Origin: Candidatus Omnitrophota bacterium
Lineage (GTDB): Bacteria > Omnitrophota > Omnitrophia > Omnitrophales > Aquincolibacteriaceae
Length of the DNA: 64,000 nucleotides
Direction: 5' to 3'
Assembly (NCBI GenBank): GCA_043732705.1
Contig: JAYTHE010000029.1
Coordinates: 70,445 to 134,444, forward strand
This document shows positions 1-64,000 of this stretch, one piece after another. Made by a program: the position numbers and the translations under genes. Under the pieces are notes generated by a model. The model was not told where the DNA came from. It saw only the letters and a list, made by a program, of their open reading frames with translations, and did not search any database. Each line of letters opens with the position of its first letter. Positions within the stretch are counted from its first letter, which is position 1.

Positions 1-438
1 TTCTTTTTTACCTTGGTCTTCCAATGTTTTGAGACCCAGAAATTTTCCGATGCCGTATTTTGAATGCACGACATAATCACCACGCTCCAAATCTTTCGCG
101 CGAAAAACCGGCTCAAAAAGCGCGAACTGCTCTTCCAGCTTATCAAGTTTCTTTTGAAAAAAATCAGAAACGGGAATCAAAAAGACTTCGTCAAAGTGAG
201 TCATATTGCGGCCGTCGGAAAGCGTAAAATCGCGGATATTCATCACCTTATCGTCCGCGATACGAATACGCACCGGTAAACGGTAAGAAACAGGAAAAAT
301 ATCAAAAGCCGCGCCGCGTTGGGCATATTGGCCGGGCGCCGAGACAGCGCTTACGGGTTGATAGTGTAAAACGCCTAGCTTCTGCTCAAGCTCCTCCACC
401 CGAACTGAATCGCCCACTTGTAAACGGTAAACATCCAT
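1..438 (-). CDS. mfd: Mfd-like transcription-repair coupling factor, N-terminal portion (ORF starts at ATG 438-436; 3' end runs off window start)
   Basis: Manual translation of minus strand: MDVYRLQVGD...GQYAQRGAAFDIFP...GDYVVHSKYGIGKFLGL matches Mfd D2/D3 and RNAP-interaction (CarD-like) motifs; in-frame TAG 4 codons upstream of the Met. Confidence 0.5.
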   Translation of the reverse strand, partial: MDVYRLQVGDSVRVEELEQKLGVLHYQPVSAVSAPGQYAQRGAAFDIFPVSYRLPVRIRIADDKVMNIRDFTLSDGRNMTHFDEVFLIPVSDFFQKKLDKLEEQFALFEPVFRAKDLERGDYVVHSKYGIGKFLGLKTLEDQGKKE

Positions 439-505
439 GCGGTTAATCTAGCAAAAGCGGAAAATTATTAAATCGGGGAAATGGATGTGATTATGCGTGA
501 GCGCC

Positions 506-580
506 GGTTGCACCTTAACAGGGCAGAATATAACTATGCGTGAGTACCGGTTGCGCCTTGGCGCAGAGGTAAAATAAACT
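506..580. repeat. palindromic element (PE) family GGTTGNGC-loop-GCN'CAGAG: one degenerate copy (506-533) + one full copy (546-580) inside aspC-like 3' end
   Basis: ccggttgcgc cttg gcgcagaggtaaaataaac. Confidence 0.7.
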
Positions 581-1739
581 GTGCCATACGGCGAACGGCT
601 TCTTCAATATCTTTTTCGCTCGTCGCATAACTGACGCGAATATGTTTAGCACTCCCAAAGGGTTCGCCCGGCACCACCGCCAAATGCGCTTTCTCAAGCA
701 GTAATTCAGAGAGCTGCAATCCGGTCATGCCGGTATCCGCGATATTAATAAAAAGATAAAAAGCTCCTTCGGGACGAAAAGGTTTCAAAGAAGGAATCGC
801 TTTCAACAAATTGATGAAAAGATCCCGGCGCTTTTCATAAACCGCGCACATTTTTGCGGCTTCCGTATCGCCTTGATCAAGCGCCGTAATGCCGCCGGCC
901 TGCGCGAAAGAATTGGGGTTGGATGTTGAATGGCTTTGAAAGCTGGCGACGGCTTTGGCAAGCGGTTTATCGGGAATACCGGCATAACCCAAACGCCAGC
1001 CGGTCATCGCATAGGCCTTGCTATGGCCGTTTACAACGATGGTACGGGCGGCAATCTCCGCATCCAACGAAGCGATCGAAACGGCTTTAATTCCGCCAAA
1101 AGTAAGCTTCTCATAAATTTCATCACTCAAAATCTGGACATGCGGATTTTTTTTCAAAACGGGAATTAAAGCCCGCAATTCTTTTTCGGAATAAACTGCG
1201 CCCGTCGGATTAGACGGCGAATTTAAAATTAAAAGTTTGGTCTGAGGTGTAATACTTTTTTCAAGCATCGCAGGCGTGATTTTAAACCCGGTAGCTTCCG
1301 TTGTTTCAATCAAAACACTTTTAGCGCCGCACAAAATGGCCATTTCCGGGTAGCTGAGCCAAAACGGCGAAGGAATCAGAACTTCATCACCGGGATTAAG
1401 CATGGCATAAAACACATTAAAAATAACATGCTTCGCTCCGCAGCCAACCACAACTTGTTCGGGTTCAAAAGTAAGGCCTTGGTCGCGCTTAAATTTACGA
1501 ATGACCGCCTGTTTAATTTCAGGAGTACCGGTTTCGGGAGTATATTTTGTGGCGCCTTTTTGAAGGGCTTGAATCGCTGAATCTTTGATGAATTGCGGTG
1601 TATCGAAATCCGGCTCACCCGCGCTGAGAGAGATGACATCCAAACCTTGTGCGCGCATCGCTTTCGCTTTGGCAGCAATACCCAGGGTGAGAGAAGGCTT
1701 TACGGCTGTAACACGGTCCGAAAGTCTAATTGAACTCAT
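534..1739 (-). CDS. PLP-dependent class I/II aminotransferase (aspartate aminotransferase family)
   Basis: 401-aa ORF; motifs SLSAGEPDFDTP, NPSNPTG, SKAYAMTGWRLGY typical of AspC-family; last ~12 codons encoded by a palindromic repeat element. Confidence 0.85.
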   Translation of the reverse strand: MSSIRLSDRVTAVKPSLTLGIAAKAKAMRAQGLDVISLSAGEPDFDTPQFIKDSAIQALQKGATKYTPETGTPEIKQAVIRKFKRDQGLTFEPEQVVVGCGAKHVIFNVFYAMLNPGDEVLIPSPFWLSYPEMAILCGAKSVLIETTEATGFKITPAMLEKSITPQTKLLILNSPSNPTGAVYSEKELRALIPVLKKNPHVQILSDEIYEKLTFGGIKAVSIASLDAEIAARTIVVNGHSKAYAMTGWRLGYAGIPDKPLAKAVASFQSHSTSNPNSFAQAGGITALDQGDTEAAKMCAVYEKRRDLFINLLKAIPSLKPFRPEGAFYLFINIADTGMTGLQLSELLLEKAHLAVVPGEPFGSAKHIRVSYATSEKDIEEAVRRMAQFILPLRQGATGTHA

Positions 1740-1764
1740 GACTTAACCACCCGTTAAAATTAAA

Positions 1765-1816
1765 CTGCTCTGGGCTTCTCCAACCTTGCGGTTGGGTGGA
1801 AACCCAGAGCAATAAC
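1765..1816. repeat. PE, composite inverted pair (rplQ-aminotransferase spacer)
   Basis: ctgctctgggcttctccaacc / gcggttgggtggaaacccagagc. Confidence 0.8.
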
Positions 1817-1825
1817 AAATCGTGC

Positions 1826-2377
1826 TTACTGTTCGCGTTTGAAGAACTTGCGCAGATTACCGACAAAACCCTTTTTCTTTTCAGGGTCTTTATCTGCCGT
1901 TTTCTCAGAAACTTGCGTTTCTTCGGCCTTTTTGGATTTCTTGTCTGTCGTCGTTACTTCGGCTGCGACTTCTTTTTTAGCAGCAGCTTTTTTAGCTTTT
2001 TTCTTATACACAGGCGCATCAAAAATCTCCGTGAATTCAAGTAAAGCACGCTGCGCACCATCGCCTGTCCGTACTGTCGTTTTCAAAACACGGGTATAAC
2101 CGCCTTTGCGCTCACCGAATTTTGGCAAGATTTGAGTGACAACTTGTTCAGCGGCACGTGCGCATCCCAATTTTGAAATCAGTAAACGGCGTGCATGTAA
2201 ACCACCGCGTTTGGCAAGCGTCACCAAACTATCCACAAAGGCGCTGGTTTCACGCGCTTTGGCATAAGTCGTCACTATGCTTTTGCGATGGATAAGGCTT
2301 TTCGCCAGATTGCGCAAAAGTGCGGTACGGTGATCGGTTGTAACCCCTAATTTTCTTCTCATTTTACGATGGCGCAT
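1826..2377 (-). CDS. rplQ: 50S ribosomal protein L17 with ~50-aa Lys/Ala/Glu-rich C-terminal extension
   Basis: N-terminus MRHRKMRRKLGVTTDHRTALLRNL matches L17; tail KKKAKKAAAKKEVAAE... Confidence 0.95.
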   Translation of the reverse strand: MRHRKMRRKLGVTTDHRTALLRNLAKSLIHRKSIVTTYAKARETSAFVDSLVTLAKRGGLHARRLLISKLGCARAAEQVVTQILPKFGERKGGYTRVLKTTVRTGDGAQRALLEFTEIFDAPVYKKKAKKAAAKKEVAAEVTTTDKKSKKAEETQVSEKTADKDPEKKKGFVGNLRKFFKREQ

Positions 2378-2412
2378 GTCGATACCCTTTTATTTACTGA
2401 CAGTCTAAGCTA

Positions 2413-2478
2413 CGCGGTTGAGCGAAGCTCAGAGCATTAATGGCGGCTGAGACAACGTCTCAGAGCCAAAATATTTAC
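2413..2478. repeat. PE x2 tandem (rpoA-rplQ spacer)
   Basis: cggttgagcgaagctcagagc + ggctgagacaacgtctcagagccaaaatatttac. Confidence 0.8.
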
Positions 2479-2484
2479 TACTGA

Positions 2485-3516
2485 TTACTCCTGTGTCGCG
2501 TTTGCCGTTTCGTTACTTGCGGCAGGCGCTTCAGAAGAAGCTTTGCCCGCGAGGCGCGCGTCCACGTCCATTCCGAGTGAAAGCTGCATCGTCACGAGAA
2601 TAGCATTAATTTCGTTCAGGGATTTTTTGCCGAAATTTTTGTACTTCAGCATTTGCGCTTCGGACTTACGGATCAAATCACCGATAGTCTTGATGTTCGC
2701 GGCCTCTAAACAATTAGCGCTGCGCACGGAAAGCTCAAGTTCGCTGATCGGTTTCGCAACCAAGTCACGGAACCCCTTATCTTCCTCTTCTTCCTCTTCC
2801 TCTTCTTCAGGAATTTCGCCATAGTTGACGAAAATATCGAGGTGGCGCTGAAGAATATTCGAAGCGTAAAGCATCGCTTCTTCAGGATTCATCGCACCAT
2901 TTGTCCAAATTTCGAACGTCAGCTTGTCATAGTCTGTCATTTGACCGACACGTGTGTCTTCAACATTGAAGTTCACTTTTATTACAGGCGAATAAATAGA
3001 GTCGACTGGAACAATTCCGATTGTATCGTCTTCTTTTTTATTTCGTTCAGCGGCAACATATCCACGGCCGCGGCCGATTTCAAGCTCCATTCTAAAAGGA
3101 CGGTCTTTTGAAAGTGTGCAGATCACAAGATCTTTATTCACAATTTCAACGGTTTCGTCAGCTTGAATATCACCCGCTGTAATAGGACCTTCTTTTTTTG
3201 CTTCAAGGATGAGCTTCTTGGCTCCTTTGCCGTGATACTTTAAAACTAACTTTTTGATATTAAGAACGATCTGTGTGCCATCTTCGTAAACGCCATCAAG
3301 CGTTGCGAATTCATGCAGCATCCCGTCAATCTTAATGCTCGTAACTGCAGCACCATCAATCGATGAAATTAAAACACGGCGCAAAGAATTGCCGATGGTT
3401 GTGCCATAACCACGTTCAAAAGGTTCAGCAACAAACTTACCGTATGTCTTGGTCAAAGTTGATTTTTCAACTTCCAGACGCTTTGGCAATTCAAAAGTTT
3501 TCCAACGAATACCCAT
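2485..3516 (-). CDS. rpoA: DNA-directed RNA polymerase alpha subunit (with poly-Glu linker insertion)
   Basis: 343 aa; alpha NTD/CTD motifs; position after rpsD and before rplQ. Confidence 0.95.
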   Translation of the reverse strand: MGIRWKTFELPKRLEVEKSTLTKTYGKFVAEPFERGYGTTIGNSLRRVLISSIDGAAVTSIKIDGMLHEFATLDGVYEDGTQIVLNIKKLVLKYHGKGAKKLILEAKKEGPITAGDIQADETVEIVNKDLVICTLSKDRPFRMELEIGRGRGYVAAERNKKEDDTIGIVPVDSIYSPVIKVNFNVEDTRVGQMTDYDKLTFEIWTNGAMNPEEAMLYASNILQRHLDIFVNYGEIPEEEEEEEEEDKGFRDLVAKPISELELSVRSANCLEAANIKTIGDLIRKSEAQMLKYKNFGKKSLNEINAILVTMQLSLGMDVDARLAGKASSEAPAASNETANATQE

Positions 3517-3540
3517 AACAAACCTCCTAGTACTATTAAA

Positions 3541-3568
3541 TTTTTGCTCTGAGGCTACGCCTCAATCG
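3541..3568. repeat. PE, inverted orientation (rpsD-rpoA spacer)
   Basis: tttttgctctgaggctacgcctcaatcg. Confidence 0.7.
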
Positions 3569-3615
3569 CACTGAAACTATCTAATCTTTTATTTAAAAAA
3601 TCTGTCCGCTCAAAA

Positions 3616-4242
3616 TTATTTAGAGTACAACTCAACAATCATCGACTCTTCAACTGGCAGATTCGCATCCGCTTTAGTCGGCTGACGAAGCACTTCGCCT
3701 TCTAACTTAGAAGCATTAAATGAAAGCCATTCTGGAATCTTCAGGTCATTCCATTTTTCCAAATAATCTTTCACGCGCTTTTGTGTTTTTTCTTTTTCTT
3801 TGACCGAAATTTTATCTCCGGGTTTGACCTGGTAAGAAGGAATGTTAACTTTCTTGCCATTCACTGTTACATGTCCGTGATTCACAAACTGACGTGCTTC
3901 ACGGCGTGTCGTCGCAAAAAGTAAACGGTATGTGACGTTATCCAAACGGCATTCAAGCCGGCGGATCAAATTTTCACCAGTCACGCCTTTTTCACGCGCG
4001 GCACGAACAAAGAAAAGATGAAATTGGCGTTCAAGCAAGCCATAAATTCTCTTCAACTTTTGCTTTTCACGAAACTGAACACCGTAGTCAGACTGCTTGC
4101 GTTGACGTCCTGCGCCATGCTGACCAGGTTTTTTGTCCAGACGCTTTGTGTGCTTATCATCCGTGTCACGGCGGCCTTTAAGCCCAAGATTAATCCCTTC
4201 TGCGCGATGAAGCCGGACAACCGGTCCAATATACTTAGCCAT
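3616..4242 (-). CDS. rpsD: 30S ribosomal protein S4
   Basis: MAKYIGPVVRLHRAEGINL... ; internal Met chosen so that the start abuts the rpsK stop (ORF-track start 4275 judged too long). Confidence 0.9.
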   Translation of the reverse strand: MAKYIGPVVRLHRAEGINLGLKGRRDTDDKHTKRLDKKPGQHGAGRQRKQSDYGVQFREKQKLKRIYGLLERQFHLFFVRAAREKGVTGENLIRRLECRLDNVTYRLLFATTRREARQFVNHGHVTVNGKKVNIPSYQVKPGDKISVKEKEKTQKRVKDYLEKWNDLKIPEWLSFNASKLEGEVLRQPTKADANLPVEESMIVELYSK

Positions 4243-4244
4243 GT

Positions 4245-4613
4245 TCAGACTCTCCTTTTCTTGGGAGGACGGCATCCATTGTGAGGTACCGGCGTAATGT
4301 CGGTAATTGAACTCACATTCAGACCCGCGAGCTGTAATGCACGAATCGCTGATTCACGCCCGCCGCCCGGACCCTTAATAAAAACTTCCACTTCTTTCAT
4401 GCCGAATTCCATCGCTTTTTTAGCCGCTTTTTCAGAAGCAACCTGTGCGGCAAACGGAGTGGATTTTTTTGAACCCGCAAAACCATTCGCACCGGAAGAA
4501 GACCAGCAAACTGTCTGCCCCTTCGGGTCAGAGATAGTCACAATCGTATTATTAAAACTTGCGAAAATATGCACTACACCTTTGGTCAAGTGCTTAATCT
4601 TTTTCTTAGCCAT
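4245..4613 (-). CDS. rpsK: 30S ribosomal protein S11
   Basis: [15 protein letters not shown] motif. Confidence 0.95.
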
Positions 4614-4636
4614 TCTGCATCACTCCTGTTGCGATT

Positions 4637-4670
4637 ATATTTTGCCTCTGAGCCTGACGGCTCAACCGGC
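4637..4670. repeat. PE, inverted orientation (rpsM-rpsK spacer)
   Basis: atattttgcctctgagcctgacggctcaaccggc. Confidence 0.8.
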
Positions 4671-4681
4671 AATCAACTAAA

Positions 4682-5065
4682 TTATTTAGCTACGGGTTTC
4701 TTCGTCAGCCCGCCGATTGTCTTGCGCTTACCCTTGCGAGTACGTGCGTTGGTATGCGTGCGCTGTCCGCGAACCGGAAGCCCTTTAAGATGTCTTAATC
4801 CGCGATAAGTGCGAATATCCATCAAACGCTTGATGTTCTGGTGAATATCACGGCGCAAATCACCTTCGATTTTGCAGTCGCGCTGAAGCACGCCTGTAAT
4901 TGCCGAAAGTTCTGCTTCCGTTAAATCTTTGGCGCGCTTATCAGGATCGACTTTCGCCTTTTCCAAAATTTTGTAGGAAAGCGTGCGGCCTACACCAAAC
5001 AAATACGTAAGAGAGATAAAAGTTTTTTTGTCTCTCGGAATATCGACACCCAAAATACGCGGCAT
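4682..5065 (-). CDS. rpsM: 30S ribosomal protein S13
   Basis: [14 protein letters not shown]... Confidence 0.95.
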
Positions 5066-5076
5066 AGTTTCTCCTG

Positions 5077-5190
5077 TTATCCTTGACGTTGCTTATGCTT
5101 CGGATTTGTGCAAATCACATAAACCCGACGCTCGCGTCTTACAATTTTACAATTTTCACAAATTCTTTTTACTGACGAACGTACTTTCAT
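5077..5190 (-). CDS. rpmJ: 50S ribosomal protein L36
   Basis: Manual translation [37 protein letters not shown] (Cys4 zinc ribbon); not in ORF track because <60 aa. Confidence 0.85.
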
Positions 5191-5237
5191 TTTAAACCCC
5201 TTAACCTAACTTATTTTATCTTTACCCAGGCAACCTG

Positions 5238-5268
5238 CCGATTGCGCCGGCGGCGCAGAGGCAAAATG
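5238..5268. repeat. PE (infA-rpmJ spacer), tail overlaps infA stop
   Basis: ccgattgcgccggcggcgcagaggcaaaatg. Confidence 0.75.
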
Positions 5269-5487
5269 TCATTTCACGCGGTAAGTAATTCGCCCGCGGC
5301 TTAAATCATACGGTGAAAGTTCCACCTTAACCGAATCTCCCGGTAAAATGCGGATATAATTCATACGCATTTTTCCCGAAATATGCGCAAGAATAATGTG
5401 CCCATTTTCAAGTTGAACACGAAAGCGAGCATTAGGCAGCGGTTCCACCACTTTACCTTCTACTTCAATCGCTTCTTCTTTGGCCAT
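5269..5487 (-). CDS. infA: translation initiation factor IF-1
   Basis: 72 aa, S1-like fold sequence [30 protein letters not shown]. Confidence 0.95.
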
Positions 5488-5539
5488 TATTCTTACTTAT
5501 CTCTCTGTTTCGGCGACTACAACAGTTAAAACTGCTTTG

Positions 5540-6325
5540 CTATTTGACGGTTGGGCATCGCCCAGAGCCAAAGTTGTAATAGCCGCCTGTTAAATTTATA
5601 AATCCGTTTTCCGTAAACGCTATCGTATCTTCATAATGGCTTGCCCAGGAACGGTCTTTCGTTACCACGGTCCAGCCATCCGCTAAAATCTGTACTTCAT
5701 GCGAACCCTGCGTCACCATCGGCTCAATCGCCAAAACTAACCCCGGCTCAATCTTTAACCCTCTGCCCGCTTTCCCATAATTTGGAACCTGCGGTTCTTC
5801 ATGCAAACTTTTTCCGATTCCGTGCCCGACAAAATCTCGCACAACACCGTAACCGCGTGATTCAATATGCGCTTGAATCGCTGCTGACAAATCACCGATT
5901 TGACAGCCCGGTTTATACGCTGCAAGTCCCGCTTCCATTCCACCTTTGGAAGCATCGATCAACTTCTGGGTTTTCGCATCGGCTCCGCCGACGCACCAGG
6001 ATCTTGCCGCATCCGAATAAAAACTTTTGTATATCACTCCAATATCAAAACTTACCAGGTCGCCTTTTTTCAACTTTTTATTTCCCGGAATTCCATGCAC
6101 CACTTCTTCGTTCACCGAGATGCAGGCTACCTTCGGAAAACCGCGATATCCTTTAAATGCGGATGTGCCGCCATTTGCACGAATTATTTTATCCGCAATC
6201 GCGTCCAAATCATTCGTTGTCGCGTTTTCCACAACCGTCGGCTGCACAGCGGCAAAGATCTTTTGTATGATCATCGCCGCTTCCTGCATAATTTCAATCT
6301 CGCGCTTAGATTTAAGCTCGATCAT
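5540..6325 (-). CDS. map: methionine aminopeptidase type I (C-terminal 10 aa encoded by a repeat element)
   Basis: 261 aa; metal-binding D/D/H/E/E motifs (FVGHGIG, LAIEPM); location between adk and infA. Confidence 0.9.
   Translation of the reverse strand: MIELKSKREIEIMQEAAMIIQKIFAAVQPTVVENATTNDLDAIADKIIRANGGTSAFKGYRGFPKVACISVNEEVVHGIPGNKKLKKGDLVSFDIGVIYKSFYSDAARSWCVGGADAKTQKLIDASKGGMEAGLAAYKPGCQIGDLSAAIQAHIESRGYGVVRDFVGHGIGKSLHEEPQVPNYGKAGRGLKIEPGLVLAIEPMVTQGSHEVQILADGWTVVTKDRSWASHYEDTIAFTENGFINLTGGYYNFGSGRCPTVK
5546..5580. repeat. PE inside map 3' coding end
   Basis: gacggttgggcatcgcccagagccaaagttgtaat encodes FGSGRCPTVK. Confidence 0.8.
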
Positions 6326-6981
6326 GCAATCAGACTGAGTTTTTCAAAGAGCTTCGTTATAATCGGCTGCAGTTCCGGAACGTCATAATCGCCCGGAATA
6401 TTTTGCAACAAACCACGTTTTTGATAAAAATTGATCAAAGGCGCTGTTTCATTCTGATAAACATTTAACCGGTTGCGAATCGTTTCCGGCGCGTCATCCT
6501 TGCGCTGAATTAACTTCTCGCCTGTATCATCACAAATACCTTCAACTTTCGGAGGCATATTGCGAATGTGATAAACGCGGCCCGTTGTCGGGTTAACGCG
6601 ACGGCCCGAGAGCCGCTCTAAAATTACTTTTTCCGACGTTTCAAAGTTTAAAACCAAATCCAACGGAATATTTTCTTTCTCAAGAAACTTTTCCAACGCT
6701 TCCGCTTGTCCGAGCGTGCGCGGGTAACCATCCAAAATAAAGCCTTTGCCGCTTGGAAGAGCATTAATCTCGGAAAACATCATTTCATTCACAAGATCAT
6801 CAGAAACTAATGCGCCTTTCTCAATCGTCGAACGCGCTTGAACGCCAAGCCCTGTGCCTTCTTTCATATGCCGCCGCAAAATATCGCCTGTCGCTAGCTG
6901 CGTTAGGTTATATTTGTCTTTCATCACTTTCGCGTGCGTACCTTTTCCCGCTCCCGGGGGGCCTAAAAGAACAATGCGCAT
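6322..6981 (-). CDS. adk: adenylate kinase (with zinc-lid CxxC...CDDTG)
   Basis: MRIVLLGPPGAGKGT P-loop; LID with C..C. Confidence 0.95.
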   Translation of the reverse strand: MRIVLLGPPGAGKGTHAKVMKDKYNLTQLATGDILRRHMKEGTGLGVQARSTIEKGALVSDDLVNEMMFSEINALPSGKGFILDGYPRTLGQAEALEKFLEKENIPLDLVLNFETSEKVILERLSGRRVNPTTGRVYHIRNMPPKVEGICDDTGEKLIQRKDDAPETIRNRLNVYQNETAPLINFYQKRGLLQNIPGDYDVPELQPIITKLFEKLSLIA

Positions 6982-6986
6982 GATGC

Positions 6987-8321
6987 TTAAGCCCGCCGCG
7001 ACTTCAATTTGCCGTGCTTAATGAAACCTTCATAGTGACGCATTAAAAGCTGTGATTCGATTGTTTTCATAGTGTCTAAAATAACACCCACAATAATTAA
7101 AAGCCCGGTGCCGCCGAAAAAACTCGCCACTAAGAAAGGCAATTTTAAAAAATGATTCGATGAAACAACGCTCGGGAAAATCGCGATAAAAAATAATGCG
7201 ATCGCGCCCGAGGCAGCGATACGCGTCACAACAAAATCTAAAAATTCGGCTGTGTTTTTTCCAGGACGAATACCCGGAACAAAGCCGCCTGATTTCTGTA
7301 AATGATCAGCTACTTCTATCGGATTGAAAGTGATCGCTGTATAGAAAAAAGTAAAAAACAAAATTAATGCGCCATAAATAATTGAGTAACCCAAGCTGCC
7401 GTAGCTTAGAAAATGCGCCACGGAAGTTAATGATCCAGCTTGCGGAAAAAATCCCGCGATGGTTGCAGGAAATAAAATAACAGACTGCGCAAAAATAATA
7501 GGGATAACTCCGGCCTGGTTTACCTTCAAAGGAATATAAGTGCTGTTCCCGCCATAAACCCGGCTGCCGCGAATTTGCTTCGCGTGCTGAACAGGAATTT
7601 TTCTTGTCCCCTGAATAATACAGATGACTCCAATAACCGTACCAAAGAAAAGCGCTACCATAATCACAAGCTTCCACCACTGTAACTGGCCGGTGTTAGC
7701 AAGCACAATCGTTTGACGCAAAGCTTCGGGAATCCCGTCGACAATACCCGCCGCAATCAAAATTGAAATTCCATTTCCAATTCCAAATTTATCGATTTGT
7801 TCGCCGAGCCACATAATAAACGCCGTACCCGTCGTCATCGTCAACATCGCCGTTAGACGAAAAGCCCAACCCGGATTCGGGACAATCACTTCATCTTGAA
7901 ACATACGCGGATTTTCAAGCCAAAGCGCAATAAAAAAAGTTTGAATCAATCCCAAAATTACCGTGCCATAACGTGTGTATTGAGTTATTTTTTTACGGCC
8001 TTCTTCGCCTTCCTTCGTCATTTTTTCCAATGCCGGAATAACAACCGCCAAAAGCTGTAAGATAATGGAGGAGGAAACATAGGGCATGATTCCCAAAGCA
8101 AAAATCGACGCCTTTTGAAGCGCTCCACCGGTAAACATGCCCATAAAGCCAAGTAAGTTGCCGCCGCCCATTTTTTGAAAAAAGGCCGCAAGCGCCGCTT
8201 CATCCACGCCCGGAACCGGAACGAAAACGCCCAAGCGATAAACCACAATCATCGCCAAGGTAAAAAGCACCTTGTTGCGAAGTTCGGGGATTTTGAAAAT
8301 ATTTTGAAAGGCTTGCAGCAT
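6987..8321 (-). CDS. secY: preprotein translocase subunit SecY
   Basis: 444 aa, 10 TM, location after rplO. Confidence 0.95.
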   Translation of the reverse strand: MLQAFQNIFKIPELRNKVLFTLAMIVVYRLGVFVPVPGVDEAALAAFFQKMGGGNLLGFMGMFTGGALQKASIFALGIMPYVSSSIILQLLAVVIPALEKMTKEGEEGRKKITQYTRYGTVILGLIQTFFIALWLENPRMFQDEVIVPNPGWAFRLTAMLTMTTGTAFIMWLGEQIDKFGIGNGISILIAAGIVDGIPEALRQTIVLANTGQLQWWKLVIMVALFFGTVIGVICIIQGTRKIPVQHAKQIRGSRVYGGNSTYIPLKVNQAGVIPIIFAQSVILFPATIAGFFPQAGSLTSVAHFLSYGSLGYSIIYGALILFFTFFYTAITFNPIEVADHLQKSGGFVPGIRPGKNTAEFLDFVVTRIAASGAIALFFIAIFPSVVSSNHFLKLPFLVASFFGGTGLLIIVGVILDTMKTIESQLLMRHYEGFIKHGKLKSRRA

Positions 8322-8334
8322 GAAAAGGCTCTTA

Positions 8335-8766
8335 TTACGCTTCGATTAAAACGGCTTTACCGCCGGCTGCTTCGATTTTTGTTTTTGCCGAAGCGCTAAA
8401 AGCATGCGCCTTTACTGTGATAGCTTTTTGAATTTCGCCTGTACCAAGAATTTTGACCGATGCATTCTTTTTACGGATCACGCCATTTTGTACCAAAATT
8501 TCGGGGCTGATATCAGAAACCGTCATTTCAGCCAGCTGATGCAAGTTGACCGCCAAATAGCGCTCCTTCAAATCTTCACGGCTGAATCCGCGTTTTGGCA
8601 GCTTGCGCCAAAGAGGATTTTGTCCACCTTCAAAACCAGCGCGACGGCTATAACCTGAACGCGCTTTTTGACCTTTATGTCCCCTAGTCGAAGTTCCGCC
8701 GTGTCCGGATGAACCTCCGCGGCCAAGACGTTTCGGTTTTTTTTGATACGGCTTTTTTGCTTTCAT
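8335..8766 (-). CDS. rplO: 50S ribosomal protein L15
   Basis: Gly/Arg-rich N-terminus, KLGRGGSSGHGGTSTRGHKG. Confidence 0.9.
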   Translation of the reverse strand: MKAKKPYQKKPKRLGRGGSSGHGGTSTRGHKGQKARSGYSRRAGFEGGQNPLWRKLPKRGFSREDLKERYLAVNLHQLAEMTVSDISPEILVQNGVIRKKNASVKILGTGEIQKAITVKAHAFSASAKTKIEAAGGKAVLIEA

Positions 8767-8782
8767 AATTTTCTTACGCCTT

Positions 8783-8815
8783 TACGGTTGGGCGAAGCCC
8801 AGAGTGAAATATCAC
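8783..8815. repeat. PE (rpsE-rplO spacer; where rpmD would be)
   Basis: tacggttgggcgaagcccagagtgaaatatcac. Confidence 0.8.
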
Positions 8816-9405
8816 AGGCCTTCATAACCAACATCACTTTCTTCTTTTCGAAGGCGCTTATTCACAAGCGATTTTAAACCTTCTACAGTTGCTTTAAAAA
8901 CATTGACTGAGTTATCGCTGCCGAGACTCTTGGTCAAAATATCTTTGATTCCGCAAGATTCACAAACGGCACGAACCGCGCCGCCGGCAATAATTCCCGT
9001 TCCGGGAGCCGCCGGTTTCAAAAGCACTCTTGCTGCGCCGAAACGGCCGACAACTTCATGAGGTATCGTCGTCCCTTTCATAATAATCTTAATCGAACGC
9101 TTACGTGCGGCGGTGACAGCCTTGCGAATTGCATCCGCAACTTCGCCCGCTTTACCCTGGCCAAAACCAAGCTCGCCGTGGCCATTTCCGACCACAACAA
9201 GCGCGCTAAAACTAAAACGCTTACCACCCTTAACAACTTTGGAGGAACGGTTAATATCAACAACCTTTTCAAAATTAGTTGATTTAGCTTCCGGTGTAGA
9301 TCCGTCCAAAACATCCACAACTGCCAATGTCGCAACCGAAGGCACCGCCAAACGTTTTGCGCGTTCTGCTTCGGATTCTTTTTTTGCTTTCAACTTATCT
9401 GCCAT
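8812..9405 (-). CDS. rpsE: 30S ribosomal protein S5 (with ~35-aa N-terminal extension)
   Basis: S5 dsRBD and C-domain motifs ([29 protein letters not shown]); start chosen at MADKLK with SD; L30 gene absent downstream. Confidence 0.9.
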
Positions 9406-9420
9406 ATTTCCTTCTTTATT

Positions 9421-9512
9421 TCTGCTCTGGGTTTCACCCAACCGCAAATTTTATTTTCTTACTTTATGTCTATTCCGCCGGTTGAGCTAAAGCTCAGAGG
9501 CAAAATTAATAG
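9421..9512. repeat. PE x2, opposite orientations (rplR-rpsE spacer)
   Basis: tctgctctgggtttcacccaaccgc ... gccggttgagctaaagctcagaggcaaaattaat. Confidence 0.8.
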
Positions 9513-9513
9513 A

Positions 9514-9876
9514 TCAGAACTGTATTCCGCCTTCGCGCAATCCGTCGGCCAAGGCTTTGATGCGGCCATGATACAAGTATCCTGCACGATCAAAGCTAAT
9601 ACTCGAAATTCCTTTTTCCTTCATTTTTGCCGCATAAAACAGACCCAAATTTTTTGCCAAACCTGTTTTATCCGCATCTTTCGGAGCTTGCTTTAAAAAA
9701 GCTTTATCCTGTGTGGAAAAAGAAATCAATGTGCGCTGTGCAAAATCATCCACCACTTGAGCCTGAAGGCTGCGAGCCGAGCGATGAACTGACAAACGAG
9801 GACGTTCCGGTGTTCCGGAAATTTTTTTGCGAACGCGCACATGCCGATGTTGTCTGCCAAATTCTCTTGTATTCAT
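9514..9876 (-). CDS. rplR: 50S ribosomal protein L18
   Basis: 120 aa, RLSVHRSARSLQAQVVDD. Confidence 0.9.
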   Translation of the reverse strand: MNTREFGRQHRHVRVRKKISGTPERPRLSVHRSARSLQAQVVDDFAQRTLISFSTQDKAFLKQAPKDADKTGLAKNLGLFYAAKMKEKGISSISFDRAGYLYHGRIKALADGLREGGIQF

Positions 9877-9923
9877 AAATCAATCCTCTTCGATTCTAAA
9901 TTTTTGCTTAACGTTGCTGCTAA

Positions 9924-9958
9924 CGGCGGTTGCGCTTCAGCGCAGAGCCAAAACGTTA
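9924..9958. repeat. PE (rplF-rplR spacer)
   Basis: cggcggttgcgcttcagcgcagagccaaaacgtta. Confidence 0.85.
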
Positions 9959-10495
9959 ACTGCCGACTTTCTTACCTTGTTTGCGGCGCACTTGCTCGCC
10001 GACATAACGAATTCCCTTGCCCTTATACGGCTCCGGAGGACTAAAACTGCGAATTTCAGCGGCAGCTTGCCCCACCGACTGCTTATCTGCACCTGTAATA
10101 ACAATACGTGTTGGACTTGGACACTTGATATCAAGACCTTCTTCGATTTGGTAATCACTCGGGTGAGTAAAGCCAAGTACCATACTTAACACTTTACCCT
10201 TGATCGCCGCCTTAAAACCAACACCGATAAGCTCCAACTCTTTAACATATCCTTCAGTGACACCTTGAATCATATTACGAATGACTGCACGCGTTGTACC
10301 ATGCAAAGAGCGGTCAAGCGGCTCATCCGAAGAGCGGGTCACCACAACTTCTTTATCTTTTGATTCAACTTTGATTTTCGAGTGCACATCAAAATTAAGC
10401 TCCCCCTTAGGCCCCTTGACTTTGATCTTTTGACCCTGAATCGTAATTTGTACTTTATCCAGAACTGATACTGGTTTTCTTCCTACTCTCGACAT
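9956..10495 (-). CDS. rplF: 50S ribosomal protein L6
   Basis: MSRVGRKPVSV... Confidence 0.95.
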   Translation of the reverse strand: MSRVGRKPVSVLDKVQITIQGQKIKVKGPKGELNFDVHSKIKVESKDKEVVVTRSSDEPLDRSLHGTTRAVIRNMIQGVTEGYVKELELIGVGFKAAIKGKVLSMVLGFTHPSDYQIEEGLDIKCPSPTRIVITGADKQSVGQAAAEIRSFSPPEPYKGKGIRYVGEQVRRKQGKKVGS

Positions 10496-10537
10496 AATTC
10501 TTTTCCTTAAACTTTACTTAACCTTTTTAGCACTTAT

Positions 10538-10570
10538 ACGATTGCGCTTTAGCGCAGAGCAAAACAATAC
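10538..10570. repeat. PE (rpsH-rplF spacer)
   Basis: acgattgcgctttagcgcagagcaaaacaatac. Confidence 0.8.
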
Positions 10571-10578
10571 AGACAGCG

Positions 10579-10977
10579 TTACCAAACTGTGCAAATAAAT
10601 TCGCCGCCAACATTCATTTCTTTGGCCTGACGATCGGTCATAAGACCTTTTGAAGTCGAAACAATCGCGACGCCAAAACCACCCTGAACATGCGGAACTT
10701 TTTTAACACCAACATAGCGGCGCAATCCGGGAGTCGAAATACGGCGGATCCCCTGAATCGCAGGCTTGCGGCCTTTAACATATTTTAAATGAACGCGCAC
10801 AAACTTCTTGGCGCCTTCTTCAAAAACCTTCGAGCCTTGAATAAAACCTTCTTTTTCAAGGATCTCAAGAATCTTGACCGCAACGTTCGAAGAAGGAGTG
10901 GTGACCTTGTCCAAACGCGCCTGAGATGCATTGCGCAAAACCGTTAAAAAATCACCTACAAAATCACTTTGAGACAT
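10579..10977 (-). CDS. rpsH: 30S ribosomal protein S8
   Basis: 132 aa, DFVGDFLTVLRNA... Confidence 0.95.
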   Translation of the reverse strand: MSQSDFVGDFLTVLRNASQARLDKVTTPSSNVAVKILEILEKEGFIQGSKVFEEGAKKFVRVHLKYVKGRKPAIQGIRRISTPGLRRYVGVKKVPHVQGGFGVAIVSTSKGLMTDRQAKEMNVGGEFICTVW

Positions 10978-10994
10978 GCGTTCTTTTTCTCCTA

Positions 10995-11090
10995 TTGCGG
11001 TTGTGCGCCTTTAAGCGCACAGAGCCAAATATCACTAACTCGATTTAATTACCTTTTTGCGCTTAAGCGCAAAAGAGGCGAAAAATTACA
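10995..11090. repeat. PE x2 (rpsZ-rpsH spacer)
   Basis: ttgcggttgtgcgcctttaagcgcacagagccaaatatcac ; tttttgcgcttaagcgcaaaagaggcgaaaaattac. Confidence 0.8.
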
Positions 11091-11092
11091 GG

Positions 11093-11278
11093 TTACCAGC
11101 TCGAGCGAACAACGCCCGGAATTAATCCGTCGTTAGCAAGCTCGCGAAAGCAAATTCGGCAAACCTGATATTTACCAATATATCCGCGCGCGCGGCCGCA
11201 ACGCTGACAACGATTATATTTTTGAACTTTAAATTTGGGTGTGAGCCGTTGCTTGACAACTAAACAGGTCTTTGCCAT
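11093..11278 (-). CDS. rpsZ: 30S ribosomal protein S14 type Z (zinc-binding, 61 aa)
   Basis: [10 protein letters not shown]...CRICFRELA Cys4 motif. Confidence 0.9.
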
Positions 11279-11296
11279 GAAATTCTCTTCCTCTTA

Positions 11297-11917
11297 TTAT
11301 CTTTTTTTGAATGGAAAACCGAGAAGCTCCAAAAGCTTTTTGGCTTCCTGGTTATTCGTTGCCGTTGTCACAAAAGTCACGTCCATACCCTGGACTTTTT
11401 TAACTTTATCAAATTGAACCTCGGAAAAAACGGTTTGTTCCGTGATTCCGATCGAAAAATTTCCGCGGCCGTCAAAGCTTCGGTCCGAATATCCTTGAAA
11501 ATCGCGGATACGCGGCATCGCTAAATTGAACAAACGGTCCATAAATTCATACATGCGCGCTTTGCGGAGAGTTACTTTCAAACCGATCGGAGAGTTTTCG
11601 CGCAGTTTAAACGCGGAAATCGCCTTCTTGGCGCGGCGCACAACCGGCTTTTGTCCGGTGATCAAAGAAAGTTCTTCAGCACATTGCTCAAAAATCTTGA
11701 TATCGGAAGGGCCTTCTTTAATACCCATATTCACAACGATTTTTTGAAGCTTCGGAATCTGCATCTTGTTCTTATAGCCAAATTCTTTAGCAAGCTGCGG
11801 AGAAATTTCCGCATCATACTTCGCCTTCAATCGCGGCGTATAATTTGATTTCTCATTTATTTTTTTTGCCGGTTGAGCGGAGCGCTCAGAGGCAGATTTT
11901 TTATCGTCCGTTGCCAT
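11297..11917 (-). CDS. rplE: 50S ribosomal protein L5 (N-terminal ~25-aa extension containing a repeat element)
   Basis: L5 core KLQKIVVNMGIKEG...; ATG 11917 preceded by AGGAGAGG SD and overlaps rplX stop (TAATATG). Confidence 0.9.
   Translation of the reverse strand: MATDDKKSASERSAQPAKKINEKSNYTPRLKAKYDAEISPQLAKEFGYKNKMQIPKLQKIVVNMGIKEGPSDIKIFEQCAEELSLITGQKPVVRRAKKAISAFKLRENSPIGLKVTLRKARMYEFMDRLFNLAMPRIRDFQGYSDRSFDGRGNFSIGITEQTVFSEVQFDKVKKVQGMDVTFVTTATNNQEAKKLLELLGFPFKKR
11868..11907. repeat. PE inside rplE 5' coding extension (inverted orientation)
   Basis: gccggttgagcggagcgctcagaggcag encodes SASERSAQPA on minus strand. Confidence 0.8.
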
Positions 11918-11918
11918 A

Positions 11919-12227
11919 TTAGAAAACCTCTCCTGACTTTTTAGCCAAGCGCTGCTTAGTGCCGTCTGCAAGCCGTGAATATCCTACGCGGGTGGGCTTA
12001 CCAGAACGCGGGCAAATCAATTTCACGTTTGAAACATGAAGTTTGCCCTCGACTTTGGAAATTCCGCCTTTGGGATTATCCTGGCTCTTTCTTAAATACA
12101 CCGTTTGATAATTAATTTTTTCAACGAGCAATCCCTGCTGCGCTGAAAAAACACGCATCACTTTACCTTTTTTACCTTTATCTTTACCCGCAATAACGAG
12201 CACTTCATCGCCTTTTCTGATCTTCAT
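11919..12227 (-). CDS. rplX: 50S ribosomal protein L24
   Basis: MKIRKGDEVLVIAGKDKGKKG KOW motif. Confidence 0.9.
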   Translation of the reverse strand: MKIRKGDEVLVIAGKDKGKKGKVMRVFSAQQGLLVEKINYQTVYLRKSQDNPKGGISKVEGKLHVSNVKLICPRSGKPTRVGYSRLADGTKQRLAKKSGEVF

Positions 12228-12229
12228 GA

Positions 12230-12598
12230 CTACACAACCTCCGGAGCCAATGAAATAATTTTTGTGAATGCGCAGTCGCGAAGTTCACGCGCTACGGGAC
12301 CGAAAATGCGTGTTCCGCGAGGGTTCTTCGCATTATCGATCAAAACAATAGCATTCGACGAAAAACGAACCGTTGATCCGTCTTTGCGCTGAATCGGAAA
12401 ACGTGTACGAACTACAACCGCCTTAACAACCTCACCCTTTTTAACGGCGGAAGTGGGAATAGCTTCTTTAACCGCAGCGGTAATAATGTCGCCCACTTCG
12501 GCAACCAAAGTTCCATGGCGCCCGATAACACCGATCATCGAGGCTTTTTTTGCGCCGCTATTATCGGCAATATCAAGAATAGAACGAATCTGAATCAT
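12230..12598 (-). CDS. rplN: 50S ribosomal protein L14
   Basis: [18 protein letters not shown]; internal Met chosen over ORF-track start. Confidence 0.9.
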
Positions 12599-12852
12599 GC
12601 TGCCACCACTTTCGTCACGCGCCAACGCTTACTCTTGGATGTCGGACTTGTTTCAACGATATGAACCTTGTCACCGGTTTTTGAAATATTTTTCTCATCA
12701 TGCGCATAGCATTTGATCTGACGCGAAATAACTTTTTTATATTCAGAATGTTGAAAAACCTTGGTTACTTCAATAACGCGAGTCTTGTTCATTTTGTCGC
12801 TTGTAACGACACCTTCTAAAATACTAGCTGATTTTTTTACGGCTTCGGACAT
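12595..12852 (-). CDS. rpsQ: 30S ribosomal protein S17
   Basis: 85 aa, OB fold sequence. Confidence 0.9.
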
Positions 12853-12853
12853 A

Positions 12854-13150
12854 TTACGACGCGCTCCTGCTGGTTATATTTTTACTCTGGGTCTTCGACC
12901 CAACCGCGGCCTTGCTCTGAGACTTCGTCTCAGTCGCACTTTGTTGAGACTTTGTCTCAACTGCTTTTTGCTGATTCGCCACTGTTAGAACTCTTGCAAT
13001 ATCACGGCGCATTTCTTTAATCGTGGAATGTTTTTCCAGCTTGCCCAATTTCGCATCAAAACGAAGCTGCATGAGTTGCTTTTTCAGCTGTGTTTCTTTT
13101 TCCGCTAATTCTTCTTTGCTTAAATTTTGGTAATCAGCTACTTTTGCCAT
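12854..13150 (-). CDS. rpmC: 50S ribosomal protein L29 with ~35-aa C-terminal tail encoded by three palindromic repeat units
   Basis: MAKVADYQNLSKEELAEKETQLKKQLMQLRF L29 core; TAATATG junction with rplP; tail AVETKSQQSATETKSQSK... Confidence 0.85.
   Translation of the reverse strand: MAKVADYQNLSKEELAEKETQLKKQLMQLRFDAKLGKLEKHSTIKEMRRDIARVLTVANQQKAVETKSQQSATETKSQSKAAVGSKTQSKNITSRSAS
12876..12964. repeat. PE x3 forming the rpmC C-terminal tail
   Basis: tactctgggtcttcgacccaaccgcgg ; ctgagacttcgtctcag ; ttgagactttgtctcaa. Confidence 0.8.
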
Positions 13151-13151
13151 A

Positions 13152-13568
13152 TTAGATTCCTTCACGCTTCACAAATTTGGTCCGGAACGGGATTTTATGC
13201 GCGCAGAGGCGAAAGGCAGACTTCGCGAGCAATTCCGGAATTCCTGACATTTCAAAAATAATGCGTCCCGGTTTAATAACACAAACATAAAACTCAGGCG
13301 AACCTTTACCCTTACCCATACGAGTTTCGGGCGGACGCTTGGTATACGGCTTATCCGGAAAAGCACGCAGCCACAATTTACCACTGCGTTTGACGTGACG
13401 TGAAAGAGCCACACGCGCCGCTTCAATTTGAATTGCTGTCAAATAACCGCGGTCGATTGCCTTTAAAGCATAATCTCCGAACGCCAAGCTTGATCCGCGG
13501 GTAGCAACACCGCCCATGGACCCACGCTGCATTTTTCTATATTTGACACGTTTCGGCATTAACGACAT
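13152..13568 (-). CDS. rplP: 50S ribosomal protein L16
   Basis: [13 protein letters not shown]... Confidence 0.95.
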
Positions 13569-13585
13569 AAATTCCTTTTCTTCTT

Positions 13586-13620
13586 TTGCCGCTGAGCGTT
13601 AGCTCAGAGGCAAATATTAC
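13586..13620. repeat. PE (rpsC-rplP spacer)
   Basis: ttgccgctgagcgttagctcagaggcaaatattac. Confidence 0.8.
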
Positions 13621-13622
13621 CC

Positions 13623-14351
13623 TTAGGCTTTGACCGCTGCGGTATCCGCTGAAGCAGCCGCATTTACTTCAGCTTCTTTGCTTGCTTGAAGCTCACGCTC
13701 CAAACGTTTTTCAGCCTGTTCTTTCTTAACTAAAATATCACCCTTATAGATCCAAACTTTGCAACCGATGGTTCCGTAAGCCGTGAAAGCTTCAATAAAA
13801 CCATAGTCAACATCGGCGCGAAAAGTTTGAAGCGGAACCTTGCCTTCATGATACCCTTCAGCACGCGCGATTTCCGCGCCGCCCAAGCGTCCCTTAACCT
13901 GCATCTTAATTCCAAGCGCGCCTTTTTGCATGGCAAGCTGCATTGCGCGTTTCATCGCGCGACGAAAGCCAATACGTTTTTCAAGCTGCTGAGCTACGTT
14001 TTCAGCCACAAGCTGCGCGTCAATCTGCGGAACCTTAACTTCCTTAATATCCAAAAAGATTTCGTTTTTTGTAATCTTAGATACATCGTCTTTGATCTTG
14101 TCAATTTCTTGTCCGCGACGCCCGATGATAACGCCGGGTTTTGCGGCGAAAATTCTTACGCGCACGCGTCCCTGTGAACGTTCGATTTCAACGCTGGAAA
14201 TTCCAGCTGGCCCAAGTTTCTTTTTAATGTACGTACGGATTTTCAAATCCTCGTGCAATAAAACACCCGCATTTTTATTGGAAAACCAGCGGGCTTTCCA
14301 AGTGCGGATGTATCCTAATCTGATTCCGTACGGATGAACTTTCTGGCCCAA
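13623..14351 (-). CDS. rpsC: 30S ribosomal protein S3
   Basis: [13 protein letters not shown]..., KH domain. Confidence 0.95.
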
Positions 14352-14401
14352 AACGTTTTCTCCTTTTACTCAAATTGTCTTTATGACAATTTGAAATTTA
14401 A

Positions 14402-14863
14402 TTACTGCGCCTTAGCGGCCGCTGATTTCTTGGTTGTCTTTTTTGCTTTTTCTTCGACAACCTGTGTATAAACTGGATTCACAACTTTCTTACCTTCAGC
14501 CACAATCACAGTCACGTGAGTTGTGCGCTTCAACATACGATCCATACGCCCCTGAGAACGCGGAAAAATACGTTTCATCGTCGGACCGTTGTCGGTCAAA
14601 ACTTCCTTAACGATCAGCTTGGATTCATCCAAACCCTTGACCTTTGCGTTGGCTAAAGCGCTGTTCAAAACTTTTGCAATAATACGTGCACCTTTTTTAT
14701 TAGTGACATGCAAAATCGCAACTGCATCGGATGCAGGCTTCTTACGCACAATGTCCGCAACCAAACCCATCTTACGGGTTGAAATTCTTGCGTACTGCCA
14801 ACTCGCAACCGCATGCTTTTCTGATACTGTTCTATTTTTTGCTAACGTTCCGCTATGGCTCAT
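14402..14863 (-). CDS. rplV: 50S ribosomal protein L22 (Lys/Ala-rich C-terminal extension)
   Basis: LVADIVRKKPASDAVAILHVTNKKGARII... Confidence 0.9.
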   Translation of the reverse strand: MSHSGTLAKNRTVSEKHAVASWQYARISTRKMGLVADIVRKKPASDAVAILHVTNKKGARIIAKVLNSALANAKVKGLDESKLIVKEVLTDNGPTMKRIFPRSQGRMDRMLKRTTHVTVIVAEGKKVVNPVYTQVVEEKAKKTTKKSAAAKAQ

Positions 14864-14912
14864 TTCTTTATCTCACTTTTTGTTCGTAATAATGCTTTTA
14901 TTACTGCTCCGT

Positions 14913-14948
14913 CTTGCGGTTGGGCAAAACCCAGAGCTAAAATTTAAC
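14913..14948. repeat. PE (rpsS-rplV spacer)
   Basis: cttgcggttgggcaaaacccagagctaaaatttaac. Confidence 0.85.
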
Positions 14949-14950
14949 TG

Positions 14951-15250
14951 CTATGTTTTAGCGACGGTACCAGCTGCCGCGGCTTTTTCGCCCGATTGAC
15001 CGTGACCGCGGAATTTCCGGGTTGGAGCAAATTCGCCGACGCGATGCCCCACCATTTCTTCCGTTACAAACAAACCTAAAAAATCTTTTCCATTGTGAAT
15101 CGAAAGCGTCGCCCCTACAAAATCAGCTGTGATAGTTGAACGGCGAGACCATGTTTTAATGGGCTTGCGGTCTTTCGTCTGAACAGCCTTTTGGACTTTC
15201 ATCAGTAACTTCTCGTCAACAAATACACCTTTTTTCGATGAACGGCTCAT
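14951..15250 (-). CDS. rpsS: 30S ribosomal protein S19
   Basis: [16 protein letters not shown]... Confidence 0.95.
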
Positions 15251-15297
15251 TTTATTTTTTCCCTATCTAATCTTGTTTTATCAATTCTTGCTTACAA

Positions 15298-15331
15298 CAG
15301 CGGTTGCGCTTTAGCGCAGAGCCAAATATTA
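15298..15331. repeat. PE (rplB-rpsS spacer), tail supplies rplB stop
   Basis: cagcggttgcgctttagcgcagagccaaatatta. Confidence 0.85.
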
Positions 15332-16156
15332 CTTTCTTCTGTCTTTCACAATAAACTTGTTCGTGATTTTCGATTTCTTACGAGTCTTAAGACCTTTGGA
15401 TTTTTGACCCCAAGGACTCTTCGGATGTTCATTCGACTTCGACTTCGCCTCACCACCACCCATCGGATGGTCAACAGGGTTACGAACAATCGCGCGCGTA
15501 ATTGGGCGACGGCCCATCCAACGTGTTTTTCCGGCTTTTCCGTATACTAATTTTTCATGTTCAAGATTTGAACATTGGCCGATTGTCGCGAAAGCATTGA
15601 CAGGAACCAAACGCACTTCACCCGAGGGCATTTTCACGTGAGCATAAGCGCCTTCTTTTGCAAGAATCTGTGCCATTCCGCCTGCGGCACGAACCATTTT
15701 TCCGCCGCGGCCGGCAAGAAGCTCAATATTATGAATCGGCGAGCCTTCAGGAATACGGCTCAAAGGAAGATGATTGCCAAGCTTTACTTCTGCTTCGGGG
15801 CCGCTCACAATTTTTTCGCCGACTTTCAAACCATCCGGGCAAATGATGTAGCGCTTTTCACCATCTTCATATTGGACAAGCGAAATACGCGAGCTGCGAT
15901 TGGGGTCATATTCCACGGTCAGCACAGTTGCGGGAATTCCAAAACGTTCGCGGCGAAAATCAACGATACGAATGCGGCGCTTATGCCCGCCTCCGCGGCC
16001 ACGCTTCGTGATATGTCCGTGATTGTTGCGGCCACCGGAAGAATGCTTGCTTAACGTCAACGGCCAATGCGGTTTGCTGACTGTTAATTCAGCAAAGTCT
16101 GATACCTGCTTGTAGCGCCCTGACGGCGTAATTGGTCTAAATTTTGTCAATCCCAT
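15329..16156 (-). CDS. rplB: 50S ribosomal protein L2
   Basis: 275 aa, GRNNHGHITKRGRGGGHKR. Confidence 0.95.
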   Translation of the reverse strand: MGLTKFRPITPSGRYKQVSDFAELTVSKPHWPLTLSKHSSGGRNNHGHITKRGRGGGHKRRIRIVDFRRERFGIPATVLTVEYDPNRSSRISLVQYEDGEKRYIICPDGLKVGEKIVSGPEAEVKLGNHLPLSRIPEGSPIHNIELLAGRGGKMVRAAGGMAQILAKEGAYAHVKMPSGEVRLVPVNAFATIGQCSNLEHEKLVYGKAGKTRWMGRRPITRAIVRNPVDHPMGGGEAKSKSNEHPKSPWGQKSKGLKTRKKSKITNKFIVKDRRK

Positions 16157-16197
16157 ATTTTTTTCTCTATTTTTTTCTCTATTTTTTTCTGTTACTT

Positions 16198-16235
16198 AAT
16201 CGCGGTTGGGCAAAGCCCAGAGCCAAAATATTACT
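16198..16235. repeat. PE (rplW-rplB spacer)
   Basis: tcgcggttgggcaaagcccagagccaaaatattac. Confidence 0.85.
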
Positions 16236-16236
16236 G

Positions 16237-16524
16237 TTACTTCGTAAAATCGATCTTCTCGCCCTTTTGGAGCGTGACCGTTGCTTTTTTCCAGCTGGCG
16301 GTAAGCCCGGGCTGAGCGCGTAAACGGCGCTGTTTTCCATCGTAATTAATCGTATTGATCTTAGTCACATGAACGTTATAAAACTTTTCTACAGCGGACT
16401 TGATCTGCTTCTTATTGCTCGCGCGGTGAACACGAAAAGAGTATTTTCCGAAAGACTCAGATTCACGCGTCGCTTTTTCGGTTACAACCGGCTCCAAAAT
16501 TACGTCGAACATATGCAGCTTCAT
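16237..16524 (-). CDS. rplW: 50S ribosomal protein L23
   Basis: MKLHMFDVILEPVVTEKAT; internal start chosen to avoid overlap with rplD. Confidence 0.85.
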   Translation of the reverse strand: MKLHMFDVILEPVVTEKATRESESFGKYSFRVHRASNKKQIKSAVEKFYNVHVTKINTINYDGKQRRLRAQPGLTASWKKATVTLQKGEKIDFTK

Positions 16525-16525
16525 A

Positions 16526-17185
16526 TTACTTCGCTCCTGCTTCTTTCGTGGACTTCGTTCCGACAACACGCGCTTCAATCGCAGCCAATGCATCCTGATC
16601 AATAATCAAACGATCGCGCTGCAAAACATCGTACGCGGTAAAGTTACGCGCTTCTTTGACATCAATCCATTCAAGCATATTGCGTGAAGCTTTCTTCAAA
16701 TTTGCATCACTTTCTTTCACCACGCAAAGTGCGCGGCGGCCATCTGTCGGCTGCGCCTTCATCAAGTCAACCCATTCTTTGGTTTTGGATGTTGAAAGCT
16801 TGATACTTTCCAAAACAACCAATTTCTTTTCAGCCGCTTTAAAACTTAAAGCTGAAGCCAAAGCCGAAGTTCTCATTGACTGTGACAAATGCACGGAATA
16901 ATCACGTGTCAAAGGTCCAAAAATTGTTCCGCCGCCTTTCCACAAAGGCGAACGATTGGAACCCGCACGAGCACGGCCCGTTCCTTTTTGCTTCCAGGGC
17001 TTCTTACCGCCGCCGCTCACATTACCGCGAGTTTTTGTATGCGCGGTACCGCTGCGCAAATTTGCAGCATAACCATTGCGAACTAAGTTCAAAAGACGCT
17101 GATTCACCCGAACTCCGAAAACTTCCGGATTCAGGACAACTTCACTTTTCTTTTTTCCCTCTTTAGAGTAAAGGGGTGCCTTCAT
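16526..17185 (-). CDS. rplD: 50S ribosomal protein L4
   Basis: 219 aa, position between rplC and rplW. Confidence 0.9.
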   Translation of the reverse strand: MKAPLYSKEGKKKSEVVLNPEVFGVRVNQRLLNLVRNGYAANLRSGTAHTKTRGNVSGGGKKPWKQKGTGRARAGSNRSPLWKGGGTIFGPLTRDYSVHLSQSMRTSALASALSFKAAEKKLVVLESIKLSTSKTKEWVDLMKAQPTDGRRALCVVKESDANLKKASRNMLEWIDVKEARNFTAYDVLQRDRLIIDQDALAAIEARVVGTKSTKEAGAK

Positions 17186-17211
17186 ATAATTTTCCTTAAT
17201 AATTTAGCGGT

Positions 17212-17940
17212 CTATTTTTTTTCCGCTTCAGTTTTCTCAATCGCCGGTTGAGCAGAAGGCTCAGAGGCAGAATTCGACTGGGCCGAATGAACTAGCCAAG
17301 ACTTTGCTTTCCCTTTTTTCAGAGAATTCTTAATTACAAGATATCCGCCGTTATGCCCCGGAATACTCCCGCGGACAATTAAAACGCCCTGCTCTTCATC
17401 AGCATCGACCACAAAGCAATTTGATTTGGTAATAGTATCTGTACCCATATGTCCGGCCATTTTACGTCCGCGATAAGTGCGGCCCGGGGTCGAGTTTTGT
17501 CCGGTTGATCCGGCTTCGCGGCCAAACTTAGAACCATGAGCGGCTTCGCCGCCCTTAAAACCGTGGCGCTTAATAACACTTTGAAACCCTTTACCTTTGG
17601 AAACTCCGGTCACATCAATATAGTCACCTGCTTCAAATTGCTTCACGGAAAGCTGCGCGCCCAGCGTCAAACCTTCGAGTTTTTCCGAACGGATTTCACG
17701 GATAAAATGCATCGCGTCTTTAACGCCGGATTTCTTAATGTGACCCATGAGGGCCTTGCCCAAATTCTTTTCTTTTGCCTTGCCATAAGCAAGCTGAACA
17801 GCCTGATAACCGTCTTTTTCTTTGGTGCGAATCGCCGTTACATAGCAAGGCGAGCAATCCAAAACCGTGACCGGAATTTGGCGGCCATCTTCATCAAACA
17901 CCTGTGTCATTCCAACTTTTTTTCCGAGCAAACCAATCAT
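17212..17940 (-). CDS. rplC: 50S ribosomal protein L3
   Basis: MIGLLGKKVGMTQVFDEDG. Confidence 0.95.
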   Translation of the reverse strand: MIGLLGKKVGMTQVFDEDGRQIPVTVLDCSPCYVTAIRTKEKDGYQAVQLAYGKAKEKNLGKALMGHIKKSGVKDAMHFIREIRSEKLEGLTLGAQLSVKQFEAGDYIDVTGVSKGKGFQSVIKRHGFKGGEAAHGSKFGREAGSTGQNSTPGRTYRGRKMAGHMGTDTITKSNCFVVDADEEQGVLIVRGSIPGHNGGYLVIKNSLKKGKAKSWLVHSAQSNSASEPSAQPAIEKTEAEKK

Positions 17941-17958
17941 TTTCTTTTCCTTTTATTA

Positions 17959-18034
17959 TTGATGCGCATCGTTCCCGATCGCAGAGCAAAATATTTTTTC
18001 ATTGCGCTTGAGCCAAAGGCTCAGAGCCCTTTAC
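17959..18034. repeat. PE-like x2, variants (rpsJ-rplC spacer)
   Basis: ttgatgcgcatcgttcccgatcgcagagcaaaatat ; attgcgcttgagccaaaggctcagagccc. Confidence 0.6.
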
Positions 18035-18345
18035 AATTTGATCTGTACGTCCACGCCCGCTGGTAAATCGAGCTTCTGGAGCGCATCCACCGTGCGGGAT
18101 GTCGGCTCTTCCAATTCAATCAAACGCTTGTGTGTACGAACTTCGTATTGGTCACGCGCCTTCTTATCAATATGCGGTCCGCGCAAAACAGTCGTCTTCC
18201 AAATGTGCGTCGGCAAAGGAATCGGGCCGATGATTTTAGCGCCGGTGCGGCGTGCTGTTCCGACAATTTCATGCACTGATTGATCCAGCACACGGCTGTC
18301 GTAAGCTTGCAGCTTAATTCTAATTTTTTCTTTTACTTGCGCCAT
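18031..18345 (-). CDS. rpsJ: 30S ribosomal protein S10
   Basis: [21 protein letters not shown]. Confidence 0.95.
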
Positions 18346-18413
18346 TTTTTTAAATCCTGTTTTATTTTTTTCGCGATTCGAGTTTTATCGAGAATCGCAT
18401 TTAAATCACTGGC

Positions 18414-20495
18414 TTAGACTGTAATAATTTTTTCTGCGACGTTGCGCGGAACTTCTTTATAACCCTGAGGCTCCATAGTGTAAGTTGCACGGCCCTGAGA
18501 AAGAGAACGGGACGCCATCGCATAACCAAACATTTCGCTCAAAGGAACATGTCCAATGATTGATTTCAAAATTCCGCGGTTTCCCATTTCCTGAATAACG
18601 CAACGGCGGGACTGCAAGTCACCGACAATGTCGCCCATATATTCATCCGGAACCACAACTTCAACTTTCATGATCGGCTCAAGCAAAATCGGGCTGGCTC
18701 TTCTGAAAGCTTCTTTGAAAGCAAAAATGCCGGCCATTTTAAACGCAATTTCTGAAGAGTCAACATCGTGATAGCTGCCATCGGTTACGGTGGCTTTAAC
18801 GTCAGTCACAGGAAAACCCGCCAAAACGCCGCCGCTGCAAGCGTCACGAACACCATCTTCAATTGCGGGAATAAATTCACGGGGAATGCGTCCACCGACA
18901 ACTTTATTAACAAACTCAATGCCTTTTCCGGATTCCAAGGGTTCAACTTCAAGGTAGCAATGGCCGTATTGCCCGCGTCCACCGGACTGCTTGATAAACT
19001 TACCTTCTGCCTCGGCTTTATTTGTAATCGTTTCCTTGTAAGCAACCTGCGGCTTACCGACATTTACTTCAACCGCGTATTCACGCTTCATGACATCAAC
19101 TTTAATATCAAGGTGCAATTCGCCCATGCCGCCGATAAGTGTTTGACCTGTTTCCATATCGCTACGTACGCGAAAAGTAGGATCTTCAGAAACAAGACGA
19201 CCCATAACATCCGACATACGGTCACGGTCAGCTTTAGTTTTCGGTTCAATGGAAAGCCAAACTACAGGTTCCGGGATAAACAAACTTTCAAGAATGATGG
19301 GGTGATCTTCGTCACAAATCGAATCGCCGGTTTTGGCTTCTTTGATACCGACAGCAGCAACAATATTACCTGCGCCAGCTTCTTCAATTTCTTCACGCTT
19401 GTTGGCATGCATCAAAACCAAACGGCCAAGGCGTTCTGTTTTGCGGGTACGCGGATTATAAATATAAGAACCGCTTTTAAGGGTTCCGGAATAAATGCGG
19501 ATATAAGTTAAAGAACCCACAAACTTATCACTTGCGATTTTAAACGCAAAACATGCGAGCGGTTCATTGTCACCGACTTTACGAATAATCGGCTTACCTT
19601 CATCGTTCGGATCTTTGCCTTCAAGCGGCGGAACGTCACAAGGCGCGGGCAAATAATTTACAACCGCATCAAGCAATTGCTGAACACCCTTGTTCTTAAG
19701 CGCTGAACCACAAATAACGGGCTGAACTTTAATATCAATTGTGGCTCTGCGAATTGCGCGGCGGATTTCTTCGATGTTGGGTTCTTTACCTTCGATAAAC
19801 TTATTCATTAATCCGTCATCATGCTCGGAAAACTTTTCGATCATGAATTCGCGCGCTTTTTTTGCGGCAGCTTGATATTCTGCGGGAATTTCTTGGACTG
19901 TATATTTTTCGCCTTTATCCGCGGTATCAAAAATATTGGCTTTCATTTCGACTAAATCAATTAAGCCAACAAAGTTTTCTTCAGCGCCCATCGGGATTTG
20001 AATCGGAACCGCATTTGCACCGAGCTGGTCGCGCATTTGTTGAACGTTTGGTTCAAAGGTCGCGCCGGTGCGGTCCATCTTATTAATGAAAGCGATACGG
20101 GGAACGCGGTAACGATCAGCCTGGCGCCAAACAGTTTCAGATTGCGGCTCAACGCCCTCAACCGCACCAAACACCGCAACACAGCCATCAAGAACGCGCA
20201 TGGAACGTTCAACTTCAATTGTGAAATCTACGTGGCCGGGAGTATCAATAATATTGAGACGGCAATCATTCCAAAAGCAAGTCGTCGCGGCAGATGTAAT
20301 CGTAATTCCGCGTTCCTGCTCTTGAACCATCCAGTCCATGACGGCTGTACCTTCATGAACTTCACCAATTTTATAGGTGCGGCCGGTGTAATAAAGAATA
20401 CGCTCAGTTGTTGTCGTTTTACCGGCATCGATATGCGCCGCAATTCCAAAGTTGCGGATTTTTTCCAGCGGATAATGTTTTTTGTCGTCTGCCAT
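18414..20495 (-). CDS. fusA: elongation factor G
   Basis: 693 aa; [13 protein letters not shown]1, DTPGHVDF G3, NKMD G4. Confidence 0.97.
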
Positions 20496-20525
20496 AATCT
20501 TCTATAACTATTTTTTTATTCTTTT

Positions 20526-20562
20526 AAAAATAAACGTTCGGTAAGTTTTAACTTACCGAACC
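20526..20562 (-). terminator. hairpin + U-tract between rpsG and fusA (attenuator-like)
   Basis: GTTCGGTAAGTTAAAACTTACCGAAC followed by GUUUAUUUUU on minus transcript. Confidence 0.45.
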
Positions 20563-20579
20563 AATATAACTGTCTCGTA

Positions 20580-21047
20580 TCACCAGCGGTAATGTGCAAA
20601 AGCGCGATTCGATTCCGCCATCTTATGCATATCTTCGCGTTTCTTAACCGAAGATCCCGTTTTCTGATAACTATCGATAATTTCCTGCGCAAGCTTTTGG
20701 CTCATCGGCTTGCCTTTACGCGAAGACGCGTAATCCTGCATCCATCGTAAGGCCAGTGCAATGCTGCGCGCTTCTTCCACATTTACAGGAACCTGATAAG
20801 TTGCTCCGCCAACGCGCCGCGACTTAGTTTCCAAAAATGGTCGGACATTCTCTACTGCCTGACGGAAAACTTCAAGAGGATTTTTGCCTGTTTTTTCTTT
20901 AACGATATCGAGGGCTTCGTATACAATTGCTTCAGCGGTTGGCTTTTTGCCGCATTTCATGACCATGTTGATCATTTTTGCAATGATAAGATCACTATAG
21001 CGCGGATCCGGATCGATTAATCTTTTAGCTGCTGTTCTTCTTCTCAT
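20580..21047 (-). CDS. rpsG: 30S ribosomal protein S7
   Basis: 155 aa, [17 protein letters not shown]. Confidence 0.95.
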
Positions 21048-21061
21048 GGTTTCCTATCCCC

Positions 21062-21472
21062 TTACTTCGCGGCCGGCTTAGCGGCAGCTTTAGCGTCTTT
21101 TTTGGGGGTTTTTGCCCCATACTTAGAACGTGAAACAGTACGCTTATCAACACCGGATGTATCCAGTTTGCCGCGTACAATATGGTAACGAACGCCCGGC
21201 AAATCCTTCACTTTGCCGCCGCGCACAAGAACAATTGAATGCTCCTGTAAGTTATGGCCTTCACCCGGGATATATGCCGTAATCTCATGCCCGTTGGTCA
21301 AACGGATACGGGCGATTTTGCGCAATGCAGAGTTCGGTTTCTTAGGAGTCTGTGTTCTAACAAGCAGACAAACACCTTTACGAAACGGTGCTTTTTGCAG
21401 CGCCGGTGATTTCGTTTTTACATTAACCGGTTTTCTACCTTTGCGAACAAGCTGATTAATCGTGGGTGCCAT
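21062..21472 (-). CDS. rpsL: 30S ribosomal protein S12 (short Lys/Ala C-terminal extension)
   Basis: [14 protein letters not shown]...; internal Met preferred over ORF-track start. Confidence 0.9.
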
Positions 21473-21497
21473 GAACTCTAAATTCTCCTTAGTACTA

Positions 21498-21571
21498 TTT
21501 GCGGTTGCGCCAAAGCGCAGAGCCAAAAGTTATCGTGCGGTTGTGCCAAAGGCACAGAGCCAAAAATATTA
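21498..21571. repeat. PE x2 tandem (rpoC-rpsL spacer)
   Basis: tgcggttgcgccaaagcgcagagccaaaag ; tgcggttgtgccaaaggcacagagccaaaaatatta. Confidence 0.85.
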
Positions 21572-24500
21572 TTGTTTCTCTTGAGCTGTCGCAACGCCTT
21601 CACTCGGCTCTGCTTCTTTGCGCGCAAGGCCGGGCAAAACGCCCGAAATATCTTTTTCGATTCTAAACTGTTGATGAATCTTGAAACCAGTTCCCGCCGG
21701 AATCAAATGTCCCATGATGACATTTTCTTTGAGTCCGCGCAGATAGTCGCGCTTGCCCGCAGCCGCAGCTTCGGTCAATACACGAGTAGTTTCCTGGAAA
21801 CTCGCCGCCGAAATAAAACTTTCCGTTGTGAGCGAGGCCTTGGTAATACCAAGGAGGATCGGAGTCGCCTTCGCGGGCTCTTTACCTTTCTTCACCATTT
21901 TTTCGTTTTCTTCTTTGAAGAGCTGCTTCTCAACATGAGAACCAACAAGGAAATCTGTGTCTCCGGAATCTTCAACGCGGACTTTGCGAAGCATCTGACG
22001 CACGATAATTTCAACGTGCTTATCGTTCAGCTTCACGCCCTGTAAACGGTAAACTTCCTGAACTTCGCGCACGAGATAATCCATCAGCGCACGCTCTCCG
22101 GATACTTTCAAAATATCCTGCGGAACAACCGGTCCGTCCACGAGCTGTTCGCCTGCTTGAACGCGATCGCCGGTATAAACGTTCAAATGTTTTCCGTGAG
22201 GAATGAGATACTCACAAACCATTCCCGCGGGACTCTTCACAATAATTTTGCGTTTACCTTTAACTACATCGCCGATTTCAACGATACCGTCGATTTCAGA
22301 AATAACAGAGGGGTTCTTCGGCTTGCGGGCTTCAAAAAGCTCGGCAACACGCGGCAAACCACCGGTGATATCGCGGGTTTTTGCAATCTTACGCGGTGTC
22401 TTCGCGATCATCATACCGCTTGTCAACTGCTGGCCGTCTTGGGCAACAATATGAGCGCCGGTAGGAATCGGATAAAACGCAAGCACGGCATCATTTGGAC
22501 CTACAATCAAAAGCTGCGGATGCAGATCTTCTTTGTGGTCAATAATGACTCGCTCAATCAAGCCAGTTGTAGCATCCATTTCTTCATTCATACTGACGCC
22601 GGCTTTAATATCTTCGTAGCGTACTTTTCCGGCAACTTCAGTCAAAATCGGAACCGTGTATGGATCCCACTTAACAAATGTTTCGCCTTTTTCAACTTTG
22701 CCGCCGTCTTTCGGAGCAATGATCGCACCGGTCGGAATAGTATATTTTTCCAACTCGCGGCCTGTTGCGTCATGAACGGTAATCTGTCCGTTACGATTTA
22801 ACACAACGACTTCTTTACCTTCAGTCACAACCGTTTTCAAGTTGTGAAATTTCACGACACCCGAATTACGTGCGCGAAAATAAGACTGCTCGATAACACG
22901 TGAAGCCGTACCACCGATGTGAAAGGTACGCATCGTCAACTGTGTTCCAGGTTCACCGATCGACTGCGCGGCGATAATGCCAGTTGCGGTTCCTAGCTCA
23001 ACCATGCGGCGGTTACCCAAGTCGCGACCGTAGCAATAAGCACAAATGCCTTTGACGGATTCACAGAAAAGCGGAGAACGAATGCGAATCTTTTCAATTC
23101 CGAATTCTGTTATTTTCTTAACTACATCTTCATCAATTAATTGACCTGTCTTTACAATTACCTTGTCTGTAATAACATCAACAACATTATCCAGCGCCAC
23201 GCGGCCAAGAATACGATCGCCCAACGAAACGATTTCTTCTTCACCTTCATAAACCGGCTCCATCACAATACCTTGCAAAGTGCCGCAATCAATTTCACTG
23301 ATGATCACGTCTTGCGCAACGTCAACGAGGCGGCGGGTCAAGTAACCGGAATCCGCTGTTTTAAGCGCGGTATCGGCCAAACCTTTACGCGCACCGTGAG
23401 TGGAAATAAAGTATTCCAAAACGGTCAACCCTTCACGGAAATTAGCCGTAATCGGACTCTCAATAATTTCACCTGATGGTTTTGCCATCAAACCACGCAT
23501 ACCGGCCAGCTGACGAATCTGCTGCTTTGAACCGCGGGCGCCGGAATCGGCCATCATGAAAATCGGATTAAAAGATTCAAGCTCTTCAAACATGGTGTCG
23601 GAAACACGATCCGTGATGTGCGTCCAAATATCGATAACCTTGTTATAGCGTTCACCTTCGGTAATAACACCCTGGCGATACTGACTCTCGATTGACTTCA
23701 CTTGCTTGTGACCTTCATCCAAAAACTTAATTTTGGACAATGGAATTTTTGCATCGTTAATGCCAATTGAAATTCCGGCAGCGGTCGCGTGCTGGAATCC
23801 AAGCTTCTTCAGGCGGTCGAGAAGCTGAATAACTTCAAAGTGACCGAATTGGTTGTAGCACTCAGCAATAACTTTTCCGAGCTTCGCTTTAGTCATAACT
23901 TCATTTACAAAGCGGAAGCCTTTTGGAAATTCATTATTGAAAAGAATACGTCCAAGATGCGTTTCAACAATTTCACCTTTTTCGAGGCGGATTTTTACTT
24001 TGGCATGCTTGTGAACCTGTCCGTCAAGAAAAGCAAGCTCGGCTTCTTCATAGCTGCCAAAAGTCAAACCTTCACCCAATACGCCAGCGCGCGATTTGGT
24101 GAGATAGTAAAGACCCAATACGATATCCTGCGTCGGAGCCACAATCGGCTGACCGTTTGCGGGATTAAAAATATTATTTGCCGAAAGCATCAACACACGG
24201 CATTCCATGATCGCTTCCATTGAAAGCGGAACGTGAACGGCCATCTGGTCACCGTCGAAGTCGGCGTTGAAAGCCGTACAAACGAGAGGATGAATACGGA
24301 TCGCTTTGCCTTCAATCAATACCGGCTCAAAAGCCTGGATACCGAGACGATGCAATGTCGGAGCGCGGTTGAGCATAATCGGATGCTCTTGAATGACTTC
24401 ATCCAAAATATCCCAAACTTCGGGGCGTACGCGTTCAACAATTTTCTTCGCTGAACGGATTGTATGCACATGCCCGCGGTCTTTTAACTTACGAATAATG

Positions 24501-25615
24501 AAAGGCTCGAAAAGCTCAAGCGCCATCTTCTTCGGCAAACCACATTGGTGAATTTTAAGTTCAGGGCCGACGACAATAACCGAGCGACCTGAATAGTCGA
24601 CGCGTTTACCGAGCAAATTCTGACGGAAACGGCCTTGCTTACCTTTCAACATATCGCTCAAAGATTTGAGCGGACGGTTGCCTGCGCCCAAAACTGGGCG
24701 GCCATGACGACCATTGTCAAAAAGTGCATCGACAGCTTCTTGAAGCATGCGTTTTTCGTTACGGATAATAACGTCCGGAGCTTTAAGATCGAGAAGCTTC
24801 TTCAAACGGTTATTACGGTTGATAACACGGCGATAAAGATCGTTAAGATCGGAAGTCGCAAAACGGCCGCCGTCCAAAGCAACAAGCGGACGAAGATCGG
24901 GCGGGATTACCGGCACGACGTTCAAAATCATCCATTCGGGCTTATTACCGGATTTGCGGAAAGCTTCAACGATTTTGAGAATCTTTGTTCCACGCGCACG
25001 AGTTTGTTTCGACTTCGCTGTGCGAACTTGACGCTGATATTTAACAGCCATCTTATCAAGCTCAAGACCTGACAAAAGATCTTGAACAGCAGCAGCACCC
25101 ATTCCAGCTTTGAAACTTTCAGCGCCGTATTGCTCAACTGCTTTTTGATATTCTTCTTCCGTTAAAAGCTGATGCGGCTTTAAAGGAGTTTCCTTCGGAT
25201 CGATCACGATAAATTCTTCATAATAAAGAACTTTTTCGAGCGAACGCACGCTTAGGTCTAGCAAGTTACCGATGCGTGAAGGCATGGTCTTAAAAAACCA
25301 AATATGCGAAACCGGAGTTACAAGGTCAATATGGCCCATGCGCTCACGACGAACACGCGACAATGTGATTTCAACGCCACAACGGTCGCAAATCACACCC
25401 TTGTACTTGATACGCTTATATTTTCCACAAGCGCATTCATAGTCTTTGGTTGGTCCAAAAATTTTCTCACAGAAAAGCCCGTCTTTTTCAGGCTTTAATG
25501 TGCGGTAATTAATGGTTTCAGGTTTTCTAACTTCGCCATGAGACCATCCGCGGACGATCTCCGGAGAAGCAATCTGAATGCTTACTGAATCGAAGGTATT
25601 GATATCGTATGTCAT
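21569..25615 (-). CDS. rpoC: DNA-directed RNA polymerase beta' subunit
   Basis: 1348 aa; [12 protein letters not shown] catalytic motif, zinc-binding CxxC. Confidence 0.97.
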
Positions 25616-28600
25616 ACTTTTAACTTCTCCTTCGCGTCCTGTTTTTCTTTTTCAGCGGCAATAGTAGCTGCTTCAGCTTCCTGTGACAAAGCCAAACCTA
25701 GCTTAGCCTTCGCGCCGTTCTTTTCAGGAACAATGTCGAGTCCGAGTGCTTGCAATTCTTTTACAAGAACGTTGAATGATTCAGGTGTACCAGCATGAAG
25801 CGCCGGCTCACCCTTAACAATCGCTTCATAAACTTTAGTGCGTCCGACAACATCGTCCGACTTCACTGTCAAAAGTTCCTGCAAAGTGAAAGCCGCGCCA
25901 TAAGCTTCAAGCGCCCAAACTTCCATTTCACCGAAACGCTGACCACCAAACTGCGCTTTACCACCCAGCGGCTGCTGAGTTACAAGCGAGTAAGGCCCGA
26001 TCGAACGAGCGTGAATCTTGTCATCCGCCAAATGCGCCAGCTTGAGCATATAAATTTGCCCAACAGTCACTTTTTCATCAAACTTCTGTCCTGTGCGGCC
26101 ATCAAAAAGATCGGTCTTACCTTCTTCAGGTAATTTCGCTTCTTTAAGCAAAGCTTTAATTTCAGCTTCAGTCGCACCGGAGAAAACCGGTGTTTCAATT
26201 TTAATTCCAAGAACTTTTGCAGCCCAACCCATATGCGTTTCGAGCAGCTGCCCAACGTTCATACGTGAAGGAACACCAAGCGGGTTCAAAACAATTTCAA
26301 CCGGCGATCCATCCGGAAGATACGGCATGTCTTCTTCGGGAAGAATTTTTGCGATAACACCCTTGTTACCGTGGCGTCCGGCCATTTTGTCACCCACAGA
26401 GATTTTTCTCTTCGAGCAAACATAAACAACCACTTTTTTAATAACGCCTGGAGGAAGCTCGTCGCCTTTTTTCACATGTTCGATTTCGCGTGTACGCTCA
26501 ATGACAAGCTCATCGATTTCGTCACTCCAAACACGTGCTAATTTTTTGACGGACTCCTCAGCTTCTTCGTCAGTCAAACGCAATGTATCCCAATCAGCCG
26601 TGTCGAATCTCTTCAGGTCGCCCTTACTAAGCGTGTGGCCTGACTTGATCAAAACTTCGCCGAGAACATCGTCTAAAAGATCATCCGCAAGCTTAGTACC
26701 GACCAAAAGCTCGGTTACTTTGCTGAGGCGAATATCTTTCAGAGAATCAATGCGTTGCTGATAGCGGTCTTTGATTTCCGCGATATTAGTCGCCTCTTCT
26801 TTTTTCTCTTCTTTTGTTTTCGCCTGAGATTCTTTGCGCGCGAACATTTTCACGTCCACAACGATTCCTTCCACACCGGGAGGAACAGTCAAAGATGCGT
26901 CACGAACGTCGCCGGCTTTTTCACCGAAGATTGCGCGTAAAAGTTTTTCTTCAGGGGAAAGTTCGATTTCTGACTTCGGAGTAATTTTACCGACAAGAAT
27001 ATCGCCAGGCTTCACTTCCGCACCAACACGAACCACACCTTCCAAATCAAGGTCTTTCAATGCTTCTTCGCCGACATTCGGAATGTCGCGCGTGATTTCT
27101 TCATTACCAAGCTTGGTATCACGAGCTTCGACTTCAAACTCTTCGATGTGAAGCGAAGTATAAACGTCTTCTTTTGAAAGACGTTCGCTCAAAATGATAG
27201 CGTCTTCAAAGTTGTATCCGCCCCACGGCATGAAAGCCACCATCACATTGCGGCCGAGCGCGAGCTCTCCACCCTGAGTTGCGGCACCGTCAGCGAGAGG
27301 ATCGCCTTTTTTAACTTTGTCGCCTTTTTTAACAAGCGGGCGCTGATTCAAACATGTTCCGGCATTGGAACGTTCAAACTTGTTCAGCTTATAGTTGATG
27401 TCATCTACGATGATTTCATCAGCAGAAACATACTTAACGGTTCCCTTTTGTTTAGAAATAACAACCGCACCTGAGTCGCGCGCGACATATTTTTCCATAC
27501 CGGTTCCGACAAGCGGAGAATCAGTAATTAAAAGAGGAACGGCCTGACGTTGCATGTTCGAACCCATGAGAGCGCGGTTAGCGTCGTCATGTTCAAGGAA
27601 CGGAATCAAAGATGCAGCAACAGAAACGAGCTGACGCGGAGAAACGTCCATGTAATCAATTTCCTCAGGCTTCTTTTTCAAGAAGTCACCACGGCAGCGG
27701 CAAGAAACAACGTCATTGACGAACTTGCCGGACTTTTCAATTTCCTCATTCGCCTGAGCGATAACATAACGATCTTCAACATCCGCTGTTAAATAATCAA
27801 TTTTTTCTGTTACTTTTCCATTCACCACTTTGCGGTACGGAGTTTCCAAAAAGCCGACTTCATTCACACGTGCAAAAGTTGAAAGCGACGCGATAAGACC
27901 GATATTCGGTCCTTCCGGCGTTTCAATCGGACAAACACGTCCATAATGCGAAGGATGCACGTCGCGAACTTCAAAGCCCGCGCGCTCACGTGAAAGACCG
28001 CCTGGCCCGAGAGCCGACAAACGGCGCTTATGCGTTAATTCCGCAAGAGGATTAGTTTGATCCATGAATTGAGAAAGCTGACTGCGGCCAAAGAAATCCT
28101 TGATCGCGGCAGAAATCAATTTTGGATTGATCAAATTGTGAGGCATCGCCGCATCAAGATCATAAATCGACATACGCTCAACACATGAACGCTTCATGCG
28201 CGCGAGACCGACGCGGAATTGATTTTGAAGCAGCTCACCTACGGAACGCACGCGGCGGTTTCCAAGATGGTCAATATCATCCACTTTGATTTCGCCCGAA
28301 CGAAGGCGGAGAAGCTGGCCCAAAACTTTGACCACGTCTTCGTAACCAAGCGTCGTCTTATCAGATTTACCTTCCATTCCAAGCTTACGATTAAGCATGA
28401 AACGTCCGACATTGCCGAGGTCATAACGCTGTTGGTCGAAAAACAACTTGTGAATCAAATCTTTAGCGGTTGATTCTGTTGGTGGATCACCGGGACGTAC
28501 ACGGCGATAAATCGCAAGCTGCGCATCGGCGCTTGTCTGATACGGATCGCGTTCAAGCGTATTCATGATGCAAAGATCATCGTTCGGCAACTTTGCAATC

Positions 28601-29409
28601 GTGAAAGACTTCACTTTACTTGCCGCAAAAACTTCGAGAATGTCTTTGGTCAAACGTGAACCGGCGAGCGCGATTGTTTCCTGATTTTCAGGATTAATAA
28701 CGTTGTCGGCAATAAAAGAACCTTCGAGCTTCGCAAACTTGGAACGGTCGAAACCTTTTACGTCTTCGATTTGATAAAAGCTTTCCAAGAGGGCGCGTGT
28801 TGAAGGACAGCCCAAAGCGCGGAGAAGCGTTGTCGCAAGAATCTTGCGCTTACGGTCAATGAAGGCATACATGACACCATTGATATCTGTTTCAAATTCA
28901 AGCCATGCACCACGATACGGAATAATGCGCACGCCATAGATTTTTTTACCGCTCGGATGAACAGACTCTTCCAAAGAAAGACCAGGAGAACGGTGCAGCT
29001 GACTGACGACAACGCGTTCAGCGCCGTTGATCACGAAAGTTCCGGTTTCAGTCATAAGCGGAAGCTCGCCGATATAAACTTCCTGCTCTTTTGAAACGCC
29101 TTTACGCACAAGACGCAGTTTGACCTTCAAAGGGGCAGCATAGGTCATTCCGCGGCGGTGACATTCTAAAATAGAATATTTGGGCTTACCGAGAACATAG
29201 CCGCTGTACTCGAGACGGCAAGTTCCGTCGAAACTTTCAATCGGAAAGCAATCCGCGAAAGCAGACTCTAACCCTTGGCGCTTGCGCTTGCGGGCAGAAC
29301 CCATCGACTGCAAAAACTCTTCGTATGAGTGAATTTGGATTTCAACCAAATTCGGCAGTTCAACCGTATCTAAAATTTTAGTGAAAACTTTTCTTTCAGT
29401 TAAAGGCAC
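25612..29409 (-). CDS. rpoB: DNA-directed RNA polymerase beta subunit
   Basis: 1265 aa; rifampicin-cluster and catalytic motifs; 4-nt overlap with rpoC. Confidence 0.97.
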
Positions 29410-29435
29410 AGTAGGCCCTCCCTGGAATGATCTCT

Positions 29436-29465
29436 GGAAAAATCAGGGGCTCGCACGAGCCCCTG
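29436..29465 (-). terminator. rplL-rpoB attenuator/partial terminator
   Basis: CAGGGGCTCGTGCGAGCCCCTG + AUUUUUCC on minus transcript; same position as the known rplL-rpoB attenuator in enterobacteria. Confidence 0.55.
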
Positions 29466-29487
29466 CTTAATACTGAACCGAAAGCGA

Positions 29488-29898
29488 TTACTTGATTTCG
29501 ACTTTAGCGCCGGCAGCTTCGAGCTGCTTCTTGATCTTTTCAGCTTCGTCTTTGGTCGCGCCTTCTTTAACAACCTTAGGAGCAGCTTCAACAAGGTCCT
29601 TAGCTTCTTTCAAGCCAAGGCTGGTTACAGCGCGAATTTCCTTAATAACATTGATTTTTTGTTCGCCAGCGCTGACAAGAACAACATTAAATGCTGTCTT
29701 TTCTTCAGCTGCGGCTGCACCGGCACCACCGCCAACTGCGGCAACTGCTGCTGGAGCTGCGGAAGCTGCGCTTACGCCAAACTTTTCTTCGAGAGCTTTA
29801 ACCAATGTGGCCAACTCAAGAACTGTAAGACCTTCAATAGTTGTTAATACGGATTGCAGTTTTTCGGATACTGCTGTTTTTTCTGCTGTTGCTGTCAT
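29488..29898 (-). CDS. rplL: 50S ribosomal protein L7/L12
   Basis: Ala-rich hinge, [11 protein letters not shown]... Confidence 0.95.
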
Positions 29899-29940
29899 TT
29901 GATTCGAGCCTCCTTGATGATGATTTCAAAAACGTTTTAC

Positions 29941-30063
29941 TTTTTGCTCTGCGTTATGCGCAACCGCGGTTGGGCTTTTGCCCAGAGCCTAAACTTTACA
30001 GTGCGCCCATTTTTTTGCTCTGCTTTAAACGCCGGTTGCGGCGATGTCGCAGAGGCAAAAATA
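29941..30063. repeat. PE x3 (rplJ-rplL spacer)
   Basis: tttttgctctgcgttatgcgcaaccgc ; cgcggttgggcttttgcccagagcc ; gccggttgcggcgatgtcgcagaggcaaaaatatta. Confidence 0.8.
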
Positions 30064-30600
30064 TTAATTCGAAGCCGGCGCCGCTTCCTTTTTCGTGCGG
30101 ATCTGATCCAGCGCGACAACAAGGCCGCGCATGGTATTCGCTAACACACAAACAAACCCGGTGATCGGAGAATTCATTCTCACAACCATCTGAGTTAAAA
30201 GCTCATGACGCGAAGGCAGCTTCGAAAGCTGCTGAACAAATTCAGCACCTTCTAATTTACCCTCGAAAAGAACACCTACGCATTTGATCTGCGGAGAAAC
30301 TTTTGTACCTTCAACCACATACTTGGAAATGTCTTGCGGCTCTTTATCACCAAAAGTCAAAATTACGGAGCCGGTTAAAAGCGATTCAACATTCGCTGTA
30401 ACGCCTCGGCCTTTTAAAATTTTGCGCGCCATCGCATGCTTCACAAGCATCGAACGGTTCGCTGCTTTATTCATCTTTGCACGGGCCCTGGAAAGATCCG
30501 AAACACTTACTTTTTCAAAGTTTGAAAAGAAAACGTAAGAACTCTTCGCGAATTCCTTTTCGATTTCCTGATACATCATTTCTTTATCAATCGACGGCAT
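30064..30600 (-). CDS. rplJ: 50S ribosomal protein L10
   Basis: 178 aa between rplA and rplL. Confidence 0.9.
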   Translation of the reverse strand: MPSIDKEMMYQEIEKEFAKSSYVFFSNFEKVSVSDLSRARAKMNKAANRSMLVKHAMARKILKGRGVTANVESLLTGSVILTFGDKEPQDISKYVVEGTKVSPQIKCVGVLFEGKLEGAEFVQQLSKLPSRHELLTQMVVRMNSPITGFVCVLANTMRGLVVALDQIRTKKEAAPASN

Positions 30601-30629
30601 ATTTTCCTCTATCTAACTTTGTTTGCTTT

Positions 30630-30667
30630 TCGCGGTTGCGCCTTCTGCGCAGAGCAAAAAAATGTTT
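30630..30667. repeat. PE (rplA-rplJ spacer / L10 leader position)
   Basis: tcgcggttgcgccttctgcgcagagcaaaaaaatg. Confidence 0.8.
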
Positions 30668-31354
30668 TTACAGACTGCTTAAGTTAAGTGTTAATCCCGG
30701 GCCCTGTGTCGGAGCAACAGTAATACTCTTTACGTATTCACCTTTGCTTGCTGCAGGCTTTGCATCACGCACTGCTTTAACAACGCTCTTGGCATTCTCA
30801 AGAATATTTTGCTCGGTGAATGAAATCTTGCCGCAAATTGCATGCAATCCGCCGGTCTTATCACTCTTAAATTCAACGCGCCCTGCTTTCAACTCTTTAA
30901 CCGCAGTCGCAACCTGAGGGGTCACACCGCCTGTTTTAGGCGTTGGCATTAGACCCTTAGGCCCAAGTACGCGGCCTAGTTTGGAAACTTCACGCATCAT
31001 GTCGGGATGTGCCACAACTGCGTCAAACTCAAACCAACCTGCCAAAACTTTAGCGACCAATTCTTCACCGCCGATATAATCAGCGCCAGCTGCTTTAGCT
31101 GCGTTGACTGCCTCACCTTTGCAAAAGCAAAGAACACGAACGCTTTTGCCACTGCCATGAGGAAGCGAAACCGTACCACGAACGTTTTCATCACCAGAAT
31201 CTGCTTTGATTCCGAGCTGAAAGTTCAACGTAATGGTTTCATCATATTTATTGTCGCTTACTTGCTTGATAACCTTCACAGCATCAGCGAGTGAATAAAC
31301 TTTTCCCGTTTCTACGAGAGCTGATCTTTTTACCTGACGTTTACTTTGCTTCAT
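30668..31354 (-). CDS. rplA: 50S ribosomal protein L1
   Basis: MKQSKRQVKRS... internal start preferred. Confidence 0.9.
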   Translation of the reverse strand: MKQSKRQVKRSALVETGKVYSLADAVKVIKQVSDNKYDETITLNFQLGIKADSGDENVRGTVSLPHGSGKSVRVLCFCKGEAVNAAKAAGADYIGGEELVAKVLAGWFEFDAVVAHPDMMREVSKLGRVLGPKGLMPTPKTGGVTPQVATAVKELKAGRVEFKSDKTGGLHAICGKISFTEQNILENAKSVVKAVRDAKPAASKGEYVKSITVAPTQGPGLTLNLSSL

Positions 31355-31363
31355 ACTGTTTCC

Positions 31364-31393
31364 TTTTAACTCTGCGCTTTCGCGCAACCGTTA
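31364..31393. repeat. PE, inverted orientation (rplK-rplA spacer)
   Basis: ttttaactctgcgctttcgcgcaaccgtta. Confidence 0.75.
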
Positions 31394-31819
31394 ACCTTCA
31401 ATAACTTCGATACCCATGCTCCGCGCTGTACCTTCGACTACTCTCATGGCACTTTCGAGCTTGGTCGCATTCATATCCACCATTTTCTTTTTGGCGATTT
31501 CAGCAACCTGGGATTTCTTAATTTGACCAATTTTTACTTTGCCAGCTTCACCGGATGCTTTTGCCAAACCAACCGCTTTTTTAATTGAAGCGGAAACCGG
31601 CGGCTGCTTAAGAATAAAATCAAAAGACTTATCTTTGTAAACCGTCATCACAACAGGGAAAACAGTTCCCATGTCTTTTTTTGTGCGTTCGTTGAACTGC
31701 TTACAGAACTCCATGATGTTAACACCATGTTGACCGAGCGCAGGACCTACCGGAGGAGCAGGATTCGCTTGTCCGCCCGGAAGCTGTAATTTGATATATG
31801 TTTTAATTTCTTTTGCCAT
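31391..31819 (-). CDS. rplK: 50S ribosomal protein L11
   Basis: [32 protein letters not shown]. Confidence 0.95.
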
Positions 31820-31826
31820 CTGTGTC

Positions 31827-31860
31827 TTTTTCGCTCTGAGCGTTTAAACGCTCAACCGCG
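31827..31860. repeat. PE, inverted orientation (nusG-rplK spacer)
   Basis: tttttcgctctgagcgtttaaacgctcaaccgcg. Confidence 0.8.
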
Positions 31861-31874
31861 ATTCCTTTTCTCGT

Positions 31875-32420
31875 TTAGATTCTTTCGACTTGCCAGTATT
31901 CAAGTTCAACCGGCGTTGCACGTCCAAAAATTGTTACTCGCACACGAAGCTTGCCGCGATCCGGATTGATTTGCTCAATCACTCCGTTAAAATTCGCAAA
32001 CGCACCCTCTTTAACACGAACGCTTTCACCTTCGCCAAATTCAACTTTAGGCTTCGGCTTGGAAGTTTTTTCTTCCTGGCCTTGAATAATCTCGCTGATT
32101 TCTTTTTCAGTAAGAGGAATCGGGCGCTTGCCAGTTCCAACAAACCCGGAAACCCCCGGGGTGTTCTTCACGAGATACCAAGTCTCATCGCTCAAATCCA
32201 TCTTCACAAAGATATAACCGGCAAAAAATTTACGGTCGCTGATACGTTTTTTTCCGCCCTTAACTTCACTTACCTTTTCTGTCGGAATCAAAACTTCCTG
32301 AATCTTGTCAGCCAAACCCTGCATTTGCGCGCGCACCAATAAACCGGAACGGGCCTTGCCTTCAAGACCTGTCTGCGTGTGCACTACATACCATTTAAGA
32401 TCTGCCATTGTAACCATCAA
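31875..32420 (-). CDS. nusG: transcription termination/antitermination factor NusG
   Basis: NGN + KOW domains (WYVVHTQTGLEGKA ...). Confidence 0.9.
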   Translation of the reverse strand: MMVTMADLKWYVVHTQTGLEGKARSGLLVRAQMQGLADKIQEVLIPTEKVSEVKGGKKRISDRKFFAGYIFVKMDLSDETWYLVKNTPGVSGFVGTGKRPIPLTEKEISEIIQGQEEKTSKPKPKVEFGEGESVRVKEGAFANFNGVIEQINPDRGKLRVRVTIFGRATPVELEYWQVERI

Positions 32421-32608
32421 CCCCGCCGGATCAACACGCTCAATAAAGAGGAGTTGCCAAAATCAATTACAAAAATTAAACCTGTCAAAAAAGCCGCCGC
32501 AATAATCACAACGATGCCAGCCTGAATCACTTCAGCGCGCGCAGGCCAAGTTACCTTTTTCAACTCTTGAACGATCTCACCGAAAAAACCGCCGATTTTC
32601 TGAATCAT
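32417..32608 (-). CDS. secE: preprotein translocase subunit SecE
   Basis: 63 aa single TM, overlaps nusG start by 4 nt, downstream of tRNA-Trp. Confidence 0.8.
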   Translation of the reverse strand: MIQKIGGFFGEIVQELKKVTWPARAEVIQAGIVVIIAAAFLTGLIFVIDFGNSSLLSVLIRRG

Positions 32609-32624
32609 TTAATCTCTCAACTAT

Positions 32625-32706
32625 TTTACGGTTGCGCCTTAGCGCAGAGCCAAATCTTTTACTGTGCGGCTGGGCATCATCACCCAGAGCCGAAACATAT
32701 CGTACG
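32625..32706. repeat. PE x2 (upstream of secE)
   Basis: tacggttgcgccttagcgcagagccaaatc ; gcggctgggcatcatcacccagagccgaaacatatcgtac. Confidence 0.8.
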
Positions 32707-32710
32707 ATAC

Positions 32711-32730
32711 AGGCCTGGTAGGTTCGGCAC
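32711..32730 (-). other. partial duplicate of tRNA-Trp 3' end (att-like direct repeat)
   Basis: aggcctggtaggttcg vs aggcctggtaggattcg at 32941. Confidence 0.55.
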
Positions 32731-32898
32731 CTTCCGTTCATGTCCGCTAGTCGCGGCATTCACTACAGGTTGCCACCCGCTTCGCCTGGCCTTCGCTATA
32801 CGCGAATCTGACATTAGTCAGATTCTTGCTCCGCTCAGCTTCGTCATTTGCGAAGCTCCCTTCGAAACCTACTTAACAATCGCTCTTGCCAACTCTTT

Positions 32899-32940
32899 CC
32901 GCCGGTTGCGCTGGCAACGCAGAGGCGAAATAATTCGTAC
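32899..32940. repeat. PE abutting tRNA-Trp 3' end
   Basis: ccgccggttgcgctggcaacgcagaggcgaaataattcgtac. Confidence 0.75.
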
Positions 32941-33014
32941 AGGCCTGGTAGGATTCGAACCTACAACAAGCGGTTTTGGAGACCGCCGCTCTAGCCAATT
33001 GGAGCTACAGGCCT
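32941..33014 (-). tRNA. trnW: tRNA-Trp (anticodon CCA)
   Basis: Cloverleaf by eye: acceptor AGGCCTG/CAGGCCT, D-loop AGCTCCAATTGGCTAGAGC, anticodon loop CTCCAAA, T-loop GGTTCGAATCC. Confidence 0.85.
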
Positions 33015-33038
33015 ATAAAACCTAAAACCCCGCATTCG

Positions 33039-33082
33039 CTTCGCGGTTGTGCCAAAAGCACAGAGCCAAAATAACTCGTTAC
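33039..33082. repeat. PE (rpmG-tRNA-Trp spacer), tail supplies rpmG stop
   Basis: cttcgcggttgtgccaaaagcacagagccaaaataactcgtta. Confidence 0.8.
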
Positions 33083-33234
33083 TTCTTCTCTTTGAAAAGA
33101 ATATGCTTGCGCAACGTCGGACAATATTTTTTTCTCTCAAGCCGTTCGGGATTCTGCTTCTTGTTCTTCCGAGTCATATAAGTCGTCGAACTCGCGGGAT
33201 CCGTCGAAACCAAAGTTATAATTTCACTAGCCAT
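33079..33234 (-). CDS. rpmG: 50S ribosomal protein L33
   Basis: Manual translation [51 protein letters not shown]; not in ORF track (<60 aa). Confidence 0.85.
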
Positions 33235-33252
33235 TTAAAACCTCTTGTTTTT

Positions 33253-33274
33253 ATCTGCAAATAAATTTGCAGAT
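33253..33274 (-). promoter_or_regulatory. perfect 9-bp hairpin ATCTGCAAA-TAAA-TTTGCAGAT just upstream of rpmG SD
   Basis: palindrome read directly. Confidence 0.35.
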
Positions 33275-33312
33275 AAAAAATCCCCGCTGATTTTTCAGCG
33301 GGGATTTAAAAA
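33275..33312 (-). terminator. intrinsic terminator after tuf (stem ATCCCCGCTG/CAGCGGGGAT + T6)
   Basis: 10-bp GC-rich stem followed by UUUUUU on minus-strand transcript. Confidence 0.7.
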
Positions 33313-33314
33313 AA

Positions 33315-34514
33315 CTATTCGACAATCTCGCTTACAACACCTGCGCCAACTGTTTTACCGCCTTCGCGAATCGCGAAGCGTAATTCCTTTTCCATGGCAA
33401 CGGGAGCAATCAATTCGCCCGTGATGGAAACGTTGTCACCAGGCATCACCATTTCGCGGCCGGCCGGCAACTCAACGATGCCGGTTACGTCGGTGGTACG
33501 GAAATAAAACTGAGGGCGATATCCCTTGAAGAAAGGGGTATGACGTCCGCCTTCTTCTTTGCTCAAGATATAAACTTCGGCTTTGAACTTTTTGTGAGGA
33601 GAAACAGAGTTCGGAGCGCAAATAACCATACCGCGCTGAATCTGATCTTTTTCAACACCGCGAAGCAAAAGACCTACGTTGTCGCCGGCTTGACCCTGAT
33701 CAAGCATCTTACGGAACATTTCAACGCCGGTTACAGTTGTCTTCAATTTTTGTTCCTGCATACCAACGATTTCAGCTTCATCACCCACTTTGATGATTCC
33801 GCGTTCAATACGTCCTGTCGCAACAGTACCGCGACCTGAGATTGAGAAAACGTCTTCAACTGACATCAAGAAAGGCTTGTCAATTTCGCGCTTCGGCTCA
33901 GGAATGTGCTGATCCAATGCATCCACCAACTCTTCAATGCACTTGATTGCAGCAGGATCTTTTGGATTTTGTGCAGCCGGGAGACCGGAACCGCGAATAA
34001 CCGGGATTTTATCTCCGGGAAACTTATACTTTGTTAAAAGATCGCGGACTTCCATTTCAACGAGATCAAGAAGTTCTTTGTCATCAACAAGGTCAATCTT
34101 GTTAAGAAAAACAACGATCGCAGGAACGCCAACCTGACGTGCAAGCAAAATGTGTTCACGTGTTTGCGGCATCGGACCGTCAACAGCGGAAACAACGAGA
34201 ATCGCTCCGTCCATCTGCGCGGCGCCGGTGATCATATTTTTAATATAGTCAGCGTGTCCCGGGCAGTCAATGTGAGCATAATGACGTGTCGCGGATGAGT
34301 ATTCAACGTGGGAAACAGCAATAGTAACGATTTTAGAATCGTCGCGAACAGTTCCGCCCTTTGCAATTTCAGCATACGTCTTAATATCAGCAAGACCTTT
34401 TGCATTTTGAACCATGCAAAGCGCTGTAGTTAACGTAGTTTTACCATGGTCGACGTGGCCAATTGTACCGACGTTTACGTGCGGTTTTGTTCTGTCAAAT
34501 TTTTCTTTTGCCAT
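33315..34514 (-). CDS. tuf: elongation factor Tu
   Basis: 399 aa; [22 protein letters not shown] motifs. Confidence 0.97.
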
Positions 34515-34547
34515 GGTCGTATCTCCTTCGATTATATTTTACAAATT

Positions 34548-34584
34548 TTATTTCGCTCTGCGAAACCGCACTACATATACTCGT
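34548..34584. repeat. degenerate half-PE upstream of tuf
   Basis: tttcgctctgcgaaaccgcac. Confidence 0.4.
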
Positions 34585-34594
34585 TCCGAAACCC

Positions 34595-34667
34595 AGCTGA
34601 AGATGGGAATCGAACCCACGACCTCGTCCTTACCAAGGACGTGCTCTACCAACTGAGCTACTTCAGC
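34595..34667 (-). tRNA. trnT: tRNA-Thr (anticodon GGT)
   Basis: GCTGAAGTAGCTCAGTTGGTAGAGC...CCTTGGTAAGG...GGTTCGATTCC cloverleaf by eye. Confidence 0.85.
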
Positions 34668-34754
34668 ACCAGCTGAAGGCAAAAAATCTCTCTCAACCTT
34701 TTTGGGGTAGAGAATACCCATAGGGACTCTGGTCCTGAGGATAAAAGAGCTGAC

Positions 34755-34782
34755 ATTCTATCCTCGGTTTTTCGCATGTCAA
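34755..34782 (-). promoter_or_regulatory. sigma70-like promoter (TTGACA-16-TAGAAT) directed at tRNA-Thr/tuf
   Basis: read on minus strand in AT-rich spacer with upstream A-tracts. Confidence 0.4.
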
Positions 34783-34980
34783 TTCTTTTTTAGGAAATTT
34801 TTTAACTTTTTTTTGAACACGTCCCAATCTAAAAATTAGGCTGTTAAACTGCCAAAAAACTTGAAAAGTATCGCTAAAAAAAGAATGTTTCCTTTTTTTA
34901 ATAATATTTATTTATAGTTAATTTTATATGTAAATTGATAGCGATAGATAGTTTTTGACATTTTTAATTTTTCCGGAAAC

Positions 34981-35008
34981 TTGACCGAATATTTTTACTG
35001 TATATAAT
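34981..35008 (+). promoter_or_regulatory. sigma70-like promoter (TTGACC-16-TATAAT) for gpmA
   Basis: hexamers ~45 nt upstream of gpmA ATG. Confidence 0.45.
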
Positions 35009-35054
35009 GCCGCGTCTTTCAAGCAATACCTGACTCAATATTAACGGAGAAACT

Positions 35055-35693
35055 ATGCCGACTTTAATTCTTATCCGCCATGGAGAATCACAATGGAATC
35101 TTGAAAACCGTTTCACCGGCTGGGTGGATGTCGAGCTTTCCGCAAAGGGCGTCAATGAAGCCAATGAGGCCGGCAAGAAATTGGCCGGCTATAAAATCGA
35201 TAAGGCTTATACTTCTATTCTTAAACGCGCGATCAATACGCTGGACCTTGCTCTTCAGTCAGCGGGAAAAACCGGCCTTCCGATCATACGCGATAAAGCT
35301 TTAAACGAACGCCATTACGGCGCCTTACAAGGTTTGAATAAAGCCGAAACCGCCAATTTATATAGTGATGAGCAGGTTCATATTTGGCGCCGCAGCTATG
35401 ATGTGCCGCCCCCAACAGAAAAAACAGATTTTAATCCGGAAGGCTTCAGCGAAAGCTTGAAAGATACCGCTGCGCGCGCCGTACCTTATTTTGAAAAAAA
35501 TATTGCCGCAGATTTAAAAGCCGGAAAAAATGTGATTGTTGCCGCGCATGGCAACAGCTTGCGCGCAATCGTCATGCACTTAGAAAAAATGACCAAAGAG
35601 CAAGTTTTGGAATTGAATATTCCAACCGCAACGCCGCTCGTTTATGAGCTCGATAATAATTTGAAAATTATTTCAAAAAAGATACTGAAGTGA
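35055..35693 (+). CDS. gpmA: 2,3-bisphosphoglycerate-dependent phosphoglycerate mutase
   Basis: LILIRHGESQWNLENRFTGWVDV catalytic His motif. Confidence 0.9.
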   Translation: MPTLILIRHGESQWNLENRFTGWVDVELSAKGVNEANEAGKKLAGYKIDKAYTSILKRAINTLDLALQSAGKTGLPIIRDKALNERHYGALQGLNKAETANLYSDEQVHIWRRSYDVPPPTEKTDFNPEGFSESLKDTAARAVPYFEKNIAADLKAGKNVIVAAHGNSLRAIVMHLEKMTKEQVLELNIPTATPLVYELDNNLKIISKKILK

Positions 35694-35730
35694 AATAAGC
35701 AAATCATTTACGGAACAACGTAAATGGTAT

Positions 35731-35783
35731 TGCGAATTTCATCCCCGCGAAAGCGGGAATCTAATCCCACTGGATTCCCGCCT
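35731..35783. repeat. two tandem hairpins ATCCCCGCG-AAA-GCGGGAAT and ATTCCCGC-CTGC-GCGGGAAT between convergent gpmA and hypothetical gene
   Basis: read directly; related stem to tuf terminator ATCCCCGCTG. Confidence 0.5.
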
Positions 35784-35819
35784 GCGCGGGAATGACAAAC
35801 AACCGGCTTTTAGCTCTAA

Positions 35820-36599
35820 CTAGTGAGTCGCAGAATTAGGGTTTGTTTCCGCGGCTTTAGACAGTACTTCGAATTCTGCTTCAGCCGCTTCGCGCCTGGC
35901 TTCATTGTCGGCGTGTTCGCGGATTTCCTCCTCTACAGAAGAGGCAATTCCATGATATTGCGGCGCGGGCAGAAGCGGCGCATTACCCTCTTCATTTAAA
36001 CCGATACGCTGAAAAAGTTCACGCGCGAAAATCTGCGCAACAACCCTGAAATTTGATTTTTCCCCGACGCTGAATTCTTTATTTTGGAAATCATATTTTT
36101 TCTTTTTTAGAAGCGGGGAAGTCGCGTCTGTTTCGACAACTTCATTAACTGAAATCCGCGTTTCAACCGGCGACAAACCAAGTCCCCGGTTTTTTTTGCG
36201 CGCGTCTTCCGGCTGCACCAGCAAATGGAAATTCAAATGGCCGCTGACCCGGCGCATGAGAGCAATTTTGTTGATTTGAATATCGAGCAAAACCGGCTTT
36301 AAATCGCCTTCGCTGAAGAAGCCCCTGCTCCTGTCAAAACGCATGTCCACCCGCTCAATTTCGAGCATGTCACCGCGCGGAAAACCATAGGGATTCCCAA
36401 CTTTGAGCTTCTCTAAAATAATGCCGGGTAAAGACAAGTCGATTTGCGCCTTCTGAATCGAGATATCGGTATCCCAATAAAGACCCAGCGAAGACGAAAG
36501 CGCGGTCTTCAAAAGGAGTCCGTTGAAAAGAATGCCGAGCGCAATGATCAAAAGAAATACCTGCACCCAAAAGATAAAAAAACGTACGATTTTGTTCAT
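35820..36599 (-). CDS. hypothetical membrane-anchored protein (N-terminal TM, acidic C-terminus)
   Basis: 259-aa ORF, no recognisable catalytic motif. Confidence 0.5.
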   Translation of the reverse strand: MNKIVRFFIFWVQVFLLIIALGILFNGLLLKTALSSSLGLYWDTDISIQKAQIDLSLPGIILEKLKVGNPYGFPRGDMLEIERVDMRFDRSRGFFSEGDLKPVLLDIQINKIALMRRVSGHLNFHLLVQPEDARKKNRGLGLSPVETRISVNEVVETDATSPLLKKKKYDFQNKEFSVGEKSNFRVVAQIFARELFQRIGLNEEGNAPLLPAPQYHGIASSVEEEIREHADNEARREAAEAEFEVLSKAAETNPNSATH

Positions 36600-36606
36600 G
36601 TATTAC

Positions 36607-36636
36607 TTGACAATTTACTTTCTTTCAGCATAATAT
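36607..36636 (+). promoter_or_regulatory. sigma70-like promoter (TTGACA-18-TAATAT) for atp operon
   Basis: hexamers ~60 nt upstream of atpZ-like ORF; -35 sits 8 nt beyond the start of the divergent gene. Confidence 0.45.
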
Positions 36637-36696
36637 TCGCGGTTTCATTTATTTTATAAATGCTTGAAGCCATTGGGGTTGTGACAATTATAATGT

Positions 36697-37002
36697 TTGG
36701 CACACCGTTCGTGTTTGGCCGCCAAGGACCAGCAAATTCTTAATAACTTAAAAATTTTCGGGCTCGCACTCACCATTCCTACGGTTTTGGTTTGCGGACC
36801 TCTGCTGGGATATGGCATTGCTTGTGCTTTAATCAAAAAGGGGATGTCCCCTTCTTTAGCCTTGCCTCTGCTAGTAGGTGCGGGATCTATTTTAGCATTA
36901 GTCCAAACTTTTAGAACGGTTAAATTGATTTCAAAAGCAGAGACGACCAGCGCTAAAGGGACAGAGGCTAAAGAAATTCATGACCGAGAGCATACAAAGT
37001 GA
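36697..37002 (+). CDS. AtpZ/AtpI-like small membrane protein preceding ATP synthase genes
   Basis: 101 aa, two TM helices, position immediately upstream of atpB. Confidence 0.45.
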   Translation: MAHRSCLAAKDQQILNNLKIFGLALTIPTVLVCGPLLGYGIACALIKKGMSPSLALPLLVGAGSILALVQTFRTVKLISKAETTSAKGTEAKEIHDREHTK

Positions 37003-37828
37003 ACATATTGCCGGAGCTGCAGCAAATCATGAAGCAGTTCACGAAGCGCACGAGTTCCCCAACTTCATCCACTTACTTTCCGACCGCTTCCACGATTCCG
37101 CCATTTTGCATTTTATGCATCAGTGGGAAAACCTTTTTTTCTCAGGAACAATTTTAGTTCTCATTTCCTCCATCCTTTTGATTGCTGCTGCGCGTGACAC
37201 ATTGATTCCGGATGTTTTTCGAAATGCGGTCGAAGCGCTTGTCGAAGGCATTGAAAATTTCATTGTCAGCATCTTGGGCGAAGAAGGCCGCAAGCATGTT
37301 CCTTTTTTAGGCACAACTTTTCTTTATATCTTCTTCATGAATTACTGCGGGTTGTTTCCTTTTTTTAAATCTCCGACTTCTTCTTTAAACACTACGATTC
37401 CTTTGGCTTTGATTGCGGTTTGTTATATTCAATATTGGGGGCTTCGCGAACTAGGTTTTAAAAAATATTTACTGCATATCGCCGGCAGCCCGGAAGGCAT
37501 CGCCTCGTGGATCATCGGCGTCATTCTGCTTTTCCCGCTTAATATCATGCTTGAGTTCCTCGCTGTTCCATTAAGTTTATCCGTTCGTCTCTTCGCGAAC
37601 GTCTCGAGTGAAGACTCTTTGCTTTATCAATTTTCGCGCATTGTTTTGCGTTCATATTTATTCGCTTTTCCGCTGCAGCTTTTTGGAAATGCCCTCGCGT
37701 TTCTTTTCAGCGGAATTCAAGCTTTCGTTTTTACTTTGCTGACAACCGTTTATATCAAAGCCATGATGCCCGGTGAACATGGCCCCGAACACTCTGAGTC
37801 TTTGACTCAACCGGTATCGGGACATTAA
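36980..37828 (+). CDS. atpB: F0F1 ATP synthase subunit a
   Basis: conserved LSLSVRLFANV (essential Arg) motif. Confidence 0.85.
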   Translation: MTESIQSEHIAGAAANHEAVHEAHEFPNFIHLLSDRFHDSAILHFMHQWENLFFSGTILVLISSILLIAAARDTLIPDVFRNAVEALVEGIENFIVSILGEEGRKHVPFLGTTFLYIFFMNYCGLFPFFKSPTSSLNTTIPLALIAVCYIQYWGLRELGFKKYLLHIAGSPEGIASWIIGVILLFPLNIMLEFLAVPLSLSVRLFANVSSEDSLLYQFSRIVLRSYLFAFPLQLFGNALAFLFSGIQAFVFTLLTTVYIKAMMPGEHGPEHSESLTQPVSGH

Positions 37829-37879
37829 GACAATAATTTTAGAAACAAATTTTTCAAATTAAATTAAGGAGATCAGACA

Positions 37880-38104
37880 ATGTTAACTAAAGAAATCGTA
37901 CTCGCTTTCGCAATTCCTCTCGGCCTCGGCATCGCTGCTTTGGGCTGCGGTATCGGCATCGGTAACGCCGTGAACGGCGCCATGCAGGCTATCGGCCGTC
38001 AACCTGAAGCTTCCGGAAAAATTATTCCGAATATGCTTATCGGATGCGCTTTGATCGAAGCTCTTACACTTTACGTGTTCGCGCTTGCACTCATGAAAAT
38101 CTGA
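37880..38104 (+). CDS. atpE: F0F1 ATP synthase subunit c
   Basis: 74 aa hairpin, GIGNAV...ALIEALTLYVF. Confidence 0.95.
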   Translation: MLTKEIVLAFAIPLGLGIAALGCGIGIGNAVNGAMQAIGRQPEASGKIIPNMLIGCALIEALTLYVFALALMKI

Positions 38105-38124
38105 TCTGAAACAAAAATGCACGT

Positions 38125-38610
38125 ATGAATATTGTTCCAGCAGAAATTTTAGTCCAGCTTGTCGCTTTTCTGATTGCGTTTTTCACGCTGAGAAAGTACG
38201 CGTGGATTCCGATGCAAAAATCACTCGCCGCGCGCCGTGACCACATCAAATGCAGTATTGAAGATGTGGAACGCGCTAAAGCCGAGATGGAAAAGCTGAA
38301 AGCGGAATACCAGGAACTTCTCAAGAGAATCGAAGATGAAGGCCGTATTAAAATGGCTGAAGTCGTCGAGGCCGGCCGCCTGATCGCGAAAGAGACCCAG
38401 GATAAAGCCCGTGAAGAAGCTCAGCGCACTTTTGATAAAACAAAAGCTGCGCTTGATTTGGAAGTCGCGAAAGCGCGCATCACCATGCGCCGTGAAATCG
38501 CCGATCTTTCGATTCATGTTGCTGAAAAAATTTTAGGCGATCATTTAAGTGACGGCAAACAGCGCGAAAAAGCTTCGCAGCTCGTAGATCAATTCGAAAA
38601 ATCATTATGA
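38125..38610 (+). CDS. atpF: F0F1 ATP synthase subunit b
   Basis: N-terminal TM + long charged helix. Confidence 0.85.
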   Translation: MNIVPAEILVQLVAFLIAFFTLRKYAWIPMQKSLAARRDHIKCSIEDVERAKAEMEKLKAEYQELLKRIEDEGRIKMAEVVEAGRLIAKETQDKAREEAQRTFDKTKAALDLEVAKARITMRREIADLSIHVAEKILGDHLSDGKQREKASQLVDQFEKSL

Positions 38611-39191
38611 AAGACGCAGGAATTATCGCCAAACGCTACGCGGAAGCCCTTTTCAACCTCTGCCTGAAGGAAAAGAACCTTGGGGTGGTTGAAAAGTCTT
38701 TTGATTCGTTTGTAAATGAAACCACGAAGAACACAACTTTCGTGCACTTCATGGAGAGCCCCGTGATTCCGCATAAAAGCAAAGAAGCTGTGCTTGAAAA
38801 AATTATTCCTCAAGGAATGCCGCCGCTCTTGGTGCTTTTTTTGAAACTGGTCCTGGCTAAAAAAAGGTTTGAAGTTTTGACTTTGATCGAAAAAACTTTT
38901 CAACAGCGCTCGGAACGCTATCGCGGTGTTCATCGGGCGGAATTAACCACGGCGGTTGCCGTGGAGCTCGCGGCAGAAAAAAAACTAACCGCACTGCTTG
39001 AAAAGAAATTTTCTCGAGAGAAAATTTCGGCTTCTGAGCCTTCGGCTCAACCGGAAGTTATTCTTACAAAAAAAGTTGATCCCAAAATATTGGGCGGATT
39101 TATTTTAAAATGGGATGAGCTCGTCGTTGATGCGAGCTATCAAACAAAATTACGCGAAATGAAGCAGCGGCTCTATGCCACCGCGATCTAA
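38607..39191 (+). CDS. atpH: F0F1 ATP synthase subunit delta
   Basis: position between b and alpha; OSCP-like length. Confidence 0.8.
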   Translation: MKDAGIIAKRYAEALFNLCLKEKNLGVVEKSFDSFVNETTKNTTFVHFMESPVIPHKSKEAVLEKIIPQGMPPLLVLFLKLVLAKKRFEVLTLIEKTFQQRSERYRGVHRAELTTAVAVELAAEKKLTALLEKKFSREKISASEPSAQPEVILTKKVDPKILGGFILKWDELVVDASYQTKLREMKQRLYATAI

Positions 39192-39367
39192 TACAATTTA
39201 AAATCTTGCCTTGCTGGAAGCAAACAGTTCAAAAAGCTTCAGATGCAAGGCGCAGACGAGCAACCGAGGAGGCGTACTGAAAACGTACGTCGCACGAGCG
39301 TTGCGAAGTTTGTAACGCAGCAGATGAATTTTTTCAACTGTTTGCGCAACAAAAGGAATGAACCATT

Positions 39368-40873
39368 ATGTTGAAGGCTGATGAAGTAACACAGGCGCTC
39401 GAAAAAGAAATCGCAAAGTATCAATCGAAGCTCGACATTGAATCGGTTGGATATGTGCTTCAAGTCGGCGACGGAATCGCGCGCGTGCACGGACTTGAAA
39501 CCGTCATGGCCGGCGAACTCGTCACATTCGAAGACGGCACCGCCGGGCTCGTTTTGAACCTTGAACCCAGCCAGGTCGGCGTGGTTATTCTCGGTGATGA
39601 CCGCAAGATTAAAGAAGGCGGCATGGTTAAACGTACGGGCAAAATCGCTGAAGTTCCCGTTGGCCCGGCATTAAAAGGCCGCGTAGTGAATCCGCTCGGC
39701 GAACCACTGGACGGCAAAGGCCCAATTGTTTCCAATAAAAAACGTCCGATTGAAACGCTGCCTCCATCAGTGATTCAACGCCAGCCCGTTAAAGAGCCTT
39801 TGCAAACAGGTATCAAAGCCGTCGATGCCATGATTCCAATCGGACGCGGACAACGCGAATTAATTATCGGTGACCGTCAAACCGGGAAAACCGCGATTAT
39901 TGTTGATACCATCATCAATCAGAAAGGCACAGGCATTCACTGTATTTATGTCGCGATCGGACAAAAACTTTCCAGCGTTCTCGCGCTTGCGAAAAAATTC
40001 GAAGAGCATGGCGCAATGGAATTCACGACCATTGTGTGCGCTTCTTCGAATGATCCCGCTCCGCTTCAATACTTAGCGCCTTATGCCGGCTGCGCAATCG
40101 GCGAAGAAGTCATGCATACGGGCGGTCATGCGCTTGTCGCGTTTGACGATCTTTCCAAGCACGCCGTCGCTTACCGTCAGTTGTCATTGCTTTTGCAGCG
40201 CCCGCCCGGACGTGAAGCTTATCCCGGAGACGTTTTCTATATTCACTCGCGACTGCTTGAACGCGCCGCGAAAATGCGTGAAGATTTGGGCGGCGGTTCT
40301 TTAACGGCTTTGCCCGTTATTGAAACTCAGCTCGGCGACGTCTCGGCTTATATTCCAACCAACGTAATTTCGATTACGGACGGACAGATTTATCTCGAAA
40401 CCGATTTGTTTTACGCGGGTGTTCGGCCGGCGATTAACGTCGGTCTTTCCGTTTCACGCGTGGGCGGTAATGCTCAAACCAAAGCGATGAAACAAGTTGC
40501 GGGAACTTTGCGTCTGGCGCTTGCGCAGTACCGCGAACTCGCGGCATTCGCCCAGCTTTCAACCGACCTTGATAAAGCAACGAAAGACCAGTTGACACGC
40601 GGTGAACGCATGGTTGAACTTTTGAAGCAAGACGTTTTTGAACCGCAGCCTTTCGAAAAGCAGGTTGCGATTCTTTTAGCCGGAAACGAAGGTATCTTGG
40701 ATGACATCCCGCTGAAACGTTTGCGTGATTTCGAAACCGGTTATTTCCAATTTTTGGATTCAAATTACGCTGATGCTGTCAAAGACATCCAAAAAAATAA
40801 AAAACTTTCGGATGAAGTCAAAACGAAATTAAAGCAAGCTGCGGTTACATTCAAACAATCATTCAAGCAGTAA
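39368..40873 (+). CDS. atpA: F0F1 ATP synthase subunit alpha
   Basis: GDRQTGKT Walker A. Confidence 0.97.
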
Positions 40874-40925
40874 CATTTGGGTGGTTTTACATAAAGTAAA
40901 ACCACCGTTTATAAAAAGCTAAATT

Positions 40926-41810
40926 ATGAGCGGTCAACTACGTACATTAAAAAATCGAATCCGCAGTATTTCCAGCACAAAGAAAATCACGCGTGCGATG
41001 GAAATGGTGTCGGCGTCCAAGCTCAAGCGCTATCAAAAAATGGTGCAGGACGGCGCTGCCTATGCGGAAGGCTTACTTAATCTTTTGAAACGTGTTAGCG
41101 CCAGCAGCGCCGAAGCGACTCATCCCCTTTTAGAAAAAAGGCCTGAGAAAAAGAAAGCATTAATCGTTTTTACTTCGGATGCGGGCCTTGCTGGTTCTTA
41201 TAATCAGGACTTAATTGGCGCTGCCGGAAAATTTTTAAAAAATGAAAAAGAAGCTCCGGTTCTGCTGGGTGTGGGAAAAATGGGCGTTCAATTTTTGAAG
41301 AAATCGGGCTCTGATTTCGAAAAAATCTTTATCGAAACCAAGGCCGCGGAAATTGAAAACGTTATTACATCTATTAAAGACACCACCCTGGAACTTTTCA
41401 TGTCAAAACGCGTGGATGCAATCTACGTCACTTACAGCCGCTTTATCAGCGCTTCCCGCTTTCAAGCAGTTACGGAAAAACTATTACCTTTCACGCTCGA
41501 TGCGGTAAAAACAAAATCCCCTGCCGAAGAAACTAAAAAACCTACGGAAGAAAATTACATCATGGAGCCTGACGCGAATGCTTTATTTGAAAAATTAGTG
41601 CCGGCGGTTTTCAGCATGCGTATCCGCAGTATTTTTCTTGAATCTTTTGTGAGCGAACAGATGGCACGCATGAACGCCATGCATCAAGCAACTGAAAACG
41701 CTTCGGAATTGATCGACGAACTTGTGCTTGAACGCAATAAAGCGCGTCAAGCCGCGATTACTAAAGAACTTATTGAAATTATTTCCGGTTCCAAAGCTAT
41801 GAAGGCTTGA
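40926..41810 (+). CDS. atpG: F0F1 ATP synthase subunit gamma
   Basis: 294 aa, KITRAMEMVSASK. Confidence 0.9.
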   Translation: MSGQLRTLKNRIRSISSTKKITRAMEMVSASKLKRYQKMVQDGAAYAEGLLNLLKRVSASSAEATHPLLEKRPEKKKALIVFTSDAGLAGSYNQDLIGAAGKFLKNEKEAPVLLGVGKMGVQFLKKSGSDFEKIFIETKAAEIENVITSIKDTTLELFMSKRVDAIYVTYSRFISASRFQAVTEKLLPFTLDAVKTKSPAEETKKPTEENYIMEPDANALFEKLVPAVFSMRIRSIFLESFVSEQMARMNAMHQATENASELIDELVLERNKARQAAITKELIEIISGSKAMKA

Positions 41811-41849
41811 GAGCCGCGCTAACATTTGGTTTTTAAATATAAAATTTAA

Positions 41850-43335
<1,486 letters not shown>

Positions 43336-43337
<2 letters not shown>

Positions 43338-43451
43338 TATTTGCCTCTGCGTTGTTTTTTAGTCTCTGCGTTTCACGCAACCGACAATAAAAATAACGCA
43401 ATTGGCAAAAACAAATTCCGGTTGCGCTTTGGCGCAGAGGAAAAAGAATAC
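43336..43451. repeat. PE x3 (one half, one inverted, one direct) in atpD-atpC spacer
   Basis: atatttgcctctgcg ; gtctctgcgtttcacgcaaccgac ; tccggttgcgctttggcgcagaggaaaaagaatac. Confidence 0.8.
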
Positions 43452-43453
43452 AG

Positions 43454-43714
43454 ATGAGCTACAACCTACAGATCATTACACCGCAGGGAAAAGTTTACGA
43501 TGCTGAGGTCGAGCATGCACAGGTTCCGGGCGATCCCGGCTCCTTCGGCGTGCTTTCCAATCATGCGGCGCTTATCTCCTCTTCAACGGGCGGCAAGCTG
43601 TCAATCCGCGAAAAAGGCGGCAAAAACAGCTCTTTTACCGTAGGCGCAGGATTTTTTGAAACCCGTAAGAATCAGGCCGTATTTTTGGCCGAATCTTTTG
43701 CGGAACGTACCTAA
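43454..43714 (+). CDS. atpC: F0F1 ATP synthase subunit epsilon, short form (N-terminal beta-sandwich only)
   Basis: 86 aa MSYNLQIITPQGKVYDAEVEHAQVPGDPGSFGVLSNHAAL; lacks C-terminal helical hairpin. Confidence 0.8.
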   Translation: MSYNLQIITPQGKVYDAEVEHAQVPGDPGSFGVLSNHAALISSSTGGKLSIREKGGKNSSFTVGAGFFETRKNQAVFLAESFAERT

Positions 43715-43717
43715 TCA

Positions 43718-44218
43718 ATGAAAGCGCTTTTCTTCTGGCTCTTTTCGGTCATTTCTGTCGTCAGTGCGCTGAGTATTTTATTTGTAAGACGGCCCACACG
43801 CGCTTTGCTCGGCCTTCTGGTTTCCATGCTTTGCTTAAGCGTACTTTATACTTTGCTGCATGCCTATTTCGTTGCCATCGTGCATTTGATTGTCTATGCC
43901 GGTGCGGTCATGGTACTTTTTCTTTTTGTGATCATGCTGCAAGGTTTAGGCGCTACAACACTTCCGCTTCTCGAGAGATTCAATAAAGGTCATTTGATTT
44001 TGACCGTTCTTTCTGGTGCGATATTTGTGACACTTTTAACCGTTATTTTTTCAAACGCCAAGCTGCCTGCCTTACAAAATCCGGAAGGCACGGTAGAAAA
44101 CTTAGGGCACATTTTGTTTTCCAATTATATTCTGCCCTTTGAACTTATTTCCGTTTTGGTTCTTCTGGGTATTTTTGCCGCCGTAACCTTAGCAAAAAAT
44201 GAAAGGGCGGCGGCATGA
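43718..44218 (+). CDS. nuoJ: NADH-quinone oxidoreductase subunit J
   Basis: 166 aa, 5 TM, NuoJ-like N-terminus. Confidence 0.85.
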   Translation: MKALFFWLFSVISVVSALSILFVRRPTRALLGLLVSMLCLSVLYTLLHAYFVAIVHLIVYAGAVMVLFLFVIMLQGLGATTLPLLERFNKGHLILTVLSGAIFVTLLTVIFSNAKLPALQNPEGTVENLGHILFSNYILPFELISVLVLLGIFAAVTLAKNERAAA

Positions 44219-44523
44219 CAACTATCCCTTCTGAATATTATTTAGTCTTGGCCGGCATTCTTTTTTCCATCGGTCTTTTCGGGATTTTACTGCGCCGTAA
44301 CATCCTGATTATTCTTTTGTGTCTGGAACTGATGCTGAATGCCGCAAATCTTGTTTTAGTCACCGCCTCTTCGGTTCATGGCCATACTGACGGCCAAATT
44401 ATGGCCTTTTTTGTGATGGTGATTGCCGCGGTGGAAGTCACTATCGGCCTCGCGATTGCTGTTTTACTTTTTAAAGAAAAAAATACCGTCGACACCGGAG
44501 AGATTACATCTCTCAAAGGTTAA
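44215..44523 (+). CDS. nuoK: NADH-quinone oxidoreductase subunit K
   Basis: 102 aa, LCLELMLNAANL motif. Confidence 0.9.
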   Translation: MTTIPSEYYLVLAGILFSIGLFGILLRRNILIILLCLELMLNAANLVLVTASSVHGHTDGQIMAFFVMVIAAVEVTIGLAIAVLLFKEKNTVDTGEITSLKG

Positions 44524-44615
44524 AACTTAAAAGTCAAAACTCAAAACCTAAAACTTGCTCGAACAACTTTGGGTTCCAAGCTATGGTTTTAAGATTTTAG
44601 ATTTAAATTTTGAGC
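44522..44615. repeat. ~90-bp palindromic MITE-like element (nuoK-nuoL spacer)
   Basis: aaaacttaaaagtcaaaactcaaaacc ... gctatggttttaagattttagatttaaatttt; arms mutually reverse-complementary. Confidence 0.6.
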
Positions 44616-44620
44616 TTATT

Positions 44621-46594
44621 ATGCTGAGTTTATGTTGGACAATTTTGGGATTGCCGCTTGCCGCTTCCGCGGTGATTTCGCTTTTATTAATTCCCGCCGA
44701 AAAGGCCGCTAAAGATAAACATTTTTTCCGCACAGCATCTGCCTTTTTGTCCGTTCTTTCGATGGCAGCCGCATTCGGCTTAAGTCTTTTGCTTCTGCAG
44801 AACTTCCGCAGCATTGAAAACCATAGCGAGGTTTTTGAAACTTCCCTGAATTGGATGACTTTACCGCAATTCCGGATTGAAATCGGTTTGCTTCTCAATA
44901 ATCTTACATTGCTGATGCTTTTAATTGTGACCGGCGTATCTTTACTCGTAGCACTATTCTCCTCCCGGTACATGAAAGGCGAAGAGGGCTATTCCCGTTA
45001 TTTTGCCGCGCTTTCTTTTTTTGCTTTTTCAATGCTCGGAATCGTGCTTTCCAATAATTTGATCCAGATTTTTATTTTTTGGGAATTGGTCGGTGTGGCT
45101 TCTTATCTTTTAATCGGTTTCTGGTTTGAAAAGCCTTCGGCCAGCATCGCATCAAAAAAAGCTTTTCTCGTAACGCGTATCGGTGACGTTGGCATGATGC
45201 TTGGCATTCTGCTTTTGCTCGGGCTATTACTCAAATCCGGCACTGGTACATTTAACTTTCTTGAGTTGGAAACAAGACTGCATCAGTCTGCTTTACCGGC
45301 CGGGCTTTTCACCTTGGCCTGCATTGGTATTTTTTTCGGAGCCGTTGGTAAATCGGCGCAGGTGCCTTTGCATGTTTGGCTGCCGGATGCGATGGAAGGT
45401 CCGACACCGGCCAGTGCATTAATCCACGCCGCGACCATGGTTGCTGCGGGCGTGTTCATGCTTGCCCGTCTTTTCTTTTTATTTGAAATGAGTCCAGTAA
45501 CACTGCAAATCATAGCTTGGACCGGTATTATCACCGCTTTTCTCGCGGCATCCATTGCTGTTGTTCAAAATGACATTAAAAAGGTACTCGCCTACTCCAC
45601 GCTTTCGCAGCTGGGATATATGGTCATGGCCGTCGGCCTTAAAAACCCCGAAGCCGGAATGTTTCATTTAACAACCCACGCTTTTTTCAAAGCCTTGCTC
45701 TTTCTTGGCGCCGGCAGTTTGATCCATGCTCTGCACACGCAGGATATATGGGAGATGTCGGCACTGGTCCGTTCCGACCAAAGTCATTCTGCCTCTGCGT
45801 CTTCGACGCAACCGGCACATCGCAGCTGGCTAAAAACTATTCCTATCACAGGTCTTACTTTTCTAATCGGAACTGCCGCGCTTGCAGGGCTTCCTTTTAC
45901 GAGCGGTTTTTTCAGCAAAGAAGAAATTCTCGGTGCGGCTTCGACCGGTCCCCGCATTGTTTTTGGAATGGCACTTGCGGTTGTTTTTCTGACAGCTTTC
46001 TACATGGGCCGCGCTGTTACAATTATCTTCTGGAGCTCCGCTCCAACCAGACACCCTCAAAAACATGTGGAAATACATGAAGATAATTGGATGATTACTG
46101 TTCCGCTGCTTATCCTCGCTGTTTTTTCTTTAATTGCCGGCTATTTACCTTTCAAATCATTTTTAGAGAATCAAACAGCGCATGCTGAAATTCATCCGCA
46201 GTGGCTGGCTGCGGCTTCAGTCACCCTTGCTTGCTGCGGACTTTTACTCAGTTTTGTTCTTTACCGCCGGTCTTCTTCGCCTCTGAGCCAAGGGCTCAAC
46301 CGGAAAAACCTCCTAACTCAACTCGTCACATTTCTTAAAGAAAAATATTATTTCGATAAATTCTATGACTGGTTCATCATTCATGTTCAGGAAAATATCG
46401 CGCGTGCCGCGGACAACTTCGAACGTGTCGTGCTTGAACGCGGCGGCAATCAAGGTTTGGCGGGTTTAACGCAATTTCTGGGAAATACAGCGCGTAAATT
46501 ACAAAACGGCTGGATCCAAAGCTATGCTCTTGTTTTCGCAATCGGCTTTATTGCATTGGTTGCTTATCTTGTATTTTGCGGAGCAAAGTTATGA
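44621..46594 (+). CDS. nuoL: NADH-quinone oxidoreductase subunit L
   Basis: WLPDAMEGPTPASALIHAATMVAAG motif; start moved to ATG 44621 after the MITE-like spacer element. Confidence 0.9.
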   Translation: MLSLCWTILGLPLAASAVISLLLIPAEKAAKDKHFFRTASAFLSVLSMAAAFGLSLLLLQNFRSIENHSEVFETSLNWMTLPQFRIEIGLLLNNLTLLMLLIVTGVSLLVALFSSRYMKGEEGYSRYFAALSFFAFSMLGIVLSNNLIQIFIFWELVGVASYLLIGFWFEKPSASIASKKAFLVTRIGDVGMMLGILLLLGLLLKSGTGTFNFLELETRLHQSALPAGLFTLACIGIFFGAVGKSAQVPLHVWLPDAMEGPTPASALIHAATMVAAGVFMLARLFFLFEMSPVTLQIIAWTGIITAFLAASIAVVQNDIKKVLAYSTLSQLGYMVMAVGLKNPEAGMFHLTTHAFFKALLFLGAGSLIHALHTQDIWEMSALVRSDQSHSASASSTQPAHRSWLKTIPITGLTFLIGTAALAGLPFTSGFFSKEEILGAASTGPRIVFGMALAVVFLTAFYMGRAVTIIFWSSAPTRHPQKHVEIHEDNWMITVPLLILAVFSLIAGYLPFKSFLENQTAHAEIHPQWLAAASVTLACCGLLLSFVLYRRSSSPLSQGLNRKNLLTQLVTFLKEKYYFDKFYDWFIIHVQENIARAADNFERVVLERGGNQGLAGLTQFLGNTARKLQNGWIQSYALVFAIGFIALVAYLVFCGAKL

Positions 46595-46613
46595 CACTGC
46601 ACGGGACACATTT

Positions 46614-48071
46614 ATGATTGCGGCATTACCTTTCATTCCTTATTTAGCAGCATTGGCAATTCTTTGCGTTCCGGCTGCAAAGGAAAAACTTTTACGCTGG
46701 CTTACGATCGGTGCAACCGGTGCTTGTTTGCTGATCACGCTGGTTTTAACGCAGCATTTTGACCGTACACTTCCAGGCTTTCAATTTGTTCATTCCTGGG
46801 ATTGCTTTGCAGAAATGGGCATCCGTTATCAGGTCGGACTTGACGGTATTAATCTTATTTTCTGCCTGTTGCTGGCCATTGTCGCTTTTGCCGGTGCTTT
46901 TATTGCTGTCAAAACAAAAAATCGCCTGAAAGAATATCTTTTTTATTATTTGATCTTAACGGGCAGCATGTTTGCCGTTTTTACAGTATTGAATGTTTTC
47001 TTCTTATATGTCTTTTATGAAATGACTTTGATCCCGGTTTTTGCAATGTTAGGAATCGCAGGTCATCCGGCGCTGAAAGAAAAAGGCGCGATGCATCTTG
47101 CGCTTTATATGATGGCCGGCGCAGTGATCGGCCTTTTCGCAATATTTAACTTATACGATATTCTCGGCCCGGCCTTCATGGACCTAACCCAGGCCAAGGC
47201 AGTTGCACTTTCTAATGCGCCATTATTAACGCCCGATGTTCAGAAGTGGCTCGCCGCGCTTTTGATTGTCGGTTTCGGCATCATGACTTCACTTTGGCCG
47301 CTTCATAACTGGTCGCCTTCCGCTTATGCCGCTGCGCCATCGTCTTTGTCCATGCTGCATGCCGGAGTAAAAATTGGTCCATATTTTCTGCTGCGCATTG
47401 CAATCGCTTATTTGCCGGCCGGCTTTCAGTTTTGGGCGCCTTCTTTAGCCGTTCTCGCGACCATCGGCGTAATCTACGGCGGTTTTGCAGCCATTCGCCA
47501 AAAGAGCTTGAATACGATGGCGGCTTTTTCAAGTGTCAGCCACATAGGCTATGTTTTGCTCGCTTTAGCGGCCCTCAATCTGACTTCATTATCCGCAGGA
47601 ATCCTGCTTATTTTTGGCCACGGGATCATGACCGCTTGTCTGTTCGGTTTGATCGGGCATTTAACCGCACAAGCCCATACGGACGGTATTCACGAATTCG
47701 GCGGACTCGGCAAATCACTCCCTTTCTTTTCTGTCTGTTTTATGCTGACCTCGCTGGCGTCATCGGGAATTCCGGGCTTTGCTAATTTTCCTGCGGAACT
47801 TTTAGTTTTTCTGAGCTCCTGGAAAAATTTTTCGGCCGCGGTTATTTTTGGAGTTTTTGGAGTTTTGATCACAGCGATTTATATGATCCGTGCGGTTCAG
47901 GCGCTTTGCTTCGGTACGGAAAGCAACCGCTCAAAAAACTTAACAGACATGACAACACTCTTTGATAAAACACCTTTTCTGATTTTATTGGCCGTGCTTT
48001 GCTTTTTCGGATTTTTTCCAAGCGCGCTCTTATCGATTATTCAACCGGCAGTCACAAGGCTTTTATCATGA
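46614..48071 (+). CDS. nuoM: NADH-quinone oxidoreductase subunit M
   Basis: antiporter-like; start MIAALPFIPYL. Confidence 0.9.
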   Translation: MIAALPFIPYLAALAILCVPAAKEKLLRWLTIGATGACLLITLVLTQHFDRTLPGFQFVHSWDCFAEMGIRYQVGLDGINLIFCLLLAIVAFAGAFIAVKTKNRLKEYLFYYLILTGSMFAVFTVLNVFFLYVFYEMTLIPVFAMLGIAGHPALKEKGAMHLALYMMAGAVIGLFAIFNLYDILGPAFMDLTQAKAVALSNAPLLTPDVQKWLAALLIVGFGIMTSLWPLHNWSPSAYAAAPSSLSMLHAGVKIGPYFLLRIAIAYLPAGFQFWAPSLAVLATIGVIYGGFAAIRQKSLNTMAAFSSVSHIGYVLLALAALNLTSLSAGILLIFGHGIMTACLFGLIGHLTAQAHTDGIHEFGGLGKSLPFFSVCFMLTSLASSGIPGFANFPAELLVFLSSWKNFSAAVIFGVFGVLITAIYMIRAVQALCFGTESNRSKNLTDMTTLFDKTPFLILLAVLCFFGFFPSALLSIIQPAVTRLLS

Positions 48072-49489
48072 GCAGCTTAGGCCTTTCTCATTTTATTCCG
48101 GATTTAATCAGCGTCGGACTGCTGGCTTATTTCCTGACTGAAGCCATCATCACGGGACAAAAAGACCACCGTTCTATTTTCAATCCTTTGGCCGTAGGAA
48201 CCGTAATTCTCGGCGCCGCGCTTTTCTTTTTCGGACGTAATACCGGCACGGGCTTCGGCGGAATGGTTTCAAACGATCTTTTTGCGCTTTATTTTAAAAC
48301 TTTCTTTACGCTGGTCTTTTTCGTGATTGTTTTCATATGCCGTGATTTCTTCAAGGATTCGGCCGCCAAACAGCAAGAATTCGGATTAATTCTCTGGTGC
48401 CCGTTGATCGGCCTTTATTTTCTCGCTTCCGCTTCCCATTTCTTGATGCTTTTCATAGCGCTTGAAATATTGACCATGGCTATTTACCTGCTTGCCGCTT
48501 ACAGCCGGCGGACGATTTCAGTTGAAGCAGGCCTTAAATATTTAATGATGGGATCAATCGCTTCGGGTTTTACGATTTTCGGAATCGCATTGCTTTATAT
48601 GCAAACCGGCACACTTTCATTCGCGGAAATCGCAGCCGTAAAACAAACTTTATTCGCCAGCCGCCTAGGTTTGCTGGCGCTGCTTTTTATTTTTGCGGGA
48701 TTGGGATTTAAAGCGGCAACCTTTCCTTTTCAGCTTTGGGTTCCGGACGTTTATCAAGGTTCGCCGGCGCCCGTTTCCGCACTCATGTCGGTTGCTTCCA
48801 AAGCCGCGGGATTTTTGCTGATCATTCGTTTTTTTGGCATGACAGTCGGGCCATTGAATGCGCATTGGAAAATGGCTTTGTCCGTGTTGTCTCTTTTTAC
48901 TTTGCTCTACGGTAATTTGGGTGCTTTGGCACAAACGAGCTTTAAGCGCCTCATGGGCTATTCCAGCATCGGCCATGCGGGTTATTTGATGCTTGCCATT
49001 GCCTCAGGCACAGCTTCAAGCACAGCGGCCATCTTGTATTACTTCACGGGTTACGCAGCAAGTACTTTGGCTGTTTTTTATGCCATTACCTTGGTTGAAA
49101 AAGCAATAGGCTCGGATTCAACCGAAAATTTTGAGGGCCTTTCAAAAACATCGCCTTTCCTTTCCGCTGTCCTTTTTATTGCACTTTTATCTTTAGCCGG
49201 TGTTCCACCGCTTGCAGGCTTTATGGGGAAATTCTGGATTCTCTTTTTAGGACTACAGGCAGGTTTAGGATGGCTTGTGTCGGCCGGACTGGTAATGGTT
49301 GTGGTAGGGCTCTATTATTATCTTTCGATCGCAATCAAAATGATTTTTCGCGAACCGAAACTTAAGGCGGAAATTCAAATTTCAATTTCAGCTAAATTAA
49401 TTCTTTGTGTTTTAACCCTTCTCTCGCTCAGCATGGGATTGTTGCAGGCGCCGCTAATTCGAATCGCCGCGGCCGCCATCGGCCGATAA
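48068..49489 (+). CDS. nuoN: NADH-quinone oxidoreductase subunit N
   Basis: antiporter-like; ATGA overlap with nuoM. Confidence 0.85.
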   Translation: MSSLGLSHFIPDLISVGLLAYFLTEAIITGQKDHRSIFNPLAVGTVILGAALFFFGRNTGTGFGGMVSNDLFALYFKTFFTLVFFVIVFICRDFFKDSAAKQQEFGLILWCPLIGLYFLASASHFLMLFIALEILTMAIYLLAAYSRRTISVEAGLKYLMMGSIASGFTIFGIALLYMQTGTLSFAEIAAVKQTLFASRLGLLALLFIFAGLGFKAATFPFQLWVPDVYQGSPAPVSALMSVASKAAGFLLIIRFFGMTVGPLNAHWKMALSVLSLFTLLYGNLGALAQTSFKRLMGYSSIGHAGYLMLAIASGTASSTAAILYYFTGYAASTLAVFYAITLVEKAIGSDSTENFEGLSKTSPFLSAVLFIALLSLAGVPPLAGFMGKFWILFLGLQAGLGWLVSAGLVMVVVGLYYYLSIAIKMIFREPKLKAEIQISISAKLILCVLTLLSLSMGLLQAPLIRIAAAAIGR

Positions 49490-49494
49490 TTTTC

Positions 49495-49872
49495 TCAAGC
49501 GTTACCGCGCGGCTTCCAAAACTGCGCCTGTGAAATTACGCCTTCGGCATGAAGCGCCTCGATTAATTCATTGCCTGTTTTTGGCAGTGCAATTACGCGT
49601 CCATTTTTAAAAAGAATCATGGCCGTTTCGGCGTATAAAAAATTACCGAGGCGGTATTCCCAAAGCTCATACGAATTGGGGCCATATGGCATCATCGAAA
49701 CAATATGCGGCGGGCCTTCTAAAGTATATTGAACCTGCTCGGGAGTATTGCCGATTTGAATACTGCGCATGCGGTCAAAAACATAGGCGCGCGTCGTGGC
49801 ATCAGGAATCATCGTGCAGCCTGAAAAAATGAAGTTTCCCAATAAAATTAACAATATAAATTTATTTTTCAT
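49495..49872 (-). CDS. putative lipoprotein
   Basis: MKNKFILLILLGNFIFSGC lipobox. Confidence 0.5.
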   Translation of the reverse strand: MKNKFILLILLGNFIFSGCTMIPDATTRAYVFDRMRSIQIGNTPEQVQYTLEGPPHIVSMMPYGPNSYELWEYRLGNFLYAETAMILFKNGRVIALPKTGNELIEALHAEGVISQAQFWKPRGNA

Positions 49873-50255
49873 GAAATAAGGCTGGAAACAATCAGCATAA
49901 AAATACCCGCCGCGGCCCCGCAACCCAAAATAATCGCGAAAATAATGCGTCGATCCCAAATATAAATAAAGGCCCGGCGCCAATGCAAATAAGAAATGTA
50001 AAAAAAAATAAACTTAGCGGCACTTAATGTCAGAATTCCCGCCGCAAGAAAAGATACGGGATGCGCGGCCTGATAAAAACAAGCCCAGGCCAAGAGCGCC
50101 AAGGTCATGTAAGCCCAGCAAATCAAACCTAACCAAATCGGCCGTTCCTCCGGGAAAACTTTTTCGCCAATAGTTCTCCCCAACAAACAAAAGCCTATGA
50201 CAGACCAGCTCAGTGTAATTAAACCCGCAATGAAAGTTAATAAAGACAATGTCAT
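49869..50255 (-). CDS. hypothetical 4-TM membrane protein
   Basis: 128-aa hydrophobic ORF, 4-nt overlap with downstream lipoprotein gene. Confidence 0.45.
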   Translation of the reverse strand: MTLSLLTFIAGLITLSWSVIGFCLLGRTIGEKVFPEERPIWLGLICWAYMTLALLAWACFYQAAHPVSFLAAGILTLSAAKFIFFYISYLHWRRAFIYIWDRRIIFAIILGCGAAAGIFMLIVSSLIS

Positions 50256-50326
50256 GCTATTTTAACTATTTGCTGAAATAAAAAAGGGGGATGGGTTAAA
50301 ACCCATCCCCCATTCTTTCAATTGAG

Positions 50327-50797
50327 TTAGGATTGTGCCGGGGCCACAGTTGTCAAGGCATCTGCGCTCGCGGAACTATCCGCGGCAGTCGCAGCGGCGT
50401 TTTCGGCAGCAGCAGCCGCATCTTTTTCAGCGGATTGTGTTTGTTCCGCGCTTGCTTTTTTAGCCGCATGTCGTTTCTTGGCATGTTTTTTCGTATGTTT
50501 TTTAGCTTTTCGCTTAGCAGCCGTCTTTTTCTTGCTTTTGCTCTTTTTAGGCTTTTTAGCTTCCGTCGTTGTAGTTGTCGTCGTCGCATTCGCTGTTGTC
50601 ACAGCAGGAGTCGTGGTCGTTGTTGTAGTCGTCGCGTCTGCGGCCGGAGCTGCATAAGGGTCATTTGAGTCTGCCGCAACAGTTGTTGTCGCTACCGCGG
50701 GCGCTGCAGCTGCATCCTCAGCAACCACGGGTGCCGGGACAGTCATAATAAGAACCCCAAAAATAACCGCTAAATTTTTCAAGAACTCGCTCTTCAT
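50327..50797 (-). CDS. secreted low-complexity Thr/Ala/Lys-rich protein
   Basis: signal peptide, poly-Thr runs, Lys-rich middle. Confidence 0.5.
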   Translation of the reverse strand: MKSEFLKNLAVIFGVLIMTVPAPVVAEDAAAAPAVATTTVAADSNDPYAAPAADATTTTTTTTPAVTTANATTTTTTTEAKKPKKSKSKKKTAAKRKAKKHTKKHAKKRHAAKKASAEQTQSAEKDAAAAAENAAATAADSSASADALTTVAPAQS

Positions 50798-50989
50798 AAT
50801 CTCTCCTGTTTGAATTAGTAATAGTGCGGGTTGAACGAAACGCCAAGCCTCGTCATTTCAGTTCTAACGAAGTGCTAGGCCACATCCGATTTATTTTGAG
50901 ATGTGGCACAGCACAGCGTATTATTTTGAAATAATGAACTCATTATTTCAATTTCAACGAAGCGCTAGTATAAAGATTCAGGCCAGAAA

Positions 50990-51223
50990 TTAAAGATTTT
51001 TTTCAATTTTTTTGCCGTTTTTAAGTCTTTTCCAGCCCTCGATAAGCAGCGAAACGGCAATCAAAAAAGTCCCTAAAAAGCCGGTTAAGGCAAATAACAA
51101 AGTCTTTTGGGATCCGCACCAAAAAGCGGCCGCCAACAATAAAACCGCCGGTACGGCATACCTGCATATATATTGTGAAAAAGTCACTTTTGCGACTGAA
51201 GCGCATGCCGGCAATGCGGGCAT
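50990..51223 (-). CDS. small 2-TM membrane ORF (overlaps upstream ORF; possibly frameshifted continuation)
   Basis: hydrophobic 77-aa ORF. Confidence 0.3.
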   Translation of the reverse strand: MPALPACASVAKVTFSQYICRYAVPAVLLLAAAFWCGSQKTLLFALTGFLGTFLIAVSLLIEGWKRLKNGKKIEKNL

Positions 51224-51558
51224 TCAAGCATCACCTTCAGAACGGGAATACTGCAGCGCGGGCAGCGACGATGCCCCTCGGGCGCAGGGCCATAATGCCA
51301 CCAAATCCACTTTACCAAGGCCGAAAGCAATCCAGCCATGAGAACTCCCAGGATGATCAGTTTCCAGATATTAAGCAATTCCGGATTAAGCTCAAAGTGA
51401 AAGATTTTTTTTACGAGCATGGGCATGAACCAAGCCCATGCCGCAACAACAAGCCACTTGATCACACGTAAAAGCGGCCGCGTGCTTAAATCAATCCACC
51501 CTGCCGCATCCGCGACAAGCAGCATCAGTCCCGCAACTAAAAAAGGCATCCACAGCAT
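51184..51558 (-). CDS. membrane protein with C-terminal Cys4 zinc ribbon
   Basis: CPRC...CPHC motif after 3 TM helices. Confidence 0.45.
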   Translation of the reverse strand: MLWMPFLVAGLMLLVADAAGWIDLSTRPLLRVIKWLVVAAWAWFMPMLVKKIFHFELNPELLNIWKLIILGVLMAGLLSALVKWIWWHYGPAPEGHRRCPRCSIPVLKVMLECPHCRHALQSQK

Positions 51559-51571
51559 AAAAACCTCATCT

Positions 51572-51670
51572 CAAAGGTTAAAAGTAAAATCTGAAAATAT
51601 AACTTAAAGGCCAAAATTATCCGGACAGTTTTTATTTTTGGGCTATGGTTTTAATCTTTAAGATTTAACC
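51572..51670. repeat. left ~100-bp inverted repeat flanking EVE gene (MITE-like family)
   Basis: ...ataacttaaaggccaaaattatccggacagtttttatttttgggctatggttttaatctttaagatttaacc. Confidence 0.7.
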
Positions 51671-52119
51671 TCTAACCTAGTAATAATTTGCCAATGTTTT
51701 TCGGAAACAGGCTGTACAGAAAGCCGGCTGCCTTTTTGTAAAAGCAGCATTCCCTCAAGCCCTGTCATTTTTTTAAGCTCTTCCAAAGATAAAAAACGTT
51801 TAAATTTTTTTACGAAATTTAGATCCACAAGATACCAAGTCGGATTTTCTTTTTTACTTTTGGGATCATAATGCACATCTTTTTTATCAAACGCCGTGGG
51901 GTCAGGATAAGGTTTCCCCGCGACTTTGGCAATGCCGGCAATACCTGATGGCTCAGCATTTGAATAATAAAAGAAAACAAGATCCCCTGGTTTCATTTGA
52001 TCGCGCATAAAATTACGCGCTTGATAATTGCGCACGCCGTCCCACATCGTTTTACCGTCACGGGCAAGATCCTCTATGGAATATACATCCGGCTCGGACT
52101 TCATCAGCCAATAATTCAT
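51658..52119 (-). CDS. EVE (PUA-like) domain protein
   Basis: MNYWLMKSEPDVYSIEDL...WDGVRNYQARNFMR typical EVE N-terminus; flanked by ~105-bp inverted repeats. Confidence 0.8.
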   Translation of the reverse strand: MNYWLMKSEPDVYSIEDLARDGKTMWDGVRNYQARNFMRDQMKPGDLVFFYYSNAEPSGIAGIAKVAGKPYPDPTAFDKKDVHYDPKSKKENPTWYLVDLNFVKKFKRFLSLEELKKMTGLEGMLLLQKGSRLSVQPVSEKHWQIITRLEVKS

Positions 52120-52123
52120 AACA

Positions 52124-52235
52124 ACTTAAAGGTTAAAGCTCAAAAGTCAAAACCATAGCCCGAAACTAAAAACTGTCCGGATAGTTTTGGCCTTTAAGTT
52201 ATAGTTTTAAGCTTTTACCTTTAACTTTTAACCTT
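52124..52235. repeat. right ~105-bp inverted repeat flanking EVE gene
   Basis: reverse complement ~85% identical to 51572-51670, 40-bp core with one mismatch. Confidence 0.7.
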
Positions 52236-52599
52236 TCTTAATTGCCCCTAAAATAAAAAATATCCATCCCGTCATCAAAAGTAGCCCGCCAATTGGCGTA
52301 ACAGCACCAAAGCCGCGAATACCCGTTAGCGCTAATATATAGAGACTGCCCGAAAAAACAATAACCCCAGCCGTAAAACAAGTTCCCGCACGAGAAATAA
52401 GTTTCGAATCGAAAACAGAAACAGCCCAAGAAGCGGCAAGCAGGGCAAAAGCATGATAAGTCTGATAACGCACGCCGGTTTCAAAAATGAGGAGCATTTC
52501 AGAGGACAAATGTTGTTTTAGGGCATGGGCGCCAAAGGCTCCCAACAGAACGCTTAAAAACCCAAACACTGTGCCTGTAATAAACAACATTTTTTGCAT
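52228..52599 (-). CDS. DUF423-family small membrane protein
   Basis: GAFGAHAL motif, 4 TM. Confidence 0.6.
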   Translation of the reverse strand: MQKMLFITGTVFGFLSVLLGAFGAHALKQHLSSEMLLIFETGVRYQTYHAFALLAASWAVSVFDSKLISRAGTCFTAGVIVFSGSLYILALTGIRGFGAVTPIGGLLLMTGWIFFILGAIKKG

Positions 52600-52706
52600 G
52601 GAAGCATTATACAGAAAATATGGAAACCCTGATAGACGACAGCTCCATTTTTGGTTTAAAATATTCGAGATCGTTTTAACCATCTTTTCATCGAGGGAGA
52701 TTCATA

Positions 52707-53072
52707 ATGAAAAATTCACCCGTTCTTAAACTTTTAGCTCTTTTGCTCGCCTTTGGCATGGCTTTATCAGGCTGCAGCACAACCAAGGTCGCCAAGGATT
52801 GGAATGGCGTTTCATCCCCGGATGGTAAGCCACTTGCTCATGTCAGCACATCCAATATGGCGATCCATTTGTTGCTGGGGAAAAATCCGGCCTGGGGCAA
52901 TGCAAGTCTTGAACAAACCGTTTCAGACTTCACAGCCGCTGCCAAAGCTCAGGGCGCGTCCAAAGTGCGCATTGTTCAATCGAACAGCACTTCATGGTGG
53001 TTCATATTCTTCCCGTTCTCCTTGCTTGTTACTCCTGTAACCAGCAATGTAGCCGGAGACGCGATCGCCTAA
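52707..53072 (+). CDS. putative lipoprotein
   Basis: LLAFGMALSGCSTT lipobox; GAGGGAGA SD. Confidence 0.55.
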   Translation: MKNSPVLKLLALLLAFGMALSGCSTTKVAKDWNGVSSPDGKPLAHVSTSNMAIHLLLGKNPAWGNASLEQTVSDFTAAAKAQGASKVRIVQSNSTSWWFIFFPFSLLVTPVTSNVAGDAIA

Positions 53073-53089
53073 GCGGTTTCTTTTCGCAA

Positions 53090-53128
53090 ATAAAAAACGC
53101 GGGGTCAGAAATGACCTCGCGTTTTTCT
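53090..53128. terminator. bidirectional intrinsic terminator between convergent lipoprotein gene and nuoI
   Basis: A6-ACGCGGGGTCA-GAAA-TGACCTCGCGT-T5. Confidence 0.65.
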
Positions 53129-53153
53129 TTTACGGTATTGAAAGAATAAAATT

Positions 53154-53224
53154 AACCGTTTGCGGTCAGGTGTAATCCAGAGCAAAAGCTACGGTTGCGC
53201 GAAGCGCAGAGTAAAAAGATGCGG
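53154..53224. repeat. PE x2 (variant + canonical) downstream of nuoI
   Basis: tttgcggtcaggtgtaatccagagcaaaagc ; tacggttgcgcgaagcgcagagtaaaaagatgcgg. Confidence 0.7.
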
Positions 53225-53824
53225 TTACTGCGAGAGAACTTTTTGGAGATCGCGCTTCGCGACAACTTGCGCATAAAGCGGATTGGGATTAAGCAGCTCA
53301 ACAATATCGAGTTTCATACCTTCGCGCGTATAAGACGCCATATCAAGAATCTGCGTATCCATGCGAATCGCGTCTTCGGGACAAGCCTCAACACAAAATC
53401 CGCAAAAAACACATTTTCCAAGATCAATATCAAAACTCTTGGGACGTTTTTCAATATTTACGTCGGGATGTTCCTCCGCCACAATCGTGATGCACTTTGC
53501 GGGACAAACTGTTTCACACATCATGCACGCCACACAGCGCGGTGAATTATCCACGCGTTTGGTTAAACGATGCCGTGTGCGTAATCGCGAAGGTGGCTTG
53601 CGTCGCTCTTCGGGGTACATGATGGTTACACCCGCGCGAATTAATTTAAAAAGCCCAATCGCATGCATCGTGTGAAAAAAAAGATTTTTCCAGAAATGCC
53701 CGCCGGTAATCCATACGCCGCGGATGATTTCAGGAACATAAATCTGCTGCCAGAAGTTGAGTACAGGCCGGTCAACGACCTTGGTTTTTATCGTCATAGG
53801 GATTGGAATTGTAGCACAACTCAC
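53225..53824 (-). CDS. nuoI: NADH-quinone oxidoreductase subunit I (2x[4Fe-4S] ferredoxin)
   Basis: CVACMMCETVCP and CVFCGFCVEACP motifs; GTG start at 53824 or ATG at 53797. Confidence 0.85.
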   Translation of the reverse strand: MSCATIPIPMTIKTKVVDRPVLNFWQQIYVPEIIRGVWITGGHFWKNLFFHTMHAIGLFKLIRAGVTIMYPEERRKPPSRLRTRHRLTKRVDNSPRCVACMMCETVCPAKCITIVAEEHPDVNIEKRPKSFDIDLGKCVFCGFCVEACPEDAIRMDTQILDMASYTREGMKLDIVELLNPNPLYAQVVAKRDLQKVLSQ

Positions 53825-53832
53825 GCTTGGCG

Positions 53833-56800
53833 TTAAGCAGCAGAAAGCGTTAATTGGACGCCAAAGATTTGGGCTGCCAGGGCATCCAAGCCCACACTGT
53901 GAAACAGTTTGGCAATACCTTGGTCCGTGAGAATTCGATAGTCACCCATTTGCCGTAGTAAAGTAACCGTCTCAGAAGAATCATCCTGGCTCATCAAAGC
54001 TGAACGACGCGCATATTTTCCATGCGTTTGTGCGGCTAAGTCTTGCGGACTGACAAAGACCAGGCCTTGTCCCTTGAACCCTTTCGCCTCGATTAAATTT
54101 TTGAATTCCAGCCGTTGCTGTTCGTTTTCAGCATAAATCGCAAACAGTTTATCGCCCAATACTCGTTTATCTTGTAAGAATCCCTTTTGATGCACAAGTG
54201 CAGGACTTAAAACAACCAAATCCGCCGGTGATTTCATAATTTTATCCATAACAGTCGGCAACACCGGAGCACCAAAATATTGCCCATAAAACCTACTAAA
54301 CTCGGAACGCGTCATAGTATTAACAAATGACACTGAAAAAATATTCCTAGCCATTCTGGTGACTTCAATCTGAGATTGCGGCGAAACTATCAGTTCTTTT
54401 GTCCGCATTTCCGAGCGTAGCACTTTATCGGCAGCAACTGCGTTGTCTGGCAAATTCCACCTATAAATTAGTTCACGAATAAGAATACGATTGACCATTG
54501 ACTGCCTTGAAAATTCACGCTGCTGGCCTGGGTTTTTGACTTGTCTCATCAAAGTGAGCGACAACTCTCTGCTGAATGGATTAACAACGTGGTGCACAAG
54601 ACCCATTGCACCATCTTCACTCATTCTATTAAGAACCTCTTCGAGAGATATTCCTCGAAGATCTTGCATTGTTTTCAGCAAAGTCTGAACCTCTTGATCA
54701 TTCAAAAGCTCCGTATTTTTCATGCCATGAAAACGATCCGCCAATGTTTTTTCATCGTCGGAGCCATAAATCCATTGATCTCGAGCCACCAACGAATCTA
54801 AATATTTAGAAAAATTAAACTCCGTTTTTCTTTTTTCTTTTGCATCCCAAGCAAAAAATGATTTTGTTGTAAATGTTGTGTCTCGAGAAGCCGCTTTTAA
54901 GCGTGCCAAAACTAAAGAGAAACTTTGATCTTCGCTGTTTCTCAAAACCTCTTGCGATTCGGAGCGTGGAACGGTCACAGCTGGCGCAGTTTTTATTTCA
55001 AGTGGTTCAATAAAGCCGGTTTGCAAGCTATCACCACTTGGTATCACATGAACTAAAAATCCTTTGCGGGCTCCATCGCTAGCTAGATTTTCTTTCAACT
55101 GCATTTTTAAATTGCCTTTCACACCACTTTTTAGTTTGATTTCTACTGCCTCCTGGTCAACGCTATTGATTTTGATACGAACCAATTTCAAAATCTTTCC
55201 GGTATGGCTCAAATCTTTCCTTTGATCACGCTCAAGCTCTGCTGTAAAAGAAACTTCGAAGCGCGCAGCTTGGGTCCGCACTCCCGGGATAATTCCAAAT
55301 TGATAAATGCCGCTAACCTTAACACGTTTTCCAGGACGAAATAGTCCGCGGCTCGCTACTTGATTATGTAACTCTTCATCACGCGAATTATCGGGGCGCA
55401 AAGTCATAACAACACCAAATCTGTCCGGCGGTTCGCCTCTCGGTCCTTCTCCGTCCCGCGCTTCTGAACGGACACGCTTTGCAATAGCTCTTTTTATTTT
55501 TCCGAATAAAACTTTCCCATCTGGCGATGCAAGATAATGCAAGGTATGCGAATATTCTCCGGGATGTTTCCAAATATCAGTCTCAAAAAAATTAACGGAC
55601 ACGAGGTGAAACTCTTCGATTTCGTTAAGATTGTAATTTTCTTTTATTTTTTTCAACTCGGCATCAGAAACAAAATATAAATACGCCGTTGTAAACTCGC
55701 GATTGACCCCGTCTTCAAGATCATATTCACGATATATACCATTTTGTTTAGTAAGCGGAATGAACCGGTCTGAGTCAATACGAATACCCACTTCCTCTTC
55801 CGCTTCGCGGCCTGCGGCCGCAATCGGCAATTCGCCGAAATCAACATGGCCGTTCACCGAAACCTGCCATTTCCCCTTGGACGAAGCTTTATTCTGACTG
55901 CGTTTTTGAAACAACAATCTTCCTTTTGAGTCTACAAAATAAATATGTGCCGACATGTGATAAAAACCCTTTTTATGCGCCTCGTCTTTCTTTGCTTTGC
56001 GCCCGGAAAGAATATTGCCATGCTTGTCAGTTAAAGCCACCCCTTCAACGGCTTCGCTTGACTCCACCCCCATTTTTCCGCCCTTTAAAATTAAAACATC
56101 CTGCCGCATTTCGGAGCGCGGTGCTGCAAGCCCTTGGCTCGTGAAACCTTCCTGTCTTACGCTCTTTTCTGGTCTCACCTCAGACGGAGGAAGAATGAGA
56201 TCCGCGGGTTCTGCTTGCCGCAATAAATCAAATTGCTGCAGCGCATCCATCAACCCTTGAAATAAACTTTCTTCCTTTTTTTCTTCGGCGCTTAACGCTT
56301 CCATTTGCTGCCGAAAAGCACGGATTTTTTCTTCGACCTGGCGCTGTGCTTCTAAATCGGCTTTGTAGTCTTCATAATCGGCGCGGCCATGCAGATTTTC
56401 GATCATTCGGTTTTGATAATAATCCCGCTGCCATTGCAACTCAGACAGAGAGCCTTCTTTTGGGGCCGCTTGCCTTGCTTGAGTAGATTTTTCTGATTCA
56501 GTCATGTGTTTACGTACCGCTGCCTTTAATGCTTCTTGCCTTTGGTTTGTGAAATTAATATGAAACGGCCCACGAAGAGCTAGGTGACGGACCAAATCTA
56601 AATATTCAACTGTTTCATCCGACAAAGACCGCAGCCAATCTGCGATTCGTTTAAGTCTGGGCAAAGTGTCTTGCAGGAGAGGTTCAAACGAGTCAACCGG
56701 AAAAAATCCACGATTCATATAAGGTGTGGCAAAAAGCGTTGGCTGTCCGACCTTATTTAAAGCAAAGAATACGCCCCGCCCAAACTCGTCTTCTTTCCAC

Positions 56801-59800
56801 AGAGGTACATGGCTGCGAAGCCATTGCGCCGTGTTACGAATCGAAAAATAATTTTTTTTCAACCAACTATTAAGTAATTCAAACTCATGCTGATAAATGT
56901 CAGCCGCTAAAAATTCAAACCATACCGCTCGTCCTCCTTTAAATTGAAACGCATGGTTGTTTGAGCGATGCGCAGAGAAAACAACTTCCCATAAAGGCAT
57001 CAAACAAGCTTGCAGCAGCTGCCCGTCTGCCAATAATCCTTTTGCGGCAATTTGGAACGCAGTCATCGCGGGATTCGCCGTAAGAGCAGCGAATGCCCCT
57101 ATTAAATTTTGCATAAAAATTCGCCGCGTTTGGGAACGATCTAAATAATCTGCCGTGTGCAAAAACAAATCCTCCGCTAGCATCGGAATGCTTTCCACGA
57201 AACGCTGCGGCGACACAATTCGCCGCGCAGGTTCGTTTGCATTCTCGGCCTTTATTTTTTCAAAAACGGGCTGCCAATACGCAAACGCAAAGGGCTGTTT
57301 TGAAAGAAACTCTGAAAATTCTTCCGCAAGAGCGTCCTTCACTTCAAGCTTGGGCATTTTGAAACGCAGCCATTTCACTAAAAACTTGTTTTCTTCCCTT
57401 TGAATTTTTTCATGAATAAACCTTTCCGCGAGCTTAAGCAATGCCTGTTTATTCCCGACATCATCTCCCCCAACAATCAGCTCATTACGCATTTCGGAGC
57501 GTGCCATTTCCCGGTAAAGCGCAAAATGCTTTTCGGCATTCGCTTGCTGCGAAAAACTTTGAACTGCAAAAGCGCGCCCCGCTTTCCCCATAGCTCTGCG
57601 TTTTTCCGGATGATCCGCCAAATCCAAAATTGCTTCGGCCATCGCTTCTCTATCGCCTTGCTTCACAAAAACTCCCGCATCCGGGCTCAACGCTTGATCA
57701 ACGCCTTCGGCCTCATAGCTCACAACCGGAACTTCCATCGCTCCCGCCTCGATCGCCATCAATCCCAAAGATTCATAGCGCGTCGGAAACACGACTAAAT
57801 CGCTTGCGCGATAACCTTCGCGCACTACCGTTGGCGATCCCGCCGGCAGTATTTGAAAACAATCTTCTAAGTTTTCTCTTCTGATCCCTACAGCAACCGC
57901 GAGATTAATCTCACGGTTTTCATCTTGAGGCCCCATCAATACAAACTGGAATTTAAAATCAGGCCGCTTCTCCCTCAAAATTCTGGCGACTTCAATCAAT
58001 TCTGGCTGGTTTTTTTGTTTGCTGAACCGTGCAGGATAGAAAATCATGAATCGGTCTTTTTTATCGCCCAACATCTTTTCTCTGGCTTTCGCGCGATCTA
58101 CTTTTGCCGGATCTTCAAAATCAGTATCAATGCTGGCTTTGATTAAACGGGTCCTTGAGTCCCGCAATCGCGGAAGAGCAACGGTCGTATACCCGACCAA
58201 AACAGGCACAAGCCATGGCGCGGCCAAATTAAAAATCAAACGGATAACCCATTTAAGCGGCCAAAACCAACGCGCTTTGCCGGCATATAATCGATAAGGC
58301 ATATGATTGGTCGTCACAACCGGGATGCGCTTAATCCCAAAAAGCGCAAAATCAAAAGGCGAGTTCATTTGATGTGAATGAATCACATCGACAGGCTCAG
58401 ATCGCGCAATCTCAGAAACAACCGCGCGGATTTTTTTCATCCATCGAAAATCTCCCAATGGAGTATTGGGATAAGATTCAAAATCAGAAATCGGATGAAA
58501 AATCAATGTCCCTTGACCGTGTTTGAGTTCACCCCCTACTGTGTTGGCTTTTTCGGCGCGGTAAACAATATGAATGCGCACGGGATAACGCCGCGTCAGC
58601 TCTTCGTTAAGGCGGTGCACATAAGTCATCATGCCACCTTTGCGTAAAATTTCCCAATCCATGACCTGAACAATTGTCAGTTCGCGAACGGACGAACCTG
58701 CTCTCCGCATTTCGGAGCGGGCGTCCCATTTTTTTCGAAATTCAATCCATGGCTGAAACTGATTGAATTCAAAATGATCGGGAGCGGCGTCCACCCCGCT
58801 TGCTAAGCTCTGAACGGCAGCAATATCACGCCGGTTGGAATGTCCCGAATCCGCGTCCATTGTCCCTTCGATTAAATCAATAATCGCTTTAAAGCTTAAA
58901 TTTGAATTATCCAAATCAATCCAAAACTCGGTTTTGTAATTTGTCATTTCATCGCTCTGATTACCAACTTGAATCCCACGGCGACCATAACGATCGATTA
59001 GTATTCTTTGTTGTTCGGTGGGCAGTCCTGATGAACGGTAATAACTTTCAACTTCTACTTTCGGCTTAATTACATAACTAAACTCATATGCTGAGGGACC
59101 AAAACCGGTCACAATTTCATCGGTATTCAATAGTAGGTTTAACTCCCTAAAAAAATCTTTAACTGCTCCTTCGGTGATCCGTGATTCGGAACGACGATCA
59201 GAAGCTTTTTGATATTTCCAGCGAATTGCATGATCACGCGACACATTGATTAATTTACCTTCCGGCCGGCCTTGTGTATTAAGCAATTTCACCGGAATCA
59301 TTTCCGGCCCGCCGGCTGTGTCTTCTGAAACTTCCAGAACGATGAGTGCATCCACAGTGCCAATAATGATGCGGTCACCCATTTTAAAATCAGTATCAGC
59401 CTCTATATTATAAACGGGGCTATCAGACAAAAATCCATACCGTGATCGTTTAGTAAGAAAACTTATCTTTTCAATTTGGGCCGATGAGCTGTAATCCGCA
59501 TTGCTTTTTTGAGCGCGCGTATCACGATGCAAAAAAAGCAATCGATGCTCAGCGACTGACTTACGGCCTTGGCGCTGATAGGGATTTTCAAGATACCACT
59601 TCGCTAATTTTCTCTGCGGTTCAAGGCTCAGATTTTGAGCCGCCCAAGCAAGCGCGTTATCACGCGCCTTGCGGTCCGCGGGAGAAAACATCTGACCCAA
59701 ATAAATTGCCTCTAAAAGAATTTCAATATACGCAACTGACCAATGATTGTTACGTTTCGCATTTTTCCAAACCTCATCTTTCAGCGGCTTCAATTCATCA

Positions 59801-62800
59801 AAAAGGAATTGAATCGCCTTTTTCCCGCCTGCAAAAGACTGCATCAATGTCCAAGCCCACTTGTCTTCATAATAATCTTCAAGACTTACTACTTTAGACG
59901 GAATAGAAAATTCTAAAATCGCATCCGCGAACGAAAGCGCCTGTTGCGAGATTTGAAACGCAGGACTCATTGCTATTCCGGAGGTAAGATTTGAAGTAAT
60001 CGCTGACAACAAAGCCGTGCGGTCTTTTTTTAAAAATATTTTTTCAAATTTTCTGATGTTTGCTGCCTGTTCAGGAAAAGTTTTTTTAACTCGTTCTATA
60101 TAAGCCCAGTCAACATCACGCATTTCGGAACGACTCACCACACCAGATCTCGGATCTAACGAAACAGATCCGGGATCTGGGGGGGCCAACCGCATTTCGG
60201 AGCGGTCGTTTTGTTTTTTGGAAAGTGATTTGATTTCGTTCCATCGCGGCGGTCGGTTAATAAGGTTCGCAGCAATTGCGGCGAGTCCGTACCCTATAAA
60301 ATCTTTGGGGTCATAAGTCGTCCAAATAAATGCGCTTGGTAGCTGCACATATTTAGTCATTAACTCTTCGAGAGCAAACACAAGCGGAACTCCAACATTC
60401 GAAAGCAATAAGGCTGTCCGCAAATCGGCAAGCCATCCTTTATAAACGAAAATAATTGCGGTCACGCCATACCCAAACAAACTGCACGAAAGAGGGAACA
60501 ATAAATCCGGCAGCCAATCGAGCCATGTCCAATAATTTTCTTTCCCGATCGTTTGGGATCGAAGAACAAGAAGCATCTGATCCCACATTAAAAACGCTCC
60601 GCCGAAGCCCAACATCTTGATTGCATGGCTCAACTGGGTCGAAAAAAGCGCGCGACTCACCGAACTAGATCCCGGATCTAACGGAACAGATCCGGGATCT
60701 GGGGGGGCCAACCGCATTTCGGAACGGGTCCTTTGTTCTTTAAAAAGAGCTTTGATTTCGTTCCATCGCGGTGGCCGGTTAATAAGGTTCGCGGCAATTG
60801 CGGCGAGTCCGTACCCTATAAAATCTTTGGGGTCATAAGCTGTTCCAAGACCCCATTCCGGAACAGGCACCCACTTCGTCACGAGTTCTTCGATCGCAAA
60901 GGCAACTGGAACTCCAATGTTCGTAAGCAATAAGATAGCCCGTAAATCAGCGACCCATCCTTTAAATAAGGCAAAAATGGCTCCCCCGCTATATCCAATT
61001 AAGCTACAACTAAGAGGCACAAATAAATCTGGCAACCAATCAAGCCATGTCCAATAGTTTTCTCTCCCTATCGTTTGGCGCCGTAGCAAGCAAAGCGCTT
61101 CATCGAACACAAAAATGAGCCCACCCCACGTCATCATCCGAATGGCATGTTTAAGTTGCGCAATCGAAAGAGAGCGAATATCTTTGGCTTCTCCTTTGCT
61201 CGGTTTTTTACGCGATTCGGAACGAACGAAGCCGGGTGATGTGATTGAATCTAACCCTCTTATTTCTGATCGGAACTGATAAGCCGTAATGAGCTGCTGC
61301 ATCTGTTCGCCGGGACTTAGTTGTCCGGCCAGTATATTTAAAAATTGTCTTTCGCTTGCATGAAGTTTGTTCAACTCCGCATAAGCCTTTTGCGCCCATT
61401 CCTCGACTGTCCCCGGACTCTCCGCTAAATGAATCTCTCTTAGGGCAGCCTCCGCTCTTATAACCGCATCAATTTGTTTCAATGCGTACGCATGCGAAAA
61501 TTCGGACTCAGAGTGTCCAATCGCGGCCCCTTCGTCTTGTAGCAAATGGAGAATCGCGCGGACCACTGGTAACCTTGCCCATCCGTCCAGGATCTCTTGG
61601 ATGCCGGAAGCGTACACATACCATCGGATGTCACTTTCTGACCAATCCGCACTGCCGGTCCAATCTTTAAACCACTGCCTTAGAAGGTCGTAGCCGTCGG
61701 GGTTGATTTTAAAACCCAGTCCATATTCTGACTGGGTCTCCGGAAAATCAGTTTCGGCTTCGGCAGGTAATTTACTGCGATAGAGCGCGACAGCATCCAA
61801 TATTTTTTTCCGCAATTTTAAATCACCAAGCGCCTCCTCGGCTTTTCGTTTCTGGAGATCTTTTTTAACTTCAGCCGCATACAGTTTTCTATCTTGTTCG
61901 ACCTGCCTGACGTTTACGCAAATACTCACAACAATTCCGGTTTCAGCATGAAGGTAATAGATGCGCCCACCATCTTTTGAAAGCGCGATTTTTTTCCAAA
62001 TATGTCCGTTCGTTTTAAATATTTTTGCGCGCTCCAGACTTTTCACAACCCATAAATTGCCAAAAGATTGGGGCATGTTTTTCGATTGGTTTTGTATTGA
62101 TCCGGAAATAAATTCCCCTTCCTTTATAAACTCACCGGTATCATCCGCTTTGATTTTTAATTCCTGTAATTTTCCTGAAAAAACAGGCGTCTGGACCGTG
62201 GGCAAATAACCAATATAAGTGATTTGCATCATCCCAATACCGGCCGGCCACAAACCATATTTTTGCCCCGCGGCCGCTTGATGCTGAGTTAACGCCGCTA
62301 AAAGCTGCGGGCTAACAAGAGCGGGCGAGGCCGAATTTTCCAATTTCCAATCACGCATTTGCGGTAAAAAGTGATACAGCCGATCCGAGTTTTGGCCTTG
62401 CATGTAAAGATGCACAAGCAAAGTGCGATAAACCAACAAGTCTTGTGCGGATAATTGGTTTAAATCATGCGGATGCCAGCCTGTCGGGTACATGGCATAC
62501 AAAGCAAAGATTTTGGGATCGGTCCGAGTCCAGGTTAAATCATTTGATTGAACGGCAAATCGAAGACGTTTATAGCCTGAAAGATCGGGCCGGCCCGCAT
62601 AAGACTGCATTTCATTTAAAATGGCCAAAACTTGCTTTCTTTTGGGTTCATCCAACTTTTCAAAAAGGTCAATTCCAAACAAGCCTATTTTTAATCTCTT
62701 CAGAATTTCTACGGAATCAAAATGAGTTTGATTATTAAATATGGTTTGCAACTCATGGGCGCGCTCTTCCGGATAAGCCGTGACATACTGCCGCACTTCA

Positions 62801-63969
62801 TTAGATTCAGGAGAATTGAAGGGAATGGTTGCTAAATAATAACCCGCAACAATTCTCGCTTTTGCTTCTGAAAATTCTGAAATGTTTTGAAAATACTTCC
62901 TCAAAGCGGCCGGAGACGCACCCATGACTGCCGATAATAATGCGATGGTTTTGGCGCCAAAAATTTCGAAATGCATCAGAATGAGCCCATGATAACCTTC
63001 GAACATTTGTTCTGCGTTAAATCGATTCATCGGGTCATCACTCGCGCCTTGCTGAAGATCAACAACATGCTTTTTAAATTCTTCATATGCCGTTAAAAGG
63101 CTCCCAGCCGACAGATTGTCTTTCACTTCCAAAAGCCTGAAAAAATCTTCGTGGGCGTTTTTTTTGCGCTCGATTCCGGCGGCTTTAAAAAATGGCTCCG
63201 CCTCTTGCACATAGCCGCGAAGCCTTTCGATTTGCAATTTCTCCGAAAAGCGCTCTTCCGAAAAACTTTGACTATGATGATCTTCCGCGATTTTTTTTAA
63301 ATTATTTGTAAGCTGAGCATATTCGACAAGATTCATGATTTTGCTTACCAAGATAGCCAGCTTTGCTAAATGCGGGCCCGCCGCACCCCATCGCCCCCGC
63401 CCTTTGGTTGTTTGGGAAGCGAGATAGTTTTTAACTTGGACATAAGTGACACGCGTACCCAAATTCCGCCATAAACTAAAAAGTGTTTCCAGCTCTTTTA
63501 AAATTAAATCATCACGGGCAGAATGAATATTTAGCTCAGCCAATAAATCTAAGGCGCTATAAATTTCTTCCGTCGTTGGAATCGCTTGCCTCTCCGCGTT
63601 TTTGACAAAAGCAGCCGCTATTTCCACTGTATGGACATGAGCCGAAACAGCTTGAGAACTACTTTGTTTTTGGATTCTTTCACGCATATCCCACGCACGT
63701 TGATACTCACTCTTTTGTTTCCAATTCTTTTCTCCTGGGCCGGCAGATATAACAACGTTCAATGCCTCAAGAATATCCGTATCGCCGGCTTGAATCCTTT
63801 CAGAATAAAGCTTGGCAACAAGATCGCGGGGATCGGGAACATGAATTTGCCGTTCAACTAAATTGCTTCTGTTACCGTAAAACGTCATGGCGCTGACCCA
63901 TGCCGCGACTTGGTCAACTGTCTCGCGCCGCAAACCATTTGCACTTTCCAGAGCAAGCCACTCGGACAT
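53833..63969 (-). CDS. giant multidomain protein (3378 aa as read from ATG 63969; no in-frame stop upstream before window end): GT4 glycosyltransferase + Nudix hydrolase + duplicated 4-TM modules + recurrent RSEMR linkers
   Basis: single uninterrupted ORF; GT4 C-domain motif YESLGLMAIEAGAMEVPVV...EAEG; Nudix box GHVDFGELPIAAAGREAEEEVGI; tandem ~175-aa hydrophobic repeats. Confidence 0.8.
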   Translation of the reverse strand: MSEWLALESANGLRRETVDQVAAWVSAMTFYGNRSNLVERQIHVPDPRDLVAKLYSERIQAGDTDILEALNVVISAGPGEKNWKQKSEYQRAWDMRERIQKQSSSQAVSAHVHTVEIAAAFVKNAERQAIPTTEEIYSALDLLAELNIHSARDDLILKELETLFSLWRNLGTRVTYVQVKNYLASQTTKGRGRWGAAGPHLAKLAILVSKIMNLVEYAQLTNNLKKIAEDHHSQSFSEERFSEKLQIERLRGYVQEAEPFFKAAGIERKKNAHEDFFRLLEVKDNLSAGSLLTAYEEFKKHVVDLQQGASDDPMNRFNAEQMFEGYHGLILMHFEIFGAKTIALLSAVMGASPAALRKYFQNISEFSEAKARIVAGYYLATIPFNSPESNEVRQYVTAYPEERAHELQTIFNNQTHFDSVEILKRLKIGLFGIDLFEKLDEPKRKQVLAILNEMQSYAGRPDLSGYKRLRFAVQSNDLTWTRTDPKIFALYAMYPTGWHPHDLNQLSAQDLLVYRTLLVHLYMQGQNSDRLYHFLPQMRDWKLENSASPALVSPQLLAALTQHQAAAGQKYGLWPAGIGMMQITYIGYLPTVQTPVFSGKLQELKIKADDTGEFIKEGEFISGSIQNQSKNMPQSFGNLWVVKSLERAKIFKTNGHIWKKIALSKDGGRIYYLHAETGIVVSICVNVRQVEQDRKLYAAEVKKDLQKRKAEEALGDLKLRKKILDAVALYRSKLPAEAETDFPETQSEYGLGFKINPDGYDLLRQWFKDWTGSADWSESDIRWYVYASGIQEILDGWARLPVVRAILHLLQDEGAAIGHSESEFSHAYALKQIDAVIRAEAALREIHLAESPGTVEEWAQKAYAELNKLHASERQFLNILAGQLSPGEQMQQLITAYQFRSEIRGLDSITSPGFVRSESRKKPSKGEAKDIRSLSIAQLKHAIRMMTWGGLIFVFDEALCLLRRQTIGRENYWTWLDWLPDLFVPLSCSLIGYSGGAIFALFKGWVADLRAILLLTNIGVPVAFAIEELVTKWVPVPEWGLGTAYDPKDFIGYGLAAIAANLINRPPRWNEIKALFKEQRTRSEMRLAPPDPGSVPLDPGSSSVSRALFSTQLSHAIKMLGFGGAFLMWDQMLLVLRSQTIGKENYWTWLDWLPDLLFPLSCSLFGYGVTAIIFVYKGWLADLRTALLLSNVGVPLVFALEELMTKYVQLPSAFIWTTYDPKDFIGYGLAAIAANLINRPPRWNEIKSLSKKQNDRSEMRLAPPDPGSVSLDPRSGVVSRSEMRDVDWAYIERVKKTFPEQAANIRKFEKIFLKKDRTALLSAITSNLTSGIAMSPAFQISQQALSFADAILEFSIPSKVVSLEDYYEDKWAWTLMQSFAGGKKAIQFLFDELKPLKDEVWKNAKRNNHWSVAYIEILLEAIYLGQMFSPADRKARDNALAWAAQNLSLEPQRKLAKWYLENPYQRQGRKSVAEHRLLFLHRDTRAQKSNADYSSSAQIEKISFLTKRSRYGFLSDSPVYNIEADTDFKMGDRIIIGTVDALIVLEVSEDTAGGPEMIPVKLLNTQGRPEGKLINVSRDHAIRWKYQKASDRRSESRITEGAVKDFFRELNLLLNTDEIVTGFGPSAYEFSYVIKPKVEVESYYRSSGLPTEQQRILIDRYGRRGIQVGNQSDEMTNYKTEFWIDLDNSNLSFKAIIDLIEGTMDADSGHSNRRDIAAVQSLASGVDAAPDHFEFNQFQPWIEFRKKWDARSEMRRAGSSVRELTIVQVMDWEILRKGGMMTYVHRLNEELTRRYPVRIHIVYRAEKANTVGGELKHGQGTLIFHPISDFESYPNTPLGDFRWMKKIRAVVSEIARSEPVDVIHSHQMNSPFDFALFGIKRIPVVTTNHMPYRLYAGKARWFWPLKWVIRLIFNLAAPWLVPVLVGYTTVALPRLRDSRTRLIKASIDTDFEDPAKVDRAKAREKMLGDKKDRFMIFYPARFSKQKNQPELIEVARILREKRPDFKFQFVLMGPQDENREINLAVAVGIRRENLEDCFQILPAGSPTVVREGYRASDLVVFPTRYESLGLMAIEAGAMEVPVVSYEAEGVDQALSPDAGVFVKQGDREAMAEAILDLADHPEKRRAMGKAGRAFAVQSFSQQANAEKHFALYREMARSEMRNELIVGGDDVGNKQALLKLAERFIHEKIQREENKFLVKWLRFKMPKLEVKDALAEEFSEFLSKQPFAFAYWQPVFEKIKAENANEPARRIVSPQRFVESIPMLAEDLFLHTADYLDRSQTRRIFMQNLIGAFAALTANPAMTAFQIAAKGLLADGQLLQACLMPLWEVVFSAHRSNNHAFQFKGGRAVWFEFLAADIYQHEFELLNSWLKKNYFSIRNTAQWLRSHVPLWKEDEFGRGVFFALNKVGQPTLFATPYMNRGFFPVDSFEPLLQDTLPRLKRIADWLRSLSDETVEYLDLVRHLALRGPFHINFTNQRQEALKAAVRKHMTESEKSTQARQAAPKEGSLSELQWQRDYYQNRMIENLHGRADYEDYKADLEAQRQVEEKIRAFRQQMEALSAEEKKEESLFQGLMDALQQFDLLRQAEPADLILPPSEVRPEKSVRQEGFTSQGLAAPRSEMRQDVLILKGGKMGVESSEAVEGVALTDKHGNILSGRKAKKDEAHKKGFYHMSAHIYFVDSKGRLLFQKRSQNKASSKGKWQVSVNGHVDFGELPIAAAGREAEEEVGIRIDSDRFIPLTKQNGIYREYDLEDGVNREFTTAYLYFVSDAELKKIKENYNLNEIEEFHLVSVNFFETDIWKHPGEYSHTLHYLASPDGKVLFGKIKRAIAKRVRSEARDGEGPRGEPPDRFGVVMTLRPDNSRDEELHNQVASRGLFRPGKRVKVSGIYQFGIIPGVRTQAARFEVSFTAELERDQRKDLSHTGKILKLVRIKINSVDQEAVEIKLKSGVKGNLKMQLKENLASDGARKGFLVHVIPSGDSLQTGFIEPLEIKTAPAVTVPRSESQEVLRNSEDQSFSLVLARLKAASRDTTFTTKSFFAWDAKEKRKTEFNFSKYLDSLVARDQWIYGSDDEKTLADRFHGMKNTELLNDQEVQTLLKTMQDLRGISLEEVLNRMSEDGAMGLVHHVVNPFSRELSLTLMRQVKNPGQQREFSRQSMVNRILIRELIYRWNLPDNAVAADKVLRSEMRTKELIVSPQSQIEVTRMARNIFSVSFVNTMTRSEFSRFYGQYFGAPVLPTVMDKIMKSPADLVVLSPALVHQKGFLQDKRVLGDKLFAIYAENEQQRLEFKNLIEAKGFKGQGLVFVSPQDLAAQTHGKYARRSALMSQDDSSETVTLLRQMGDYRILTDQGIAKLFHSVGLDALAAQIFGVQLTLSAA

Positions 63970-64000
63970 CGCGAGCGTTTTAACATAATCATTCTCAGAG

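Follow-up and report, generated by a model that had tools for sequence, protein, structure and literature searches.

In-frame copies of a clade-specific, REP-like hairpin repeat as the likely source of the C-terminal tail of ribosomal protein L29 in an Omnitrophota bacterium

In the stretch of DNA analyzed here (64,000 nucleotides from a Candidatus Omnitrophota bacterium, hereafter the window), rpmC, encoding ribosomal protein L29, lies on the minus strand from 13150 to 12854, a strand that the initial annotation of the locus had not given. According to the ORF list, the gene starts with an ATG at 13150-13148 and stops with a TAA at 12856-12854. The stop codon abuts the rpsQ start, as had been noted, the junction being TAAtATG, and the same type of rpmC/rpsQ junction is found in relatives. 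Three palindromes, TGGGTCttcGACCCA (12888-12902), TGAGACttcGTCTCA (12918-12932), and TGAGACtttGTCTCA (12945-12959), are present as described previously, and the ORF runs through them without a stop (...NQQKAV-ETKSQ-QSAT-ETKSQ-SKAAV-GSKTQ-SKNITSRSAS), giving a protein of 98 residues whose last third is hairpin derived. The added length, previously put at about 35 residues, is 33 residues (12869-12967) relative to the shortest orthologues (65 residues), and the terminal RSAS is ancestral rather than encoded by the element, being kept in nearly all 42 homologues irrespective of insert length.

We refer to the three units, in the direction of transcription, as copies A, B, and C (Table 1). Copies A and B form a 27-nt tandem repeat, Tandem Repeats Finder reporting a 27-nt period across 12917-12974, and share a locus-specific GAGAC stem. 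Copy C differs from copy B at two positions per stem arm, with every change compensated. The 3' flank of copy A is degenerate; a unit identical to copy A is carried by one relative (L081). The mRNA of the tail folds as three stem-loops (-43.7 kcal/mol, z = -4.0). Structure prediction gave pLDDT values of 42 to 61 for the tail and no secondary structure beyond residue 70; the tail is rich in Lys, Ser, Gln, and Thr, basic, and predicted to be disordered.

Table 1. Coordinates of rpmC, its hairpin units, and other copies of the repeat family in the window
Feature	Coordinates	Strand	Evidence
Family copy, antisense, in frame in aminotransferase C-terminal tail (ILPLRQGATGTHA*)	543..576	+	32.7 bits
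About 30 further intergenic copies	within 1784..53219; starts 1784+, 2412+, 2439+, 3539-, 4638-, 5234+, 8780+, 9417-, 9474+, 9922+, 10534+, 10993+, 13585+, 14912+, 15296+, 16198+, 18000+, 21497+, 21533+, 29939-, 29962+, 30028+, 30628+, 31362-, 31826-, 32624+, 32662+, 32898+, 33039+, 43356-, 43414+, 53187+	as signed	cmsearch
Family copy, antisense, in frame in methionine aminopeptidase C-terminal tail (NFGSGRCPTVK*)	5543..5575	+	23.1 bits
Family copy, antisense to rplE, within ~57-60-nt in-frame insertion past L5 codon 4 (MATD-DKKSASERSAQPAKKINEKSN-YTPRLK)	11865..11899	+	38.7 bits
rpsQ (S17) start codon, one base past rpmC stop (TAAtATG)	12850..12852	-	ORF; relatives
rpmC (ribosomal protein uL29) CDS, 98 aa + TAA	12854..13150	-	ORF; PF00831 homologues; residues 1-60 conserved; core pLDDT ~90
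Ancestral rpmC 3' end, AGG AGC GCG TCG TAA (RSAS*), with AGGAG Shine-Dalgarno of rpsQ	12854..12868	-	homologue alignment
99-nt (33-codon) insert relative to 65-aa orthologues, residues 62-94 (KAVETKSQQSATETKSQSKAAVGSKTQSKNITS)	12869..12967	-	empty site in L002/L003; protein alignment
Copy C, sense, GCGGTTGGGTCgaaGACCCAGAGTAAAAATA, codes AVGSKTQSKNI	12877..12911	-	35.9 bits, E = 7e-8; full family flanks
Copy B, sense, GCGACTGAGACgaaGTCTCAGAGCAAG, codes ATETKSQSK	12907..12941	-	model match 12912-12939, 25.5 bits, E = 7e-5
Copy A, sense, gcaGTTGAGACaaaGTCTCAACaaag, codes AVETKSQQS	12934..12968	-	perfect 8-bp stem; model match 12943-12961, 14.8 bits
Family copy, antisense, in frame in L3 C-terminal tail (SASEPSAQPA)	17240..17274	+	33.6 bits
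Family copy, antisense, in frame in atpB C-terminal tail (HSESLTQPVSGH*)	37784..37818	-	31.9 bits
Family copy, antisense, in frame inside atpH (ISASEPSAQPEV)	39024..39058	-	38.9 bits; OSCP domain
Family copy, antisense, in frame in NuoL loop (SHSASASSTQPA)	45785..45819	-	42.1 bits
Family copy inside NuoL (IIFWSSAPTRHPQ)	46020..46054	-	34.1 bits; length same as orthologues
Family copy, antisense, in frame in NuoL (SSPLSQGLNRK)	46273..46307	-	35.2 bits

The L29 units belong to a dispersed hairpin family with the consensus TGCCGGTTGNGCC-loop-GGCN'CAGAGGCAAAAT. Its unit of about 32 nt consists of a 5' flank (T)GC(C/G)GGT, an inner stem TGNGC(N)...(N)GCN'CA, and a 3' flank GAG(G/C)CAAAAT, which extends to GAG(G/C)CAAAAT(ATTA) in the position frequencies of 44 copies; longer conserved flanks were not seen in this set. 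The fold comprises an inner stem of 5 to 7 bp, a loop of 3 to 5 nt, and an outer helix of 2 to 4 bp. Scanning the window with covariance model R1 (cmsearch, filters off) returned 41 matches at E < 0.01, while the same model found none in 733,154 bases from 39 unrelated ribosomal loci, other Omnitrophota included. A strict palindrome-plus-flank scan likewise gave 15 hits in the window versus 2 in about 1.1 Mb of controls. Copies also occur in the relatives L001-L003 and L081-L092, and a metagenome scan yielded 49 copies in 18 loci (137 kb). Chance palindromes are ruled out by shuffling: the window holds 50 perfect 6+3+6 hairpins versus 24.0 ± 4.0 (maximum, 32) in dinucleotide shuffles, and TGAGACNNNGTCTCA occurs three times versus 0.07 expected. 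The family thus exists and is specific. The initial annotation had read the tail as in-frame copies of a repeated palindromic element, and the three units do match the model of the dispersed family, at 35.9, 25.5, and 14.8 bits.

Base pairing is kept across the family. In 71 copies, 98% of the inner-helix cells were paired, versus 21 to 53% in slid controls, and inner pair 12-32 was CG in 23, AU in 22, GC in 19, and UA in 6 copies and unpaired in none, a covariation that is partly ascertained since seed copies were picked as perfect palindromes and the model rewards pairing. Outer pair 5-38, which had no part in picking copies, was GC in 36 and CG in 21. When G.U and A.C combinations were compared between strands over the whole family, with a view to pairing at the RNA level, an excess of A.C was confined to the outer "pair" columns 3-40, which probably form no real pair in one subfamily.

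As the initial annotation had proposed, we aligned L29 orthologues, and it is at exactly this position that relatives differ, with the site empty in some and the number of copies varying in others. The insert always lies between the conserved core (...NQ) and the final four codons, RSAS. Orthologues of 65 residues (...NQKRSAS) have an empty site, those of 77 to 80 residues have one decayed copy, and those of 86 to 119 residues have two to about five copies. Counted at the rpmC 3' end, there are no units in L002/L003, where the site reads AAT CAA AAG|AGG AGC GCG TCT TAA, one decayed unit in L085/L087, two units in L081/L083, three in the window, and about five in L082. Every one of these arrays is in frame and ends with the (R)SAS codons followed by TAA-(n)ATG. 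A tail lacking the palindrome, which had been named beforehand as a finding that would speak against the element, is seen in the 77- to 80-residue orthologues, but their tail DNA is a recognizably decayed form of the same element and not an unrelated sequence. Because the palindrome has been lost there, the hairpin is dispensable at the L29 locus. The last unit is orthologous in four genomes: its stem is TGGGTC/GACCCA in the window, TGGGGC/GTCCCA in L083, with one G.U on the sense strand, and TGGGGC/GTCTCA in L081, with two G.U, while that of L082 has one mismatch. The series follows the route from G-C through G.U to A-U that RNA helices typically take.

In-frame copies of the element are not limited to L29. 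In-frame insertions with empty sites in orthologues were found in L29, L5, and NuoL loops, and read-through copies also occur in L3, AtpB, AtpH, Map, and the aminotransferase. For L5, L085 (MATDKYVPRLK) and L087/L002/L003/L089 have empty sites; the insertion in the window is flanked by A-rich sequence on both sides, and no clear target-site duplication was seen there. The L3 copy has orthologues in L085 (TGGGTC/GACCCA) and L087 (TGAGTC/GACTCA), in which the stems differ but the differences are compensated, and it is decayed in L002/L003. In NuoL, some orthologues have the loop insert at 45785..45819 (ASGxSSQP) and others lack it, and the copy at 46273..46307 is common to P0047 alone, the remaining orthologues being 5 residues shorter there.

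Coding copies are a minority (about 12 of 44), and about 30 of the 41 window copies are intergenic. In the ribosomal-protein, rpoBC, atp, and nuo operons of the source organism and close relatives, hardly a spacer between cistrons lacks a copy. Orientation relative to local genes is strongly biased, with 57 copies antisense and 13 sense (p = 1e-7); within the window the antisense:sense split is 27:9 near minus-strand genes and 6:1 near plus-strand genes, and at independent loci with codirectional gene pairs we counted 21 antisense versus 4 sense copies. The L29 copies have the rarer, sense orientation. Replication direction is an unlikely cause of the bias, the sign of the GC skew being constant across the gene-strand switch at 35 kb, although this argument is indirect. 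Copies from metagenome loci fell into codirectional gaps (25) or convergent gaps (7) and never into divergent ones (0). In about 35 antisense intergenic copies, the inner stem begins 7 to 22 nt past the stop codon. In Escherichia coli, a REP that lies no more than about 15 nt from a stop codon reduces translation via ribosome stalling and tmRNA. Most copies are singletons or direct tandems, and inverted pairs are found at 9417-/9474+, 29939-/29962+, and 43356-/43414+ in the window and at 13053-/13078+ in L085.

Taken together, these data make it likely that a clade-specific, REP-like hairpin repeat was taken up into the reading frame of rpmC, where it forms the L29 tail as a short array of tandem units. 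One copy would have entered or arisen at the rpmC 3' end in an ancestor of the clade, and the array would then have expanded and contracted by local tandem duplication or slippage in units of 27 to 33 nt. The survivors would be only frame-preserving versions read in the stop-free frame CCG GTT GAG CCG AAG GCT CAG AGG CAA; the element has a TGA in one of its three frames, and rpmC termination would have to fall at the TAA abutting the rpsQ ATG for translational coupling. The element would thus be translated by default, because only frame-preserving, stop-free versions survive, and the product would be a 33-residue, net basic, predicted disordered tail. Such a tail would project from the uL29 C terminus close to the tunnel exit, on the solvent side, and would be tolerated rather than required. 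Hairpin pairing, for its part, would be maintained at the RNA level, the family probably acting in a REP-like manner in mRNA, as 3' stabilizers or as a brake on termination and processing just past stop codons. The family probably spreads, or is homogenized, by some DNA mechanism. Its mobility and function are what we infer: since neither a transposase nor a target-site duplication was found in the window and the loci inspected, the case for mobility comes only from presence/absence and copy number. The same applies to the word "selfish" used in the initial annotation, which the differences in presence and copy number permit as a reading while no transposase or target duplication was found to back it.

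The orientation and placement of the copies also fit a different explanation, in which the hairpins are a host-encoded RNA "punctuation," a dedicated factor reading flanks and stem shape and setting the stability, processing, or termination efficiency of each cistron. At L29, the copies would then be kept to tune the expression of rpsQ or rpmC, with the peptide tail as a by-product. In favor of this, orientation follows transcription on both strands, the copies sit tightly 7 to 22 nt past stop codons, they favor highly expressed operons and do not lie between divergent genes, and the stems at the orthologous L3 and L29 sites are compensated, with G.U intermediates on the sense strand. However, the L29 copies would present a different RNA from most copies because they are in the minority sense orientation; in many relatives the L29 copy has decayed, and L002/L003 have an empty site; and relatives differ in how many copies the same 20-kb cluster holds (4 to about 25). 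In addition, tandem arrays and in-frame coding insertions resemble the dynamics of repeats and not designed sites, and a candidate binding protein was not identified. We regard this account as unlikely. The broader idea of an operon-wide punctuation code peculiar to the clade, with a hairpin of conserved flanks 7 to 22 nt past almost every stop codon in the highly expressed operons, kept by compensatory evolution and read by a putative dedicated RNA-binding or nuclease factor, we hold to be unlikely too. If it were true, the factor would set mRNA stability cistron by cistron or couple termination to re-initiation, and where there is no spacer, as between rpmC and rpsQ, the code would be written in the reading frame, so that ribosomal and respiratory proteins would be forced to carry the peptide that it encodes (AVExKxQ or ASEPSAQPA).

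The tail could also be an ordinary low-complexity, Lys-rich extension under selection at the protein level, its palindromy being an accident of the repeated xTKSQ. Long C-terminal extensions of L29 do exist elsewhere, for example in Hyphomicrobium, where the alignment covers residues 3 to 92, and a basic, predicted disordered tail resembles many rRNA-binding extensions. Yet it is a nucleotide family that the units match, non-stem flanks included, and about 30 of its copies are intergenic, in either orientation; copy C has GSKTQ in place of ETKSQ, yet its pairing is intact; and the element read antisense gives another peptide, ASEPSAQPA, in L5, L3, AtpH, and NuoL. The evidence on the family contradicts this reading, which is very improbable. 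Least probable of all is an artifact, that is, a missed stop codon, as the initial annotation had cautioned, or a collapsed or expanded repeat, for although the window comes from a metagenome-assembled contig and short tandem repeats are prone to misassembly, independent assemblies from several projects (ENA, Logan, JGI, and NCBI) agree on the same architecture, with 1 to 5 units, all in frame and ending RSAS-TAA-ATG.

With the L29 tail, the range of small palindromic repeats that colonize essential genes in frame, so far Rickettsia and a few Proteobacteria, comes to include an uncultured phylum of the PVC group, and an element of 9 to 11 codons is small enough to give a core ribosomal protein tails of variable length. 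The natural series of 0, 1, 2, 3, and 5 units is an opportunity to study how well ribosomes put up with peptides made from repeats close to the exit tunnel, and the regular placement and orientation of the family make hairpin-mediated control within ribosomal operons a hypothesis open to test. On the practical side, such repeats can make gene calls too long or displace them at the termini and can perturb the ribosomal-protein alignments used for Omnitrophota phylogeny.

We compared the family with known systems. An intrinsic terminator or S10-spc attenuator was rejected, the mRNA strand having no U-run: the sequences after the L29 hairpins are CAAAG, GAGCAAG, and GAGUAAAAA, none of these hairpins qualifies on the minus strand, and 15 terminator-like sites were found over 9 to 19 kb versus 14.9 in shuffles. 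Identity with a known RNA family was rejected as well, since Rfam returned only two tRNAs at gathering score in the window and no match at E ≤ 1 in 12700-13200. We found no published description of the repeat, and the Omnitrophota literature searched does not mention palindromic or intergenic repeats.

Like BRE of betaproteobacteria and other small repeats fused to ORFs (PMC3184786), the family is both intergenic and internal to several protein genes, but BRE are unrelated to it in sequence, size, and host, and a tandem tail on a ribosomal protein was not reported for them in the literature searched. MIRU-VNTR are tandem units at operon gene junctions whose open frames overlap or fuse with flanking genes and whose number varies by strain (PMC3184786), much as the L29 array varies from 0 to 5 units with TAAtATG kept. 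They differ in that their units measure 40 to 100 bp, are not simple hairpins like those of L29, and usually encode separate small ORFs, whereas the L29 units measure 27 to 33 nt and belong to the hairpin family, so that they fit MIRU neither in size nor in sequence.

The initial annotation had likened the tail to the Rickettsia RPEs and held in-frame insertion to be rare outside that genus. The likeness stands in part: RPEs, too, are palindromic in-frame insertions in essential genes whose sites are filled or empty among relatives, and the hydrophilic peptide that they add lies at a terminus or in a surface loop and does not destroy the protein, as is comparable for L29 and also for L5, L3, AtpB, AtpH, and NuoL. 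RPEs are, however, about 105 to 146 bp long and reported to end in CGTC (PMC3733652, PMC3184786), whereas the present element is unrelated in sequence, has a REP-like unit of 27 to 35 nt (about 32 nt, rather than the 100 to 150 bp of the RPE family), is mostly intergenic, and forms a tandem array at L29. As for rarity, small repeats are fused in frame more often than was implied (PMC3733652, PMC3184786).

The family also behaves like the REP/REPIN/BIME elements of Proteobacteria and other phyla. They are imperfect palindromes of 20 to 40 nt in many dispersed copies, most of them found past gene ends in codirectional or convergent gaps and transcribed as part of operons, with occasional inverted doublets, clusters, and copies inside genes (PMC3733652) and with sharp differences in copy number between related genomes. 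In REPs, one end is marked by a GTAG (or CGTC) tetranucleotide as a conserved tag (PMC3733652); this tag is absent from either end of the 44 copies on both strands, and we thus rejected membership in the GTAG/CGTC superfamily. No Y1 transposase/RAYT was found among the 10 non-ribosomal ORFs of the window, and the ORFs beside copies in the metagenome loci are housekeeping genes, with no transposase found among them. The family further differs from REPs in that its flanks are conserved while stem position 3 takes all four base pairs, in its strong antisense bias and fixed distance past stop codons, in its arrays, which are direct tandems and do not alternate in orientation, and in its host phylum, Omnitrophota.

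The rpmC gene lies on the minus strand in the ribosomal-protein order rplP-rpmC-rpsQ-rplN, with its start at 13150 (ATG, MAKVADYQ...) and its stop at 12856-12854 (TAA). The initial annotation had proposed that its product, L29, carries a C-terminal tail of ~35 residues encoded by three palindromic element copies and ending in a stop codon that abuts the rpsQ start. All three palindromes were found exactly where it had placed them, the frame runs through them without a stop (mRNA-strand peptides V-ETKSQ, T-ETKSQ and V-GSKTQ), and a single base separates the rpmC stop from the rpsQ ATG (TAAtATG). The insert thus stood but its size did not: since the orthologue series includes an empty site, the insert amounts to 33 codons (12869-12967), the last four residues being ancestral. 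The palindrome pattern is not a chance one; the GAGAC palindrome pattern occurred 3 times in the window versus 0.07 expected, and 50 perfect 6+3+6 hairpins were counted versus 24 ± 4 in shuffles. Tandem Repeats Finder called a 27-nt period in the tail region, and the tail RNA was predicted to fold into three stem-loops (-43.7 kcal/mol, z = -4.0). The tail is rich in Lys, Ser, Gln and Thr (6 K, 1 R, 2 E) and, in the AlphaFold model, unstructured past residue 70 (pLDDT 42-61; core, ~90). uL29 is located on the solvent side of the ribosome, at the tunnel exit, adjoining uL23, and from this placement the tail should be tolerated on the ribosome, where we infer it to be present.

Among all perfect hairpins of the window, 14 had the common flanks GGTTG...CAGAG. 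A covariance model of this family (20 seed copies, 35 positions, a 6-bp inner and a 4-bp outer helix) matched the 64-kb window 41 times at E<0.01 and 44 times at E<0.1. The L29 units scored 35.9, 25.5 and 14.8 bits and are members of this dispersed family, whose element-strand consensus is (T)GC(C/G)GGT-TGNGC(N)-loop-(N)GCN'CA-GAG(G/C)CAAAAT(ATTA). Specificity of the model is supported by controls: ribosomal clusters of 39 unrelated genomes, other Omnitrophota among them, gave no match at E<=0.01 over 733 kb, and a strict scan of controls gave 2 chance matches in ~1.1 Mb. No Rfam family matched the hairpins. The same cluster of close relatives held 4 (L002), 7 (L003) and 16 (L085) copies, and an exact-pattern scan of metagenome contigs gave 18 loci with 49 model matches in 137 kb, their housekeeping genes including thrS-infC-rplT, rpsB-tsf-pyrH-frr, gyrA, atp and rpmE-prfA. 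One higher-GC metagenome contig (Ga0189290_100046; locus L110) harbored an intergenic four-copy array, so that the L29 tail is not the only site of tandem arrays. An intrinsic terminator was rejected because, on the mRNA strand, none of the L29 hairpins looks like one; read on the antisense strand, copy A (12943-12961, plus), followed by TGCTTTTTGC, had a terminator-like score, a lone case in a region without enrichment.

Coordinates of palindromes, element copies and repeats
Feature	Source	Position	Sequence or arrangement
Palindrome in rpmC (unit C, 12877-12911)	window	12888-12902	TGGGTCttcGACCCA
Palindrome in rpmC (unit B, 12907-12941)	window	12918-12932	TGAGACttcGTCTCA
Palindrome in rpmC (unit A, 12934-12968)	window	12945-12959	TGAGACtttGTCTCA
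Inverted doublet	window	9417-9507	antisense then sense copy
Inverted doublet	window	29939-29995	antisense then sense copy
Inverted doublet	window	43356-43447	antisense then sense copy
Inverted doublet	L085	13053-13112	antisense then sense copy
Inverted doublet	L085	13494-13582	antisense then sense copy
rplP-rpmC spacer copy	L002	9945-9979	antisense
rplP-rpmC spacer copy	L081	187-221	antisense
rplP-rpmC spacer copy	L082	371-405	antisense
rplP-rpmC spacer copy	L085	9940-9974	antisense
Four-copy array	L110	12689-12830	direct tandem, 33-35-nt spacing
rplK-rplA copy	window	31362-31395	sense
Repeats 5' of rplB	window (minus)	16150-16200	gaaaaaaatagagaaaaaaatagagaaaaaaatATG, direct
Giant-ORF palindromes	window	60165-60179, 60666-60680, 60687-60701	CAGATCCGGGATCTG / TAGATCCCGGATCTA

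A protein search with L29 returned 42 homologues of 65 to 119 aa, those bearing names being Omnitrophota/Omnitrophica. Aligned as the initial annotation had suggested, they shared a core almost invariant through ...RVLTVxNQ and, in nearly all, a terminal (R)SAS, separated by a variable insert of 0 to about 54 residues. In the ten orthologous loci compared at the DNA level, the rpmC stop always adjoins the rpsQ ATG, and RSAS is fixed because its codons (AGG AGC GCG TCG) contain the AGGAG Shine-Dalgarno sequence (SD) of rpsQ. A comparison of close relatives, likewise suggested, showed an empty site in L002 and L003 (AAT CAA AAG/AGG AGC GCG TCT TAA) and 1 to about 5 units elsewhere: a single unit with a decayed palindrome in the common form of 77-80 aa (e.g., L087, GCGGTTGCaGt-cAA-GCCGCAaAGtAAAATA), two in L081 and L083, three in the window and about five in L082. 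No filled site breaks the reading frame or the RSAS/SD/TAAtATG junction. With family matches and empty sites, the reading of the tail as in-frame element copies was essentially right, and the in-frame palindromic tail of L29 is real. The best protein match to the window L29 was 91% and an identical one was not returned; a NuoL 100% identical to the window's (44621-46594) was present in the collection (P0043, on an NCBI contig), and rpmC of the source genome may be differently annotated or uncalled. L29 of unrelated taxa (Egibacteraceae, Hyphomicrobium and other Alphaproteobacteria; L008, L011, L013, L019, L023-L025, L037 and L043) aligned to window residues 3-92, and long C-terminal extensions therefore occur there too; the element model found no copies in the searched loci.

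In an alignment of 71 copies, 98% of the inner-helix cells were paired (slid controls, 21-53%) and stem position 3 was CG 23, AU 22, GC 19, UA 6 and unpaired 0 times, inner-helix figures that are partly ascertained since the seeds had been selected for perfect palindromy and the model itself favors paired positions. The outer helix (pair 5-38: GC 36, CG 21) and comparisons of orthologous copies are free of this ascertainment. The RSAS-adjacent unit is orthologous in four genomes, with stems TGGGTC/GACCCA in the window, TGGGGC/GTCCCA with one G.U in L083, TGGGGC/GTCTCA with two G.U in L081 and one mismatch in L082. On the sense strand, the G.U pairs of L083 and L081 are wobble intermediates, whereas the opposite strand would give A.C mismatches. 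In this small sample of four genomes, the pairing of the hairpin appears to be maintained in the RNA. In the same comparison of mismatches over the whole family, the A.C excess fell in one outer pair (columns 3-40) that is probably not a genuine pair in one subfamily. The family presumably has an RNA function.

About 30 of the 44 window copies are intergenic, and the alpha, spc, S10, str, rpoBC, L10/L11, tuf and atp operons have them in nearly every spacer. Overall, 57 copies were antisense and 13 sense to the mRNA (p = 1e-7), with antisense:sense ratios in the window of 27:9 on minus-strand and 6:1 on plus-strand genes. Independent metagenome loci gave 21:4 between codirectional genes, with 7 copies between convergent and 0 between divergent genes. 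Since GC skew remains negative or near zero, without sign change, on both sides of the gene-strand switch at 35 kb, the bias seems to be tied to transcription, not replication. For some 35 intergenic copies in antisense orientation, the inner stem begins 7-22 nt downstream of the preceding stop codon, and the A/T-rich element tail (reverse complement TAATATTTTGGCTC) often adjoins or provides the TAA of the upstream gene. In the sense rplK-rplA copy, the 5' flank holds the rplK (L11) stop (GAA GGT TAA CGGTTGCGCG) and the 3' end lies just 5' of the rplA start. The window rplP-rpmC junction (13148-13154, TAAtATG) has no spacer, and the copy found there in relatives is therefore absent or lost. 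The repeats directly 5' of the rplB start lie 3' of a family copy (16198-16230). The inverted doublets are reminiscent of REPIN doublets, although single copies and direct tandems make up most of the family; in the doublet at 29939/29962, both copies share a CCGCGG junction.

Twelve window copies lie within reading frames. L5 reads MATD-DKKSASERSAQPAKKINEKSN-YTPRLK in the window, with about 57-60 nt inserted in frame, and MATAQEKYTPRLK or MATDKYVPRLK at the empty sites of relatives. The C-terminal tail of L3 has a copy at the identical place in the window (TGAGC./.GCTCA), L085 (TGGGTC/GACCCA) and L087 (TGAGTC/GACTCA), the differing stems being compensated, and a decayed one in L002/L003. Orthologues of NuoL differ in the loop insert SHSASASSTQPA, which some have and others lack, and a second insert, SSPLSQGLNRK, is shared with a single orthologue. 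The C-terminal tails of AtpB, Map and an aminotransferase also contain read-through copies, as does the interior of AtpH. The usual antisense frame gives ASEPSAQPA and the sense frame, as in L29, AVExKxQ; by the consensus, one of three frames has TGA in either orientation. In a giant ORF on the minus strand (53833..63969, 3378 aa or more), the palindromes, with common flanks CGAAAC...GGGGGGGCC, look like internal gene repeats unrelated to the hairpin family.

We propose that one sense-oriented copy of a presumably mobile element was gained just 5' of the rpsQ ribosome-binding site. Local amplification and contraction would have followed, since units A and B share a GAGAC/GTCTC stem otherwise rare in the family, unit A is identical in L081 and L082 has additional GAGA(C) units. 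Frame and absence of stops would be enforced because rpmC must terminate at the TAA overlapping the rpsQ start; a frameshifted or TGA-bearing copy would uncouple rpsQ.

The family resembles REP elements (PMC3733652) in its size, hairpin form and copy number, which differs sharply among relatives, and in lying downstream of genes where the neighboring ORFs are codirectional or convergent; as in REP elements, inverted doublets and genic copies occur occasionally. Both described REP superfamilies are defined by an end tag, GTAG or CGTC (PMC3733652), which this family lacks. No RAYT or other transposase was seen among 10 non-ribosomal ORFs of the window or beside copies at the metagenome loci. The L5 insertion is flanked by A-rich sequence on either side, and a clear target-site duplication was not seen there. 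The likeness to RPEs drawn in the initial annotation holds for the effect on proteins, but not for size or sequence, and such insertion is less rare elsewhere than it had stated: in-frame fusion of small repeats to genes has been described for RPE, BRE, some REPs and others (PMC3184786, PMC3733652), which makes the phenomenon a known one. At its operon junction, the L29 array behaves like a VNTR of the MIRU type (PMC3184786). Among the Omnitrophota papers searched, none described such repeats. The novelty lies in the repeat family, which has no tag but conserved flanks and one stem position that co-varies freely, is strongly biased toward the antisense orientation, keeps a fixed distance from stop codons, is hosted by Omnitrophota, and forms a translated tandem array of variable unit number on a core ribosomal protein.

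What the first reader, a model, noticed from the sequence alone, without database searches (positions are those of the whole stretch)
43454..49489. ATP synthase operon runs directly into nuoJKLMN; epsilon subunit lacks its C-terminal domain
atpC (86 aa, beta-sandwich only, no inhibitory helical hairpin) is followed 4 bp later by nuoJ and then K, L, M, N, with overlapping stops and starts. No nuoA-H genes are present, and nuoI sits alone 4 kb away on the other strand. Splitting complex I membrane-arm genes from the peripheral-arm genes and fusing them transcriptionally to ATP synthase is unusual. It might reflect a stand-alone antiporter-like module or co-regulation of the two respiratory complexes.
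Basis: partly seen in the sequence, partly recalled or inferred. Interest (0 to 1): 0.55.

Follow-up and report, generated by a model that had tools for sequence, protein, structure and literature searches.

The report
ATP synthase operon fused to nuoJKLMN
In one group of Omnitrophota bacteria, the five genes for the proton-pumping end of respiratory complex I sit at the tail of the ATP synthase operon; the rest of complex I is encoded elsewhere, so this is a conserved but mechanistically ordinary gene rearrangement, not a new machine.

Summary
The window carries atpB-E-F-H-A-G-D-C, with an 86-aa epsilon that has only the beta-sandwich domain. nuoJ starts 3 nt after the atpC stop and is followed by nuoK, L, M and N. 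The only other nuo gene in the window is a lone nuoI, 3.7 kb further on the opposite strand.

The arrangement is neither chance nor an assembly error. The same atpC-nuoJKLMN junction occurs in 6 other assemblies and 16 metagenome contigs, mostly labelled Omnitrophota, down to about 50% NuoJ identity.

The "stand-alone antiporter" idea is not supported. Related genomes hold a separate nuoABCDEFGH cluster plus a detached nuoI, once on the same contig as atp-nuoJKLMN and once in the same MAG. The J-N genes therefore look like the only membrane-arm set of a complete 14-subunit complex I. Co-transcription with atp is likely from spacing and conservation, but it is untested. I could not reach the window's own nuoA-H.

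The short epsilon is a widespread natural variant and also occurs in lineages without the fusion.

One extra finding: NuoM in all Omnitrophota examined lacks the conserved TM7 lysine (E. coli K234).

I found no published description. Verdict: new variant of known systems, modest interest.

The parts
36607..36634 (+). Best sigma-70-like promoter match (TTGACA-16-CATAAT, 11 of 12), upstream of the atp genes; candidate operon promoter
   Evidence: This is a consensus match only; the region as a whole has 28 matches against 22.8 +/- 4.5 expected.
36697..37002 (+). Small hydrophobic ORF (101 aa, TTG start) in the position of atpI; no family hit
   Evidence: Relatives have an unannotated 64-103 aa ORF in the same place.
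36980..37828 (+). atpB (Fo subunit a)
   Evidence: PF00119, 145.6 bits; NF004481 and TIGR01131.
37880..38104 (+). atpE (Fo subunit c). The ion-site motif LIEALTLY lacks the Ser/Thr after Glu that Na+ types have
   Evidence: PF00137; sequence. The H+ assignment comes from my own knowledge of Na+-binding motifs.
38125..38610 (+). atpF (Fo subunit b)
   Evidence: PF00430.
38607..39191 (+). atpH (F1 delta / OSCP)
   Evidence: PF00213.
39368..40873 (+). atpA (F1 alpha)
   Evidence: PF00006, PF00306 and PF02874; 79-86% identical in relatives.
40926..41810 (+). atpG (F1 gamma)
   Evidence: PF00231, 276.8 bits.
41898..43337 (+). atpD (F1 beta)
   Evidence: PF00006, PF02874 and PF22919.
43454..43714 (+). 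atpC, a naturally short epsilon (86 aa) with the beta-sandwich only and no C-terminal helical hairpin
   Evidence: PF02823 covers residues 4-81 of 86. It matches only positions about 2-85 of the 130-137-residue NCBIfam epsilon profiles. Relatives are 86-94 aa.
43715..43717 (+). 3-nt atpC-nuoJ spacer (TCA); no room for a terminator or promoter
   Evidence: Spacers are 4-41 nt in five relatives and 0-53 nt in 16 metagenome loci.
43718..44218 (+). nuoJ
   Evidence: PF00499, 111.1 bits. Residues Y59 and V65 (E. coli numbering) are conserved.
44215..44523 (+). nuoK; 4-nt ATGA overlap with nuoJ
   Evidence: NF004320, 116.3 bits against a cutoff of 57. E36 and E72 are conserved. Overlap shown.
44555..46594 (+). 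nuoL. The ORF runs from TTG 44555; the probable start is ATG 44621. It includes the C-terminal lateral-helix region and a Ser/Ala-rich insert of about 30 aa starting near 45758
   Evidence: NF005141, 610 bits against 556; PF00662, PF00361 and PF06455. E144, K229, H254, K342 and K399 are conserved. Insert located.
46614..48071 (+). nuoM. The probable start is ATG 46614; the longest ORF starts at 46524. The TM7 lysine is replaced by Met (codon 47283-47285)
   Evidence: TIGR01972, 338.9 bits against 263.8. Residue checks.
48068..49489 (+). nuoN. The probable start is ATG 48068, overlapping the nuoM stop (ATGA); the longest ORF starts at 47999
   Evidence: TIGR01770, 351.4 bits against 332.6. E133, K217, K247 and K395 are conserved. 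Overlap shown.
49470..49485 (+). Weak terminator-like hairpin at the very end of nuoN (CGGCCGCCATCGGCCG, then ATAATTTTCT)
   Evidence: consensus scan only.
53225..53797 (-). nuoI (2 x [4Fe-4S]), detached from both nuo clusters and 35 nt downstream of the giant ORF
   Evidence: TIGR01971, 112.7 bits against 113.05; Fer4 families. It is 70-96% identical across the clade. Start inferred from the alignment.
53833..63969 (-). Giant ORF (3378 aa; GT4 glycosyltransferase and NUDIX domains) directly upstream of nuoI. This is context, not part of the respiratory genes
   Evidence: The same giant-gene-then-nuoI order occurs in L094 (9185 aa) and L095.

Best explanation
The window comes from an Omnitrophota bacterium. 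In its clade the complex I genes are split into three places:
- nuoABCDEFGH, which carries NADH oxidation, quinone reduction and the proximal membrane subunits A and H.
- A detached nuoI.
- nuoJKLMN, which has been moved to the 3' end of the F1Fo ATP synthase operon.

The most likely working is as follows. A promoter upstream of atpB drives one transcript of about 12.9 kb, (atpI-like)-atpBEFHAGDC-nuoJKLMN. Translation is coupled across the 3-nt atpC/nuoJ spacer and the ATGA overlaps at J/K and M/N. The J-N products then assemble with A-I made elsewhere into an ordinary 14-subunit proton-pumping complex I. This ties synthesis of the pump's membrane arm to synthesis of the enzyme that consumes the proton gradient.

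The epsilon subunit is a natural short form. It keeps the beta-sandwich, which couples F1 to the c-ring. It lacks the helical hairpin that inhibits ATP hydrolysis in other bacteria, so the enzyme is probably not braked by epsilon.

Shown: gene identities, the conserved junction, and the presence of nuoA-I in relatives. Inferred: co-transcription, assembly into one complex, and the functional consequence of the short epsilon.
For: Gene identities:
- All five nuo genes are best matched by Nuo models. NuoK, L, M and N score above NCBIfam cutoffs.
- All eight atp genes hit their Pfam families.

Conservation of the junction:
- atpC-nuoJKLMN is found in L002 (GCA_043718225.1), L004/5/6, L007 (GCA_016196545.1), L008 (GCA_035495615.1), L092 (GCA_964385615.1) and L095 (GCA_964562525.1), with NuoJ 51-84% identical.
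- It is also found in 16 metagenome loci. These include 13 of the 14 loci whose epsilon is most similar to the window's.

Same-genome partners:
- Contig CAYLPP010000005.1 holds nuoA-H plus nuoI (L014). About 8 kb away and convergent, it holds atp-nuoJKLMN (L092).
- MAG GCA_035495615.1 has atp-nuoJ-N plus nuoI on one contig (L008) and nuoG-nuoH on another (L099).
- L100 shows a full nuoABCDEFGH cluster and then a detached nuoI.
- Five contig lengths are shared between the NuoJ and NuoH hit lists.
- In Omnitrophota loci L013-L019, L021, L049, L053 and L080, no J-N genes follow nuoH or nuoI.

Functional integrity:
- The key charged residues of NuoJ, K, L and N are conserved.
- NuoI is 70-96% identical across the clade.

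Operon signals:
- The spacer is 3 nt and no terminator-like hairpin sits at the junction.
- The best promoter-like match lies upstream of the atp genes.

Epsilon:
- It is 86-94 aa in all fused loci.
- 77 of 79 related metagenome epsilon ORFs are 81-98 aa.
- 77 of the 150 nearest cluster representatives are 105 aa or shorter.
Against: - The window's own nuoA-H genes could not be located. Completeness of complex I in this particular genome is therefore inferred from relatives.
- There is no transcript evidence. A weak promoter-like match (9 of 12) lies inside atpC at 43656-43685, so an internal promoter is not excluded.
- In the closest accessible relative (L002) a 272-bp element with terminal inverted repeats sits between atpC and nuoJ. 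Tight coupling is therefore not obligatory.
- One close relative (L106) has a toxin-antitoxin-like insert after atpC and no nuoJ within 1.4 kb.
- NuoM lacks the TM7 lysine of the Glu/Lys ion pair. The pump may not be fully canonical.
Confidence: 0.75

Rival explanations
1. Adjacent but separately expressed. nuoJKLMN came to lie behind atpC through rearrangement. It is transcribed mainly from its own promoter inside atpC or atpD, so the conserved adjacency has no regulatory meaning.
For: - A 9-of-12 promoter-like match at 43656-43685 lies 33 nt upstream of the nuoJ start.
- L002 tolerates a 272-bp insert at the junction.
- Unfused Omnitrophota (L024, L041) run nuoJKLMN as its own unit.
Against: - Promoter-like matches occur at chance frequency in this region: 28 found against 22.8 +/- 4.5 expected.
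- The junction is kept at 0-53 nt in more than 20 loci whose proteins have diverged to about 50% identity. This is hard to explain without selection on the linkage.
Confidence: 0.15
2. Stand-alone antiporter-like module. NuoJKLMN works without the redox arm, as an Mrp-like cation/proton antiporter or as an accessory to the ATP synthase.
For: - The five genes are physically separated from all redox subunits.
- NuoL, M and N are homologous to Mrp antiporter subunits.
- NuoM has an altered TM7.
Against: - Relatives with the fusion encode nuoA-I but no other J-N set near it. A complex I without these genes would have no membrane arm.
- Scores are far below the Mrp equivalog cutoffs, for example 295.6 against 1104.
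- No MrpB, E, F or G-like genes are present.
- NuoL keeps the complex I lateral-helix region (PF06455).
- NuoJ and NuoK keep the E-channel residues that link to NuoH and NuoA.
Confidence: 0.06
3. Decaying remnant. A host-dependent nanobacterium is losing complex I, and the J-N genes and nuoI are leftovers drifting towards pseudogenes.
For: - Omnitrophota genome surveys report fragmentary complex I in most genomes (bioRxiv 10.64898/2026.06.07.730766).
- NuoM has lost a conserved lysine.
Against: - All five ORFs are intact and of normal length.
- Catalytic residues are kept in NuoJ, K, L and N.
- NuoI is 94-96% identical to close relatives.
- The arrangement persists across deep divergence together with intact nuoA-H in the same genomes.
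Confidence: 0.03
4. Assembly chimera joining an atp contig to a nuo contig.
For: None found. The window comes from a metagenome-type assembly.
Against: The identical junction is present in an independent Logan assembly of the same sequence (L001) and in more than 20 other independent assemblies.
Confidence: 0.01

Closest known systems
Canonical nuoA-N operon of respiratory complex I (e.g. E. coli K-12, locus L097)
   Same: The same 14 subunit families are present. NuoJ-N are 25-40% identical to the E. coli proteins, and the E-channel and antiporter residues are conserved. J-K-L-M-N are in the same internal order with the same translational overlaps.
   Different: In E. coli all genes form one operon. 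Here the cluster is broken after nuoH and after nuoI, and J-N are appended to atpC. NuoM lacks the residue equivalent to K234.
Other Omnitrophota with unfused nuoJKLMN (L024, L041; also L032, L035, L038)
   Same: Same phylum labels. nuoA-I forms one unit and nuoJKLMN a separate unit. NuoM also lacks the TM7 lysine.
   Different: There nuoJKLMN stands alone, convergent with nuoA-I, and only a small unrelated ORF lies upstream of nuoJ. There is no atp operon in front.
Scattered ndh genes of cyanobacterial and plastid NDH-1 (ndhCKJ, ndhAIGE, ndhB, ndhD, ndhF, ndhH); from my own knowledge
   Same: It is a precedent for one complex I-type enzyme encoded by several transcription units.
   Different: The breakpoints differ: ndhA-I-G-E keeps H, I, J and K together. 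There is no linkage to atp genes. The cyanobacterial enzyme lacks NuoE, F and G, whereas Omnitrophota relatives have them.
Naturally short epsilon subunits of F-type ATP synthases (short NCBIfam epsilon profiles of 88, 101 and 102 positions such as NF009983; truncated C-termini in alpha-proteobacteria, PMC9317440)
   Same: The beta-sandwich is retained and the C-terminal helices are reduced or absent. About half of the nearest sequence clusters are 105 aa or shorter.
   Different: The window's epsilon scores below the cutoffs of those specific short-epsilon equivalogs (48.4 against 106 for NF009983). It belongs to a different, uncurated short-epsilon lineage.
Mrp-type multisubunit cation/proton antiporters
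   Same: NuoL, M and N share the Proton_antipo_M fold family (PF00361) with MrpA and MrpD. NuoK resembles MrpC.
   Different: Scores are far below the Mrp cutoffs. There are no MrpB, E, F or G genes. Partner redox subunits are present in related genomes.

Membership tests
F1Fo ATP synthase epsilon subunit (AtpC) | N-terminal beta-sandwich domain (PF02823) | tested here: met
   67.3 bits against a cutoff of 27; residues 4-81 match profile positions 2-79 of 80.
F1Fo ATP synthase epsilon subunit (AtpC) | C-terminal two-helix hairpin (regulatory domain) | tested here: not met
   No Pfam hit beyond residue 81, and the ORF ends at residue 86. nuoJ starts 3 nt later. NCBIfam full-length profiles are matched only over their first ~85 positions.
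F1Fo ATP synthase epsilon subunit (AtpC) | Last gene of an atpBEFHAGDC cluster | tested here: met
Respiratory complex I (Nuo / NDH-1) membrane-arm subunits J, K, L, M, N | Match to subunit-specific curated models | tested here: met
   NuoK NF004320 116.3 against 57; NuoL NF005141 610 against 556; NuoM TIGR01972 338.9 against 263.8; NuoN TIGR01770 351.4 against 332.6. NuoJ PF00499 111.1 against 33.2, but below the NCBIfam equivalog cutoffs.
Respiratory complex I (Nuo / NDH-1) membrane-arm subunits J, K, L, M, N | Conserved charged and polar residues of the E-channel and of NuoL and NuoN (NuoK E36, E72; NuoL E144, K229, K399; NuoN E133, K217, K395; NuoJ Y59) | tested here: met
   Alignment with the E. 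coli proteins and four relatives. NuoL D400 is Glu.
Respiratory complex I (Nuo / NDH-1) membrane-arm subunits J, K, L, M, N | NuoM Glu(TM5)/Lys(TM7) ion pair (E. coli E144/K234; described as conserved in PMC9271201) | tested here: not met
   The Glu is kept. The Lys is replaced by Met in the window and by M, L, I or T in all Omnitrophota NuoM examined. Alignments to E. coli, Paracoccus 8qby_M and cyanobacterial 6tjv_D agree. K265, H322, H348 and E407 are kept.
Respiratory complex I (Nuo / NDH-1) membrane-arm subunits J, K, L, M, N | NuoL C-terminal lateral helix and anchor | tested here: met
   PF06455 NADH5_C at residues 502-669, 29.4 bits against 28.2.
Respiratory complex I (Nuo / NDH-1) membrane-arm subunits J, K, L, M, N | Partner subunits NuoA-I encoded in the same genome (relatives) | tested here: met
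   L014 and L092 lie on one contig. L008 and L099 are in one MAG. L100 shows nuoABCDEFGH plus nuoI.
Respiratory complex I (Nuo / NDH-1) membrane-arm subunits J, K, L, M, N | Partner subunits NuoA-H encoded in the window's own genome | not testable with these tools
   Only nuoI is in the window. The scan found nothing.
Mrp-type stand-alone cation/proton antiporter | MrpA/MrpD equivalog-level similarity | tested here: not met
   Best Mrp models score 295.6 against 1104 (NuoL) and 159.1 against 542 (NuoN), always below the Nuo models.
Mrp-type stand-alone cation/proton antiporter | Adjacent mrpB, E, F, G genes | tested here: not met
   The cluster holds only five genes. They are flanked by atpC and by unrelated small ORFs on the other strand.
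Single transcription unit (atp-nuoJKLMN operon) | Same strand, short or overlapping spacers, no terminator at the junction | tested here: met
   The junction is conserved at 0-53 nt in relatives.
Single transcription unit (atp-nuoJKLMN operon) | A transcript spanning atpC-nuoJ | not testable with these tools
   No transcriptome data are available here.

The most novel reading that the evidence does not exclude
The Omnitrophota respiratory chain may have been re-tuned as a unit. Three features would then belong together: a distal pump module whose NuoM has lost the TM7 lysine (possibly one pumping site silenced or altered), stoichiometric co-expression of that module with the ATP synthase from one mRNA, and an ATP synthase without the epsilon brake. 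Together they would be an adaptation of the H+/e- and H+/ATP balance, or of co-assembly of the two complexes, to very small, energy-limited cells, and not a neutral rearrangement.
Probability: 0.1. Interest if true: 0.6.

Novelty: new variant of a known kind. Interest (0 to 1): 0.35.

Why it matters
If the fusion is a real operon, it is a natural case in which the membrane arm of the main proton pump is expressed in fixed proportion with the enzyme that uses the gradient. The break points (A-H, I, J-N) roughly follow the modules in which complex I assembles. This makes the clade a useful comparative case for modular assembly and for how respiratory genes are regulated in ultra-small, uncultured bacteria.

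It also matters for genome surveys. Pipelines that look for a contiguous nuo operon will score these genomes as having "fragmentary" complex I when the full subunit set is present.

The missing TM7 lysine in NuoM gives complex I specialists a natural variant at a position treated as invariant in pumping models.

Tried and rejected
- **Source contig.** Exact look-up of the window's NuoJ returned only a 2.5-kb Logan contig, not the 156,692-bp NCBI contig. I could not read beyond the window.
- **Giant-protein scan.** I scanned metagenome contigs with the first 500 aa of the giant protein, to see what lies upstream of it in relatives. There were no confirmed hits.
- **NuoH search.** I searched with an Omnitrophota NuoH hoping for a hit on the window's contig or on the 52,071-bp contig of its closest relative. 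None appeared among the 120 listed. The search did give five contig-length matches to the NuoJ list.
- **Supplementary tables.** I searched the supplements of the Omnitrophota paper for the relevant assemblies. They are not listed.
- **Rfam scan.** The window gave only two tRNAs and nothing at the operon.
- **Rejected: assembly chimera.** Independent assemblies share the junction.
- **Rejected: the rearrangement clipped the epsilon C-terminus.** This cannot be shown. Equally short epsilons occur in about 50 unfused loci, including a high-GC lineage (L118), so the truncation is wider than the fusion.
- **Rejected: Na+-coupled ATP synthase.** The c-subunit motif argues against it (motif from my own knowledge).
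- **Not pursued.** Rokubacteria-type loci show nuoA-K but no tblastn hit to L, M or N in the following 8.5 kb.

Full report
**1. What is in the window**

ORF listing and family scans show a complete F-type ATP synthase gene set on the + strand:
- atpB 36980-37828
- atpE 37880-38104
- atpF 38125-38610
- atpH 38607-39191
- atpA 39368-40873
- atpG 40926-41810
- atpD 41898-43337
- atpC 43454-43714

AtpC is 86 aa. The beta-sandwich model PF02823 covers residues 4-81 and nothing matches a C-terminal domain. Full-length NCBIfam epsilon profiles of 130-137 positions are matched only over about their first 85 positions.

The atpC stop (TAA, 43712-43714) is followed by TCA and then the nuoJ start at 43718. 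Next come nuoK (44215-44523, ATGA overlap with nuoJ), nuoL (ORF from 44555, probable start 44621, to 46594), nuoM (probable start 46614, to 48071) and nuoN (probable start 48068, ATGA overlap with nuoM, to 49489). NuoK, L, M and N score above curated NCBIfam cutoffs for those subunits, and NuoJ passes Pfam.

A 2x[4Fe-4S] NuoI-type gene lies on the minus strand at 53225-53797. It sits 35 nt behind a 3378-aa ORF (53833-63969). tblastn with Omnitrophota NuoA, B, C, D, F, G and H finds nothing else in the 64 kb.

**2. Whose genome, and is the arrangement real?**

Homologues of NuoJ, NuoI and NuoH carry source names such as "Candidatus Omnitrophica/Omnitrophota bacterium". Some MAGs are labelled Verrucomicrobiae or Planctomycetia. 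A giant gene next to nuoI fits what is reported for this phylum (PMC10066038; bioRxiv 10.64898/2026.06.07.730766).

The gene order atpBEFHAGDC-nuoJKLMN, always with an 86-94-aa epsilon, recurs in six other assemblies:
- L002 (GCA_043718225.1, NuoJ 84% identical)
- L095 (GCA_964562525.1)
- L004/L005/L006 (57%)
- L007 (GCA_016196545.1)
- L008 (GCA_035495615.1)
- L092 (GCA_964385615.1)

An independent Logan assembly reproduces the window's own junction (L001).

A survey of metagenome contigs with an alignment of short epsilons returned 80 loci. In 16 of them nuoJ begins 0-53 nt after the atpC stop, followed by K, L, M and N wherever the contig is long enough. That includes 13 of the 14 loci whose epsilon is most similar to the window's. 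The junction is therefore a conserved trait of a clade whose proteins have diverged to about 50% identity. It is not chance and not a chimera.

**3. Where the other complex I genes are**

Following NuoI homologues led to L011/L012 (GCA_016179745.1), which has nuoA-B-C-D, nuoF-G-H, one inserted gene and then nuoI. It also led to L010 (GCA_049324575.1), which has nuoG-nuoH, five inserted genes and then nuoI.

A genome-collection scan with Omnitrophota NuoH, followed by a tblastn map, gave many Omnitrophota loci with nuoA-H(-I) and no J-N behind them (L013-L019, L021, L049, L053, L080). L100 shows the full nuoABCDEFGH set, including NuoE, and then a detached nuoI.

Two cases link both halves to one organism:
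- Contig CAYLPP010000005.1 carries nuoA-H and nuoI (L014). About 8 kb away and convergent, it carries atp-nuoJKLMN (L092).
- MAG GCA_035495615.1 has atp-nuoJKLMN plus nuoI on contig 28 (L008) and nuoG-nuoH on contig 72 (L099).

Five further contig lengths are shared between the NuoJ and NuoH hit lists.

The J-N genes behind atpC are thus the membrane arm of an otherwise complete 14-subunit complex I. For the window's own genome this remains an inference, because I could not read past the window. In the window and its two closest relatives a giant gene sits directly upstream of nuoI. In L098/L099 a giant gene follows nuoH after three small genes. nuoA-H may therefore lie just beyond the window's 3' end.

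**4. How the split compares with other lineages**

- Other Omnitrophota (L024, L032, L035, L038, L041) have nuoA-I followed by a convergent, free-standing nuoJKLMN with no atp genes in front.
- Acidobacteriota, Elusimicrobia and other loci retrieved by the same NuoH query have nuoL-M-N directly upstream of nuoA and nothing after nuoI (for example L020, L075, L081, L084).
- Rokubacteria/Methylomirabilota loci have the usual H-I-J-K order.

The I|J boundary is therefore a recurrent breakpoint in this branch of complex I. The step specific to the window's clade is the docking of J-N behind atpC.

Identities hint that the two modules have different histories. NuoH of the fused clade is about as close to Acidobacteriota (61-62%) as to unfused Omnitrophota (58-59%). 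NuoL, M and N are clearly closer to unfused Omnitrophota (42-49%) than to Acidobacteriota (28-37%). I did not build trees, so this stays a lead.

**5. Likely mechanism**

The best promoter-like match in 18 kb (TTGACA-16-CATAAT) lies at 36607-36634, upstream of the atp genes. No terminator-like hairpin sits at the atpC/nuoJ junction, and only a weak one lies at the end of nuoN. Add the 3-nt spacer and the ATGA overlaps at J/K and M/N. The simplest reading is then one transcript of about 12.9 kb with translational coupling into nuoJ.

The products look functional:
- NuoK E36 and E72, NuoJ Y59, NuoL E144, K229 and K399, and NuoN E133, K217 and K395 are all conserved.
- NuoL has its lateral-helix region.
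- NuoI is 70-96% identical across the clade.

Co-transcription itself is inferred. A 9-of-12 promoter-like match inside atpC and the 272-bp insert with inverted-repeat ends at the junction in L002 mean that separate expression cannot be excluded.

**6. The short epsilon**

All fused loci have an epsilon of 86-94 aa with variable short tails after the sandwich. Short epsilons are not peculiar to the fusion:
- 77 of the 150 nearest 50%-identity cluster representatives are 105 aa or shorter.
- 77 of 79 epsilon ORFs in the metagenome survey are 81-98 aa.
- About 50 of those have no nuoJ downstream, including a high-GC soil lineage (L118).
- Curated short-epsilon profiles exist, and C-terminal truncation is described for alpha-proteobacteria (PMC9317440).

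The expected consequence is no epsilon-mediated inhibition of ATP hydrolysis. This follows from what is established about the C-terminal domain (PMC5990651) and was not tested here. The c subunit has an H+-type site by motif (my own knowledge).

**7. An extra finding**

NuoM in the window has Met where E. coli has K234, the lysine of the TM5/TM7 Glu-Lys ion pair. The neighbouring WLPDAH motif reads WSPSAY. Alignments to E. coli NuoM, Paracoccus 8qby_M and cyanobacterial 6tjv_D agree.

Every Omnitrophota NuoM examined, fused or not, has M, L, I or T at this position. Acidobacteriota and Elusimicrobia sequences from the same scan keep the lysine. E144, K265, H322, H348 and E407 are retained. This ion pair is described as conserved in each antiporter-like subunit and as part of current pumping models (PMC9271201). 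I did not establish how common the substitution is outside this phylum.

**8. Comparison with what is known, and novelty**

All parts belong to well-known families. What differs is the gene order: a three-way split of the nuo genes, with J-N fused to the atp operon. Searches of the paper library found no description of it:
- Omnitrophota + complex I + ATP synthase
- nuoJKLMN
- atpC + nuoJ
- nuoJ-N / nuoA-H

I class the finding as a new variant of known systems. It is a solid comparative-genomics observation with a plausible regulatory meaning, but no new mechanism has been shown.

**9. Verdict**

| Item | Assessment |
|---|---|
| Observation | Confirmed |
| Confidence in the best explanation | 0.75 |
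| Interest | 0.35 |
| Most novel reading not excluded | Coordinated re-tuning of pump and synthase, including the NuoM change; probability about 0.1 |

Noticed in passing
window 47283-47285 (NuoM residue 224, counting from the start at 46614): The TM7 lysine of the NuoM Glu/Lys ion pair (E. coli K234) is Met, and the WLPDAH motif reads WSPSAY. The same loss (M, L, I or T) is seen in all Omnitrophota NuoM examined, fused or not. Acidobacteriota and Elusimicrobia sequences keep the Lys.
   Followed up: partly
window 53833-63969 (-): Giant 3378-aa ORF with GT4 glycosyltransferase and NUDIX domains and eight RSE[MA]R motifs, ending 35 nt before nuoI. Close relatives have a 9185-aa (L094) or at least 1361-aa (L095) gene in the same place.
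   Followed up: partly
L002 9292-9563: In the closest accessible relative, the atpC-nuoJ spacer holds a 272-bp insert with 28-29-nt terminal inverted repeats, like a miniature transposable element. Other atp and nuo spacers in L002 are also enlarged to 107-160 bp.
   Followed up: partly
L020, L022, L023, L026, L029, L033, L034, L065, L074-L076, L081, L084: In Acidobacteriota, Elusimicrobia and related loci, nuoL-M-N lie directly upstream of nuoA and nothing nuo-like follows nuoI. This is a permuted order, (J-K-)L-M-N-A...I.
   Followed up: no
L039, L042, L045, L046 and similar Rokubacteria/Methylomirabilota loci: nuoA-K are in canonical order, but tblastn finds no NuoL, M or N in the 8.5 kb after nuoK.
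   Followed up: no
L106 306-1728: A close relative (epsilon 52% identical, 89 aa) has, after atpC, a toxin-antitoxin-like pair (HTH protein plus RelE-like protein) between two copies of a short ORF ending ...PEEIEFLKQPGSSF. There is no nuoJ within 1.4 kb.
   Followed up: no
window 45758-45850 (NuoL): A Ser/Ala-rich insert of about 30 residues (SALVRSDQSHSASASSTQPAHRSWLK) splits the profile alignments of NuoL into two stretches.
   Followed up: no
window 43338-43453: The 116-nt atpD-atpC spacer has a long-range inverted repeat (CCTCTGCG ... CGCAGAGG) ending just before the atpC ribosome-binding region. L002 has a hairpin at the equivalent spot.
   Followed up: no
window 50286-50311: Strongest hairpin in the region (11 bp, 8 GC), readable on both strands, with a T-run on the minus strand after the Thr/Ala-rich ORF 50327-50797. 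It is a likely terminator between the convergent gene blocks.
   Followed up: no
window 1-35000: Upstream lies a conserved core-gene block whose ORFs have the sizes of rpoB and rpoC (1265 and 1348 aa), EF-G (693 aa) and EF-Tu (399 aa), plus two tRNAs at 32940-33014 and 34595-34667. I did not run family scans on these ORFs.
   Followed up: no
L100, L011 versus L092, L041: NuoA-I of the fused clade are about as similar to Acidobacteriota and Rokubacteria as to unfused Omnitrophota. NuoL, M and N are distinctly closer to unfused Omnitrophota. The two modules may have separate evolutionary histories.
   Followed up: partly

Follow-up and report, generated by a model that had tools for sequence, protein, structure and literature searches.

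The 64,000-nt stretch of Omnitrophota DNA analysed here (the window) carries a gene for an EVE-domain protein that lies precisely between two repeats in inverted orientation. This arrangement raises the question of whether the gene is cargo, captured between two repeat copies or inserted into one of them and open to inversion by recombination, as the original prediction proposed, or whether the repeats arrived separately around a gene that was already in place. The evidence assembled below favors separate arrival. We assign a probability of roughly 60% to the reading that the repeats in the window are independent, ORF-less miniatures of a selfish hairpin element similar to the intervening sequences (IVSs) of 23S rRNA, and that EVE is a resident gene.

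Three copies of the element, R, L, and K, were located in the window (Table 1). Each is an AT-rich imperfect palindrome of 105–120 nt without an ORF, and nhmmer found no fourth copy in the 64 kb or in the 3.9 kb past its left end. The inverted similarity of L and R was recovered in several ways. An inverted-repeat search paired arms at 51573–51688 and 52113–52228 (116 nt, 78% complementary). Local alignment of 51562–51687 with the reverse complement of 52117–52240 gave 90 identities over 104 nt (87%), with one mismatch in a central block of about 37 nt, and blastn gave 90.9% identity over 77 nt (E = 7e-21). The longest exact block common to both copies is 19 nt. Scored by nhmmer in both orientations, R reached 119 bits one way and 64 the other, L 107 and 48, and K 85 and 54. 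Because each copy is a palindrome over its full length, any two copies match in both orientations, and the "inverted repeats bracketing EVE" are merely the better of two possible alignments. The family-forward orientation coincides with the sense of the flanking genes in R and is antisense to them in L.

Table 1. Element copies and neighboring genes in the window.
Feature	Position	Strand	Evidence or remark
Element copy R	52120..52238	-	nhmmer 118.8 bits
Element copy L	51565..51681	+	nhmmer 107 bits
Element copy K	44512..44620	ambiguous	nhmmer 84.9 bits on one strand, 54.2 on the other
EVE-domain gene, 153 aa	51658..52119	-	Pfam PF01878, E 6.8e-61
DUF423 membrane protein gene, 5′ of EVE	52228..52683	-	Pfam PF04241, E 3.8e-29
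Conserved 124-aa gene, 3′ of EVE	51184..51558	-	no family match
nuoK	44215..44523	+	Pfam PF00420
nuoL, start taken as ATG 44622	44622..46594	+	Pfam PF00361 / PF00662

All three copies are flanked by co-directional genes and fill the spacer between them exactly. R reaches from the DUF423 stop codon (52228–52230, within the A-rich element arm) to the EVE start codon, ending 0–2 nt from the ATG at 52119. The true start of DUF423 is probably internal to the called ORF, since its orthologs, which adjoin EVE in related genomes, are 110–125 aa long. L encodes about the last seven codons of EVE and its stop (RLEVKS-stop; stop codon at 51658–51660), and this element-coded ending takes the place of the ends found in relatives. 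On its other side, L stops 8 nt short of the ATG (51558) of the 124-aa gene, just outside a GAGG. That gene gave no Pfam or NCBIfam match; its orthologs in three related genomes (L009, L010, L012) are 120–121 aa long and share the N-terminus MxW...LLxADAxGWIDLxTRP. K occupies the interval from the nuoK stop (44521–44523) to 2 nt before the nuoL ATG. The nuoK C-terminus, LKG-stop, is native rather than supplied by the element and is identical at the corresponding empty site of L012, and the nuoL N-terminus aligns with those of L010 and L012 (MLxLCW...LGLPLAA). The original prediction correctly placed the repeats within a few bp of the stop and start of EVE, and the third, self-complementary copy that it described between nuoK and nuoL is present.

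No sense-strand sigma-70 promoter or intrinsic terminator site was found in R, L, or K, scan counts being at or below those of shuffled sequences. The sole promoter-like match that starts inside L (51658–51687) is on the + strand, antisense to EVE. At the gathering score, no Rfam 15 covariance model matched the whole window or the 18 loci tested, and at E up to 10 the 44–53 kb region gave only chance-level miRNA-like hairpins (E about 0.5).

The assignment of the window to Omnitrophota follows from AtpD, whose matches at 82–90% identity carry the names Candidatus Omnitrophica or Omnitrophota. The EVE gene has many homologs at 83–92% identity, and the locus was compared with three genomes fetched as EVE homologs with their context: L009, a short contig that spans from a giant ORF to two genes beyond EVE, L010 (GCA_043718225.1), and L012 (GCA_964562525.1). 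In L010 and L012 the order is that of the window, namely the giant ORF, a nuoI-like ferredoxin, DUF423, EVE, and the 120–124-aa gene, and all three continue with nuoN-M-L-K-J, atpC, and atpD on the opposite strand. L009 agrees with this order as far as it extends. The orientation of EVE is identical in the window and the three relatives, and L001, an independent assembly of the same organism, has the same arrangement around EVE. This conserved order and orientation indicates that EVE is an ordinary resident gene, neither cargo nor captured, and nothing in its gene context points to the mobile or defense role that had been suggested for it.

The element, on the other hand, is present at some sites and absent from others. 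The DUF423/EVE spacer is filled in the window, L010, L009, and L012. The nuoK/nuoL spacer holds an element in the window and L010 but none in L012 (GGGTAATTTTTATCATG), while the L009 locus ends before the site. At the junction between EVE and the next gene, an element is present in the window and L010 only. L009 and L012 have an empty junction at which the EVE stop codon overlaps the following ATG, which counts against capture of EVE between two copies. The upstream copy R is old and the downstream copy L younger, and the two occupy separate intergenic sites. A search for target-site duplications, which the original prediction had called for, revealed no unambiguous one when filled and empty sites were compared at nuoK/nuoL and at EVE/124-aa; the candidates TTA/TAA and GAGGTT were unconvincing.

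Similarity among the copies does not follow that among the genes. The window EVE is 92% identical to that of L009 and 87% to that of L010, whereas R is 90% identical to the R copy of L010 and only 65–70% to those of L009 (70%) and L012. The K copies of the window and L010 are at the same site and only 68% identical. The L010 element downstream of EVE (L010:10810–10915) has the same right junction as L, TTTTAACCTTTGAGATGAGGTTTT(T)ATG, but the interior of L runs in the opposite orientation to this positional counterpart and is only 70–75% identical to it, compared with 87% to the reverse complement of R. This discordance between element and gene similarity points to turnover by re-insertion or by gene conversion between copies. 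Such turnover accounts for L and R resembling a matched inverted pair, and their high similarity in inverted orientation is best explained by one of these two processes.

The distribution of the family beyond this genome was examined first with a 3′-arm sequence pattern, then with a relaxed pattern, which matched at least 120 metagenome stretches, and then with nhmmer. Conservation of the 25-nt 3′-arm stretch in the metagenome copies is by construction, because that arm supplied the search pattern. The 3′-arm pattern retrieved full-length palindromic relatives from Dehalococcoidales and Chloroflexia MAGs and partial relatives from two other Dehalococcoidia MAGs. With nhmmer, at least about 50 distinct full-length copies were counted on metagenome and genome contigs, few of which bear phylum labels; the labeled ones include Dehalococcoidales and Chloroflexia. 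Matches on independent contigs had E-values of 1e-10 to 1e-21, and several contigs (L038, L119, L110, L020, and L062) carry two or three copies when full-length and partial arm matches are counted together. The host contigs span 34–62.5% GC, whereas the GC content of the elements remains near 30%. Two exact pattern matches on viral contigs did not extend into an element. The original prediction of a dispersed, palindromic, MITE-like family is supported by the three copies in the window, the dozens on other contigs, and the presence/absence differences between relatives.

The placement seen in the window is typical of the family. Co-directional ORFs lie on both sides of 38 of 42 copies with assessable flanks, and a long ORF starts 0–25 nt from one end, mostly 0–8 nt, in 41 of 53. 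Since the element has stops in every frame, its close abutment on upstream stop codons is in part trivial. The TATGG-bearing arm faces the downstream start in about 30 copies vs 11 with the opposite orientation, or about 2:1 when orthologous copies are collapsed, so that the orientation preference relative to the downstream gene is weak. The flanking genes are unrelated between copies. None of the copies examined lies within a 23S rRNA gene, and Rfam found no LSU rRNA around the 18 loci.

In its anatomy, the element consists of an A-rich 5′ arm built of 7–9-nt units of the type AAAGNTNA with the core AAAACCATAAC, a short loop, and a complementary T-rich 3′ arm with the core GTTATGGTTTTGA; the family consensus reads AAAGCTTAAAAGTTAAAACTTAAAGCTCAAAACCATAACTTAAAAG ... 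loop ... GTTTTGAGTTTTGAGTTATGGTTTTGACTTTTGAGTTTTAACTTTTGAGTTATT. The complementary arms make a long stem, which averages about 36 base pairs in a single copy. On the forward (ORF-sense) strand, the consensus has a folding energy of -56.9 kcal/mol, compared with -15.2 ± 3.2 for shuffles and -40.1 kcal/mol for the reverse strand, and the sense strand of R folds at -32.4 kcal/mol (z = -2.8). When strands were assigned from called ORFs, gene-sense and antisense stability did not differ (20 of 39 copies). Such calls are unreliable beside an element full of stop codons, and they were replaced by start-codon proximity and by the family's own orientation. By the latter, the forward strand is the more stable in 35 of 47 copies (Wilcoxon p = 7e-5). 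The asymmetry arises through G·U pairs and fits a stem that acts in one strand, most simply the transcript.

Although RNAalifold predicted no consensus structure from 35 aligned copies, a hand-drawn stem of 43 pairs was 79.5% paired across them and fell to 25–59% when its register was slid. Shuffling the pairing partners among the sequences left the value unchanged at 79.8%. There is thus no compensatory covariation in these 35 copies, and the palindrome belongs to the family consensus. Single copies gather mismatches and half-arm deletions (L117 vs L087, L008 vs L002). The lack of covariation fits selfish, decaying copies of a palindromic master rather than RNAs selected by the host.

Many "half" matches proved to be long versions of the element, with the 5′ arm, an ORF of about 340 nt, and the 3′ arm in that order. 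The ORF encodes a protein of about 125 aa that matches PF05635 (23S rRNA intervening-sequence protein; E = 1e-22 to 2e-25), a family originally discovered within 23S rRNA IVSs, as well as TIGR02436 (four helix bundle protein), and it has relatives with solved structures (2RLD, 2GSC). To our knowledge, no catalytic role or function in mobility has been established for PF05635 proteins. At 11 loci in five lineages, all obtained only via the 3′-arm pattern, the PF05635 ORF lies directly 5′ of the 3′ arm; one of them, in a Planctomycetota MAG, was the pattern's match in that phylum. In L055 and L044 the 5′ arm, which had no part in fetching the locus, also scored with the arm model. The proteins of these 11 loci are 43–60% identical between lineages. 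The 5′ arm holds the start codon of the ORF and encodes a K/Q/N/S-rich tail of about 18 residues outside the domain model, and the 3′ arm begins immediately past the stop. In every long form examined, the 5′ arm pairs with the 3′ arm (duplex z = -1.4 to -4.1).

Three further long forms were picked by protein similarity alone (64–70% identical). All three, P0249 and P0262 (named Microgenomates/Patescibacteria by NCBI) and P0299 (named only "bacterium"), carry the same arms, scoring 36, 19, and 27 bits, respectively, and lie tightly between co-directional genes. PF05635 is found between the same arms in at least eight distinct lineages. The 5′ arm of several miniatures still contains the ORF-start motif AAATGTCAAAAC, and there is no PF05635 gene in the 64-kb window. 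Other PF05635 subfamilies, from the same loci and from L010, L056, L100, and L103, are flanked by inverted arms that differ in sequence and are just as periodic, indicating that arms and protein subfamily go together. The different-armed element of L103 is situated just 5′ of a 16S gene.

These observations can be combined into a model in which a non-coding, AT-rich (about 30% GC) hairpin of about 115 nt would insert separately at each site. The miniatures would derive, by deletion in the direction assumed here, from the long form whose arms enclose the PF05635/TIGR02436 gene; the opposite direction, in which the ORF was inserted into pre-existing palindromes, might also apply. Both forms lie in transcribed spacers, typically from stop to start between co-directional genes. 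The transcript would fold into an AU-rich stem of 40–50 bp that brings the flanks together, as in rRNA IVSs, and so would juxtapose the upstream stop and the downstream start. By analogy with those IVSs, RNase III probably cuts or removes the hairpin, in which case an insertion would do little harm to the operon. The element may then persist as a selfish passenger whose copies decay slowly. Since the arm sequence differs from one protein subfamily to the next, the cognate four-helix-bundle protein, acting in trans, would be the obvious candidate factor for spread.

By architecture and protein family, the closest relative of the element is the IVS. IVSs, which may or may not contain an S23p ORF, form stems excised by RNase III, the rRNA fragments remaining functional, and their origin and the role of the S23p/four-helix-bundle ORF have awaited explanation since about 1990 (PMC4990558). 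Like the IVSs of Leptospira, Coxiella, and Salmonella 23S rRNA, the present element has terminal complementary arms that form a long stem and an optional PF05635/TIGR02436 ORF in the loop, here only in the long relatives. It is likewise AT-rich compared with its host and sporadic in distribution, and IVSs too are regarded as selfish (PMC4990558). However, IVSs reside in helix 25 or 45 of 23S rRNA, whereas the copies described here lie between protein-coding genes, occur many times per genome region, and have arms of 45–55 nt made of short periodic units. The present element has a stem of more than 20 bp that resembles a substrate of RNase III, the enzyme that excises IVSs. The term "IVS-like" therefore refers to the common protein family and architecture, not to location.

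In the way it would work, the element resembles NEMIS/Correia of Neisseria or ERIC/IRU of enterobacteria, and in population behavior it resembles a MITE. The former are also imperfect palindromes of 100–150 nt that are co-transcribed and form RNA hairpins in operon spacers, and NEMIS hairpins are RNase III substrates. They are GC-richer than the present element and limited to one genus or family, Correia elements have a TA duplication and an IHF site, and neither group is known to have an ORF-bearing PF05635 long form. Their sequences are not known to resemble that of the present element. REPs and REPINs, which are mobilized by RAYT, are comparable as abundant, non-autonomous, extragenic palindromic doublets with hairpins of about 100 nt. 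However, no RAYT association was seen except for a Y1 gene near the L139 long form, the GTAG-type REP head is absent from the element alignment, and REP families are lineage-specific and vertically inherited while the present family spans phyla. The long-form ORF belongs to the same four-helix-bundle superfamily as Avd of diversity-generating retroelements (weak bAvd match; PMC10053308), but no reverse transcriptase or template/variable repeats were found beside the long forms in L010 and L137–L141.

Of the competing explanations, a chance likeness among AT-rich spacers of low complexity, or a duplication confined to this locus, has a negligible probability. AT-rich sequence with short internal periodicity does inflate alignment identity, but the E-values of L vs R and of the independent contigs given above are far from those of chance, the same 120-nt architecture recurs in genomes of 34–62% GC, and pairing collapses out of register. 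It is very improbable that EVE is the cargo of a composite or invertible cassette that is flipped by recombination between the inverted copies. The inverted arrangement of L and R at 87% identity would suit such a cassette, and the interior of L, inverted relative to its L010 counterpart, indicates that some exchange between copies has occurred. Against a flipping gene, however, EVE was found in a single orientation and gene order in four genomes and in L001, it is co-oriented with both neighbors, two relatives show it overlapping the next gene, two of the four genomes have no element at the downstream site, and L and R offer no exact block longer than 19 nt.

A conventional MITE, that is, a deletion derivative of an insertion sequence moved as DNA by a transposase that recognizes its terminal inverted repeats, with the PF05635 ORF as incidental cargo, is a more serious but still unlikely alternative. 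The element shares with QMITE of Coxiella and Nezha of cyanobacteria a short (less than about 600 bp), non-coding body with inverted ends, dispersed copies, several of them per genome, filled and empty sites, remodeled gene 3′ ends, and a longer, ORF-carrying relative whose ends are the same, and a Y1 transposase gene lies about 1 kb from the long form in L139 (Patescibacteria). However, the long relative encodes a four-helix-bundle protein where a MITE would have a transposase-encoding partner, and the gene tables of L009–L013, L137, L138, and L141 list no transposase beside the element sites. The palindrome extends over the whole length rather than the termini, and the two filled/empty comparisons gave no unambiguous target-site duplication. 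Moreover, PF05635 is the only ORF that recurs between the arms (at least eight lineages), the arm itself contains its start codon, and the arms co-vary with its subfamily. It is improbable, to a greater degree than the MITE, that the hairpin is a host-selected intercistronic RNA kept to tune mRNA stability, processing, or translational coupling, as proposed for REP and ERIC. The precise stop-to-start placement between co-directional genes, the retention of the DUF423/EVE spacer element in four genomes, and the G·U asymmetry that favors one strand are all compatible with such a role. A selected RNA is, on the other hand, difficult to reconcile with paired fractions that shuffling leaves untouched, with empty orthologous sites in close relatives, with half-arm deletions, with flanking genes that are unrelated between copies, and with the lack of promoter or terminator signals on the transcribed strand of the genes that flank the window copies.

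With the reading of selfish IVS-like miniatures preferred, the hairpin family is of more interest than a pair of repeats around one gene, because it ties dispersed miniatures to the unexplained IVS/S23p system. The same protein family is found between conserved, subfamily-specific hairpin arms at intercistronic sites, one arm family has ORF-less miniatures dispersed over Omnitrophota and Chloroflexota genomes, and orthologous sites occur both filled and empty. Taken together, these observations offer a concrete picture, open to testing, in which IVSs would be one face of a wider class of mobile elements. A tentative generalization, against which we would still lean, is that PF05635 proteins and periodic inverted arms make up a large unrecognized class of selfish hairpins that can occupy any transcribed spacer, rRNA helices and intercistronic junctions alike, across Patescibacteria, Omnitrophota, Chloroflexota, and Planctomycetota. 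Such hairpins would be tolerated because RNase III removes or neutralizes the stem in the RNA, their miniatures would depend on a cognate protein that recognizes the arms of its subfamily, and the classical 23S rRNA IVSs would be the special case that was noticed first. In the literature on Omnitrophota palindromes, Dehalococcoidia MITEs, and PF05635 mobile elements, only a Coxiella IVS paper and a survey of diversity-generating retroelements were relevant; within this incomplete coverage, no publication on intercistronic IVS-like elements or their miniatures was found. Insertions of this kind can mislead annotation and repeat-based inference, as in the case of a "gene bracketed by inverted repeats". 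They also rewrite the 3′ ends of genes, EVE itself ending in element-coded residues, and can split genes that are translationally coupled.

The related genome L010 (GCA_043718225.1) carries genes additional to those of the window. A remnant of the left terminus of the element (TTAGAGGTT), the AT-rich hairpin of about 115 nt, still adjoins EVE in L010, and an ORF of 128 aa lies between EVE and the element. The arrangement suggests either that a gene was inserted into the element or that it was lost in the window lineage. Next to its nuoI-like gene, L010 also has a gene for a PF05635 protein (the 23S rRNA intervening-sequence family); this PF05635 gene is flanked by periodic inverted arms, AGACCAGAGACTAGAGACAGGAGAC / GTCTCTTGTCTCCTGTCT, unlike those of the window family. 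The window has no PF05635 gene at the matching position.

Coordinates of the features outside and inside the window
Feature	Location	Strand	Remark
16S rRNA gene region	L103:2205-4755		gene span 2165 nt vs model 1533 nt
IS200/IS605-type Y1 transposase gene	L139:11377-12063		~1 kb from long-form element
Extra ORF, 128 aa	L010:10449-10835		between EVE and element; no family match
PF05635 gene	L010:8582-8956		inserted between nuoI-like gene and neighbour
Miniatures with secondary hairpin	L130:1511-1640; L098:475-601; L022:2591-2701; L075 / L051		
Strong GC-rich hairpin	window 50273-50324	-	GGGGGATGGGTTTTAACCCATCCCCC, then T run
Lone nuoI-like 2x[4Fe-4S] gene	window 53225-53824	-	directly downstream of 3378-aa ORF
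Giant ORF, 3378 aa	window 53833-63969	-	GT4 glycosyltransferase and NUDIX domains

The 16S rRNA gene of contig L103 is longer than the model, which puts its insertions at about 630 nt in total. Immediately upstream of the 16S 5′ end lies an ORF of the PF05635 family with inverted arms of the GTTAGA type, and the same contig carries a miniature (an ORF-less copy) of the window's element family with a 130-nt AT-only loop (L103:5850-6066). The Patescibacteria contig L139 holds a second PF05635 gene besides the long form, in which the arms enclose such an ORF. The Y1 transposase gene nearby may be there by chance, or it may hint at how the element moves. In some miniatures a secondary hairpin, short and GC-rich (e.g., GTCCACGCCAATTGGCGGAC), is inserted into the loop or the 5′ arm; such hairpins resemble nested copies of another small palindromic element.

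The GC-rich hairpin of the window, located between an Ala/Thr/Lys-rich ORF of 156 aa and the next gene, looks like an ordinary intrinsic terminator, and an Rfam search with it gave chance-level matches only.

The complex I genes of the window lie in two places. On the + strand, nuoJ-K-L-M-N come after atpG / atpD (41898-50000). Apart from these, the examined 40-64 kb region has a single nuo-like gene, the nuoI-like one, alone about 3 kb away; nuoA-H were absent among the examined ORFs of at least 100 aa in this region. The exact protein encoded by the adjacent giant ORF is not on record. Still larger ORFs occupy its position in relatives (9185 aa in L010), and the split nuo arrangement is also kept in L010 and the related genome L012 (GCA_964562525.1).

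Follow-up and report, generated by a model that had tools for sequence, protein, structure and literature searches.

What does a single reading frame of more than 10 kb encode when it lies directly upstream of a complex I gene in a bacterium of the Candidatus Omnitrophota, and does its product stay in one piece? The frame occupies one end of the window, the 64,000-nt stretch of DNA analysed here, and a sequence-only reading had described it as an ORF of 3378 codons. Translation showed that the minus-strand frame is open from its TAA stop (53833-53835) up to the window edge; counted from position 63999, it holds 3,388 sense codons, and the ATG at 63969 encodes an internal methionine. An exhaustive HMMER search retrieved P0001, a 7,377-aa NCBI protein encoded on a 156,692-nt contig, which matches the query at 100% identity over its last 194 residues and contains the full window translation. 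Since the frame runs on into P0001, the window carries the C-terminal 46% of the gene, whose true start lies about 11,967 nt past the window edge. The open frame thus stood, but the supposed ORF is in fact the end of a much longer protein, encoded by a single ORF of 22.1 kb, above the 20-kb mark, 10.2 kb of which form the window part. Exact-sequence look-up gave no database record for the 3,378-aa version or for P0001, a word-index search gave no match for the last 1,218 aa or for the C-terminal domain, and a peptide-pattern search found no relative of the first 925 aa of the window part among GTDB genomes.

A frame of this length calls for a check that it is not a mis-assembled or frameshift-fused operon taken for a single ORF. 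The source is a metagenome-assembled genome, and a tandem repeat within the gene interrupts short-read assembly: contig L002 of the Logan assembly ends exactly at this repeat, at the RSEMR junction that follows its second copy. However, in a codon-usage model trained on the window's other genes, the gene's own frame scored best in every one of the 44 segments of 150 codons. The Logan assembly of run SRR23617244, which is independent, is 100% identical across window positions 52287-60192. Moreover, the same stop-free layout, in which an N-terminal cap (N-cap) is followed by RSExR pentapeptides and a C-terminal cap (C-cap), occurs in at least 10 independent assemblies from different projects, including complete members of 2,557 and 3,605 aa. 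An artefact is therefore exceedingly improbable. The modules and junctions of the window part are listed in Table 1.

Table 1. Giant gene, its modules and junction pentapeptides within the window, and the adjacent nuoI gene
Feature	Position	Strand	Remark
Giant gene, C-terminal 3,388 codons + stop	53833..63999	-	7,377 codons in full
Module M10c, last 909 aa of a 1,238-aa module (P0001 3661-4898)	61273..63999	-	no recognisable domain
Junction RSEIR, window aa 910-914	61258..61272	-	
Junction RSESR, 11 aa past preceding RSEIR	61210..61224	-	
Module M11, 161 aa, hydrophobic/membrane module, tandem copy 1	60727..61209	-	
Junction RSEMR (between M11 and M12)	60712..60726	-	
Module M12, 169 aa, tandem copy 2	60205..60711	-	63% identical to M11
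Junction RSEMR (after M12)	60190..60204	-	Logan contig L002 break
Junction RSEMR, 19 aa past preceding RSEMR	60118..60132	-	
Module M13, 308 aa	59194..60117	-	no recognisable domain
Junction RSESR (after M13)	59179..59193	-	
Module M14, 153 aa	58720..59178	-	no recognisable domain
Junction RSEMR (M14/M15)	58705..58719	-	
Module M15, 401 aa, complete GT4 glycosyltransferase	57502..58704	-	Pfam domains 57532-58638
Junction RSEMR (M15/M16)	57487..57501	-	
Module M16, 456 aa, C-terminal part coiled-coil-like	56119..57486	-	no recognisable domain
Junction RSEMR (M16/M17)	56104..56118	-	
Module M17, 211 aa, Nudix hydrolase, YfcD/IPP-isomerase-like type	55471..56103	-	Pfam domain 55585-55962
Junction RSEAR (M17/M18)	55456..55470	-	
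Module M18, 346 aa	54418..55455	-	no recognisable domain
Last junction RSEMR (M18/M19)	54403..54417	-	
Module M19, 189 aa, family's conserved C-terminal cap	53836..54402	-	Rossmann-like alpha/beta core
nuoI, 190 aa from ATG, directly downstream of giant gene	53225..53797	-	

Two enzymes can be recognised in the window part. In the GT4 glycosyltransferase, Glyco_transf_4 (PF13439, 43.3 bits) covers aa 1788-1920 and Glycos_transf_1 (PF00534, 87.9 bits, E=7e-25) aa 1977-2143, both GT-B halves exceeding the Pfam thresholds. The module aligns up to the extreme C-terminus of free-standing enzymes (6tvp, residues 79-399 of 401; 5d00, residues 79-375 of 379). The sequence-only reading had proposed this GT4 domain together with a hydrophobic insertion between its halves; Pfam bore out the former, and the hydrophobic stretch WVIRLIFNLAAPWLVPVLVGY (aa 1917-1937) lies at the C-terminal end of the first half, just before the inter-half gap. 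The Nudix hydrolase, likewise anticipated, was confirmed by Pfam at aa 2680-2805 (PF00293, 52.7 bits, E=5e-14), and its Nudix box GHVDFGELPIAAAGREAEEEVGI, read in the translation, is intact and fits the GX5EX7REUXEEXGU consensus. Of the named types, YfcD and IPP isomerase come nearest to it, its scores against both staying under the equivalog cut-offs. The two tandem modules of about 175 aa described earlier are also real, but a simple hydropathy scan, which detected only one to three strongly hydrophobic segments per module, did not bear out four transmembrane helices each. It was fair to call the function largely unknown: in the window part, Pfam, NCBIfam, PADLOC and PHROGs give nothing apart from GT4 and Nudix. 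Anti-phage defence and phage origin were dropped as explanations, PADLOC being empty and PHROGs returning only generic GT and Nudix families. Residues 1-4000 of P0001 have zero Pfam matches at E<=0.01, and a candidate M23-type peptidase at P0001 2218-2575 was rejected for want of Pfam or PDB support.

What the earlier domain list had missed is the recurrent RSEMR junction motif. Twelve RSExR junction sites lie in the window part and 20 in full P0001. The forms in the window ORF include RSEMR (seven times), RSESR (twice), RSEAR and RSEIR, and module M18 holds in addition a degenerate RSESQ at 54952-54966; the remaining 54 kb of the window contain, in any frame, one single further RSE[MSA]R. Across the family, 74 RSExR were counted per 38,217 residues (12 ORFs), as against 8 per 444,830 residues in the other ORFs of at least 200 aa from the same loci, which makes the family ORFs 108-fold enriched. 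RSE.R also ranks first or second among the de novo enriched four-of-five patterns in five relatives. The pentapeptide, which is present at each of the module boundaries, can be written as Arg-(Ser/Ala)-Glu-x-Arg, with x mostly Met. Other large ORFs from Omnitrophota and Planctomycetia either lack RSExR (L019, L032, L080, L098) or contain it once (L033); on this comparison the motif is family-specific and not phylum-wide. A literature search on RSEMR returned only unrelated acronyms.

Several observations relate the motif to protein boundaries. Zero Pfam domains are interrupted by RSExR; a helicase (DEAD plus Helicase_C) is confined to one module, as is a PRTase+AAA+SLOG protein; and an HPr protein begins 8 aa past a junction. 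Module lengths in the family have a median of 358 aa, with an interquartile range of 208-581 aa. Judged from these sequences, RSExR marks the boundaries of protein-sized modules, and P0001 appears as a chain of about 21 such modules, complete enzymes among them. The idea that the junctions are internal start codons was rejected, Met being present in just 28 of 72 instances.

Do the junctions act as peptide or as DNA? If RSExR were mainly the footprint or target of a recombination that places cassettes in frame, the peptide would be a by-product. Cassettes do travel as motif-bounded units, the 15-mer is almost constant in the window clade (CGYTCCGAAATGCGK), and the Met codon (ATG) at position 4 could be a leftover of captured start codons. 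Family-wide, however, conservation is at codon positions 1 and 2. Over 72 motif instances, the CGN and AGR families both serve for Arg, and TCN and AGY both for Ser; third positions are unconstrained, and conservation does not extend into the flanks. This mixture of synonymous codon families, together with the free third position, points to selection on the peptide rather than on a DNA site. Besides, the junctions have no flanking recombinase or repeat structure, and homologous exchange would need more than fifteen degenerate bases. A DNA-level role is accordingly improbable, and the codon pattern indicates that RSExR is selected as a peptide.

Next to nuoI, the position of the giant gene is conserved among close relatives. 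The sequence-only reading had placed the stop 9 bp before nuoI; the adjacency holds, but the distance is 8 nt to a GTG and 35 nt to an ATG. The latter is the start in the Logan gene call, and relatives align from it at 87-90% identity, while the 199-aa version of NuoI starting at the GTG has no exact database record. The closest NuoI relatives (60-90% identity) are overwhelmingly from Candidatus Omnitrophota MAGs, with UBA2337 as top match. No terminator-like site was found between the giant gene and nuoI, and their adjacency is kept in four relatives; co-transcription of the two is possible. The neighbouring genes encode SOD, AhpC, TPR, MBL, DHFR, ThyA, ABC-2 transporter and NuoI proteins; several are housekeeping genes (SOD, AhpC, ThyA, DHFR, nuoI), and no secretion or protease gene is among them.

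Orthologous giant ORFs, which the sequence-only reading had proposed to look for in related genomes, were found upstream of nuoI in relatives, three GTDB genomes included, and they carry different enzymes. This is so even in species whose NuoI is 87-90% identical, where the giant ORFs at the same locus hold quite different enzymes. In all, at least 10 related metagenomic or MAG loci share the N-cap (with a signal peptide called by eye), the C-cap and RSExR, with inner cassettes that are almost wholly different and include methyltransferases, PRTase/SLOG, GHMP kinase, Fic, HAD, helicase and HPr proteins. The GT4 cassette is common to the window gene and L083 (401 and 402 aa, 53% identity end-to-end), at array position 17 in the former and 5 in the latter, where it has no Nudix neighbour. 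The Nudix cassette is shared with P0002/L084 (69% identity), P0002 having one orphan cassette in common as well (51%); in the species with 90% identical NuoI, all remaining inner modules are unrelated. From these alignments, modules come and go in orthologous genes and change place between them, whereas both caps and the junction motif are retained.

Such turnover bears directly on the suggestion, made in the sequence-only reading, of one membrane-anchored megaenzyme in which GT4 and Nudix cooperate on sugar nucleotides. Both domains are present and membrane-like modules lie upstream. They are, however, distinct cassettes, each delimited by RSExR and two junctions apart, with a 456-aa module between them, and relatives have one or the other: L083 contains the GT4 cassette, P0002 Nudix and GNAT. 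Since orthologous genes bear unrelated enzyme sets, the co-occurrence of GT and Nudix in separate, exchangeable modules gives no support to a sugar-nucleotide megaenzyme, which is very improbable.

The two caps are the constant parts. Beyond the window, the N-cap begins with a Sec-type signal peptide (by-eye call), followed by a domain of about 500 aa with a TIKI/Ere/ChaN fold: the AF2 model (pLDDT 82) has a parallel beta-sheet core as in ChaN, Ere, HopBA1, TraB and RRSP. Against PF04187, the ChaN model of the Tiki superfamily, the N-cap reaches 18 bits (cut-off 27.7) in 2 of 9 members, and no match exceeds the Pfam gathering score for PF04187, PF01963 or PF05139. Residues D75-x-H77, E105, R452 and H480 (P0001 numbering) are invariant or nearly so and lie at or near strand ends, His to Glu and Arg to His each being 28 aa apart. 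In RRSP, the essential residues are E3900-x-H3902, E3930, R4001 and H4030, with spacings of 28 and 29 aa (PMC6254334). The N-cap resembles the TIKI/Ere/ChaN/TraB-PrgY superfamily in having conserved acidic-x-His, Glu, Arg and His residues at family-like spacing (PMC6254334), but it differs by a helical insertion of about 340 residues between the domain halves, by Asp in place of the first Glu and by its sub-threshold Pfam score. The superfamily also includes esterases and haem-binding proteins.

Fourteen metagenome loci carry the N-cap, at 36-56% identity, and 7 of the 14 are multi-kilobase ORFs with 4-12 junction motifs; L086 and L088 keep the TIKI residues, yet have only 5 and 4 junction motifs per approximately 3,600-3,900 aa. 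Stand-alone N-cap homologues adjoin multi-enzyme fusions (TIM+GAPDH, PGK) without RSExR, so the link between cap and motif is not strict. The C-cap, of about 190 aa, is Rossmann-like and conserved across the family, with an internal conserved M-T-R-S-E-F-(R/S) at 54295-54309 and a terminus in -SAA. The C-terminus of a TIM-GAPDH fusion (L097) was rejected as a C-cap homologue (hhalign probability 0.8%).

Taken together, the giant gene may be regarded as a chromosomal Omnitrophota gene for a modular polyprotein, of which the window holds the 3' part. Several complete proteins share one frame and a common junction peptide, as in a polyprotein, and RSExR would be recognised by a protease that divides the precursor into separate proteins, in the manner of viral polyproteins or MARTX toxins. 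As protease, the foremost candidate is the protein's own N-terminal TIKI-family domain, whose conserved residues resemble the catalytic pattern of TIKI-family endopeptidases. To cleavage at RSExR, perhaps by this TIKI-like cap, we assign a probability of about one half. The pentapeptide could instead have another role, in linking, docking or modification. The most speculative step concerns the destination of the cassette products: a signal peptide combined with nucleotide- and cofactor-dependent cassettes suggests that they may act outside the producer's cytoplasm, for instance in a host or prey cell. That the whole is a Sec-exported effector polyprotein, with about 20 swappable cassettes cut at RSExR by the TIKI cap to yield a fast-changing mixture of enzymes for use on or inside host or prey cells, is a tentative and rather unlikely extension. 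Enzymes of a cytoplasmic type do not fit easily with a signal peptide unless there is also a delivery step.

The main competitor to cleavage is a giant multi-enzyme scaffold that stays uncut, as a membrane-tethered assembly line or a surface coat, in which RSExR would be a structural or recognition element of the linkers, acting for instance as a hinge, as a pause site for chaperones or secretion, or as a place where its Ser is phosphorylated or otherwise modified. No dedicated protease gene adjoins the locus, the junction flanks have a mild, linker-like excess of small and charged residues, and cutting at motif pairs only 11-19 aa apart would yield tiny peptides. A plain linker, however, needs no invariant Arg, Glu and Arg, which are kept down to 36% N-cap identity. 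The cassettes are moreover unrelated, without a shared pathway and freely swapped between species, which argues against an ordered assembly line. An uncleaved scaffold is possible, if somewhat doubtful, and clearly less probable than a polyprotein cut at RSExR.

How does the gene compare with known systems? The earlier statement that no described protein has this architecture was mistaken as to kind. Omnitrophota ORFs of >20 kb have been described (Seymour et al. 2023, PMC10066038), "Archaeovorins" combine glycosyltransferases, methyltransferases, peptidases and NUDIX domains (West-Roberts et al. 2023, bioRxiv 10.1101/2023.11.21.568195), and "multi-enzyme metabolic clusters" form a described class of giant proteins (bioRxiv 10.64898/2026.06.07.730766). 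The Omnitrophota giant proteins belong to the same phylum and likewise tile one ORF with unrelated enzymes (glycosyltransferase, methyltransferase, NUDIX, HAD, GNAT); they share, too, the presence of hydrophobic segments, weak sequence conservation and a majority of orphan regions, and post-translational cleavage is suspected there as here. Yet P0001 (22 kb; 7,377 aa) does not reach the Archaeovorin gene size of >90 kb (>30,000 aa) and lies far under the preprint sets at >90 kb/30,000 aa and at least 10,000 aa. From the Archaeovorin domain set, GT4 and NUDIX are present here and methyltransferases in sister genes, with no glycosyl hydrolase and no Pfam-recognised peptidase; C39 or S8 peptidase, SecA-like and dockerin domains were not detected by Pfam in P0001 1-4000 or the window part. 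The TIKI-fold N-cap, the C-cap and the RSExR peptide are features of the present gene, and term searches of the cited Omnitrophota papers found no mention of them. No literature pairing Omnitrophota with polyproteins was found.

MARTX toxins (PMC6315884) are similar in having a giant chain with conserved ends and a variable, recombining middle of enzyme domains; their inter-domain regions are processed by a protease domain of their own, as is proposed here. The TIKI fold of the N-cap recurs in one of their effectors, RRSP, but there the TIKI domain is an effector and not the processing protease. P0001 further lacks RTX/MARTX repeats and a CPD (Peptidase C80), and T1SS genes do not adjoin it; in neither P0001 nor its relatives did Pfam detect RtxA repeats or an InsP6-activated cysteine protease domain. 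A Sec-type signal peptide (by eye) takes the place of the C-terminal T1SS signal, the phylum is different, and the defined pentapeptide junction motif sets the present family apart. Viral polyproteins (potyvirus NIa-Pro sites, PMC7833154) also translate many complete proteins in one chain, with a short conserved peptide at every junction and a protease in the same chain, here a candidate. In contrast to these, the present locus is cellular, chromosomal and syntenic, its cassettes are interchangeable and look non-essential, and cleavage is only inferred.

Omnitrophota and other ultra-small, host-dependent bacteria are characterised by giant ORFs; whether the products of these function as a single chain or are cleaved, and at which points, is an explicit question, which RSExR makes experimental. 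The motif may mark the cutting points of such giant proteins, and it provides a rule by which they can be split into units before their structures are predicted and their parts annotated. A family can now be defined by its TIKI-like N-cap, RSExR junctions and C-cap, and a candidate protease with candidate catalytic residues is at hand. There is also evidence that the interior is a set of cassettes turning over quickly at one chromosomal position, as is typical of genes for interaction with other cells. If cleavage is true, the gene would be a rare case of viral-style polyprotein expression in a cellular genome. Should the effector-polyprotein reading also be true, the family would be a cellular equivalent of the polyproteins of viruses, the MARTX principle would have arisen a second time independently, and RSExR would be the missing cleavage code for Omnitrophota giant proteins.

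The reading frame of about 10 kb on the minus strand is continuous, as the sequence-only reading had claimed. A codon-usage model trained on the window's other long genes preferred it to both shifted frames in 44 of 44 overlapping 150-codon segments, so a hidden frameshift or a non-coding spacer is absent. Two contigs from Logan, an independent assembly of run SRR23617244, are 100% identical to the window where they match it, the second stopping exactly at a repeated junction within a tandem module pair. Of the bounds first proposed, the stop at 53833 stood; the start at 63969, an ATG listed by the ORF finder, turned out to be an internal methionine. Searched exhaustively with HMMER, the last 194 residues retrieved P0001, a 7,377-aa NCBI protein encoded on a 156,692-nt contig. 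The window translation forms its C-terminal portion, so that 46% of the gene, which is 22.1 kb long, falls in the window. At its N-terminus P0001 has a stretch resembling a signal peptide, read by eye as MIASGLVALLFLETAAWA with the boundary before AP and supported by a hydropathy peak.

The gene is a cassette array, in which complete proteins are joined by a peptide-level junction motif, Arg-Ser-Glu-x-Arg (RSExR), between two conserved caps. Cutting the window part at this motif defined the modules listed in the table. Pfam agreed with the domains first read from the sequence, a GT4 glycosyltransferase (both halves) and a NUDIX domain, and found none besides these in the window ORF; in NCBIfam the Nudix domain comes closest to the YfcD and IPP-isomerase types, under their cut-offs. 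The proposed tandem modules were recovered as a duplicated hydrophobic pair (161 and 169 aa, against about 175 aa first given). RSExR variants in the window ORF (RSEMR seven times, RSESR twice, RSEAR and RSEIR once each, and one degenerate RSESQ) all sit at the starts or ends of recognisable domains. Six-frame translation of the remaining 54 kb contains RSE[MSA]R twice, once in a frame overlapping the giant gene and once at 11440, apparently by chance.

Features of the giant gene, its surroundings and its relatives (window coordinates unless a locus or protein is named)
Feature	Position	Strand	Length	Description
Giant ORF, window part	63999 (window edge) to TAA at 53833-53835	-	3,388 sense codons	Open at the window edge
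M10c			909 aa	C-terminal piece of a 1,238-aa module; no domain
M11			161 aa	Hydrophobic, duplicated
M12			169 aa	Second copy; 63% identity to M11
M13			308 aa	Orphan
M14			153 aa	Orphan
M15			401 aa	GT4
M16			456 aa	Orphan
M17			211 aa	Nudix
M18			346 aa	Orphan
M19 (C-cap)	53836-54402	-	189 aa	C-terminal cap
Motif within C-cap	54295-54309			M-[TS]-R-S-E-F-[RS]
Paired junction motifs	60190-60726; P0001 2792/2814, 4899/4915			11-19 residues apart
RSESR	11440-11454	-		Sole copy beyond the giant-gene region; within a 224-aa ORF
Logan matches	45009-52315; 52287-60192			100% identity
nuoJ, K, L, M, N	43718-49489	+		After atpD
Low-complexity ORF	50327-50797	-	156 aa	Signal-peptide-like start
nuoI	53225-53797	-		Behind the giant gene
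UBA2337-type ORF parts	L083:3310-15066; L003:1-9930		about 7,040 aa joined	Overlap of 181 aa
Transposase-like ORF	L088:20695-21554			IS200/REP-associated tyrosine type
N-cap homologue and fusion	L097:10001-16542			1,661-aa TIM+GAPDH protein
N-cap homologue and fusion	L098:10001-13766		 	742-aa PGK protein

Whole P0001 contains 20 RSExR. Across the family there are 74 in 38,217 residues, compared with 8 in 444,830 residues of the remaining ORFs (200 aa or longer) at the same loci, a 108-fold enrichment (12-fold for RAExR), and a de novo pattern search in five relatives ranked RSE.R first or second in enrichment, at 70-94 times expectation. RSExR interrupts no Pfam domain in the window and family ORFs checked, and multi-domain enzymes are each contained in a single module. 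An HPr domain starts 8 residues past a junction, the match of the GT4 module to free-standing GT4 enzymes reaches to 2-4 residues from their C-termini, and the GT4 cassettes of two species (401 and 402 aa) align end to end from array positions 17 and 5. In length, the modules match ordinary bacterial proteins (median 358 aa, interquartile range 208-581 aa). Some motifs lie in close pairs, which may have been left behind when cassettes were lost or duplicated. The stretch RSEMRLAPPDPGS occurs verbatim after each of the two tandem membrane modules, where the Logan short-read assembly breaks.

The interior of the array turns over very fast at a fixed chromosomal site. A NuoI search gave 87-90% identity in 'Candidatus Omnitrophica bacterium UBA2337' and two other MAGs, and 60-78% in dozens more Omnitrophota MAGs. 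The orthologous giant ORFs that the sequence-only reading had suggested looking for were found directly upstream of nuoI in the three closest genomes, running off the fetched DNA (L003, >3,310 aa; L004, >1,361 aa; L005, >884 aa). Their homology to the window ORF is limited to the last module of about 190 aa (27-30% identity). L003 and L004 contain RSE[MAST]R repeatedly, and the short fragment L005 has it once. The Pfam domains differ widely from those of the window: a SAM methyltransferase, PRTase + P-loop + SLOG and an HMGL-like domain in L003, a methyltransferase in L004, and a GHMP kinase in L005. The end of the L083 ORF, from an ENA metagenome contig, is 100% identical to the start of the L003 ORF, which belongs to the UBA2337 locus, so the UBA2337-type orthologue is about 7,040 aa long. 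With the window protein it shares no more than the N-cap (55%), the C-cap (28%) and a single interior cassette, GT4 (53%), even though the two NuoI proteins are 90% identical. The complete 2,554-aa family protein P0002 and P0001 have in common the N-terminal module (60% when the two sequences are aligned), a Nudix cassette (69%), an orphan cassette (51%) and the C-cap; the rest of P0002 is GNAT and orphan modules. Scanning metagenomes with the N-terminal module added 14 loci at 36-56% identity, 7 of them multi-kilobase ORFs with 4-12 R[SA]ExR (0-3 in shorter fragments). L087 has GNAT, a DEAD/Helicase_C helicase and HPr, and L094 has HAD, Fic and a methyltransferase.

The N-cap, which lies outside the window, has a single recurrent and weak Pfam match, the Tiki-superfamily ChaN model. 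The entries tabulated for it all belong to the TIKI superfamily: ChaN and HopBA1 (8.4 each), the erythromycin esterase EreC (8.3), the Ere-like 'succinoglycan biosynthesis' proteins 2qgm (8.1) and 2rad (7.9), a TraB family protein (7.3) and the MARTX endopeptidase RRSP (7.0). Its conserved residues are D75-x-H77, E105, R452 and H480 (P0001 numbering), with both histidines and the glutamate placed after beta-strands in the model. To cleave Ras, RRSP requires each of E3900-x-H3902, E3930, R4001 and H4030, whose His-to-Glu and Arg-to-His spacings are 28 and 29 residues (PMC6254334), as against 28 and 28 in the N-cap. The N-cap is thus probably an active TIKI-type hydrolase, and it may be a protease with RSExR as substrate. 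The C-cap has a Rossmann-like alpha/beta core (model pLDDT 67, core about 85), for which no specific structural relative was found. About 37 residues past the last junction it embeds a conserved motif, present at the same position in P0002, P0003, P0004, P0005, L004 and L005, which could be the ancestral copy of the junction motif or a pseudo-substrate. All family proteins terminate in -[SR][AS]A, ends that resemble Ala-Ala C-terminal degrons.

Junction DNA is almost constant in the window clade (CGYTCCGAAATGCGK). The 72 junction instances compared nevertheless use both codon families for Arg and both for Ser, their third positions are free and their flanks unconserved, and position 4 is variable (Met 28, Ala 12, Thr 8, Ser 5, Ile 4). 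This pattern marks RSExR as selected at the peptide level, not as a DNA or RNA site, and disfavours a DNA-level explanation of the junctions. An operon fused by mis-assembly or frameshift is likewise disfavoured by the codon usage and the identical Logan contigs. So is the membrane-anchored sugar-nucleotide megaenzyme first proposed, GT4 and Nudix both being present but in separate modules (M15 and M17).

An invariant R-S-E-x-R stands at each protein boundary, and recognition by a processing enzyme would account for it most economically; for this reason we read the giant gene product as a polyprotein cleaved at RSExR, with a probability of about one half. The main rival, an uncleaved scaffold in which RSExR plays another role, seems unlikely. 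The best candidate for the protease of such a polyprotein is the TIKI-type domain in the same chain, itself a doubtful assignment. Neither protease nor secretion genes adjoin the family genes.

Upstream of the family genes lie housekeeping genes (divergent Fe/Mn-SOD and peroxiredoxin, then TPR, MBL, DHFR, ThyA and an ABC-2 transporter). Downstream is nuoI in the window clade and L084. Between the giant gene and its nuoI there is no terminator-like site. A complete 3,605-aa member with few junction motifs (L088) is followed by a transposase-like ORF, not nuoI. The complex I genes of the window are split, nuoI standing alone about 4 kb from nuoJ-N and convergent with them. The 156-aa ORF, also called identically in the Logan contig, has long stretches of Thr and Ala and a block rich in Lys (KKPKKSKSKKKTAAKRKAKKHTKKHAKKRHAAKKA), a low-complexity composition that is histone-H1-like or surface-protein-like. 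Stand-alone N-cap homologues of about 510 aa with a signal anchor occur immediately upstream of glycolytic-enzyme fusions at L097 and L098; RSExR is absent from both fusions, and the TIM+GAPDH protein has its own signal-peptide-like start. The cap may be generally tied to multi-enzyme fusion proteins in Omnitrophota.

The name 'Archaeovorins' has been given to giant proteins that combine glycosyltransferase, methyltransferase, NUDIX and peptidase domains, with cleavage suspected and the cutting points declared unknown (bioRxiv 10.1101/2023.11.21.568195), and 'multi-enzyme metabolic clusters' have been reported among giant proteins (bioRxiv 10.64898/2026.06.07.730766). The gene thus belongs to a known kind. 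'Motif' in the junction sense, 'linker' and 'polyprotein' occur in neither of these two preprints on Omnitrophota giants, and the combination of TIKI-like N-cap, RSExR junctions, C-cap and cassette exchange appears to be undescribed. The likeness to MARTX toxins is functional only, the MARTX-defining repeats, CPD and T1SS being absent. The signal peptide, together with the cofactor-dependent cassettes (Fic, GNAT, methyltransferases, Nudix, helicase, HPr), leads us to speculate that the cassettes act in another cell. If true, this would suit the predatory or parasitic lifestyle proposed for Omnitrophota (PMC10066038).
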